A stretch of DNA of 64,000 nucleotides, taken from positions 248,001 to 312,000 of the forward strand of contig JAWMAR010000388.1 of assembly GCA_036785375.1 (NCBI GenBank), in the 5' to 3' direction. The number at the start of each line of letters is the position of its first letter. The first letter of the stretch is position 1. Positions 1 to 64,000 of this stretch are shown here, one piece after another. This DNA comes from Leucoraja ocellata (Eukaryota). Under the pieces are notes generated by a model. The model ran no database searches. It saw only the letters and a list, made by a program, of their open reading frames with translations, and had not been told where the DNA came from. The position numbers were made by a program, and so were the translations under genes.

Positions 1-11845: not shown

Positions 11846-12473
11846 CACACCCCCCTTATATTTGAATGCATTTTATGCCAAAGTTCCAGGAGAAGAGCGA
11901 CCATGTAGGCGCTTTTTACAACCGCCCCTTATACAGTAGCTATCTTCTACAAATAGGTCGTTGTGGTGAACTGTTTGCTCCACCAAGCTCTAAGCAATAT
12001 CACAATGCCTTCTGATATTACTGTCGAATATTCCAAAAAATGTTTCAAAGCAATGAGAGTACACTTGATACAGCTGACACTGGCACAGAGATCAGCAAAG
12101 TACATGGGTATGATTCTGGGCATGGAGTCTAGAACGGGCAAGATGAGACAATGATAGACATTAAGAATTAATCACCAGCATCTAGAGTTAGCTGGGATCA
12201 CATTACTCCAACGGATAGTAAATGAGTTCAGATTGATTTGCCTGTTACCCATCTTGGGCAGCTTTCACTTAGACATTGGTTGGGCCTTTGACGGTGGGTG
12301 AGTGAGGTAGTATCAGCCCCCAAATTAAGAATAGGCCACACAGAGCCACAAAGCCACTCATCCCACTAGTTGGGTATCCTGGACTACTCTCAGCTGATTG
12401 CATTTGGCCCATTCAGTGCACTATCAGGGTAACTGCGACTAAAGTGATTGGGCCCAGAGTACATTGAATAGAG

Positions 12474-13201
12474 GGTATGATGAGGTTGGAAGATTGGTCA
12501 GGCAGGGTGTGGGAATTGATGAAGTCGGTGATGGTGCTAGATATGGTGGCCTGGTGGTCGTCAGTGGGGTCATGGTCCAAGGGTAAGTAGGAGGAGGTGT
12601 CCGAGAGTTGGCGCGTGGCCTCAGCTTTGTAGAGATCGACGCGCCAGACTACCACGGCACCTCCCTTGTCGGCTGGTTTGATGACTCAATCTGGGTTTTA
12701 GCGGAGTGATTCAATGGCAGTGCGTTCAGAGGGGGAAAGATTAGAGTGACACAGGGGAGTGGAGAAGTTGAGGCGGTTGACGTCGCGGCGGCAGTTCTGG
12801 ATAAAGAGTTCCAAAGCCGGGACGTTACGAGGGGGGTTCCACGAGGAGGGGGTGCGTTGGAGACGGGAAAAAGGGTCATCATTGGGTGGCGAGGACTCCT
12901 TCCCATATTCCGCCTGGGGACCTTGCGTCCGGATGGCATAAATGTTGAATTCTCCCAATTTTGGTAGCCCTTGCTGTCTCCTCCCCTTCCTTAACCCTCG
13001 AGCTGTCTCCTCCCATCCCCTTGCCCTCGGGCTCCTCCTCCTCCCTTTTTCCTTCCTTCTCCCCCCCCACCAGTCTGAAGAAGGGTTTCGGCCCGAAACG
13101 TCGCCTATTTCCATTGCTCCATAGATGCTGCAGCACCCGCTGAGTTTCTCCTGCATTTTTGTGTACCTTCGATCTTCCAGCATCTGCAGTTCCTTCTTGA
13201 A
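12474..13201. mobile_element. Penelope-like insertion with inverted 5' part and 14-bp TSD
   Basis: 12474-12906 is - strand ORF sequence; 12904-13201 is the + strand 3' end and pLTR; tacattgaatagag at 12460-12473 and 13202-13215. Confidence 0.9.
13072..13105 (+). ncRNA. Minimal hammerhead motif in PLE pLTR
   Basis: CTGAAGA 13075-13081, stem II GGGT-TTCG-GCCC, GAAACGTC. Confidence 0.72.
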
Positions 13202-13339
13202 TACATTGAATAGAGATTGGGCCTAGTTTCTGTGGCATCACGCTACACCAACACTGAATGGGCCTTGTGTTTTCGGACCTTACGTTGTTTGAATACTGAG
13301 TGGGCCTGGCGTCATGGGCCCCAATATCAGGCCAGTGTT

Positions 13340-15222
13340 TCCCTCCAGTTACCACCTTAGGAGACATAGAGTTAGATGTTTTGCCACAAAAGTGGGAGCA
13401 GTAATATGGCCTGAATAGGCTTCTTCACCCCGGGACCAAATAGAGTCTATGAGGTTCAAAGTAAAAGAAGTACTGACACTTTTGAAAAATATAAAAGTGG
13501 ATAAGTCTCCAGGTCCTGACAGGATATTCCCTAGGACATTGAGGGAAGTTAGTGTAGAAATAGCCGGGGCTATGACAGAAATATTTCAAATGTCATTAGA
13601 AACGGGAATAGTCCCCGAGGATTGGCGTACTGCGCATGTTGTTCCATTGTTTAAAAAGGGTTCTAAGAGTAAACCTAGCAATTATAGACCTGTTAGTTTG
13701 ACTTCAGTGGTGGGCAAATTAATGGAAATGATACTTAGAGAATATATATAAGCATCTGGATAAACAGGGTCTGATTAGGAACAGTCAACATGGATTTGTG
13801 CCTGGAAGGTCATGTTTGACTAATCTTCGTGAATTTTTTGAAAAGGTTACTAGGGAAATTGACGAGGGTAAGGCAGTGGATGATGTCTATATGGACTTCA
13901 GTAAGGCCTTTGACAAGGTTCCTCATGGAAGGTTGGTTAAGAAGGTTCAACTGTTGGGTATAAATGCAGGAATAGCAAGATGGATTCAACAGTGGCTGAA
14001 TGGGAGAAGCCAGAGGGTAATGGTGGATGGTTGTTTCTCGGGTTGGAGGCAGGTGACTAGTGGGGTACCTCAGGGATCTGTGTTGGGTCCTTTGTTGTTT
14101 GTCATGTACATCAATGACTGGATGAAGGTGTGGTAAATTTGGATTAGTAAGTATGCAGATGATACCAAGATAGGGGGTGTTGTGGATAATGAAGAGGATT
14201 TCCAAAGTCTACAGAGTGATTTAGGCCATTTGGAAAAATGGGCTGAAAGATGGCAGATGGAGTTTAATGCTGATAAATGTGAGGTGCTACACCTTGGCAG
14301 GACAAATCAAAATAGGACATACATGGTAAATGGTAGGGAATTGAAGAATACAGTTGAACAGAGGGATCTGGGAATAACCGTGCATAGTTCCTTGAAGGTG
14401 GGATCTCATATAGATAGGGTGGTAAAGAAAGCTTTTGTTATGCTAGCCTTTATAAATCAAAGCATTGAGTATAGAAGCTGGGATGTAATGTTAAAATTGT
14501 ACAAGGCATTGGTGAGACCAAATCTGGAGTATGGTGTACAATTTTGGTCGCCCAATTATGGGAAGGATGTCAACAAAATAGAGAGAGTACAGAGGAGATT
14601 TACTAGAATGTTGCCTGGGTTTCAACAACTAAGTTACAGAGATAGGTTGAATAAGTTAGGTCTTTATTCTCTGGAGCGCAGAAGGTTAAGGGGGGACTTG
14701 ATAGAGGTCTTTAAAATTATGAGAGGGATAGACAGAGTTGATGTGGACAAGCTTTTCCCTTTGAGAATAGGGCATATGGATGAGAAGGGAATGGAGGGTT
14801 ATGGTATGAGTGCAGGCAGGTGGGACTAAGGGAAAAAAAAGTTGTTCGGCACGGACTTGTAGGGCCGAGATGGCCTGTTTCCGTGCTGTAATTGTTATAT
14901 GGTTATATGGAGTCCCTTACCGGGTACATAAAAGTGCACCTGATGTGCTTAGATTCCTGCAGAGGCTCCGGCCAATAGTTTGGTAGAAGCTGGTCATACC
15001 AAGGGTTTGCCGTAGAGCAGGGGGAATGTTCATTCCCAAGAAGAAAGAGTCTCCAGTATTAAATCAGTTTAGGCTATTTGTCTCCTAAATGGAGAAGGCA
15101 AGATTTTCTTTAGCATATTGGCACAGAGGCTAGCAAGTTATTTAGAAAGGAACAGGTTAATTGATACCACAGTGCAGAAAGTAGGTATACCAGGGTTCGC
15201 AGGTTACTTAGAACACATTAGT
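13340..15222 (+). mobile_element. HERO-like (R2 group) retrotransposon RT remnant, split by CR1 (pieces 13340-13447 and 14910-15222)
   Basis: PGPN|GVPYRVHKSAPDVLRFL...RRAGGMFIPK...QFR..CLLNGEGKIFFSILAQRL.SYL..N.LIDTTVQK.GIPGF.G.LEH. Confidence 0.75.
13448..14909 (+). mobile_element. CR1 LINE, subfamily with (TTATATGG)n tail
   Basis: [33 protein letters not shown] and KYADDT motifs; flanked by gagtc. Confidence 0.95.
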
Positions 15223-15225
15223 AAA

Positions 15226-17790
15226 ATATAGAAACATAGAAAATAGGTGCAGGAGGAAGCCGTTCGGCACCCATTCAATATGATCATCCAAAATCATTAC
15301 CCATTTCCTGCTTTCTCCCCATATCCCTTGATTCCGTTAGTCCCAAGCAGTATATATAGCTCTCTCTTGGAAACATCCAGTGAATTGGCCTCCACTGCCT
15401 TCTGAGACAGAGAATTCCACAAATTCACAACTCTTGCTAAAAAAAAAGTTTTTCCTCATCTCAACACTAAATGACCTACCCCTTATTCTTAAACTGTGCC
15501 CCATATGTCTGAACTCCCCCAACATCAGGAACATTCTTCCCGCATCCAGCCTGTCCAAACCCTTAAGAATTGTATATGTTTCTATAAGATCTCCTCTCAT
15601 CCTTCTTAATCCCTTCATTTAAGCCCAGTCGCTCCATTCTTTCATCATATGTCGATCCAGACATCCCGGGAATTAACCCAGTGATCCTACGTTGTACTCA
15701 TTCAATGACAAGAATGTCCTTCCGCAAATTAGGGTCCAAAACTGCACATGATGCTCAGGTGTGTTCTCACCAGTGCCCTGTACAACTGCAGTTGGACCTC
15801 CTTGCTCCTATACTCAAATCCTCTCGCTGTGAAGGACAACTTGCCAGTTGCTTTCTTCACTGCCTGCCTAACCTGTATGCTTACTTTCAGTGACAATTGT
15901 ACAAGGACACACAAGTCTCGTTGCACCTCCCCTTTTCCTAATCTGACACCATTCAGATAATAATCTGCCTTCTTGTCCTTGCCACCAAAGTGGATGACCT
16001 CACATTTATCCACATTATACTGCATCTGCCGTGCATCTGCCCACTCACCCAACCTATCTAACTCACCCTGTAGCCTTAAATAATCCTCCTCACAGCTCAC
16101 ACTACCACCCAGTTCGGTGACATCCGCAAACTTGGAGATGCGAAATTTAATTATTTTGTCTAAATCGTTAATCTATATTGAAAATCCTAGCATTGAGCCA
16201 TGTGGGCACCCCACCCGTCACAGCCTGACATTCTACAACGGGCCCGTTAATTCCTACTCTTTGCTTCCTGTCTGCCAACCAGTTCTCTTTTCAAAGGCCT
16301 TTTGAAAGTCCAGATGCACCACATCCACAGGCTCTCCCTTATCCATTTTCCCTCTTACATACTCAAAAAATTCTAGAAAATGAGTCAAGCATAATTTCCC
16401 TTCATAAATCCATGCTGACTCAGCCCGATTCTGTCACTGCTTTCCAAATGTGCTGCTATTACATTTTTAATAATCGACTCAAGCATCTTCCCTACTACCG
16501 ATGTCAGGCTAACGTCTATAATTCCCTGTTTTCTCTATCCCTTCTTTCTTAAAAAATGGGGTCACATTAGCTACCCTCCAGTTCACAGGAACTAATTGAA
16601 TGTCTATAGAACATTGGAAAATGATCACCAATACATCCGCAATTTCAAGGGTCACCTCCTTGTGTTGTTTCGGATGCAGACCATCAGGCCCTGGGGATTT
16701 ACACGTCTTCTGTCCCAACAGTTTACCTAACAACATTTCCTGAATCATGTGGATTCCCTTCACTTCCTCCCTCCCACTAGATCCTCGGTCCCCTTATATT
16801 TCTGGGAGACTGTTTGTGTCTTCCTTAGTGAAGACAGAACCAAAGTATTTGTTTAACTGATCTGCCAATTTCTTGTTTACCATTATAAATTAACCTGTTT
16901 CTGACTGTAAGGGGCCTATATTTGTCTTCACTAATATTATCCCCGCAAGTTTCCTTTCATGCTCTACTTACCCCACTTAATTAATCCCTTTATCATATAA
17001 CCATATACCAATTACAGCACGGAAACAGGCCATCTCGTCCGTGCCGAACACGTATTCTCCCCTAGTCCCATACACCTGCGCTCAGACCATAACCTTCCAT
17101 TCCCTTCCCGTGCATATAACTATCCAATTTATTTTTAAATGATAAAAATGAACCTGCCTCCACCATCTTCACTGGAAGCTCAGTAAAGAAGTTCCCCCTC
17201 ATGTTACCCCTAAACTTCAGTCCCTTAATTCTCAAGTCATGTCCTCTTGTTTGAATCTTCACTACTCTCAGTGGGAAAAGCTTATCCACGTAAACTCCAT
17301 CCCTCTCATCATTTTAAAAACCTCTATAAAGTCCCCCCTTAACCTTCTGCGCTCCAAAGAATAAAGCCCTAACTTGTTCAACCTTTCTCTGTAACTAAGT
17401 TTCTGAAACCCAGGCAACATTCTAGTAAATCTCCTCTGTACTCTCTCTATTTTGTTGACATCCTTCCTATAATTAGGCGACCAAAATTGTGCACCATACT
17501 CCAGAATTGGCCTCACCAATGCCTTATCCTCCTCTGTTAAATTTTAAATTTCCCCCAGTCCACCGGTTTGCTACTTTGTCTGGACAACTTATATGCCTGG
17601 ATTTAACATTCCCAAATTTCCATCATTTGCCACGGTTGAGCCACCTTCCCTGTTTTATTTTTACACCAGACAGGGGTGAACAATTGGTGCAAATCATCCA
17701 TAGGATCTTTGAATGTTTGCCATTGCATATCTATCATTAAGCCTTTAAGTACATTTGCCAGTTTATCCCAGCCAATTCCCACATCATACC
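15226..17790 (-). mobile_element. Decayed CR1 with nested younger CR1 3' end (16995-17525)
   Basis: RT motifs in ORFs 15337-16763 and 17062-17519; two different tails. Confidence 0.9.
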
Positions 17791-17864
17791 GTCAAAACCT
17801 GATTCAGTTTGATCACAGTTATGAATAGCCATGGCACTAGATTCAGACTGCCAAGCTCGAGAGA

Positions 17865-18133
17865 ACAGGTTTGCATGGCCTTTATAACAAGAAGAGTTGA
17901 GTATAGGAGCAAAGTAGTCCTGCAGTTGTACAGGGCCCTAGTGAGACCACACCTGGAGTATTGTGCACAGTTTTGGTCCCCTAATTTGAGGAAGGACATT
18001 CTTGCTATTGAGGGAATGCAGCGTAGGTTTACAAGGTTAATTCCCGGGATGGCGGGACTGTCATATGCTGAGAGAATGGAGCGGCTGGGCTTGTATACTC
18101 TGGAATTTAGAAGGATGAGAGGGGATCTTAATG
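17865..18133 (+). mobile_element. CR1 fragment
   Basis: LYRALVRPHLEYCAQFWSP. Confidence 0.9.
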
Positions 18134-18150
18134 ATACACATAGTTTCCTT

Positions 18151-18845
18151 GTAAGTAAGTAAATTTTATTTATATAGCACGTTTAAATCAACTCGCGTTG
18201 AAACTAAAGTGCTTTACACAAAAGAAACAATAAAGTTTCCGTACATCTATAGAAAAATTAATAAAGAGAAAAATGACACAACACATTATAGAATTCAACA
18301 AGAACGTCCCTCCCATAACAGAATCAAAAATTTCCACTGTGGGGAAAGGCACCAAAAAGTTAAGTCTTCCTCTGTGAATCACTCGAGGTCGGGGCCCATT
18401 TGTGGCCTCCGCAGCCAGTCCGATGTTTTCAGGCCCTCTTGCCGGGAAGCTGGAACTCCAGCGTCAGGTGAACACTCCTCAGCAGCTTGGAAATGTCAGG
18501 AGCGGCCACTTCCTCCCTGGAGACCGCGGCTCCCGAAGTCCTCAGGCCGCGCTGACTGGAGCTTTGACTCTGGCGATCTCGGATCCCAGGCTCCACGGTG
18601 CTCCAAATCCAGCACCGCCCGCGGCCGGACGCCCGCAGCCACAGCTCCTCGGATGTTAGTTGGTGGTGACCGCACTCCGGAGCTTACCGCACGGCGACCC
18701 GGGTAGGGCATCACCCGCTCCGTGTTGGTGTCCCAGCGTTGTGCCACCGCCAAAGCTGCAGTCCCAGCCGGTACCGACGGGAAACGCAGCTCCAGCCCGA
18801 GGTAGGCCGCGAGGAAGTGGCAAAGAAACAGCTCGGAGGGAAATT
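18151..18845 (-). mobile_element. GC-rich non-autonomous retroelement with L2-like 3' tail
   Basis: Reverse-complement tail tgtaaagcacttt...gtgctatataaataaaatt(tact)n; body partly similar to 52881-53552. Confidence 0.5.
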
Positions 18846-18847
18846 GC

Positions 18848-19057
18848 TTAAGAAGGAACTGCAGATGCTGGAAAATCGAAGGTACACAAAAATGCTGGAG
18901 AAACTCAGCAGGTGCAGCAGCATCTATGGAGCGAAGGAAATAGGCAACGTTTCGGGCCGAATCCCTTCTTCAGACTGATAGGGGGTGGGGGAAGGCAGTG
19001 AGAAGAAAGGAAAAAGGAGGAGGAGCCCGAAGGCGGAGGTAAGAAGGGGAGGAGACA
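18848..19057 (-). mobile_element. PLE pLTR with hammerhead motif (18949-18973)
   Basis: Matches 61307-61540. Confidence 0.85.
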
Positions 19058-19236
19058 CAGGGCTCTCGCTTAACTTTTTTTCCCTGTTGCCAGCCGGGCA
19101 ACATAGGCAGCTTTTTAGGTTGCCAAATGACATTTTAGGTAGTCATTTAAGATGGCTTGCATGAAGCGTGCTCGGACGAAGTGCGCAGTTACCTGTCGGA
19201 ATTATGCATTCACATATTATTGTGAATGCATAGAGG

Positions 19237-19420
19237 AACCCCTCTAAACACCTTTAAACCCGTCTAAACACCTCGAAATACCTCTAAACCCCCCTAAGCC
19301 CCTATAAACCCCTTGAAACTCCTCTAGACTCCTATATGCCCAACGAAACCCCCTCTAAACACTTCGAAACCACTCAAAACCCCCCACACCTCTCTAATCC
19401 CCTCTAATTCTCCTCTAAAC
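19237..19420 (-). repeat. Degenerate ~10-bp (CCCCTCTAAA)n array
   Basis: Reverse-complement version of the 20617-23530 satellite. Confidence 0.8.
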
Positions 19421-19565
19421 TCCACAAATGTCCAGACGGAAGAACAGCTTCGCACATGTAGAAGCTGCAGATGCTGCTTTCAACCGAAGATATACACAAA
19501 AAGCTGGAGTAACCCAGCGTGACAGACAGCATCTGTGGGTAAAAGGGTCTCGAAATGGAACTGTG

Positions 19566-19816
19566 CGAGTCGGCACTGACCAGCGACCCCCACACATAAT
19601 CGATGTCCGACACACACTGGGGACAATTTACATTTAAACCTGTATATCTACACGCCTGCACGTCCTTGGAGTTCGGGAGGAAACCGAAGATGTCGGAGAA
19701 AATCCTCGTGGTCTGGGGGAGAACGTGCACACTCCACACAGACAGCACCCTTAGTCGGGATTGAACCCGCGTCTCTGGCGCTGTCAGGCAGCAACTCTAC
19801 CGCTGTGCCACCGTGC
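19566..19816 (-). mobile_element. HE1-type tRNA-derived V-SINE
   Basis: Reverse complement starts gcacggtggcacagcggtagagttgctgcc...gggttcaatccc (A/B boxes), followed by the V-domain ggtttcctcccgaactccaaggacg. Confidence 0.85.
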
Positions 19817-20010
19817 TGGATAGCTTGAGCTCAGAAACGCAGATATAACATATGTGGTCACAAAACTCTGTAGTAACAGCGGGGCAGGCAGCATCTCTGG
19901 AGAAAATCCACGCGGTCACGGGGAGAACGTATTAACCGCGCAGCCGGCGGTCGTGGTCGCAATCGAACCCGGGTCTGAACCTGTGAGGCAGCAACTCTAC
20001 CGCTGCGCCA

Positions 20011-20214
20011 ATGTTTACTGGTGCCCTCCCCTAATTCCCCATTTAATGATGCGCTCCCCTAATTCCCCATTTAACGTTGCGCTCCCCTAATTCACCATTT
20101 AACGTTGCGCTCCACTAATTCACCATTTAACGTTGCGCTCCACTAATTCACCATTTAACGTTGCGCTCCACTAATTCACCATTTATTGGTGCCCTCCTCT
20201 AATTCCCCATTTAC
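20011..20214. repeat. 28-bp minisatellite, ~7 copies
   Basis: Unit ctaattcaccatttaacgttgcgctcca at 20031, 20059, 20087 and onward. Confidence 0.9.
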
Positions 20215-20326
20215 TGAGACTCGCTCTTTTCGCACCTGGCTCGCAGCTTGTGCGCCCGGCTCGCAGTTTGCGGACGAGGTTCGCACTCTACACTCCAGGC
20301 TCGCCCCTTTCGCACCAGACCCACGA

Positions 20327-20480
20327 GATAGACACAACCCTTTGTAGTCACAACCCTTGGTATGAACACAACTTGGTCGAAACAAAGCTTGGTAGACATA
20401 ACCTTCGATAGACACAACCATTGGTAAACACAACCCTGGGTAAACACATCCCTTGGTAGATACAACCTTTGGTAGACACA
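20327..20480. repeat. ~16-17-bp minisatellite
   Basis: ggtagacacaaccctt-like units, ~9 copies. Confidence 0.8.
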
Positions 20481-20616
20481 GCCAGTGGCGTAGCGTGGGG
20501 AGGAGGGAGGAGGGGGGCGGTTGCCCCGGGCGCTAAATTTTTAGGGGCGCAAAAAAATTGTTGCTCCGAGTCCGGGCCACCGTCCCAGTACCCCGCCGCC
20601 CCCCCCCCCCCCCCAG

Positions 20617-23530
20617 GGGGGTTTACATGGGGTTTACAGGGGTTTAAGGGGGCCTACATGGGGTATACAAGGGGTTTAGATGGACTTACTGGGGTTTAGA
20701 GGGCTTTTTTAGTTGTTTAGAGATGTTTACAGGGGTTTACAGGGGTTTGGGGGGGGGGGGTAGATGGGTTTTGAGGTGTTTAGTGGGTTTTATATGTGTT
20801 TAGAGGGGATTAGAGGGGTTTACAGAGGTTTATAGTGGTTTACAGGCGTTTAGGGTGTTTTAGAGAGGTTTACAGGGGGTTTAGAGGGGTTTACATACGG
20901 GTTACACGTGTTTATAGGTGTTTAGACGGTTTTAGAGATTAACAGGTTTACAAGGGTTGAGAGGAGTTTCCAGTGGTTTTGGGGGTTTACATGGTGTTTA
21001 CATGGTGTTTACATGAGGTTTTAAGGGGTTCAGTGGGCTTTATAGGGGTTTAGAGACGTCTAGAGTAATTAACTGCGGTTTAGATTGGTTTACATGGGGT
21101 TTACATGGTGTTATAGGGGGTTAGATGGCTTTATATGTGTTTGGTTGGCTTTGGAGGGCTATGGATGGATTTAGAGGGGGGTTGCAGGAGTTTGGAGGTC
21201 TCTGGAGAAGTTTAGAGCAGTTTGGAGGGATTTCGAGGGGGTTAGAGGGGGTTAGAGTGGTTCGGAGGGTTTTAGATGGGTTTAGAGGGGTTTAGACCGG
21301 TTTAAAGGGTTTAGAGGGTTTTAGAGATATTTACAGGTGTTTAGTAGGCTTTACAGTGGTTTCGAGGGGTTTACACATGTTTAGATGGTTTTAGAGAGGT
21401 TTATAGGGGTTTACAGGTGTTTACAGGTGGAGAGGGGTATACAGGTGTAGCGAGATTTAGTATGGTTTACAGGGGGTTTAGAGGGTTTTAGAGAGGTTTA
21501 CATGAGTTTAGAGGGGTTTACAGGGATCTAAAGGGGTTTACAGTGGTTTACCAGCGTTTACTGGGGCTTTGTGGGGTCTTTGGAGGGCTTTGAAGGGATT
21601 TAGAGGAGGTTTGCATGGTGTTTGGGGGTGTCTGGAGAGGTTTAGAGCAGTTTGGAGGGGTTTAGAGAGATTTACAGGGGTTTAGCGCGTTTTACAGGTG
21701 TTTACGGGTGTTTACAGGTATTTAGAGAGGTTTAGCATGGTTTAGAGCGGGTTAAAGGATCTTAGAGGTTTAGAGATGTTTTCAGCTGTTGAGTAGGCTT
21801 TACAGGGTTTTAGAGGGGTTTACAGGTGTTTATACGGGTTTACAGGGGTTTAGAGGTCTTTATAGGGTGTTTATAGAGGTTTAGAGGGGGTTACAGGGAT
21901 CTAGAGGGGTTTACAGGCGTTTATTGGGGCCTAGCGGGGTTTACCAGGGGATTACAAGTGTTTAGAGGGTGTTAGAGGGATTTACAGGGGTTAGGATGGG
22001 TATAGAGCGTTTTAGATGGGTTTAGAGGGGTTTACAGATGATTGCGGGTGTTTAGAGGGGGTTTAGATGGCTTTAGAGTGTTTTAGAGAGGTTTACAGGG
22101 GTTTAGGGGTTCTACATGGGTTTACATGGGGGGTTAGAGAGGTTCGGAGGGGTTTAGAGAGGTTCACAGGGGTTTAGAGCGGTTTAGGGGGGTTTGTAGT
22201 GGTTTAGACGGATTTAGAGTTGTTTACAGGGGTTAGAGATGTTTAGAGAGGTTTACATGCGTTTACAATGGTTTACAGGGGTTTAGGGGGTTTTACACGG
22301 GGTTTACAGTGGTTTATGGGGGTTTCCATGGTGCTTACAGGGGGTTTAGATGGGTTTAGAAGGGTTTACAAGGCTTTATAGGGGTTTAGAGAGGTTTATA
22401 TGGGTTTAGAGGGGTTTAGCGGGCTTTATTGCGGTTTATAGGCGTTTAGAGTGGTTCACATGGATTTAGAGCGGTTTACATGAGGTTCAGAGGGAGGGGT
22501 TATAGGGGTTTAGAGGGGTGTGGGGCGGTTTGGAGGGGGCTGGAGAGGTTTTGAGCGGTTTGGTGGTTTAGAGTGGGTTAGTGGTTTGGTGGGTTTTAAA
22601 GATGTTTACAGAGGATTAGAAGGGTTTACAGGGTTTAGGGGTGTTTACATTGGGTTTTCTGGGTTTTAGGGGGGTTTACAGGGGTTTAGGGTTTTTTAAA
22701 TGAGGTTTACAGGAGTTTAGATGAGTTTTGAGGGGTTTAGAGGGCTTTATATATGTTTAGAGGGGATTAGAGAGGTTTACAGACGTTTACAGTGGTCACA
22801 GGTGTTTATAAAGTACTAGAGTGGTTTACAGAGGGTTTAGATGGAGTTTCATAGGGTTTACATGTGTTTATAGGTGCTTAGAGGGTTTTAGAGCGATTTA
22901 CTGGGGTTTTGAAAGGTTTGACAGGGGTTGAGAGAGGTTTACAGTGGTTTAGGGAAGTTTACATGGGTTTTACCAGGGTGTAGTGGGATTACAGGGGGTT
23001 ATAGTATCTTACAGGGGGTTTAGAGGGGGGTTTAGAGGGCTTCATATGGGTTTGGAGGGCTTTGGAAGGGGTTGGAGATATTTAGAGGGGGTTTGCAGGG
23101 GTGTGTAGGTGTCTGGGGAGGTTTAGAGCGGTTTGGAGGCATTTGGAGGTGGTTAGAGGGGTTTGGAGGGGTTTAGAGGGATTTACATCGGTTTAGAGGA
23201 ATTGACAGGTGTTTACACATGTTTAGAGTGGTTTAGAGGTGTTTAGTGGGGTTTAGAGGGTTTTAGAAATGTTTACAGGTGTTTAGGGAGTTTGCGTGGG
23301 GTTTAGAGGGGTTTACCGATGTTTAGAGGGTTTTAGAGAGGTTTACAGGGTGTTTAGAGGAATTTCGACAGGGTTTACCTGTGTGTACAGATGTTTAGAA
23401 GGTTGTACAGAGGTTTACAGGGTTTAGAGTGGTTTACATGTGTGTATATGGGTTTACAGTGGTTTTGGTGGGTTTACATGGGGTTTACAGGGGTTTAGAG
23501 GGTCTTAGGAAGGTTTACACGGGTTTAGAG
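20617..23530 (+). repeat. ~2.9-kb degenerate G/T-rich 10-mer satellite (GGGGTTTAGA / GGGGTTTACA)n
   Basis: Directly visible periodicity and strong strand asymmetry. Confidence 0.95.
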
Positions 23531-24868
23531 GAAGGAAATAGGCGGCGTTTCGAGCCAAAACCCTTCTTCAGACTGATAGGGGGTGGGGGGAAGAAGGAAG
23601 GAAAAAGGGAGGAGGAGGAGCCCGAGGGTGGGGGGGATGGTAGGAGATAGCTCGAGGGTTAAGGAAGGGGAGGAGACAGCAAGGGTTAGCAAAACTGGGA
23701 GAATTCAACGTTCATGCCATCCGGACGCAAGCAACCCAGGCGGAATATGAGGTGCTGTTCCTCCAATTTCCGGTGTTGCGCACTCTGGCAATGGAGGAGA
23801 CCCAGGACAGAGAGGTTGGATTGAGAATGGGAGGGGGAGTTGAAGTGTTGAGCCACCGGGAGTTCAGGTAGATTATTGCGGACTGAGCGGAGGTGTTCGG
23901 CGAAACGATCGCCCAACCTCCGCTTAGTCTCCCCGATGTAAATCAGCTGACATCTAGAGCAGCGGATGCAGTAGATGAGGTTGGGGGAGGTACAGGTGAA
24001 CCTTTGTCGCACCTGGAACGACTGCTTGGGTCCTTGAATGGAGTCGAGGAGGGAGGTGAAGGGACAGGTGTTGCATTTCTAGCGGTTGCAACGGAAAGTG
24101 CCCGGGGAGGGGGTGGTACGGGAGGGAAGGGAAGAATTGACAAGGGAGTTGCGTAGGGAGTGGTCTTTGCGGAAGACAGACATAAGGGGAGATGGGAAGA
24201 TGTGGCGAGTGGTGGGGTCACGTTGGAGGTGGCGGAAATGGCGGAGGATTATTTGTTGTATTTGCCGGCTGGTGGGGTGAAAGGTGAGGACCAGGGGGAC
24301 TCTGCCCTTGTTGCGAGTGCGGGGATGGGGAGAGAGAGCAGTGTTGCGAGGTATGGATGAGACCCTGGTGCGAGCCTCATCTATGGTGGCGGAGGGGAAT
24401 CCCCGTTCCCTGAAGAACGAGGACATTTCCGATGCCCTGGTGTGGAACGTCTCATCCTGGGAGCAGATGCGGCGTAGGCGGAGGAATTGGGAGTAGGGGA
24501 TGGAGTCTTTACAGGGGGCAGGGTGGGAAGACATATAGTCCAGATAGCCATGCGAGTCAGTTGGTTTGTAGTGTATGTCGGTCAGAAGTCTGTCCCCTGC
24601 GATGGAGATGGTGAGGTCAAGGAATGGTAGGGAAGTGTCGGAAATGGTCCAGGTGTATTTGAGTGCCGGATGGAAGTTGGTGGTGAAGTGGATGAAGTCA
24701 GTCAGTTGTGTGTGGGTGCAGGATGTGGCCCCAAAGCAGTCGTCAATGTACCGGAGGTAGAGGTCGGGGATGGGGCCCTGGTACGTATTGAACAAGGATT
24801 GTTCAACGTACCCGACAAAGAGGCAGGCGTAGCTGGGGCCCATGCGTGTGCCCATAGCTACGCCTTGT
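23531..24868 (-). mobile_element. 5'-truncated Penelope-like element (RT C-terminal half plus GIY-YIG endonuclease)
   Basis: MGTRMGPSYACLF...YLRYIDD; NLIYCIRCSRCQLIYIGETKRRLGDRFAEH. Confidence 0.95.
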
Positions 24869-25456
24869 CTTTACTTCTCCTTTTCTTTACTATGTTAACC
24901 TCAATAACTGTGTCTATCTGTGATTCCACACCGCTGCTTTGAAGTATGCCGTGCATGCGTGCTGAGCGGGCTCTTCACGTAATCTCTCATCGTAACTACT
25001 CATAAATTACAGTTCAAACTTCAAACTGGTAAGTTCTCGTTTAATCTTACTATTTTATGTTCCAGGCCACTCGTCACCTGATTCTGAAACATTTTATTTC
25101 TATGGTTGTGTTGCACCATATGCTTGTAAGAAGTCGATAAAAGGGAGATCAAATCAATAAGAATTGGTCTGCTTTACCTGCTAGAAGGAGTCACATTTAT
25201 TCCAGAGGTGCTGTTTCCGACATATTTGAAATCCACATTTTGAGCGTTATTGTTGGCGCAATTTTACAAAATTTAAGTATGAGTTTTTTTGCCGTTATGA
25301 AACCATAATTAAGTAGAGATTTTTGAAACGTATTTTGCTTATTCCCATCTTCCATTGATCAAAAGACAATCATTTCTGTATAAGGTTCGAGTATTCTATT
25401 AAGTAGTTTTGTAAAAATGTAAAAAATGTAATTCCAAAATTTGTAACGTTTTAAAC

Positions 25457-28312
25457 AGGAGTCAACATGAATTTATGAAAGGGAAATCATGCTTGACTAA
25501 CCTTCTGGAATTTTTTGAGGATGTGACCAGTAAAATGGAAGAAGGGGTGCCAGTGGATGTAGTGAATCTAGACTTTCAGAAAGCTTTCAGAAAATTGGTT
25601 GGCAGACCGGAAGCAAAGAGGAGGAGTGAACGGGTCCTTTTCAGAATGGCAGGCAGTGGCGAGTGGAGTGCCGCAAAGCTCGGTGTTGGGGATGCAACTG
25701 TTTACCATGTATATTAATGATTTGGAAGAGAGAATTTTGCGTGCAGGTACAGCAGGTGGTGAAGAAAGCTAATGGAATGTTGGCCTTCATAACCATATAA
25801 CCATATAACAATTACAGCACGGAAACAGGCCATCTCGACACTTCTAGTCCGTGCCGAACACGTATTCTCCCCTAGTCCCATACACCTGCGCTCAGACCAT
25901 AACCTTCCATTCCCTTCCCGTTCATATAACTATCCAATTGATTTTTAAATGATAAAAATGAACCTGCCTCCACCACCTTCACTGGAAGCTCAGTAAAGAA
26001 GTTCCCCCTCATGTTACCCCTAAACTTCAGTCCCTTAATTCTCAAGTCATGTCCTCTTGTTTGAATCTTCACTACTCTCAGTGGGAAAAGCTTTTCCACG
26101 TCAACTCTGTCTATCCCTCTCATCATTTTAAAAACCTCTATAAAGTTCCCCCTTAACCTTGTGCGCTCCAAAGAATAAAGCCCTAACTTGTTCAACCTTT
26201 CTCTGTAACTTAGTTTCTGAAACCCAGGCAACATTCTAGTAAATCTCCTCTATACTCTCTCTATTTTGTTGACATCCTTCCTATAATTAGGCGACCAAAA
26301 TTGTGCACCATACTCCAGAATTGGCCTCACCACTGCCTTGTACAATTTTAACATTACATCCCAACTTCTATACTCAATGCTCTGATTTATAAAGGCCAGC
26401 ACACCAAAAGCTTTATTTACCACCCTATCTACATGAGATTCCACTTTCAGGGAACTGTGCACAGTTATTCCCAGATCCCTCTGTTCACCTACATTCTTCA
26501 ATTCCCTACCATTGACCATGTACGTCCTATTTTGATTTGTCCTGCCAAGATGTAGCACCTCACACTTATCAGTATTAAACTCCATCTGCCATCTTTCAGC
26601 CCACTCTTCCAACTGGCATAAATCTCTCTGTAGACTTTGAAACTCTACTTCATTACCCACAAACCCACCTATCTTAGTATCATCTGCATACTTACTAATC
26701 CAATTTAGTCAACCATGACCTTCCAGGCACAAATCCATGTTGACTGTTCCTAATCAGACCCTGCTTATCCAGATGCTTATATATATTATCTCTAAGTATT
26801 CTTTCCATTAATTTGCCCACCACTGACGTCAAACTAACAGGTCTATAATTGCTAGGTTACCTCTTAGACCCCTTTTTAAACAATGGAACAACATGCGCAG
26901 TACGCCAATCCCCCGGCACTATTCCCGTTTCTAATGACACTTGAAATATTTCTGCCATAGCCCCGGCTATTTCTACACTAACTTCCCTCAATGTCCTAGG
27001 GAATATCCTGTCCGGACCTGGAGACTTATCCACTTTTATATTTCTCAAAAGTGTCAGTACTTCCTCTTCTTTGAATCTCATAGTTTCCATAGCTACTCTA
27101 CTTGTTTCCCTTACCTCACATTATTCAATATCCTTCTCCTTGGTGAATACCGAATAAAAGAAACTGTTCAATATCTCCCCCATCTCTTTTGGCTCTGCAG
27201 ATAGTTGTCCACTCTGACTCTCTAATGGACCAATTTTATCCCTCGTTATCCTTTTGCTATTAATATAGCGGTAGAAACCCTTCGGATTTACTTTTACCTT
27301 ACTTACCAAAGCAACCTCATATCTTCTATTGTAGATCTCCCTCTATTTCCGAACCAAGTGTCCAATTTCCCTTGAAAACCATGGCTCTTTACAATTTTTA
27401 CGATTTCCTTTCAACCGAACAGGGACATAAAGATTTTGTACTCTTAAAATTTCACCTTTAAATGTACTCCATTTCTCTTCCACATCTTTCCCATAAAACA
27501 AACTGTCCCAATTTACTCCTTTTAAATCCTTTCGCATCTCCTCAAAGTTAGCCTTTCTCCAATCAAAAATCTCAACCCTAGGTCCAGTTCTGTCCCTCTC
27601 CATAATTATATTGAAACTAATGGTATTGTGATCACTGGACCCGAACTGTTCCCCAACGCATACCTCTGCCATCTCTGGACCCATCTCATTTCCTAACAGG
27701 AGGTCCATCACCGCCCCTTCTCTAGTAGGTACTTCTATGTATTGCTGCAAAAAACTCCTGCACACATTTTACAAACAAGAGGATTTCAGTATGGGATTCA
27801 AGAGGTTCTTCTGCAGTTGTCTAGGGCTCTGGTGAGACCACACCTGGAATATTGTGCACAGTTTTGGTCTCCTAATTTGAGGAAGGACATCCTTGTGATT
27901 GAGGCAGTGCAGCGTAGGTTCGCGAGATTGATCCCTGGGAAGGCGGGACTGTCATAGGAGGAAAGATTGAAAAGACTAGGCTTGTATTCACTGGTATTTA
28001 GAAGGATGAGGGGCAAATCTTATGGAAACATCTACAATTATTAATGGACTGAACAAGCTAGATGCAGGAAAAATGTTCCCTATGTGGGGCGAGTCCAGAA
28101 CCAGGGGCCAGCCTTAGAATAAAGGGGAGGTCATTTAAGGCTGAGGTGAGAAAAAACTTTTTCACCCAGAGTTGTGAATTTATGGAATTCCCTGCCACAG
28201 AGAGCAGTGGAGGCCAAGTCTCTGGATGGATTTAATAGAGTTAGATAGAGCTCTAGGGGCTAGTGGAATCAAGGGATATGGGGAGAAGGCAGGCACGGGT
28301 TATTGCTAGGGG
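25457..28312 (+). mobile_element. Internally deleted CR1 (+) interrupted by an opposite-strand CR1
   Basis: ggccttcata|...|acaagaggatttcag is continuous across the insert. Confidence 0.85.
25791..27772 (-). mobile_element. CR1 (TTATATGG-tail subfamily), EN end plus RT with internal deletions
   Basis: ORFs 25872-27765: PTREGAVMDLLL, GSSDHN, KSPGPD. Confidence 0.93.
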
Positions 28313-28834
28313 ATGATAATTTGGGTTATTTTACAGATGAATGCAAGCAACAGGATATCTGAACAGAGGATACAACCGGGACATGGATTTCTTCCCCTCC
28401 CCTTTCCTTTGATTAGCTTTTCGAATTCCAATCAGTACCTGAAGAATTACTGCAGTTGTGTGACATTTTACGTTAACGCTGATACCGACAGATATGAACG
28501 GTAGTTCATTTACAATGTACTTTCTGGTCATATCGCTAGCCGACATTACCCTGCTTCAGTGCTGGACTGGTGAGGAGAGGGGCATCAATTCACTGGTCGA
28601 TCCACAAGTCCAAGGCAGCAGCCTGGAGCTTGCCTGGATTGGGCAATGCCCATAAGGTCTAGAGCGCAGACAGGACTTTGCAGAAAGTGCCAAAACCTGG
28701 CACCTCTTATGTGCGGCGAGCTCAGTAGACTATTTCTGTACACTTTGCTAATGGGGAATTGTGCTTGTATATGGACTGTATGTAAGAAAGGCACTGTTTA
28801 TTTGCACACGTGACAATGAAACCACCATTGAGGG

Positions 28835-29280
28835 TGGGCCCACAAGTTACAATTCTGAATTGGAGCAAGGCTGACTTTCATGGTATTAGATGGGTTGTTT
28901 GCTGGCAAAGGTAAATGGGATGTTTTTAAAAGTGGTGACAAGAGTTCAGGGCATGCATGTTCTTCTTCGAGTGAAGGGAAAGCAGATGGGAGTTACTTGG
29001 ATGACGAGAGAAATTGAAGCTCTTGTCAGGATAAAGGAGGAATCGGGCAGGTGTTGGAAGCTGGGACCTTAAGGCGTATGAAGGAGGATAAATCTTGGCC
29101 AGAACAGATATTATATCCAAGGACATTGTGAGAAGCTCGAGAAATTTCAAACTCCCTGGCTGAGGTATACGAGTGATCATTAGTGAAGTTGCGGAAGAAT
29201 GGAGGGTGGCTAATGTTGCGGATCTATTGAAGAAGGGTTGCAATGAAAGGCCTGAGAACTACAAACTAGTGAGGGATCCA
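28835..29280 (+). mobile_element. Highly decayed CR1 pieces
   Basis: NWSKADF-like and EEWRVANV...LLKKG remnants. Confidence 0.55.
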
Positions 29281-29554
29281 GAAGGGAGTGTTAGAGGAGC
29301 CTCGGCCTTTGGGCTTGTCTACCACGTCTGACATTGTTGCTCCCTGTGCAGACAATTGTGGCGGCTGTAGGAAGGATCAGCAATGGCACTGTGGATCAGA
29401 CAGCCCTTCAAGAGGGACTCAATTAAAAAGCAGATCCTCAGAATCAGAATCTCTGGCTTACTACCTGAGCCACTAACAAGCAAATTGCTTCAACGTGTGG
29501 CTCAAAGATTGGTCTGAGAGAAGTTGGTTCAAATTGGTGGGACACTGTGGTATA

Positions 29555-31603
29555 AGTACATCCATGGATAACAAGGGAAATCAGGGATAGTATCAAAGCA
29601 AAGGATGATGCGTACAAACTAGCCAGAAAAAGCAGCATACCGGAGAACTGGGAGAAATTCAGAGACCAGCAGAGGAGGACGAAGGGCTTAATTAGGAAAG
29701 GAAAAATGGATTATGAAAGAAAACTAGCAGGGAACATAAAAACTGACTGCAAACGTTTTTATAGATATGTGAAAAGAAAGAGATTAGTTAAAACAAATGT
29801 AGGTCCCTTGCAGTCAGAAACAGGTGAGTTGATCATGGGGAACCAGGATATGGCGGACCAATTGAATAACTACTTTGGTTTCGTCTTCACTAAGGAAGAC
29901 ATAAATGATCTGCCGGAAATAGCAGGGGCCCGCGGGTCAAAGGAGGTGGAGGAATTGAGTGAAATCCATGTTAGTCGGGAAGTGGTGTTGGGTAAATTGA
30001 ATGGATTAAAGGCCGATAAATCTCCAGGGCCAGATAGGCTGCATCCCAGAGTACTTAAGGAAGTAGCTCCAGAAATAGTGGATGCATTAGTAATAATCTT
30101 TCAAAACTCTCTAGATTCTGGAGTAGTTCCAGAGGATTGGCGGGTAGCAAACGTAACCCCACTTTTTAAGAAGGGAGGGAGAGAGAAAACGGGGAATTAC
30201 AGACCAGTTAGTCTAACATCGGTAGTGGGGAAACTGCTAGAGTCAGTTATTAAAGATGGGATAGCAGCACATTTGGAAAGTGGTGAAATCATTGGACAAA
30301 GTCAGCATGGATTTACGAAAGGTAAATCATGTCTGACGAATCTTATAGAATTTTTCGAGGATGTAACTAGTAGCGTGGATAGGGGAGAACCAGTGGATGT
30401 TGTGTATCTGGACTTCCAGAAGGCTTTCGACAAGGTCCCACATAAGAGATTAGTATACAAACTTAAAGCACATGGCATTGGGGTTCAGTATTAATGTGGA
30501 TAGAGAACTGGCTGGCAAACAGGAAGCAAAGAGTAGGAGTAAACGGGTCCTTTTCACAATGGCAGGCAGTGACTAGTGGGGTACCGCAAGGCTCAGTACT
30601 GGGACCCCAGCTATTTACAATATATATTAATGATCTGGATGAGGGAATTGAAGGCAATATTTCCAAGCTTGTGGATGACACTAAGCTGGGGGGCAGTGTT
30701 AGGTGTGAGGAGGATGCTAGGAGACTGCAAGGTGACTTGGATAGGCTGGGTGAGTGGGCAAATGTTTGGCAGATGCAGTATAATGTGGATAAATGTGAGG
30801 TTATCCATTTTGGTGGCAAAAACGGGAAAGCAGATTATTATCTAAATGGTGGCCGATTGGGAAAGGGGGAGATACAGCGAGACCTGGGTGTCATGGTACA
30901 CCAGTCATTGAAAGTAGGCATGCAGGTGCAGCAGGCAGTAAAGAAAGCAAATGGTATGTTGGCTTTCATAGCAAGAGGATTTGAGTATAGGAGCAGGGAG
31001 GTTCTACTGCAGTTGTACAGGGTCTTGGTGAGACCACACCTGGAGTATTGCGTGCAGTTTTGGTCTCCAAATCTGAGGAAGGACATTATTGCCATAGAGG
31101 GAGTACAGAGAAGGTTCACCAGACTGATTCCTGGGATGTCAGGACTGTCTTATGAAGAAAGACTGGATAGACTTGGTTTATACTCTCTAGAATTTAGGAG
31201 ATTGAGAGGGGATCTTATAGAAACTTACAAAATTCTTAAGGGGTTGGACAGGCTAGATGCAGGAAGATTGTTCCCGGTGTTGGGGAAGTCCAGGACAAGG
31301 GGTCACAGCTTAAGGATAAGGGGGAAATCCTTTAGAACCGAGATGAGGAGAACTTTTTTCACACAGAGAGTGGTGAATCTCTGGAACTCTCTGCCACAGA
31401 GGGTAGTTGAGGCCAGTTCATTGGCTATATTTAAGAGGGAGTTAGATGTGGCCCTTGTGGCCAAGGGGATCAGAGGGTATGGAGAGAAGGCAGGTATGGG
31501 ATACTGAGTTGGATGATCAGCCATGATCATATTGAATGGCGGTGCAGGCTCGAAGGGCCGAATGACCTACTCCTGCACCTAATTTCTATGTTTCTATGTT
31601 TAC
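29555..31603 (+). mobile_element. Young CR1 LINE, 5'-truncated ORF2 with one frameshift (~30480)
   Basis: ORFs 29706-30494 and 30494-31507 cover the RT; catalytic motif reads LVDD; tttctatg tail. Confidence 0.96.
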
Positions 31604-31838
31604 TCCCCCTCTTCCCCACACTCCTCCTCTTCCCCACACTCCCCCTCTCCCACCGTAAATGAAAAACATTCAAATTAAGGATCATTCTAAATATATTTTA
31701 TATAAAATAATGATCAATATTTTAAAACACTATTAACATTTATGACAGAAATTGACCTTGTTGCAGGAAATCAACTTTGAATTGAGATTACATCGAGGTT
31801 GTTAGTGTTGCACAGCGCGGGGTAGCTGACCTCCAGAA

Positions 31839-31952
31839 TCACATCGCTCCTTCTCCGTGGACACGGAACCAGTAGAGGCAAGTGTATTCTGGATAGCCTC
31901 AGTTGTTATGCACCCGCAGTTCAATTAGTTTGACTGCTGCAGCATCTTTATT
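31839..31952 (-). pseudogene. SUN2: SUN-domain terminal exon with premature stop
   Basis: ttgtag|NKDAAAVKLIELRVHNN*GYPEYTCLYWFRVHGEGAM* versus the SUN consensus ELRILTNWGHPEYTCIYRFRVHGE; Trp>TGA at 31899-31901. Confidence 0.93.
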
Positions 31953-32448
31953 CTACAAAGCAAAAAAAAAATGACGACAGATCAGGGAACCTGTGCTTCA
32001 GTATGAAAGTACTGCAGGCAGGAGAGAAGATGGATTAGCTTCAAACCAGACTTAAAACATCCTACTGATCATGGATTTCAGAACATTCTATTCAATTACA
32101 TACAGCATTGATAACAAGCATTTTATTATGGAAAAGGTCGATGCTTTAGAGGTATGAGAAGAACATAGATCTCAAATGACAGCAGCTAAATACTGGGAGC
32201 AACAGCTTTACTGCATGTAGCACCGTGGATGGGGAGAGAACATGCTTACTTACACAGGCTTGCTTTGTGGCAACTGACAAATTGTGAATAAAGTGGCCAT
32301 GAAAAATAAACTTCTATTCTGGAAAGATAAAATGCTGGAGTAACTCAGTGGGTCGGCAGCATTCCTGGACCTGCCTGACCTGCTGAGTTACTCCAGCATG
32401 TTGTGTCTTTCCTCGGTAAACCAGCATCTGCAGATTCTTGTTTCTACA

Positions 32449-32542
32449 ATCTGTAATCTGGATTGGTTCAGCAAGTTTGATGTAGATGCTTCAAGTAGAT
32501 CAGCCACCGATCCAGCTCTCCTCGGTTTCCCTATCTTTGCAT
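32449..32542 (-). pseudogene. Degenerate penultimate SUN-domain exon
   Basis: ttttcag| acceptor; frameshifted ...LL...YIKLAEPIQ resembles SUN LLGKFTYDQDGEPIQ; donor side replaced by a PLE repeat. Confidence 0.45.
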
Positions 32543-34659
32543 CTGAAAACATGTTTATCCTTGACCAGATTGCATGAATGGTCAATTTTAAAAAGTATCT
32601 CTGCGCACCTGCTGCCTGACCCGAGTATTTCTAGCATTGTGTTTCAGTCCTCCATCACCTGCAGATTTGCAATTTTCTATTTGTAACTTGTCATTTGTTC
32701 CAGTCAATATGATATTTGCAATAATACGAGTCTGAAGAAGGGTCTCAAACCGTAACTCCTCCCATTCCTTCTCTCCAAAGATGCTGCCTGTCCCACTGAG
32801 TTACTCCTGCATTTTGTGTTCATCTGCAGCATAAAGCATCTGCAGCATCAACATTTCCTTCTTACACAATGCGCTATTTGCAAATCACAAACTCCTGACA
32901 TACTTGCCAAACATATTTAATCTTCAGCAAAAGACACATGTGAGAGAACTTACTGAGTCCGTCTGATCTCTTGGTGCAGGGGGCGGAAATCCTGGGGGAT
33001 ACAAGGGGGGACTCGTGCTTTGAGAGGTGGGGGACAATCCCCCCCATGTTTTGTCATCCAGACTTTATCAGCCACTTTCTAAGGGCTGAATCGGCCCATT
33101 CGCGGGGCCTTTCAGCGCCCGTCACGGCTTAAAATCAAACTGCTGCATCGAGGCGATCAAGGCTCCCGATGATGAAGCCTCCGCCGGCCGATGAAAGACC
33201 CCGTGAACGGGCCGATTCAAGCCCATGGCCCAAGCCTCGCACTAATGCATCTCGCTCTCTCCTCCAGCCCAGTGCGCCGCTTGACTCGGGGGTGATTCGG
33301 TACAGCGTGGAGTCGGTGCCCGATGATCAGAGGGAACCGAGACCGGGTCATCACCAGGGATGTGGTTCTCTATCTGGAAGGCAGTGGGTCTGCTGCGGCT
33401 GTTGAGAGGGAGAGGGGGAGAGGGCCAAGGTCACTGCCTGAATGGTTGTTGGAAGCAGAACTCACATTTACTGGGCACCTGGACCAGCAGAAGAAGAGGC
33501 TGTGAGCGAGATTCACCTGGCCTCCCAGCACGTAAAACAGAAGCTGGGAACTATAGGTCAATTGACAGGTACATGGATGGGACAGGTTTGGAGGGATATG
33601 GACCAAACGCAGGCAGGTGGGACCAGTGTAGCTGGGACATGTTGGCGGGGGTGGGCGAGTTGGGCCGAAGGGTCTGTTCCCACACTGTATCACTCTTTGA
33701 TTCTAATTCATCCAGCACTCATAGTTCGCAAGAGGAAATAACTAATCATTTGGTCAGCTGCATCTAATCAAATGTAGCCGACATGGTTTATTGAAAATCA
33801 TGTGTGACAAAACTTGACAGGATGTGATAGGGAGTTGATAAGGGAAACGTGTAAATATAGTAGGAAGGAACTGCAAATGCTGGTTTAAACCAAAGATAGA
33901 CACAATAAGCTGGAGTAACTTAGCGGCTCAGACAGCATCTCTGGAGAAAAGGACTTTTCTATTTGTTTTCTCCAGAGATGCTGTCTGACCCGCTGTTACT
34001 CCAGCGTTTAGTGTCTATCTCCTGTAAATGTAGTGTGTATTTAGATCTCCAAAAGGCATTTGCCACATATGAGGCTGCTGCAAAAAAATGAAGAGCCCAA
34101 GATATTGGAGGAAGTGTGCTAACATGGACTGAAAGGTGGCAGTCATATAGAAAAATAAGTTAGAATAAATGCGTGAAAACTGCAGATGGAATAAATCTAA
34201 AAACATAATGCTGGGAGCACTGGGTCAGGCTGCATTTGTAGCCAGAGAAACAGAATTCATGTGTCAAGTCAAAGACCCTTCGTCAGAACTGGGGAGGTGA
34301 CAAAAGAAACTTGTTAAGCTGCACAGGTGGGTGGATGGCTCTGATAGTGTAAAAGCAGGTGACCATGGGGATAAGCTGCACACAAAGTTATCTGGTCAAG
34401 GAGTGAATAGGAGCGGTTAGGTGATAAGAAAAATAGACAAAAGATTGTAGCAGTTGCAAAATGCAGAGCAAGAAGACATGTCTAGGAAGGAACGGCAGAT
34501 GCTGGTTTAAACTGAAGATAGACAACGGGACAGGCTGCATCTCTGGAGAGAAGGAATGGGTGACGTTTCCGGTGGAGACGCTTTTCAGACAAGACATGTC
34601 TGGCAGGTCAGCATGGACATGCCCTCTACTTTTGGATAGAGATTTTAAAAACAAGCTAA

Positions 34660-34780
34660 CCCAATTGCAGGCAGCTCAGCAGTGCCCCATGGATCGAACA
34701 CAGGTCCTCCGCAAAGTAGAAACCCAACGTCTGTTTGGTTTCCCCAGTGTAGAGGAGGCCACGTCGTGAACACAGGGAAA
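34660..34780 (-). mobile_element. Old PLE GIY-YIG remnant
   Basis: CSRRGLLYTGETKQTLGFYFAEDL. Confidence 0.6.
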
Positions 34781-35001
34781 GGAGCAGAGGGGGAAAAGAA
34801 GAGACAGTGAGAGAAAGGGAAGAACGCAGTAGAGAGGGAGGGGGAGAGTGGGAGTTGAGTGTTAAAGAAGGGGAGGGAAGAGGGCAAGATACTTTCCACA
34901 CTTTCCTCTTCACCTCAATCTCTTTGATCATCTCCAAGGCAGAAGAAGTGGTAAGTTTTGGCCTTTTACAGTTAAATAAAAAACTATTTGGGAAAACTTA
35001 C

Positions 35002-35121
35002 ATCAGTCATACTTTTAAGTCTGCTTTCCAAAGCTTGCATGCTGGAGTCCATGTCCTTCTGTGCCACACGTGCAGCCTGCAGCTCCAGCCGTGTCTGGCT
35101 GTGGCCCAGACAAAATCTGTC
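35002..35121 (-). pseudogene. SUN2-like coiled-coil exon
   Basis: tgtatag| and |gtaagt, 120 nt, phase 0-0: DRFCLGHSQTRLELQAARVAQKDMDSSMQALESRLKSMTD; heptad pattern aligns by eye with SUN2 ELAALALKQ...QIQAVRDD. Confidence 0.7.
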
Positions 35122-35311
35122 CTATACAGGGCAAAGCAAGCCATCAGAGTGCAGGAGCCGAGGCAGCATGGTGGTGCAGCAGTAGAGCTACGGCCTTACA
35201 GCGCCAGAGACCCGGGTTCAATCCTGTAAGGGTGATTGTTGGTCTGCACGGACTCGGTGGGCTGAAAGGCGTGTTTCCACGTTGTACCTCGAAACGAAAG
35301 ACGATGTTGAC

Positions 35312-35375
35312 CTGTTGCACGCAGCAACCGACGAAGCCCCCACCCCCCCAGGGTCTGCTGCTACTCCACTCCTGG
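35312..35375 (-). pseudogene. Candidate SUN2-like 64-nt exon
   Basis: ctccag| and |gtcaac; phase 2-0, bridges the 44-nt and 120-nt exons in frame; protein similarity is weak. Confidence 0.45.
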
Positions 35376-35742
35376 CTGGAGACGCACAGAATCAGCGTTA
35401 TACTACTCACAGCTCAGCCACAGGCAAACCTGCTGCCGTGCCACAACCCCAGGGGAATCTTGATGCATCTGCAGATACTGTGGCCTACAACATCAACACG
35501 AAAACATTTGTGGCGTGACGTGGCGTGATGACGTATGACGCACGGTGTTTTTTCAAGTGTCACAACATTTTTTTTGTCGCCGCTGTATTTTGAAATGTTC
35601 AAAATCTTTTGGCGACACTGATATGACGCCAGCAGTCACTGAACAAAATTGCCAAGTGGGACAGGCCCTTAAATGAGTTATTTATCTCTATCGTTGTGAG
35701 CAGTTGATGCAGTCTGGAAACTGCCGCAGCTCAGCTCTGCAC

Positions 35743-35786
35743 CTTTCCACAGCTGATTCCATTTCCTTCACCTTCTGCAACAACAT
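35743..35786 (-). pseudogene. SUN2-like 44-nt coiled-coil exon
   Basis: ttcctag|MLLQKVKEMESAVE(S)|gtgcag; phase 0-2, compatible with the next exon. Confidence 0.6.
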
Positions 35787-36261
35787 CTAGGAATAGAAAT
35801 TAAAAACAAAGTTTATTTGCAAGTTTGGAGGCTTTTTAATTCTACTCGCAGCTACTTATGTCACAACATACACGTCAAAGTTACAAATATGTAATGCAGA
35901 AAAGTCACGTTTCCATACTTCATATTTCCTTATGACATAGGCCATTTCAGCCCATCAAATCATTGCCAGCTCTCAGAGAATCCCAGTCATTCACAAATTT
36001 TCCTTGAAACTAGTTCCTCATGAATTCCCGTCAATTGCCCGCAGAATCCACCATTCAAGTTAAAGCAAACTTCACTGAACTGTAGCAGCTTAACATCTAA
36101 AGGATGGGAAATGCAGGGAATTCTCTGCCCAAGTGGCTACGGAGACCAGTCCTTGAGACCAGTTCAACAGCGAGGTGACTGGCCTTAATATAACGGAATT
36201 GAGAGTATGGCATTAAATGTGCTGAGATAAATGGTCTGACTGAGAGGTAGAGCAGCTGAGG

Positions 36262-36420
36262 AGCAGCATGGTGGTGCAGCGGTAGAGTTGCTGCCTCACA
36301 GCACCAGAGCCCCAGGTTCGATCTGTACGGAGTTTTTACATTCTCCCAGTGAGCTATGTGGACTTTCTCCAGGTGCTCCGGCTTCCACCCACACTCCAAA
36401 GACGTACAGGTTTGTTAGCT
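36262..36420 (+). mobile_element. HE1-type SINE, 3'-interrupted
   Basis: gcagcatggtggtgcagcggtagagttgctgcctcacagc...ccacactccaaagacgtacagg. Confidence 0.8.
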
Positions 36421-37898
36421 AAATCTATATAATTAAAACTCTGATCTTGACCACTTCCTGTTGCACTGCATATTGATTTAAGAAAAAACGCTACAACTTA
36501 CGACTGTGATTTTTGGCCATCTTACTCAGAGTCCCCATCTGCTGTGCAGGGCCAGAGGATTTTTCCCATCGATGAAAAATAAAAGACTTATTAATGTTTA
36601 AAAATGTTGAGATTCACTCTCTTGTCCATCACACCATGAAGGTCATACCAGGGACTATAAAACCCGCAAGTGTAGAGGTGCCTCAGTTCTCTGCAAGATG
36701 GTGGGGAGAGACAGGTCACAGCTCAGTCTGAATAACACTGAACAGATGTCTATTAAACTGTGAGTGGTTTTACTGACCTGTCAGTGCCATTAATGTGGTT
36801 TGAAAATGTAGTTTGAAAATGCAGAAGTGTGTTTTGGTTTGAAGACGCTAAAGCTGCTTTTGGTTTCAAAACGCTAAAGCTGCCTTTGGTTTCAAAACGC
36901 TAAAGCCGCCTTTGGTTTCAAAACGCTAAGGTTACCCAAGATTATCGAATTCAGTTCAAGTCCAGAGGACTGCCATGAGCCCAAATGGGAAATGCTAAAC
37001 CCGCCTTTGGTTTTCAAAACGCTAAAGTTGCCTTTGGTTTCAAAACACTAAACCTGCCTAAGGTTTGAACTCGCTAAAGCTGCCTAAGGTTTGAAATAGC
37101 TAAAGCCGCCTTTGGTTTGAAAACGCTAAAGCCGCCTTTGGTTTGAAAAATCTAAAGCCGCCTTTGGTTTGAAAACGGTAAAACATAGAAAATAGGTGCC
37201 GGAGGAGGCCATTCGGCCCTTTGAGCCAGCACCGCCATCCATTGTGATCATGGCTGATCGTCCTCTATCAATAACACGTATCTGCCTTCTCCCCATATCC
37301 CTTGACTCCACTAGCCCCTAGAGCTCTATCTAACTCTCTCTTAAATTGATCCAGTGACTTGGCTTCCACTGCCCTCTGTGGCAGGGAATCCATAAATTCA
37401 CAACTATCTGGGTGAAAATGTTTTTTCTCACCTCAGTCTTAAATGACCTCCCCTTTATTCTAAGAATGTGGCCCCTGGTTCTGGACTCGACCAACATTTT
37501 TCCTGCATCTAGCTTGTCCAGCTTGTCCAGTCATATTATAATTTTATATGTTTCTATAAGATCCTAAGGTCCCATTTGCTTTCCCAATACTATTCCTCGC
37601 CTTATGAAAATTTATTTCAGTTCCTTTACCCCCTTACAGTACATCTGGGAGATTGTTTGTGTCTTCCTTAGTGAAGACAGATCCGAAGTACCTATTCAAC
37701 TCTTCTGCCATTTCCTTGTTGCCCATAAAAATTTCACCCGTGTCTGCCTTTAAGGGACCCACATTTGACTTTGCTACGCGTTTTCCCTTATTATATCTAA
37801 AGAAGCTTTTACTGTCCACCTTTATATTGCTGGACAGCTTCCCTTCGTACTATATCTTTTCAGCATATTTTTGCCTGTTTTGTTTCCTTCTATTGTAC

Positions 37899-38127
37899 TG
37901 TTGAGTATGTGATAGAAGTGGTGTTATCTGCCTACAAGTTAAAGGGGGAAGAGTGTTAGGTATGTGATAATTAGCATATGTAATTAGCATATATAATGAG
38001 TGTCTTGTCATATGTTATGCAAGTACGCATGTGCGGGAGACTCAAGGTGGCCTCCTGTAGTAAAGAAGCTTGTATAATTACTCCCGTGTCCGAGCCTTTA
38101 TTCAAGTGTGCTAAGCATCCCGAATAC
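37899..38127 (+). mobile_element. Possible solo LTR
   Basis: TGT...ACA ends, ~230 bp, TATA-like and AGTAAA motifs; no TSD seen. Confidence 0.3.
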
Positions 38128-38500
38128 ACCTCCTACCAAGGCTCCTCCTTTCAACATCTCCACTGACCTCCTTGCCCCTCCTCCACACTGCTTCCTCTCC
38201 CAGTTTGACCTGGTCACCCCTACTGAAATCTCCAAACTCATCAGCTCTTCCAAACCCACTACCTGCTCCCTCGACCCTCTCCCCACTCCCCTGCTGAAGT
38301 CCTGCCTCCCCATTCTCTGCCCCTACCTCACTAATCTCTTCAACTCCTCATTGTCCCAAGGAATTGTCCCCTCCGCTTTCAAAACTTCTGCTGTCACACC
38401 AATCTTAAAGAAACCTGGTCTTGATCCCTCCTCTCTCATTAACTACTGCCCAATCTCAAACCTCCCCTTTCTTTCAAAAACCCTGGAGTGTATCGTTGCT
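38128..38500 (+). mobile_element. L2-clade LINE RT fragment
   Basis: KPTTCSLDPLPTPLLK...NSSLSQGIVPSAFK..VTPILKKPGLDP...PISNLPFLSKTLE. Confidence 0.88.
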
Positions 38501-41500
38501 TCCGGCTACTCTTTGCTGTGTTATACATCTTTTCTTTTAGTTTTATTCTATCCCTGACTTCTCTTGTCAGCCACGGTTGCCTCCTACTCCCCTTAGAATC
38601 TTTCTACCTTTTTAGAATAAAATGATCCTGCGTCTTCCGGATTATGCCCAGAAATTCCTGCCATTGCTGTTCCACCTTCATTCCTGCTATGATCCCTTTC
38701 CAGTCTACATTGGCCAGCTCCCCTCTCATGCCTTCATAGTCCCCTTTGTTCAACTGCATCACTGCCACTTCCGATTTAACGTTCTCCTTCTCAAATAAAG
38801 CCGCCTTTGGTTTGAAAACGCTTAATCCGCCTTTGGTTTGAAAACGCTAAAACATAGAAAATAGGTGCCGGAGGAGTTCATTCGGCCCTTCGAACCAGCA
38901 CTGCCATTCATTGTGATCATGGCTGATCGCCCCCTATCAATAACCCTATCAAGTACCTGCCTTCTCCCCATATCCCTTGACTCCACTAGCCCCTAGAGCT
39001 CTATCTAACTCTCTCTTAAATTGATCCAGTGACTTGGCGTCCACTGCCCACTTTGGCAGGGAATTCCATAAATTCACAACTATCTGGATGAACATTTTCC
39101 TGCATCTAGCTTGTCCAGTCATATTATAATTTTATATGTTTCTATAAGATCCTAAGGTCCCATTCGCCTACCCAATACTATTCCTCGCCTTATGAAAATT
39201 TCTTTCAGTTCCTTTACCCCCTTACAGTACATCTGGGAGATTGTTTGTGTCTTCCTTAGTGAAGACAGATCCGAAGTACCTATTCAACTCTTCTGCCATT
39301 TCCTTGTTGCCCATAATAATTTCACCTGTGTCTGCCTTCAAGGGACCCACATTTGACTTTGCTATGCTTTTTCCCTTAATATATCTAAAGTAGCTTTTAC
39401 TATCCATCTTTATATTCCTGGACAGCTTCCCTTCGTACTTCATCTTTTCAGCCCTTATTGCCCGTTTTGTTTCCTCCTATTGTCCTCTGAAAGTTTCCCA
39501 ATCCTCTGGCTTCTGGCTACTCTTTGCTGTGTTATACATCTTTTCTTTTAGTTTTATTCTATCCCTGACTTCTCTTGTCAGCCACAGTTGCCTCCTACTC
39601 CCCTTAGAATCTTTCTTCCTTTTTAGAATGAAATGATCCTGCGTTTTCCGGATTATGCCCAGAAATTCCTGCCATTGTTGTTCCACCTTCATTCCTGCTA
39701 GGATCCCTTTCCAGTCTACATTGGCCAGCTCCCCTCTCATGCCTTCATAGTCCCCTTTGTTCAACTGCATCACTGCCACTTCCGATTTAACGTTCTCCTT
39801 CTCAAATAAATCCGTCTTTGTTTTCAAAACGCTAAAGCTGCCTTTGGTTTCAAAAAGCTAAAGCCACCTTTGGTTTGAAAACGCTAAAGCTGCGCTTGGT
39901 TTGAAAACGCTAAAGCTGCCTTTGGTTTCAAAACACTAAAGCTGACTAAGGTTTAAAAACACTATAACTGAATAAGGTTTGAAAACGCTAAAGCTGCCTA
40001 AGGTTTGAAAAAGCTAAAGCTGCCTTTGGTTTCAAGACGCTAAAGCCGTGTTTGGTTTGAAAACGCTAAAACATATAAAATAGGTGCCGGAGGAGGCCAT
40101 TCGGCCTTTCGAGCCAGCATCGCAATTCATTGTGATCATGGCTGATCGTCCCCTATCAATAACCCGTATCTGCCTTCTCCCCATATCCCCTGAATCCACT
40201 AGCCCCTAGAGCTATACCTAACTCTTTCTTAAATCCATCCAGTGACTTGGCTTCCACTGCCCTCTGTGGCAGGGAATTCCATAAATTCACAACTCTCTGG
40301 GTGAAAATGTTGTTTCTCACCTCAGTCTTAAATGACCTCCCCTTTTTTCTAAGACTGTGGCCCCTGGTTCTGGACTCGCCCAATATTGGGAACATTTTTC
40401 CTGCATCTCGCTTGTCCACTCATATTATAATTGTATATGTTTCTATAAGATCCTAAGGTCCCATTCGCCTACCCAATACTATTCCTCGCCTTATGAAAAT
40501 TTATTTCAGTTCCTTTATCCCCTTACAGTACATCTGGGAGATTCTTTGTGTCTTCCTTAGTGAAGACAGATCCGAAGTACCTATTCAACTCTTCTGCCAT
40601 TTCCTTGTTGCCCATAATAATTTCACCCGTGTCTGCCTTCAAGGGACCCACATTTGACTTTGCTACGCTTTTTCCCTTAATATATCTAAAGAAGCTTTTA
40701 CTATCCATCTTTATATTCCTGGACAGCTTCCCTTCGTACTTCATCTTTTCAGCCCTTATTGCCCGTTTTGTTTCCTTCTATTGCCCTCTAAAAGTTTCCC
40801 AATCCTCTGGCTTCTGGCTACTCTTTGCTGTGTTATACATCTTTTCTTTTAGTTTTATTCTATCCCTGACTTCTCTTGTCAGCCACGGTTGCCTCCTACT
40901 CCCCTTAGAATCTTTCTTCCTTTTTAGAATGAAATGATCCTGCGTTTTCCGGACTATGCCGAGAAATTCCTGCCATTGCCGTTCCACCTTCATACCTGCT
41001 ATGATCCCTTTCCAGTCTACATTGGCCAGCTCCCCTCTCATGCCTTCATAGTCCCCTTTGTTCAACTGCATCACTGCCACTTCCGATTTAACGTTCTCCT
41101 TCTCAAATAAATCCGTCTTTGTTTTCAAAACGCTAAAGCTGCCTTTGGTTTCAAAAAGCTAAAGCCACCTTTGGTTTGAAAACGCTAAAGCTGCGCTTGG
41201 TTTGAAAACGCTAAAGCTGCCTTTGGTTTCAAAACACTAAAGCTGACTAAGGTTTAAAAACACTATAACTGAATAAGGTTTGAAAACGCTAAAGCTGCCT
41301 AAGGTTTGAAAAAGCTAAAGCTGCCTTTGGTTTCAAGACGCTAAAGCCGTGTTTGGTTTGAAAACGCTAAAACATATAAAATAGGTGCCGGAGGAGGCCA
41401 TTCAGCCTTTCGAGCCAGCATCGCAATTCATTGTGATCATGGCTGATCGTCCCCTATCAATAACCCGTATCTGCCTTCTCCCCATATCCCCTGAATCCAC

Positions 41501-42510
41501 TAGCCCCTAGAGCTATACCTAACTCTTTCTTAAATCCATCCAGTGACTTGGCTTCCACTGCCCTCTGTGGCAGGGAATTCCATAAATTCACAACTCTCTG
41601 GGTGAAAATGTTGTTTCTCACCTCAGTCTTAAATGACCTCCCCTTTTTTCTAAGACTCTCTCATGCCTTCATAGTCCCCTTTGTTCAACTGCATCACTGC
41701 CACTTCCGATTTAACGTTCTCCTTCTCAAATAAATCCGTCTTTGGTTTCAAAACGCTAAAGCTGCCTTTGGTTTCAAAAACCTAAAGCTGCCTTTGGTTT
41801 CAAAACGCTAAAGCTGCCGGCTATTGAACCCAACCCCGTCAAAAGCGAGATGGATAGAAAAAGCCGCTGTAACTCAGTGGGTCGGGCAGCATCTCTGGAG
41901 TCTGAAGAAGGGCGTTGTCCTGAAATGTCACCCATTCCTTCTTTCCAGGGGCGCCGCCCCACCCGCTGAGTTACTCTAGCTTTTTGTATCTATCATTGGT
42001 TTAAAACACCATCTCCAGTTCCTACCCACACACGTTTCAAGCAAATCGAATGCTCCCATCAAACAGACAGAATCAGGTCAATGATTATGGTCAAGAGATG
42101 GACAGACCCCTCCATGGACCCACGCTGCTGACTGACCTTCACTTCACAAACTCAAAGCTCAGAGCCATGGTGACACTGGTGCAAAGATTAGTCAACCTAG
42201 GGTACAGGATCAGAGGGCTGTTCTGTGGATGTATCTGGGGTAGAGTGTGGGCAGGCTATCTTGTAGTCTGTGGATCGAACGGCCGAATGGCCTACTCCTG
42301 CAACATTTGTCTATGTTTATTTCTGTTTCCAGTGGGTTTATCTGGGGTACTACAAGTGGGTTGGCCTGTGGTGGGTTTACCTGGGGTACAATAAATGGGT
42401 TATCATTTTTTAAGTTTAGTTTAAAGACACAGCACTGAAACAGGCCCTTCGGCCCACCTAGTCAGCACCGGCCAACGATTCCCACCCACTAACACTACCC
42501 TACACAGACT

Positions 42511-43900
42511 AGAGTCATAGAGTGATACAATTTGGAAACAGGCCTTTCGGCCCAACTTGCCCACACCGGCCAACAATGTTCCAGCTACACTAGTCCCACT
42601 TGACTGCACTTAGTCCATATTCCTCCAAACCTGTCCTATCCATGTACCTATCTAATTGTTTTTTAAAACGATGGGATAGTCTCAGCCTCAACTATCTCCT
42701 ATGGCAACTTGTTCCATACACCCACCACCTTATGTGTGAAAACGTTACCCTTTGGATTCCTATTAAATCTTTTCCCCTTCACCTTGAACATATGTCTCTG
42801 GTCCTCGATTTCCCTACTCTGGGCAAGAAACTTTGCATCTACCCGATCTATTCCTCTCATGATTTTGTATACCTTTATAAGATCTCCCCTCATCCTGCTG
42901 CGCTCCATGGAATAGAGACCCAGCCTACTCAACCTCTCCCCATAGCTCACACCCTCTAATCCTGGCAACATTCTCGTAAATCTTATACAACTGCAACATG
43001 ACCTCCCAGTTTCCACAATCAAATCTCTGACTGATGAAGGCCAATGTGCCAAATCCTTTTTGACCACCTTATCTACGTGTGACTTGATCCTCAAGGAACC
43101 ATGAACCTATACTCCTAGATCCCTCTGCTCTACAACACTACCCAGAGGCCTACCATTTACTGTGTAGGTCCTGCCCTTGTTCAATGTCCTAAAATGCAAC
43201 AACTCACACATCTCTGTATTAAATCTTAAACCTAATCGAACTATGGTCACTGGACCCAAAAGGCTCCTCCACACACACTTCATTAACTTGCCTTCCCAAT
43301 TTCCAAATACTAGATCTAGTGTTGCCCTCTCACGTGTGGGGGCCTCCACATACTGTTTAAGAAAACTCTCCTCAACACGTTTGAGGAATTGCACCCCATT
43401 TAAATCCTTCACGCTATGATTTCCCCAGTCTATATTGAGAAGTTAAAATCCCCTACTCCAACAACCTTATTTGACCAGCAGCTGTCTGCAATCTCCTGGC
43501 ACATTTGTTCTTCTAATTCCCATTGACTATTCGGGTGTCTGTAGTACACCCCTAACAAGGCGATCATCCCTTTCTTGTTCCTCAGCTCCACCCATATAGC
43601 CTCACTAATCGAACCGTCCGTAATGTCACCTCTGAACACTGCCGTGACATCCTCCTTACCCAACAATGCAACCCCCCTCCTCTTTTTCCCTCACCCCTGT
43701 CTGCCCTGAAGCTCCTGTACCCCAGGAACATTGAGCTGCCAGTCCTGTCCCTCCCTTAAGCAGGTTTCAGTCATGGCTACAAGGTCCCAGTCGCTCGTAC
43801 CTATCCATGCCCTCAGCTCATCTGCCTTCCCCGTCAGGCCCCTTTACGTGCAGTTTAAACCAACCCTCCTTCCTCGATCTCTGCTTTTCACCTGCCTATT
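42511..43900 (-). mobile_element. CR1 (third subfamily), 3' end plus EN fragments
   Basis: ORFs 42699-43666: EAIWVELRNKKG...GVYYR...VGDFN, PTRERATLDLV. Confidence 0.9.
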
Positions 43901-44133
43901 CTGACCGGGGTACTTAGTGTGGATGATCAGCCATGATCACATTGCTGGCTTGAAGGGCTGAATGGCCCACTGCTGCACCTATGGTCTATTGTCTATTTAT
44001 CGGTGGTTCAGTGTGACTGGGTGTCCTGTGGGAGGGTGTGTTCAGTACAGAGGTGGGGAGGAGATGGAGGAGGCAGTGGGGATGGGTGTGACCAGGTGGA
44101 GGAAGGGAGTCTGTGGATCCCCGGAGCACGTAC

Positions 44134-44227
44134 CTGGACAGAGTAAAGACATCGATCAAGGAGATGGCCGTTGTTAACTGGTACCAGGCTGTGCCCAACC
44201 ACCAGTACACCAGGGGCAGAGCTTTTT
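44134..44227 (-). pseudogene. SUN2: SUN2-like hydrophobic pre-TM exon
   Basis: ctttcag| and |gtacgt, 94 nt: KALPLVYWWLGTAWYQLTTAISLIDVFTLSR versus recalled SUN2 LLYWWAGTTWYRLTTAASLLDVFVLTR. Confidence 0.92.
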
Positions 44228-44671
44228 CTGAAAGAGACAGCAACACAATATTAGACAACGTTGGGCCCCGATGCTTCACATCAGTGGAAGCGGAGAGTGC
44301 TCAGACTCTCCAACACGGAACGCACTGATACTGTGGAACCACGTCAGGCTGAGAGACCTTCTCCCCTGCAGGGACCACCACAGAAAGTCCACCGCAAGCT
44401 GGTGGCAGGAGAACCCAGGGGAGCTTTAGGGAACCTAAGAAAAAATAGGTTGCCGGGATATCAACGGGCAACAGCACTGATGGGGGTATTCCAGAGGCCA
44501 CGATGGGCCGAATGGCCTCCTTTTGTGTCCAGACTAAATAAACGGGAGATTGTCAATGACATTTCCACCGAGCAGGGAGTATCACATTTCAACACAGAGA
44601 GATTGCCTGGTTGTGGATGGATAGCAGCCCCCTCTGTCCCAGTCAATCTTATCCCACAACCACCATGGGCA

Positions 44672-45010
44672 AAGATAGACACAAAAAGCTGGAGTAACTC
44701 AGCTGGACAGGCAGCATCTCTGGAGAAAAGGAATAGGTGACGTTTCGGGTCGAGACCCTTCTTCAGACTGAGAGTCAGGGGAATGGGAAACAAGCAATAT
44801 AGACGGTGATGTAGAGAGACATGGAACAAATGAATGAACGATATGCAAAAAAGTAACGATGATGAAGGAAAGGGTCCATTGTTGGTTGGCTGTGGGCTCG
44901 GTGTTAACGAATGATACAGACAATGAAACTCACCAGGACGACAGTGAAACTAGTACAATGACAAAGGAGGGGGAGGGACGGAGAGAGAGGGTTACTTGAA
45001 GTTAGAGAGA
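44672..45010 (-). mobile_element. PLE 3' end / pLTR
   Basis: Similar to 55070-55405 in reverse complement. Confidence 0.8.
44736..44769 (-). ncRNA. Minimal hammerhead motif (second PLE subfamily)
   Basis: Reverse complement reads CTGAAGA-A-GGGT-CTCG-ACCC-GAAACGTC. Confidence 0.72.
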
Positions 45011-45550
45011 TCTAGATTTATTGAACATGGGCGTCTGCTGATCACAATGCTGTGTGTGAGCTTGGCCACGGTCCACCACCTTACACTACATTTCAAAAGC
45101 ATCCTCGGTGCCACACAGCTGGGGAAATCTAAAGGGGATCCTATTCTTTCATCACCCCAGTGACCCTGGAGCACAAACCAGGCCTCCCTTAGGTGTTACA
45201 ACATGTCTTCAGTTGGCCTCGAGTAACCGAGCATTGACAGTCAGTCGTCTCTTGATCCAATGGTCCTCTGGGCAACTCACCACTCATCTCAGTGAGTGAC
45301 CCAGTCAGGCTGAGGGAACACACTGGAGTACCAAGCTGGAAGGTGGCTTCCTCCTGCACTGACTGTGGTCCTTAGGCTGCACGAACAACAGAGCACTGGG
45401 GACCAGGCCTTGTGCAAACCCTGGGAGTTTAAGGAGAGAGCAGCAGGCTGTACCTCACCACTGGGTCCAGTATCAGCAGGGCACTGGTTGACTGGGGCAG
45501 AGTTTTGGGGCCATGGACCACAGAAGAGGGAAGATTAGTAATGCAGGTAC

Positions 45551-45619
45551 CTGGAGACAGCAGCGAGATCCAGCCCCACAGCTTGGCAAGGGGAGAGAAC
45601 AATTCAGAGTACGCCAAAC
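45551..45619 (-). pseudogene. Candidate SUN2-like exon (GLAYSELFSPLAKLWGWISLLSP)
   Basis: ccccccag| acceptor and G|gtacct donor; 69 nt, phase 1-1; ending loosely resembles SUN2 LWMVATSP|G. Confidence 0.45.
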
Positions 45620-46922
45620 CTGGGGGGTGGGAAAGAAGAGCAAGATGTCAACAAAGCAAACTTCTCTCTCAAGGTTTACAATGTTCAAAGGGTCATGTGG
45701 CCCAATGTTTGTGGTGCTGTTCACAAAAGCACCATGCAACTGATCGGCCCACGGCTAAACTGTTACTGTGCGGGGATCGCTGATCGGTGCCGACTCGGTG
45801 GGCCGAAGGGCCCGTTTCCACCCTGTATCTCTAAACTAAATTAAAGGAAGGATGTCAAAAGCCTAAGATAGACACAAAGTTCTGGAGTAACTCAGCGGGT
45901 CAGGCAGCATCTCTGTCTGAAAAAGGATGGGTGATGTTTCGGGTCAGGACCCTTCTGCAGACTTCAAGCCGAAGAATTGATTTAGAGAGTGTCTAGAATT
46001 ACAGTAAAGAGTAATTTGGAAAAGTTAGGAGTCCTCTCGGAACAGAGAAGGTAAAAGAGATGACCTATCAAACGTTGAAGATTGTAGCAGGGTTTTACAC
46101 GAGAAAGGATTTGCTATTGAGGGATCAATAAACAGAGGTCACAGCATCAATACTGACAGGATCCAGAATATTCTCTCCAAAACGCTGCAGGAAGTGGATT
46201 CATTCATGATTTTAAGTGGATGGATACACAGGGAGTTGCTGCTGATACAACCTGGAGATTGCAATGGAACGATGCTCCTTAGCAGAAGCTGCATCACTTT
46301 CCACACCTTGCTGAACAGGCGCTATGCAGGGGGAGTTTGTGTCGTCAAATGGCAGGTGTGAGTGTGTGTGTGTGAGTGAGTGAGTGAGTGAGTGAATGGC
46401 GATTAGCTGCCCCAAATAACAGCTCAGTCCTCCTGATGTAACCCAGCATCTGGGAAATCTACAATCCTGTACAACACGTTCAGCTCCTGCCCAGTGTCAG
46501 TCCACGGCCCACTCACCCACCCACAGCCCACCTCAGTAACAGCCCCTCACCTGCCCCAGTAACGGGACCCTCACACCCCACCCGCTTCATTTACCCTCTC
46601 AACCGTCAGCCCGCTTACATGTCCCTCACCCCCTTCCCAGTAACAGCACATACACCCACCCCATGTCCCGACACCCACGTCTTGTAATAGCCCACTCAAC
46701 CTCACCCTGCCCCAGCAATGGGGTGTTCACCCCCACCCCCCAACATCCTCCACTCACCCCTCTCCTGTCCGCCTCCCAGCACCCGGCGGGATAGGCAAAG
46801 TCTCACAGCAGCTGTGCGATGATCGCTGGTCAGCGCGGACTCGTTGGGCCAAAGGGCTCGTTTCCAACTAAAACTGAGATACTGTTGCACGAGTCTCCGG
46901 GACACGTACCCCGGACACGTAC

Positions 46923-47108
46923 CGACGGGCTCCTGCCAGCCGCTGCTGCTGCTGAGGTGCAGAGAGCTGAGAGCGCTTGGAGGAGTTGCTGACGTTGCTG
47001 ATGTTGCTGATGTAGCTACTCAGACTGTTGACTGAACTGTTGGACGGTGAACGTTTGACACCAGGCACAGGTCCCGGCCTCTTGCTGTTTGACCTTTTCT
47101 TGTGCAAC
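46923..47108 (-). pseudogene. SUN2: SUN2-like second coding exon (acceptor AG>GG)
   Basis: Phase-2 start fits the previous exon: RLHKKRSNSKRPGPVPGVKRSPSNSS..., similar to SUN2 RTLKRKSSNMKRLSPAP. Acceptor reads tttcgg; donor gtacgt. Confidence 0.7.
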
Positions 47109-47875
47109 CCGAAACGATAAAGGGCAATGATTTAGGACGGAGGCAGACCAGGACTGCGAAAGAGAAGCAAAAAAGTAACGATGATAAAGGAAACTGGCCA
47201 TTGTTAGCCATTTGCTAAATGAGAATGAGAAGCTGGTGCGACTTGGGTAGGGGAGGGATGGAGAGAGTCGCTTGTCAGAGCTAGGAAAGGGGGGGGGGGG
47301 GGAGAAGATTGGTTCTCACGGGGAAAGAATATCATGATTCTCTCTCTCTCTCTCTCCCCCTCCTCAAGGAACTGCAGATGCTGGTTTATAAAAAAGTCAC
47401 AAAGTGCTGGAGTAACTCAGCGGGTCAGGCAGCGCCTGTTCACGTTCCCTCCAACATCCCTCATGAGCCCATCAAACGAATGGCTTGATCAACAACTTAT
47501 TGGCACGGCAACCCTGCCCTTGGCCTATGGAAGTTATACCCCACATCCAATCATCCTCCACCTGAGATTCCAAGCAGGAAAGAAGAGGCTGTTGGAACTT
47601 TCCTTGAGGTTTTGTCCTGTAGGGAAAGGTTCAGTTGGGGTTAGGGGGAGGGAGGAATGGGAGGGAGGGAGGGGGGCGATTGGGAGGGGAGGCCGTGCTG
47701 CGGGAGGAGAGGGAAGGGGGGGTGGGCGGAGGGTTGGAGTTGTGATACACAGCTCCCTGAGTGAGGAACGAGGGTGGAGGCTGCATCTTTACTGTTAGAA
47801 AGGAGCATAGCTTAGGGAGGAAAGAACGAGAGGGAGAGGGGGGGAACGAGACAAGAGAGAGTTAGAGAGACACAC

Positions 47876-47986
47876 CTGACGGGAGTCTCCATGTAAGAGG
47901 GAGCGCCGGATTTGGTGGAGCTACCGCTGCTGCTGGAGGCGTCGTCGTTGTGCTGGTTGTAGCCGTTGGTGGCCAGACGGGGACTG
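47876..47986 (-). pseudogene. SUN2: SUN2-like first coding exon, 5' end truncated by CR1
   Basis: SPRLATNGYNQHNDDASSSSGSSTKSGAPSYMETPVR|gtgtgt, compared with recalled SUN2 MSRRSQRL...DDDGSSSSGGSS...KDSPLR. MSRR is missing at the CR1 junction (~47986). Confidence 0.85.
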
Positions 47987-48830
47987 AGGAGGATGCTATG
48001 AGAATGCAGGGTGACTTGGACAAGTTGGGTGTGTGGGCAGATGCATAGCAGATGCAGTTTAATGTGAGGTTATCCACTTTGGTCACAAAAACAGGAAGGT
48101 AGATTATCTAAATGGAGTCAAGTTGCGAAAAGGGGAAGTACAACGGGATTTGGGGTCCTTGTTCATCAGTCAATGAAAGTAACCATGCAGATAAAGCAGG
48201 CAGTGATGAAAGCAAATGGCATGTTGACCTTCATAACAAGAGGAGTTGAGTATTGGAGTAAAGTTGTTTTGCAGTTGTACCGGGCCCTAGTGAGACCATA
48301 CCTGGAGTATTGTGTGGAGTTTTGATCTATAAATTTGAGGAAGGACATTCTTGCTATTGAGGGAGTGCAACGTAGGTTCACAAGGTTAATTCCCGGGATG
48401 GCGTATATGCTGAGAGAATGGAGCGGCTGGGCTTGTACACTCTGGAATTTAGAACTATGTAAGCGGATCTTATTGAAACATATAAGATTATTAAGGGTTT
48501 GGACACGCTAGAGGCAGGAAACATGTTCAAGATGTTCGTTGAGTCCAGAACCAGGGGCCTCAGTTTAAGAATAAAGGGTAAGCCATTTAGAACGAAGATG
48601 AGGACACACTTTTTCCACACAGAGTCTGTGGAAATCTCTGTCTCACAGGGCGGCAGAGGCCGGTTCACTGGATACTTTCAAGAGAGAGCTAGATAGTGCT
48701 CTTGAAGATAGAGGAGTTAGGGAATATGGGGAGAAGGCAGGAACTGGGTACTGATTGTGGAAGATCAGCCATGATCACATTGAATGGCGGTGCTGGCTTG
48801 AAGGGCCGAATAGCCTACTCCTGCACCTAT
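47986..48830 (+). mobile_element. CR1 3' part abutting the SUN2-like first coding exon
   Basis: EEDAMRMQGDLD... through to the 3' UTR stem gaagggccgaatagcctactcctgcacctat. Confidence 0.9.
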
Positions 48831-50449
48831 TATCGGGGAATCTACAACTAGGGGACAGAGGCGTGGGTGACAGGAGAACGATTATACGGGCAACCTGAGG
48901 GGCAACCTTTCCAACAGAGAGTGGAGGGGACATGGAACGAACTGCCAGAGGAGGTGATTTAGTGTTTAAATTATGTTTGGTGAGGGATATGGATTGGAAA
49001 GGTTTAGAGGGATATGGGCCAAACACAGGCAAATGTGAACAGACTGGGAAGGCTCCTTTGTCAGCATGGACGAGGAGTAGGGCTGAAGGGCCTGTTTCTC
49101 TATTTTATGTCACTTTCAATGGAGGGTCGGTGACCTGACACATTAATGGGGTCAGACCTACAAAGCGTCTCCCGTTTTCATTTCGGACTTCTAGCATCTG
49201 CGCGTTTTGCTTTTCAACTGGCTAGCGCCAGCCAACACCAGCTGCAGGGCCAACACTGCTTCCACTCAACATGCGAGGCTGTGCCCAAACAGCAGATAAC
49301 ATCTCAGACAACACAAGGCACAGACCACGTGACAACTGGCAAAGATTCCCACAACACTGCATCATTTACTACACCCTTCAATCATGGCTGATCTATCTTT
49401 CCCCATCATCTCCATTCTCCCGCCTTCTCCCCATAACAACCTCATTTTCACATTCACTCCCTTACACACTAGGGATAATTTACAGAGGCCAATAAACCTA
49501 CAAATCTGCATGTTTTGGGGACTAGTTATACCTTGCTGTATCAAGTGTCTAACACATGGCTGCCTACGCCCACTGCCTGAACGGAAGATAGTCACAAATG
49601 CTTGACCAATCACCAATCCCCCTGTCCCTCGCTCTTCCCCCACTGGCCAGTAAACCCATTCCATTTCCATAATTTCTCCAGTTTCTTTGAGAAATTTCAC
49701 CGGATCTGCTTCCTTCTCTGTTTTGGAACAAATGTGACCAACTCTACACTGCGCCACCGTGCCACCCTTTTAAACCTTCACCGTCAACACAATGACCTTG
49801 TCGTCCTTACTCATGACTTCTCCTCACTCACAATCCTTTGTGGTTTTACACGTCTCCCCCAACCCCTCCTACTCACCCCCACCGGCCTGTCCACATGGCT
49901 TGTGCAGGAAGGAACTGCAGATGCTGCTTTACACCAAAGATGGACACAAAATGCTGGAGAAACTCAGCAGGACAGGCATCATCACTAGAGCGAAGGAATG
50001 GGTGACGTTTCTTGTCGAGATCCTTCTTCAGACTGATGTCAGGAGAGTGGGAGATATCCTTATCTATACACTTATAGATTTCCTTGTCTATACACTTCCT
50101 TATCTATGTACCTCCCACTCCCCTGTATTTGTCTGAAGAAGCGTCTAGACCAGAAACGTCACCCATTCCTTCTCTCCAGAGATGCTGCCTGTCCTGTAGA
50201 GTTACTCCAGCATTTTGTGTCTATCTAAGACAATACAGGGACCAGACAATCCAACTGGAACCAAGTGGAGCTTTACAGCCCCCACCTGACTGTGAGCCCA
50301 TAAACAAGGCTTCCTCAACAGTCTAAAGGGCCTGTCCCACTCACGCGATTTTTTTCGGCGACTGCCGGCACCCGTCATAGTCGCATTTTCAACACGTTGA
50401 AGATCCAGCGTCGACCAGGAAAAGGTACGACTCTTTGGACGACTATTCA

Positions 50450-51560
50450 CGACCATACAGGCGTCACGTGTCGACAGGTCTGGAGCCATGGGAGGGAGAG
50501 GCAGAGGCTGCGGTCTGGGGGAGGTTCTTGCCCCAGGTCCCGCTCCTCTCCCTGCCCACGGGCTCGGAGCAACAGCCCCCGGACCCCACACCGGCTCGAA
50601 CCCCAGCCCAGGGCCCGGAGCCGCACTCAGGGCCCAGTCCGTGTCTGTGTCCGCTCCTCAGCGACCAAAGCCCGGGCCCGGCTACAGCTCCGAGGCTCGG
50701 CCCACACCAGGCATCTTCCTTCACCTTCCCTCTTCTTTCCCCTCTCCTCCTCCCTCAATCACCTCTCCCTCCCTCAGTCACTCCCTTCCTCCCTCCATAA
50801 CCCCTCTCCCTGCCTGCCTGCTTCCCCCACACCTCACCTCTACCCTATCCCACCCCACACGATGTTTAATGTCAATGAGATTCGGGATTCCATCGTGATG
50901 TCATTGACAGGCAGGGCAAGTGGAAGCGGCTTTAAAAGTCGTTTTTGTAAAGTTACAAATGGCAATAACTTGTACAATACGTCTTTAAAGTGTGCGGTTG
51001 GTTCATTCAGCGGTGCGGCGCCCCTGGGCTCTGACAGCGCTGTCGTGGGTCGGTGTTTAAGGGGAGGCAGTCAAGGGGGTGAGGCTGGGAGCCGCCCCCG
51101 TCCGCAGGGCCCCCGGCGCCGGGAGGAGCGGTCACCTGTGCGGGGCCAGGGACCGACACGACAGACAGACAGACTCACCGAGTGATGATCCCTGCGGGGT
51201 CCGAGCAGCAGAAGCTTCGCCGCGGCGCCGGGAACAAGGAGCGGGAGCGTGGCCACTTCACCCACTCCCCTTCTGGTCGCCACCCGTCCCCGCCGCACCT
51301 AGAGTATAATATAGTATAGTAGATGATGGTAGGGTAGAGTATAGCTGAGCTGAGCAGTGCAGACACCAGACACGACCTCCTCCAACGCCGTCTGTCTGTG
51401 TCTGTGTCTATGTCCCGCCCCCGGTGCCGCTGCCCATTGTCTGCATCGTTCAAAATGCTACATTCTAGAGTGTTAGTTTGTGTCGCGGCTCCACCCCACC
51501 GGGGGGGTGGGGACAGGAACCGTGACAACTGCGGCACCATCACCCCCACGTTCCAACCAG
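50450..51560. promoter_or_regulatory. CpG-island-like region; possible promoter and 5' UTR exon (51179-51298, -) of the SUN2-like locus
   Basis: High GC and CpG density; - strand ctctag| acceptor and |gtgagt donor; lies upstream of the first coding exon. Confidence 0.4.
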
Positions 51561-51599
51561 CACCACCCTCCCTGATACCCACCTCCACACAATAGCCTC

Positions 51600-54130
51600 A
51601 CTGACTATAAAAGGTGAAATAGTGACACATTTGGGTAGCAGTAGCAGGATCGGTCAGAGTTCTTTGAGGATGTAACTAGGAAAATGGACAAGGGAGAGGC
51701 AGTGGATGGAGTGTACCTGGACTTTCAGAAAGCATTTGATAAGGTCCCACATAGGAGATTAGGGGGCAAAATTAGAGCGCATGGTATTGGGGGTAGGATA
51801 CTGACATGGATAGAAAATTGGTTGGCAGACAGGAAACAAAGAGTAGGGATAACTAGTGGGATACCGCAAGGCTCGGTGCTGGGACTGCAGCTATTTACTA
51901 TATGCATTAATGATTCAGATGAAGGGATTAAAAGTAACATTAGCAAATTTACAGATGACAGAAAGCTGGGTGGCAGTGTGAACTGTGAGGAGGATGCTCT
52001 GAGAATGCAGGGTGGACTTGGACAGGTTGGGTGAGTGGGCAGATGCATGGCAGATGCAGTTTAATGTGGATAAATGAGAGGTTCGCCATTGGTAGCAAAA
52101 ACAGAAAGGAAGATTATTATCTAAATGGTGTCAAGTTGGGAAAAGGGGAAGTACGACGAGACCTGGGGGTCCTTGTTCATCAGTCACTGAAAGTAAGTAT
52201 GTAGGTAGAGCAGGAAGTGAAGAAAGTGAATTGCATGATAGCCTTCATAACAAGAGAAGTTGTGTATAGGAGCAAAGAGGTCCTTCTGCAGCTGTACTAG
52301 TGCGACCATACCTAGTAAGTAAGTAAGTTTGATTTATATAGCACGTACCTGGAGAATTGTGTGCCGTTTTGGTCTCTAAATTTGAGTAAGGACATCCTTG
52401 CTATTGAAAGAGTGCAACGTAGGGTCACCAGGTTAATTCCTGGGATAGCATATGTTGATAGAATGGAGCATCTGGGCTTGCATACTCTGGAATTTAGAAG
52501 AATGAGAGGGGGTCTTATTGAAACATATCCCTGTCCCACTTTCACAACCTAATTGGCGACCTCTGCTGAGTTTGCCCTTGACTCATACTCGCAGCATGGT
52601 CGCCACTAGGTCGTAGGAGGTCTTTGTAACTCTTCCTCATGCTCGTGAGTGGTCTCCGCGTACTCGTGGCCTCAAGTAGGTTGCGGCGTTTTTTCAGGCC
52701 AAATAAAAAATGCCCACAAGTAAAAAAAAGGTCAGCATGGAACAAATGGATAATTTTTACTCGTAGGCAGGTCCTGATGGCAGTGGTAGATAGTGATAGA
52801 TAGTGGTAGATAGTGGTAGATAGTCGTAGGTCGGTAACTGGCCCGAGAATAAAAATGCAAACATGACATAATTTTATCGTAATCAATCAATACAATACAA
52901 TCAGTTTTATTCGTCACTTGCACATAAATTGCAAGTGAAATGGATTTGCCAACAGCGGTACAATGAAAAAGAACACACAAACACACAATAAAAATTTAAC
53001 ACAAACATCCACCACAGCATTCATCATTGTGGTGGAAGGCACAAAATTTGTCCAGTCCTCCTCCATTTCCCCCCGTGGTCGGGACCTCAACCCTCCGCAG
53101 CCGTCGCTGTGGGCGTCCAGATGTGCAGGACGGAGTCGGAGCTTCTTCTTCTCCCGGGTCCCCAGCGAGGGATCCCAGGCTGCGGACGCCGTGCCAGCTG
53201 GAGCTCTGCAGTCTGCGGCTTCAGGCAGCCGCGGGCCATCGAACGGAGCGCTCCCCTCCGGCGAGCCCCAGCGAGGGCACGCCCGCTCCACGCTGAAGGT
53301 CCGCGCTGCGCCCGCAGCTGAAGCGTCTCCGAGAAAGGCCGCACCGATCCTCGATGTTAGGCCACTGGGGAGGCGACATGGAAAAAGTCGCCTCTCCGTG
53401 GAGGAAGCGACTAAAGCGGTTTCTCCCTTACCCCCCCACACAAGACACACAGAGGAACATTAAAAACCCACATTAGGACATACTAAAAAAAACAAAAAAA
53501 GTAGAAAGAACTGACACGCTGCTGGCAGGGCTGCCGGCTTGCAGCGCCCCCACCGACCGGAGATCAGTTTCCACTCGTAGCTAGTCTTAGTTGGTCTTAG
53601 GTGTGGAATACTGAGGTCGAGGGGGGTCATAAGAGGTCGTAGACATAGTCGTAGAAGGTCGTACACATAGTTGTAGGAGGTCGTAGGGTGTCTTTTACTT
53701 CAGCGCGTCAACACGACCTTGACATTTTTATCAATTCGTCTAGGGTCTTCTAAACTCGTGGATTAGGTCGTCCAAGTGGGACAGGCCCTTAAGATTATTA
53801 AGGGTTTGAACAGGCTAGAGGCAAGAAACATGTTCCCGATGTTGGGAGAGTCCAGAACCAGGGGCCACAATTTAAGAATAAGGGATAAGCCATTTGGAAA
53901 ACTGTTTCACACTTGTGAATCTGTGGAACTCTCTGCCTCAGAAGGCAGTGGAGGCCAATTCTCTGGAGGCTTTCTGGAGATAGTTAGCTAGAGGTCTTAA
54001 AGATAGCAGAGCCCAGGGATATGGGGAGAAGGCAGAAACGGGGTACTGACTGTGGATGATCAGCCATGATCACAGTGAATGGTGGTGCTGGCTCAAAGGG
54101 CCGAATGGCCTACTCCTGCACCTATTGACT
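51600..54130 (+). mobile_element. Decayed CR1 interrupted at 52528-53789
   Basis: [20 protein letters not shown]; gaaacata|taagattattaaggg is continuous across the insert. Confidence 0.88.
52528..53789. mobile_element. PIF/Harbinger-like MITE with a nested GC-rich retroelement (52881-53552)
   Basis: TIRs cctgtcccactt / aagtgggacaggccct followed by TAA; the same TIR is next to TAA at 50327 and 35669. Confidence 0.7.
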
Positions 54131-54149
54131 ATTGACCCCTCCAGATCCC

Positions 54150-54890
54150 ATCACAGCAGCACCACCCCCCTCCCACACCTTCACACTCTTACCCTTCACC
54201 TCCTACACCCCCACCAACCTGACCGTCACACCACCAATACCCTGACAACAGCAGCACCACCCTGACCCTGACCTATGCCACCCTGACCTCAACATAACAG
54301 CACCACCCCCACACTCACACACCCTCACCACCCTGACCATCGCACCAGCACCAGCCATACCACCATGCCCCCCATCCCACCCCACTCTCCCATTACCTAC
54401 CCTCCAACCCCACAAAAGCTCTTCCCACCCCTACCCCAACTTCCTGACTCCCACCTACCCCCCCATGCCCACCACCCCCCACCATATCCACCCCCGTTGC
54501 CCAACGTCCACACGCCCCAGTCTCGCCCACCCCCACCCCCACCCCCACCACTCCACACCCCCATCCCCTCCATCCTCGCGCCACACCCTGCCACTCCCCA
54601 CCCACCATCCCCCCCACACCCTCCACCATCCCCCCCGCACCCCCCACCAACCCGAACGCCCAGCAACCCCCATCAACCTCAATCTGTCCCAACACCTCCA
54701 GCGACCATTCACCACCACTCCCCTCCATCCTCAACACCCCATCCCCCGCCACCACCCCCATCCCCTGATACTACCCCCATGCACCACCACCAGCTACACC
54801 CCCCAAACCCCATTACTACCTGCCACCCTTCATTCACACCCACCACCCCTACCAACCCATCACCACTGCCACACCCACCCCACAACACCT
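54150..54890. repeat. C/A-rich low-complexity tract
   Basis: Degenerate (ccacc)n runs. Confidence 0.85.
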
Positions 54891-54904
54891 TCGCTCAGTC
54901 AGCC

Positions 54905-55405
54905 TGGACCCACCTGATCTCCCGCTTAATAAACACTTTAATTCTCTGCCCCATTCACACTCAGACCTTTCTGTCCTCGGTTTCCTCCATTGTCAGAGTG
55001 AGGCTAAATGCAAATTGGAGCAACAGCATCTCATATTTCGCTTGGGCATCTTACAGCCCAGAATATTGATTTCTCTAACTTCAAGTAAACCCGGTATTCC
55101 CTCTCTCTCCATCCCTCCCCCACCCAAGTCGCACCAGCTTCTCGTTTACACCCAGCAAACAGCTAACAATGGCCTGTTTCCTTTATCATCGTTACTTTTT
55201 TTCCATATCTTTCATCCATTGTTCTATATCTCTCTACATCATCATCTATATCTCTCCTTTCCCTTTCCCGTGACTTTCAGTCTGAAGAACTGTCTCGACC
55301 CGAAACGTCCATTCCTTCTCTACAGACATGCTGCCTGTCCCACTGAGTTACTCCAGCTTTATGTGTCTGTCTTCAGTTTAAACCAGTATCTGCAGTTCCT
55401 TGCCA
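54905..55405 (+). mobile_element. PLE 3' end with pLTR; hammerhead core at 55282-55309 with stem II mutated
   Basis: KLEQQHLIFRLGILQP followed by ctgaagaactgtctcgacccgaaacgtc. Confidence 0.85.
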
Positions 55406-56269
55406 CACATTTTGTCTGCTATTTCAAGTTCTCCTCCCTTCATGTAAAATGTGCTTCCAATGTTTGTCTTCATTTCTTCATCCAACACCTTAAATCAATA
55501 CCTTCTGGTTATCGCAATCACACCCTTCACAGCTGGGACTGCTTCCCTGATGCGGCCAAAGGGAACTCACACATTCAGAGGGAGAGCATGCAAACTCCAC
55601 ACAGGCAGCACCCGAGGTCAGGATTGAACCGGGGTCAGAGGAGCTGCAAAAAGGTGGCTCTACAAGCTGCACCACAGTGCTGTTACTGCTCCTCTTGCCC
55701 CTCAGCTCTAAGGAAACATCCTTGGCTTCCCTTTCCCACCCACATACACCCAAGAAGGGTCTCGACTCGAATCGTCATCCGTTCCTTCTCTCCTGGGATG
55801 CTGCCTGTTCCGCTGAGTTACTACAGCATTTTGTGTTTGCCACGCATAATTCCTCATCTCTCGAGAGCTCCTGTAAATCCCTCTGGGCCCTCATCAAACC
55901 TCACAATCCTTCTACAGCTAAATTTCTGGAACTGGGCACAGGACTCAAGCCAGGCTTCATATAATGCCTTATAGATGTAACTTCCCGGCTGTGTACACTG
56001 TGTGCTTCATGAAATGCTTTGTTAACCACCCAGACCAATTTGAATATTTTTCTCCCATATTGCAGCCTCTTTCATGGTTAAATGCCAAGGATGTCAATGA
56101 CTTCCACGGCCATGCATCATTTCACAGACCAGCACTGCCTAGTGGTAACAGAGGCATTGCAACAGCAGTTGGTAATTGTGAGGTGATGTTTTTGGATGGA
56201 ATAATAATGTTAGTATGTACACAGAGACGGCACCTAGACACAGAGCCAGAGCTGCTGCCAAACAACGCC

Positions 56270-57430
56270 AGAGAACCAAGTTCGTTCCTGACCTCGGATG
56301 CTGTCTGCATGGAGTTTGCGCGTTCTCCATGTGACCGTGTGGGTTTCCTCCAGGTGCTCCGGTTTCCTCCCACATCCTAAAGACATACAGGTCTGTAGGT
56401 TGATTGGCCCACTGTAAATTGCCCCTCGTGTGTAGAGATGAGAAAGTTTGATAACATAGAAATAGATTGAATGGGCAATGGGCAATCGATGGTCGGCGTG
56501 GATCGGTGGGCCGAAGTGGGACTGGATTATTTTCTCTCTCTTTGTAAAGAGTTTATTTCTATCAACATTTTGAAAGTCCAACACTTCCAGTTTACAGCTA
56601 AATGCAACCCAAACATTGTATCAAACTACAATGAATAATTGTGGATGTGTAAGCAGGAGGCTTCTCAGAGCAACTTGTAAGCTGACCACTAGCCATCCTG
56701 TTTAGTTTAGTTTAGAGATACAGCACGGAACCAGGCCCTTCGGCCTACCGAGTCAGTGCCGACCAACAATCCCCCCCCACACCAACGCTATCCTGGCTTA
56801 TATTTAGTGGAATTTAGAAGGAAGAGATGGGACATTATCGAAACATAAAATGACAGTGCTGGCTTGAAGGGCCAAATGGCCTACTCCTGCACCTATTTTC
56901 TATCTTTAGAGATACAGCGCGGAAACAGGCCCTTCGGCCCACCGAGTCAGCGCTGACCAGCGATCACCCCGCAAATTAACGATATCTTACACACACTAGG
57001 GACAATTTACACATACACCAAGCCAATTAACCTACATACTTGTACGTCTTTGGAGTGTGGGAGGAAACCGAAGATCTCAGAGAAAACCGGTTACGGGGAG
57101 AATGTACAAACTCCGTACAGATAAGCAGCTGTAGTCGGAATGAACCCAGATCTCCGGCACTGCAAGCGCTGTAAGGCAGCAACTTTGCCGTTGTGCCACA
57201 GTGCCACCATGTTTCTATGTTTCCTAAACACACTGGGGATAATTTACTTTTATACCAAGCCAATTAACCTACATACTTGTACGTCTTTGGAGTGTGGGAA
57301 ATCTCCGAGAAACCCCACGCAGGTCATGGGGAGAACGTACAACTCAGTACAGACAAGCACCTGTAGTCAGGATGGAACTCAGGTCCCTGGCTCTGTGAGG
57401 CAGCAACTACCGCTGTGCCAGTGCGCCGCT
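56270..57430. mobile_element. Cluster of HE1-type SINEs (56270-56520 +; 56700-56795, 56905-57210, 57226-57430 -)
   Basis: Recurrent V-domain and gtatctctaaa(ctaaa)n tails. Confidence 0.8.
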
Positions 57431-57534
57431 CCTATTAAAAAACAACTTTCACAAAACTTTGCTCACCTGGCCTTGTCTTTTCCCTCCATCAGCCAGATGC
57501 TGGCTCTCCTCTTCAGCTGTAAACTTGGCTTACA

Positions 57535-60500
57535 ATACCCAAATCCTAAGAGAGGTGAAAGACAACAGGGAAATGATCATCAAAGCAGCAGATAAGGGGA
57601 AGAACAGAGTTGTCATGGACAAACAACAATACTTATTCGAGGCACACAGACTATGAAGTAAAACAGAGCACTGCACTAAGTTGACAAAGCCCATCTATAA
57701 GGAAAGACTAATTGAAGACATTTTACAATGCCTCAAAAGAATCATGGCGCATTTATATGTTTAGTTTAGAAATAGACAATAGGTGCAGGAGTAGGCCATT
57801 CGGCCCTTCGAAACGATCATGGCCACCCAGCCTTGCGTCATCATATAACCATATAACAATCACAGCACGGAAACAGGCCATCTTGGCCCTACAAGTCCGT
57901 GCCGAACAACTTTTTTTCCTTAGTCCCACCTGCCTGCACTCATACCATAACCCTCCATTCCTTTCTCATCCATATGCCTATCCAATTTATTTTTAAATGA
58001 TACCAATGAACCTGCCTCCACCACCTTCACTGGAAGCTCATTCCACACCGCTACCACTCTCTGAGTAAAGAAGTTCCCCCTCATATTACCCCTAAACTTC
58101 TGTCCCTTAATTCTGAAGCCATGTCCTCTTGTTTGAATCTTCCCTATTCTCAAAGGGAAAAGCTTGTCCACATCAACTCTGTCTATCCCTCTCATCATTT
58201 TAAAGACCTCTATCAAGTCCCCCCTTAACCTTCTGCGCTCCAGAGAATAAAGACCTAACTTATTCAACGTATCTCTGTAACTTAGTTGTTGAAACCCAGG
58301 CAACATTCTAGTAAATCTCCTCTGTACTCTCTCTATTTTGTTGACATCCTTCCTATAATTGGGCGACCAAAATTGTACACCATACTCCAGATTTGGTCTC
58401 ACCAATGCCTTGTACAATTTTAACATTACATCCCAGCTTCTATACTCAATGCTCTGATTTATAAAGGCTAGCATACCAAAAGCTTTCTTTACCACCCTAT
58501 CTATATGAGATTCCACCGTCAAGGAACTATGCACGGTTATACCCAGATCCCTCTGTTCAACTGTATTCTTCAAATACAGTTGTTCCTCGTAATAAATTCA
58601 TCTGCAAATTTGCTAATGCTACTTTTAATCCGTTCATCTAAATCATTCATCTATATTGTAAATACCTGTGGTCCCAGCATCGAGCCTTCCGGTACCCCAC
58701 TAGTCACTGCCTGCCATTCTGAAAGGGAACTATTTATCCCGTCTTTGTTTCCTGTCTGCCAAACAGATTTCTATCCATGTCAGTAACCTACCATGTGCTC
58801 TAATTTTGCCCACTATTCTCTTATTTGGGACCTTATCAAATGCTTTCTGAAAGTCCAGGTACACTACAACCACTGGCTCTCCTTTGTCAATTTTCCTAGT
58901 TACATCCTCAAAAAATTCCAGAAGATTAGTTAAGCCCGATTTCCCCTTCGTAAATCCATGCTGACTTGGACCGATCCTGTTACTGCTATTCAAATGTGCC
59001 GCTATTTCATCTTTTATAATTGACTCCAGCATCTTCTCCACTACCGATGTCAGGCTAACTGGTCAATAATTCCCTATTTTCTCTCTCCCGCCTTTCTTAA
59101 AAAGTGGGATAACATTAGCTACCCTCCAATCCACAGGAACTGATCCGGATTCTATAGAATATTGGAAAATGATCAACAATGCGTCCACAATTTCTAGAGC
59201 CACTTCCTTAAATACCCTGGGAGGCAGCCCATCAGGCCCTGGAGATTTATCAGCCTTCAGTCCCATCAGTCTATTCAACACCATTTCCTGCCTGATGGGA
59301 ATTTCCTTCAGTTCCTCCGTTACCCTAGATCCTCTGGCCACTAGTACATCAGGAGATTGTTTGTGTTTTCCTTAGTGAAGACAGATCCAAAGTACCTGTT
59401 CAACTCGTCTGCCATGTCCTTGTTCCTCATAATAAATTCACCTGTTTCAGTCTTCAAGGGTCCAACTATGGTCTAACTAATGTTTTCCTCTTCACATACC
59501 TAAAGAAGCTTTTACTATTCTCCTTTATATTCTTGGCAAGCTTACCTTTGTAACTCATTTTTTCTCCCCGCATTGCCTTTTTAGTTATCTTCTGTTGCTC
59601 TATAAGAGTGTCCCAATCCTCTGGCTTCGCGCTCATCTTTCCTATGTTATATTTCTTCTCTTTTATTTTTATACTGTCCCTGACTTCCCTTGTCAGCCAA
59701 TGGTCGCCCCTTACTCCCCTTGGAATCTTTCTTCCTCTTTGGGATTAACTGATCCTGCACCTTCTGTATTATTCCCAGAAATACCTGCCATTGTTGTTCC
59801 ACTGTCATCCCTGCTGGGGTATCTTTCCAGACACCTTTGGCCAGCTCCTCCCTCTTAGCTCCATAGTCCCATTTCTTCAATTGTAATACTGACACTTCCG
59901 ATTTGTCCTTCTCCCTCTTAAATTGGAGATTAAAACATTATATTATGGCTCGAATTTCCTTATCAAATCCAGTTCATTATACAGTGCGAAACAGGCCAGC
60001 GCCGACCTGCGATCCCCGCATACTAACACAATCCTACACACACAAGGGGCAATTAACATTTATACCAAGCCAATTAGCTTCCAAACCTGTATGTCTTTAG
60101 AGTGTGGGAGGAAACCGGAATCTCCTGGAGTAAACCCACGCAGGTCACAGAGAGAATACACACATTGTCACAAACCATTAGAATACCCGAGAATAATTTA
60201 CATATCAATGTAAATGTGACAATAAAAGACCTTTGAACCACGGGTGTAAAAATTCTACATTTTCCCCAAAATACACAAACACCCGGACAGGTGGACAGAA
60301 CCTGGGGAAATACGTCCAGGAAAGCCCATTGTATGTGACTGTGGAAGTGAATCCTGTCGGGTAGCAGAATACATCGACTCCCTTCTTAATCCACTGGCAC
60401 AGCAGCACCTCTACTTCAGACCACGTCACACTCCCTGACTGTGCCACGTGATGTTGTACACTTACATGGACATCCAAGGCCCATCCACAAACAGAACAGA

Positions 60501-60760
60501 CAGGAACATACAACAGTTAAACATATCTCAGAGCAAAATGCTGACCCTGAAAAATTAGACGAGGCTTTGGTCTAGAAGTGGCCCGGGCGATCAATGTCTT
60601 TTCACAGAGAACTGGATGACATTTGGGAATGTCACATTCAGAAACAGAGTCAGAGGAATTCATTCACATCTTTCACATACACCACCAAGGTTAAAACCAC
60701 CACAAACAAAACATTGACTTTCTGGACTTTCCCTAAACTTGCCGGCCCTCTTTCCCTGAT
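57535..60760 (+). mobile_element. Second, divergent PLE family RT remnant split by nested CR1s (pieces ~57535-57745 and ~60230-60760)
   Basis: IIKAADKG..VVMDKQQYLFEAHRL ... FYIFPKIHKHPDRWTEPGEIRPGKPIVCDCGSES..VAEYIDS. Confidence 0.75.
57841..59945 (-). mobile_element. Two stacked CR1s (57841-58573 TTATATGG subfamily; 58580-59945 other subfamily)
   Basis: ORFs 57920-58573, 58730-59341 and 59647-59895. Confidence 0.92.
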
Positions 60761-60840
60761 GAAGCTGCAGACAAATCAAAACTGGAAGATTGTTGTTGCC
60801 CAGTCATGGACACCACTGGATTGAATTGGCATTAGAGAAT

Positions 60841-61150
60841 GGTGGGCACAGTGGTGTAGCTGGTTGAGCTGCTGCCCCACAGCGCCAGAGACTCGGTTTA
60901 ATCCTGACCTCCAATGCTGTGTGTGGAGTTTGCACGTTCACCCTGTGACCGCGTGTGATTTCTCCGGGTGCTCTGGTTTTCTCCCACATTCCAAACACCT
61001 GCAGGTATGCATGTTAATTGTCCTCTGTAAATTGCCCCTAGTGTGCAGGGAGTGGATGAGAAAGTGGGAACTAGTGTGAACGGGTGATAGATGGTCAACG
61101 TGGACTCGGTGGCTGAAAGGACTGTTTCTAATCTGTATCTCTGAACTAAA
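60841..61150 (+). mobile_element. Near full-length HE1-type SINE
   Basis: tRNA-like head, V-domain and ctgtatctctgaactaaa tail. Confidence 0.8.
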
Positions 61151-61300
61151 ATGGTGACCACAAACAAACAGACACCCACAACCTTTTGCGCACAACCAGC
61201 CACCGTCCAAAACATACATTCAGAGGGACAGTAAAGACACAACTGATTCACTTCCACCACGTTTACACCACAGGTCTTCAACCAGTCCACCACTGCACTT

Positions 61301-63959
61301 GTGTTCAAGAAGGAACTGCAGATGCTGGAAGATCGAAGGTACACAAAATTGCTGGAGAAACTCAGCGTGTGCAGCAGCATCTATGGAGCGAAGGAAATAG
61401 GCGACGTTTCGGGCCGAAACCCTTCTTCAGACTGATGGGGGGTGTGGGGGAAGAAGGAAGGAAAAAGGGAGGAGGAGGAACCCGAGGGCTGGGGGATTGG
61501 AGGAGACAGCTCGAGGGTTAAGGAAGGGGAGGAGACAGCAAGGGCTAGCAAAATTGGGAGAATTCAACGTTCATGCCATCAGGACGCAAGCAACCCAGGC
61601 GGAATATGATGTGCTGTTCCTCCAATTTCCGGTGTTGTTCACTCTGGCAATGGAGGAGACCCAGGACAGAGAGGTCGGATTGGGAATGGGAGGGGGAGTT
61701 GAAGTGCTGAGCCACCGGGAGTTCAGGTAGGTTATTGCGGACTGAGGCGAGGTGTTCGGCGAAACGATCGCCCAACCTTCGCTTAGTCTCCCCGATGTAA
61801 ATCAGCTGGCATCTAGAGCAGCGGATGCAGTAGATGAGGTTGGAGGAGATACAGGTGAACCTTTGTCGCACCTGGAACGACTGCTTGGGTCCTTGAATGG
61901 AGTCGAGGGGGGAGGTGAAGGGACAGCTGTTGCATTGCTTGCGGTTGCAACGGAAAGTGCCCGGGGAGGGGGTGGTATGGGAGGGAAGGGAAGAATTGAC
62001 AAGGGAGTTGCGGAGGGAGTGGTCTTTGCGGAAGGCAGACATAGGGGGAGATGGGAAGATGTGGCGAATGGTGGGGTCACGTTGGAGGTGGCAGAAATGG
62101 CGGAGGATTATGTGTTGTATTTGCCGGCTGGTGGGGTGAAAGGTGAGGACCAGGGGGACTCTGCCCTTGTTGCGAGTGCGGGGATGGGGAGAGAGAGCAG
62201 TGTTGCGGGGTATGGATGAGACCCTGTTGCGAGCCTCATCTATGGTGGTGGAGGGGAATCCCCGTTCCTGAACAATGAGGACATTTCCGATGCCCTGGTA
62301 TGGAATGTCTCATCCTGGGAACAGATGCGGCGTAGGCGGAGGAATTGGGAGTAGGGGATGGAGTCTTTACAGGGGGCAGGGTGGGAAGACGTGTAGTCCA
62401 GATAGCCATGTGAGTCAGTTGATTTGTAGTGTATGTTGGTCAGAAGTCTGTCCCCTACGATGGAGATGGTGAGGTCAAGGAATGGTAGGGGAGTGTCGGA
62501 AATGGTCCAGGTGTATTGGAGTGCCGGATGGAAGTTGGTGGTGAAGTGGATGAAGTCAGTTAGTTGTGTGTAGGTGCAGGAGGTGGCCCCAAAGCAGTCG
62601 TCAATGTAACGGAGATAGAGGTCGGGTATGGGGCCCTAGTACGTATTGAACAAGGATTGTTCAACGTACCCGACAAAAAGGCAGGCGTAGCTGGGGCCCA
62701 TGCGTGTACCCATAGCTACGCCTTGTGTTTGGAGGAAATGGGAGTAGTCAAACGTAAAGTTGTTGAGGGTGAGGACCAACTCCGCTAGGCGGAGGAGAGT
62801 GTCAGTGGCTGGGTATAGGTTGCTCCTCTGGTCGAGGAAGAACCAGAGGCCATCCTGGTGGGGGATGGAGGTGTAGAGTGACTGGACATCCATGGTGAAG
62901 ATGAGGGGGTGAGGACCTAGAGAGTGGAATGCGTGGAGGCAGCGGAGAGTGTCTGAGGTGTCTAGAACATAGGTGGGAAGGGATTTGACCAAGGGGGATA
63001 GTATGGAGTCAAGGTATGTGGAGATGAGTTCGGTGGGGCACGAACAGGCAGAGACAATGGGTCTGCCGGAGAGCCGGGTTTGTGGATTTTGGGGAGAAGG
63101 TAAAAACGTGCCGTGCGGGGCTGGGGAACGATGAGGTTGGAAGATTGGTCGGGCAGGGCGTGGGAATTGATGAAGTCGGTGATGGTGCTAGATATGGTGG
63201 CCTGATGCTCGTCAGTGTGGTCATGGTCCAAGGGTAAGTAGGAGGAGGTGTCCGAGAGTTGGCGCGTGGCCTCAGCTTTGTAGAGATCGACGCGCCAGAC
63301 TACCACGGCACCTCCCTTGTCGGCTGGTTTGATGACCCAATCTGGGTTTTTGCGGAGTGATTCAACGACAGTGCGTTCAGAGGGGGAGAGATTGGAGTGA
63401 GACAGGGGAGTGGAGAAGTTGAGGAGGTTGACGTCGCGGCGGCAGTTCTGGATAAAGAGTTCCAGAGCCGGGACGTTACGAGGGGGGTTCCACAAAGAGG
63501 GGGTGCATTGGAGACGGGAAAAAGGGTCATCATTGGGTGGCGAGGACTCCTTCCCATGGAAGTGCGCTGTGAGGCGGAGGCGAGGGTAGAAGCGCTCCAA
63601 GTCATGGTGGGCGCGGAACTCATTGAGATGGGGACGGAGGGGGACAAAGATAAGACGTCTGCTGAGGACAGACTGTTCGGTGTGGGAGAGGGGGATATGG
63701 TGAACACCCGGCAGGGATGGGAGTTGGGGCCAGAGGAAGGCAGGTGGGTGGACTGGGGACGGGGCGATGTGTCGGGGGGGGGGGGGGGGGGGGCTGTGGG
63801 TGTTGGGGGGGTGGTGGCTGGTCAGGGGGTGGGGGGGTGAGAGGGCTGTAATGTGGGTGGGGAAGAGTGGGAGTGACATGGTTGGAGGGGGATGGGGAGA
63901 GTCAGTGGAACAGCCACTGAGGTTAGCAAGGCGGGCACTAGGACCCAGTGGAGTGCAGA
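61301..63959 (-). mobile_element. Long Penelope-like element (N-terminal region, RT, GIY-YIG, pLTR), frameshifted, 13-bp TSD
   Basis: IKPADKGGAVVVW, FYLLPKIHK, TMDVQSLYTSIPH, QGVAMG and GIY-YIG motifs; caccactgcactt at 61288-61300 and 63960-63972. Confidence 0.95.
61400..61433 (-). ncRNA. Minimal hammerhead motif in the pLTR of the long PLE
   Basis: Reverse complement reads CTGAAGA-A-GGGT-TTCG-GCCC-GAAACGTC. Confidence 0.72.
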
Positions 63960-64000
63960 CACCACTGCACTTCACTGCTCTTAAACAGAGGCCGACTCAG

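What the first reader, a model, noticed from the sequence alone, without database searches (positions are those of the whole stretch)
31839..51298. Hidden intron-containing SUN2-like pseudogene convergent with the IgM cluster
Seen: at least six collinear - strand exons with splice sites, including YWWLGTAWYQLTTAISLIDVF and the SUN signature ELRV.NN*GYPEYTCLYWFRVHGE. Lesions are Trp>stop at 31899-31901, an AG>GG acceptor at 47109-47110, loss of the ATG at a CR1 junction, and several exons that could not be found. Known: SUN2 is a LINC-complex gene, and cartilaginous fish IgH genes multiply as V-D-D-J-C clusters. Inference: because introns are retained this is a DNA-level duplicate, possibly a passenger that travelled with the IgM cluster. 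It could then mark the duplication unit and the ancestral neighbourhood of these clusters.
Basis: partly seen in the sequence, partly recalled or inferred. Interest (0 to 1): 0.75.

Follow-up and report, generated by a model that had tools for sequence, protein, structure and literature searches.

The report
Broken copy of amplified skate SUN2
This is a broken, intron-containing copy of the nuclear-envelope gene SUN2, one of a family of extra copies seen in two skate genomes, and it likely came to lie 22 kb from an antibody (IgM) gene through recent duplication rather than ancient shared history.

Summary
Seven collinear minus-strand exon remnants (31839-47985) match skate SUN2 but cover only 227 of 674 residues; the transmembrane exon and most of the SUN domain are gone. 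The reported stop, GG acceptor and CR1-replaced start are real, and I found two more frameshifts. It is an unprocessed pseudogene.

The main new result is that SUN2 is amplified in rajid skates: 10 gene models on 3 contigs in Amblyraja radiata (8 on the contig that holds intact SUN2) and models on 11 contigs in Leucoraja erinacea. Each of 14 other shark and ray species shows one contig. The window copy falls in a duplicate clade (bootstrap 96) that predates the Amblyraja-Leucoraja split. Several duplicates keep long open frames, and one appears spliced.

The 'ancestral IgM neighbourhood' idea is not supported: catshark SUN2 is off the IgH/TCR chromosome, and the duplicates are far younger than IgM clusters. 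A young rajid IgM+SUN2 co-duplication was not excluded, because no genome is held and IgM read depth was not measured. Nine literature searches found no report of the amplification.

The parts
51179..51298 (-). Candidate 5' untranslated exon in a CpG-rich stretch; link to SUN2 inferred, not shown
   Evidence: AG and GT ends; CpG o/e 0.73-0.78; 5 of 8 RNA molecules of run X22 begin at 51176 and DNA depth is raised like the SUN2 exons; no protein match
47985..48831 (+). CR1-type LINE fragment standing where the acceptor, ATG and first four codons of SUN2 should be
   Evidence: 75-82% alike to other CR1 copies in the window, with homology starting at 47985; CR1 label from RVT_1 on sister copies and recalled motifs
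47876..47985 (-). SUN2 exon A remnant (residues 5-41), GT donor, no acceptor
   Evidence: 68% identical to intact skate SUN2 and 70-84% to duplicates
46923..47108 (-). SUN2 exon B; GG instead of an AG acceptor; frameshift near 46963
45551..45619 (-). SUN2 exon C, intact splice sites
   Evidence: 85-92% identical to rajid SUN2 proteins
44134..44227 (-). SUN2 exon D (YWWLGTAWYQLTT), intact splice sites
   Evidence: 97% identical to A. radiata SUN2
35787..44131 (-). 8.3-kb interval lacking the exons for residues ~203-345 (transmembrane helix, coiled coil); 69% in-window repeats
   Evidence: no profile hit above noise; repeat share
35743..35786 (-). SUN2 exon E (MLLQKVKEMESAVER); out of phase with exon D
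35002..35121 (-). SUN2 exon F; about 19 codons at its 5' end replaced by 21 unrelated bases, giving a frameshift
31953..35001 (-). 3-kb interval lacking the exons for residues ~413-637 (most of the SUN domain)
31839..31952 (-). SUN2 last exon G, with premature TGA at 31899-31901 and YRF changed to YWF in the final motif
9906..31838 (.). 21.9-kb spacer between IgM and the SUN2 copy; 69% in-window repeats (LINE fragments, a 2.9-kb satellite); no Pfam hit in the non-repeat frames tested
2018..9905 (+). IgM constant region: CH1 2018-2314, CH2 3663-3980, CH3 4435-4737, CH4 plus secretory tail 5850-6241, TM1 9635-9762, TM2 9897-9905; open frames and canonical splice sites
   Evidence: C1-set hits; CH1-CH4 87-98% identical to little skate Ig mu P0177; TM1 98% identical to P0019

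Best explanation
This is a disabled, intron-retaining copy of SUN2 that belongs to a family of SUN2 duplicates seen in two rajid skates, and it likely arose by segmental DNA duplication from an array near the parent gene and likely reached the side of this IgM locus as a later, incidental event. Shown: exon order, splice sites, the lesions, membership in the duplicate clade, and many SUN2-like models in A. radiata and L. erinacea. Inferred: unequal recombination in LINE-rich DNA built the array before Amblyraja and Leucoraja split; some copies moved to other chromosomes; this copy then lost exon blocks by deletion, lost its start to a CR1 fragment and decayed, so it makes no SUN protein.
For: Lesions; 227 of 674 residues remain. 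Copy census: A. radiata has 8 accession groups on the 19,490,429-bp contig with intact SUN2, plus one each on 66.1-Mb and 46.8-Mb contigs. L. erinacea has intact SUN2 on a 13.1-Mb contig, one copy on a 170.1-Mb contig, and copies on 9 contigs of 48-229 kb. Each of 14 other chondrichthyan species with a contig length shows one contig. Tree of exons A-D (20 sequences, 152 columns): window plus 9 duplicates 96, intact pair 82, Rajidae 100, with Rhinoraja outside; two subclades each hold both genera (97 and 79). Summed contig depth over SUN2 exon B, C and D bins is 14-17 times higher in organism A than in organism C after scaling by 10 repeat bins; this is suggestive only. Against old linkage: catshark SUN2 contig 27.7 Mb versus IgH/TCR coordinates up to 133.5 Mb; the one A. 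radiata IgM model found is on a 104.9-Mb contig where no SUN2-like model was seen.
Against: No whole genome is held, so no other IgM cluster of this animal was inspected. Skate Ig constant regions are almost absent from the protein set: 1 model. Copies without gene models are invisible, in skates and in the outgroups alike. One search covered only proteins of 370-1180 aa and listed 120 of 194; one search had only 62 candidates. The census may overcount, since neighbouring models can be halves of one copy and small contigs can be haplotype duplicates. The tool states that summed depth is no copy number, and the depth excess is uneven: 1.2-5.6 times in 7 of the 11 non-repeat bins. Exons D and F are closest to intact SUN2 (97%, 91%) while exon A is closest to duplicates, so the copy may be a mosaic; its place inside the duplicate clade is unresolved (support 51).
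Confidence: 0.72

Rival explanations
1. A young composite unit: after SUN2 began to amplify in rajids, one copy joined an IgM cluster and the pair then duplicated together, so the pseudogene marks a rajid-specific duplication block.
For: Both are multicopy and 21.9 kb apart, well inside the 120 to >200 kb spacing given for shark IgM clusters (PMC5192425 passage). The same review says clusters can be spread over many chromosomes, citing a Raja study that I saw only as a reference. SUN2-like models occur on several chromosomes and small contigs.
Against: No Ig model shared a contig length with any SUN2-like model among 27 hits and 10 clusters looked up, a weak test. A. radiata model P0018 joins two IgM constant regions on a contig where no SUN2-like model was seen. 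The spacer is 69% in-window repeats.
Confidence: 0.2
2. Ancestral neighbourhood: SUN2 lay beside IgH in the chondrichthyan ancestor and has travelled with clusters since.
For: Only the adjacency in this window. PMC12227049 notes that not all Ig genes lie in the main complex.
Against: The duplicates nest within Rajidae. One SUN2 contig per species in 14 other species. Catshark SUN2 is off chromosome 17. White shark SUN2 is on a 33.1-Mb contig, while a 10-domain Ig model that I take to be the chromosome-27 UrIg2 is on a 20.4-Mb contig (the match is my inference). No SUN hit in that paper's supplements, though its table lists only Ig, TCR and a few marker genes.
Confidence: 0.04
3. The lesions are assembly errors and this is the working SUN2 or a working paralog.
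For: The lesions were not checked in reads of the source animal; no indexed run held more than 0.55 of the sampled words.
Against: There are at least seven independent defects, including two exon blocks of 140-225 codons and a retroelement junction. The IgM exons in the same window are clean. The copy groups with duplicates, not with intact SUN2.
Confidence: 0.03

Closest known systems
Vertebrate SUN2 (LINC complex inner nuclear membrane protein; Pfam PF07738), best match A. radiata XP_032869440
   Same: Seven exons in the same order, 68-97% identical per exon; C-terminal SUN motif
   Different: No start codon, no transmembrane exon, about 100 of 132 SUN profile positions missing, two frameshifts and a stop
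RefSeq 'SUN domain-containing protein 2-like' models of Amblyraja radiata and Leucoraja erinacea
   Same: Same duplicate clade, with shared exon A residues (SPRL, ETP) absent from intact SUN2; shared intron sequence (P0013 96% over 27 codons, P0014 86% over 42 codons)
   Different: They are automatic annotations and were not described as a family in the papers searched. Several keep a full SUN domain (P0009, P0175, P0173, P0169, P0052, P0051), whereas this copy is far more decayed. No listed model is this copy (at most 87% identity).
Unprocessed (duplicated) pseudogenes from lineage-specific segmental amplification (general knowledge)
   Same: Introns and a probable promoter exon kept, birth-and-death pattern, array near the parent gene plus dispersed copies
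   Different: The amplified gene is a normally single-copy nuclear-envelope gene. Mammalian SUN3, SUN4/SPAG4 and SUN5 are old, stable paralogs (recalled), not a young amplicon.
Elasmobranch IgH miniclusters and the antigen-receptor complex (PMC12227049)
   Same: Complete IgM constant region with secretory and membrane exons
   Different: The published neighbours are TCR alpha/delta, PSMB5, UrIg2 and IgL; SUN2 is not mentioned in the main text or supplements, and no skate is among the four species mapped

Membership tests
SUN2 homolog | Similarity to the C-terminal SUN domain (PF07738) | tested here: met
   E 2.9e-07, 31 bits against a cut-off of 22, last 31 profile positions only
SUN2 homolog | SUN2 rather than SUN1 descent | tested here: met
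   All 12 hits of exon D are named SUN2-like; per-exon identity 68-97% to skate SUN2; nests among chondrichthyan SUN2. SUN1 was not in the tree, and exon G alone scored slightly higher on mammalian SUN1 than SUN2 chains (40.4 versus 37 bits).
Functional SUN2 protein | Open frame with start, transmembrane helix, coiled coil and whole SUN domain | tested here: not met
   227 of 674 residues present; lesions
Unprocessed pseudogene | Introns retained, exons collinear with splice sites | tested here: met
   6 of 6 donors are GT; 5 of 7 acceptors are AG
Unprocessed pseudogene | Disabling lesions | tested here: met
   Stop, two frameshifts, lost start, GG acceptor, missing exon blocks
Unprocessed pseudogene | Intact parent elsewhere in the same genome | not testable with these tools
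   No genome held; intact SUN2 exists in two related skates (P0007, P0044)
Unprocessed pseudogene | This copy yields no productive transcript | tested here: inconclusive
   RNA runs X22 and X23 give low exon depth at 88% likeness and come from other animals; reads cannot be assigned to this copy
Passenger co-duplicated with IgH miniclusters | Other IgH clusters carry a SUN2-like neighbour | tested here: inconclusive
   Only one skate IgM gene model was retrievable; its contig has no SUN2-like model among those found
Passenger co-duplicated with IgH miniclusters | Intact SUN2 lies on the IgH/TCR chromosome in outgroups | tested here: not met
   Catshark 27.7-Mb contig versus chromosome 17 coordinates to 133.5 Mb; white shark 33.1 versus 20.4 Mb, by inference
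Passenger co-duplicated with IgH miniclusters | Copy numbers of IgM and SUN2-like rise and fall together across species | not tested
   SUN2-side depth measured; IgM-side depth was not obtained
Passenger co-duplicated with IgH miniclusters | Concordant trees of C-mu and SUN2 copies | not testable with these tools
   No paired loci available
IgM V-D-D-J-C minicluster | V, D and J segments with RSS 5' of C-mu | tested here: inconclusive
   None in the window; only 2 kb lies upstream of CH1

The most novel reading that the evidence does not exclude
Rajid skates carry a young ampliconic SUN2 family of tens to hundreds of copies, in which at least three diverged subfamilies still encode and express altered LINC proteins, and the SUN2-bearing duplication block is also the vehicle that scattered IgM clusters over skate chromosomes; this pseudogene is a fossil of that block. 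The coding-paralog half alone I put near 0.4.
Probability: 0.15. Interest if true: 0.75.

Novelty: new member of a known kind. Interest (0 to 1): 0.42.

Why it matters
The pseudogene itself is ordinary. What it reveals is a lineage-restricted amplification of SUN2, which appears on a single contig in the 14 other sharks and rays seen here. If some duplicates are coding and germline-expressed, skates would offer a natural case of rapid LINC-complex diversification, which bears on meiotic chromosome attachment and on ampliconic gene families. If the block also carries IgM, it would give a marker for how skate Ig clusters became dispersed. Both are testable directly on two public assemblies.

Tried and rejected
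1) Whole-genome search: no genome held.
2) Linkage by matching contig lengths of Ig and SUN2-like proteins: one skate Ig model in 27 hits; the best 150 of 1181 representatives gave two skate-like Ig fragments, both on 1-kb contigs. Inconclusive.
3) IgM read depth for the copy-number comparison was not obtained, so that test is open.
4) Hidden remnants of the missing exons: none above noise in 3204 chunks.
5) Other genes: I scanned 243 frames against Pfam, 238 of them drawn from the 380 non-repeat frames of 35 aa or more and 5 added by hand. Only RVT_1 was hit, in 3 frames. Short exons without a Pfam domain would be missed.
6) Processed retrocopy: rejected, introns and splice sites are present.
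7) Telomeric origin of the spacer satellite: TTAGGG is not enriched (31 seen, 44.6 expected).
Only the exon A-D tree is used; 11 of 31 aligned sequences were left out because they do not cover those exons.
9) Selection on duplicates: a rough count gives a 0.10-0.27 chance per subfamily of escaping a stop under neutrality, ignoring indels and annotation bias. Not decisive.
10) Expression: no RNA holder listed, which is no evidence either way.
11) Earlier findings of the scan: 6 look-ups, all empty.
12) Literature: searches returned 0 papers; SUN2 occurred 0 times in the 30 of 59 listed; some searches listed 2, 6 and 8 papers, none on this. The library lacks most subscription papers, and one supplement of PMC10115646 was unreadable.
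Full report
Observation. The window holds an IgM constant region on the plus strand (CH1 to TM2, 2018-9905) whose four domains are 87-98% identical to little skate Ig mu, so the animal is a skate by inference. On the minus strand, tblastn with A. radiata SUN2 (P0007, 674 aa) and a profile of 14 chondrichthyan SUN2 proteins find seven exon remnants in order, from 47985 down to 31839. The last matches PF07738 and solved SUN1 and SUN2 chains. All six donors are GT and five of seven acceptors are AG. This is far beyond chance: five exons have profile E-values below 1e-10.

Lesions. I add a frameshift in exon B near 46963, a replaced and frameshifted start of exon F, and a phase clash between D and E. 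Three blocks are absent: residues about 97-145, which some intact isoforms also skip (P0044), about 203-345 including the transmembrane segment, and about 413-637, most of the SUN domain. In all, 227 of 674 residues remain. The copy cannot encode a SUN protein. The lesions were not checked in reads of the source animal, but their number and kind make assembly error unlikely.

A multicopy family. A search with exon D returned 12 proteins of 62 candidates, all skate 'SUN2-like' models. With the full-length search and cluster look-ups, A. radiata has 10 accession groups: 8 on the 19,490,429-bp contig that also holds intact SUN2, and one each on contigs of 66.1 and 46.8 Mb. L. erinacea has models on 11 contigs: 13.1 Mb (intact), 170.1 Mb, and nine of 48-229 kb. 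Fourteen other sharks and rays with a recorded contig, including the softnose skate Rhinoraja, show one contig each; a fifteenth had no contig on record. Limits: one search saw only proteins of 370-1180 aa and listed 120 of 194; cluster members were read only for Rhinoraja and Pristis among outgroups; unannotated pseudogenes are invisible; and split models or haplotype contigs may inflate the skate count.

Phylogeny. A tree of exons A-D (20 sequences, 152 columns, JTT+G4, 1000 ultrafast bootstraps) puts the window copy with nine duplicates (96), sister to the two intact rajid SUN2 (82), inside Rajidae (100), with Rhinoraja outside. Two subclades each contain both genera (97; 79, with an inner pair at 92). 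The amplification therefore began after the Rhinoraja split and before Amblyraja and Leucoraja parted. The window's position within the clade is unresolved (51). Its exons D and F are closest to intact SUN2 while A is closest to duplicates, which hints at mosaicism.

Are other copies alive? In the C-terminal ~419 residues, three duplicate groups are 85-90% identical to intact SUN2, yet one group is 97-97.5% identical between the two genera, against 98.3% for intact SUN2. Six models keep a whole SUN domain. P0172, 384 aa on a 1465-bp contig and 96.9% identical to an A. radiata duplicate, must be intronless, so I infer a spliced transcript. A rough neutral expectation gives a 0.10-0.27 chance per group of escaping a stop. 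This leans towards constraint but is not decisive without DNA.

Read depth. Laying two DNA contig sets on 43900-51400 at 88% likeness gave single contigs over SUN2 introns with depth up to about 4690 (X1) and 906 (X5), beside long low-copy pieces at 7-11 and 29-34. Scaled by 10 repeat bins (median ratio 0.64), four bins over and beside exons B, C and D are 14-17 times deeper in organism A than in organism C; the other 7 non-repeat bins are 1.2-5.6 times. The tool warns that summed depth is no copy number, so I take this only as a hint of high and variable copy number. The matching measure on IgM was not obtained.

Relation to IgM. The genes converge across 21.9 kb, of which 69% is repeated within the window, including a 2.9-kb satellite. 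No other gene was detected in the frames scanned. PMC12227049 (I read parts 1-2 of 8 of the text, searched text and supplements, and read table S1 whole) maps IgM, IgW and IgNAR near TCR alpha/delta and PSMB5 in four non-skate species and does not mention SUN2. Catshark SUN2 lies on a 27.7-Mb contig, which cannot be chromosome 17 with genes at 133 Mb. White shark gives the same answer by inference (33.1 versus 20.4 Mb). The paper also says that not all Ig genes lie in this complex. Since IgM miniclusters occur across elasmobranchs (PMC5192425, passages only) and the SUN2 duplicates are rajid, the pseudogene cannot mark an ancestral neighbourhood. A younger composite unit remains possible; the one A. 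radiata IgM model found is on a 104.9-Mb contig with no SUN2-like model seen, a weak negative.

Mechanism. Most likely (0.72): SUN2 duplicated at DNA level in an early rajid and expanded as an array near the parent; copies spread to other sites; this one, or the IgM cluster beside it, arrived by a later rearrangement in LINE-rich DNA; the copy then decayed. Anatomy, lesions, clade and census are shown. Array building by unequal recombination, the order of events and the incidental nature of the adjacency are inferred. Rivals: a young IgM+SUN2 co-duplication (0.20), ancestral linkage (0.04), assembly error (0.03).

Novelty. The locus is a new member of a known kind, an unprocessed pseudogene. 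The amplification was not found in print in nine searches, nor in the little skate genome paper PMC10115646 (term search of the text and of 3 of 4 supplements). The copies are, however, visible as automatic RefSeq models, and most subscription papers were not searched.

Noticed in passing
window 20618-23531 (and an inverted short array at 19237-19420): Degenerate G-rich 10-bp satellite, 289 copies, between IgM and the SUN2 copy; telomere-like in look but TTAGGG is not enriched. It could mark a rearrangement junction.
   Followed up: partly
window 36990-41657: A unit of about 1.3 kb (CR1 fragments plus a 26-bp minisatellite) repeated three to four times at 89-98% identity inside the SUN2 D-E interval: recent local tandem duplication.
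   Followed up: partly
window 8509-9037 and 31069-31597: Two CR1 3' ends 97.9% identical over 529 bp in opposite orientation, one in the IgM intron before TM1 and one about 240 bp past the SUN2 stop: a young family, and a possible substrate for inversion of the spacer.
   Followed up: no
window 46985-47017 and protein P0175: Exon B holds a 9-bp tandem repeat; a little skate model reads the same shifted frame near here as the window does, so this frameshift may be shared or recurrent.
   Followed up: partly
protein P0172 (1465-bp contig): Intronless 384-aa SUN2 duplicate-type frame, implying that at least one duplicate is transcribed and spliced.
   Followed up: partly
protein P0018 (A. radiata, 104.9-Mb contig): One gene model fuses two tandem IgM constant regions, so skate IgM clusters also occur in tandem.
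   Followed up: no
window 52500-53750: Second CpG-rich stretch (o/e 0.78-0.94) upstream of the SUN2 copy, no Pfam hit; probably a repeat end, unexplained.
   Followed up: no
window 23528-24872 and 61386-62730: Two retroelement fragments 95% identical over 1347 bp; Penelope-like by recalled motifs, with a weak RVT_1 hit next to the second.
   Followed up: no
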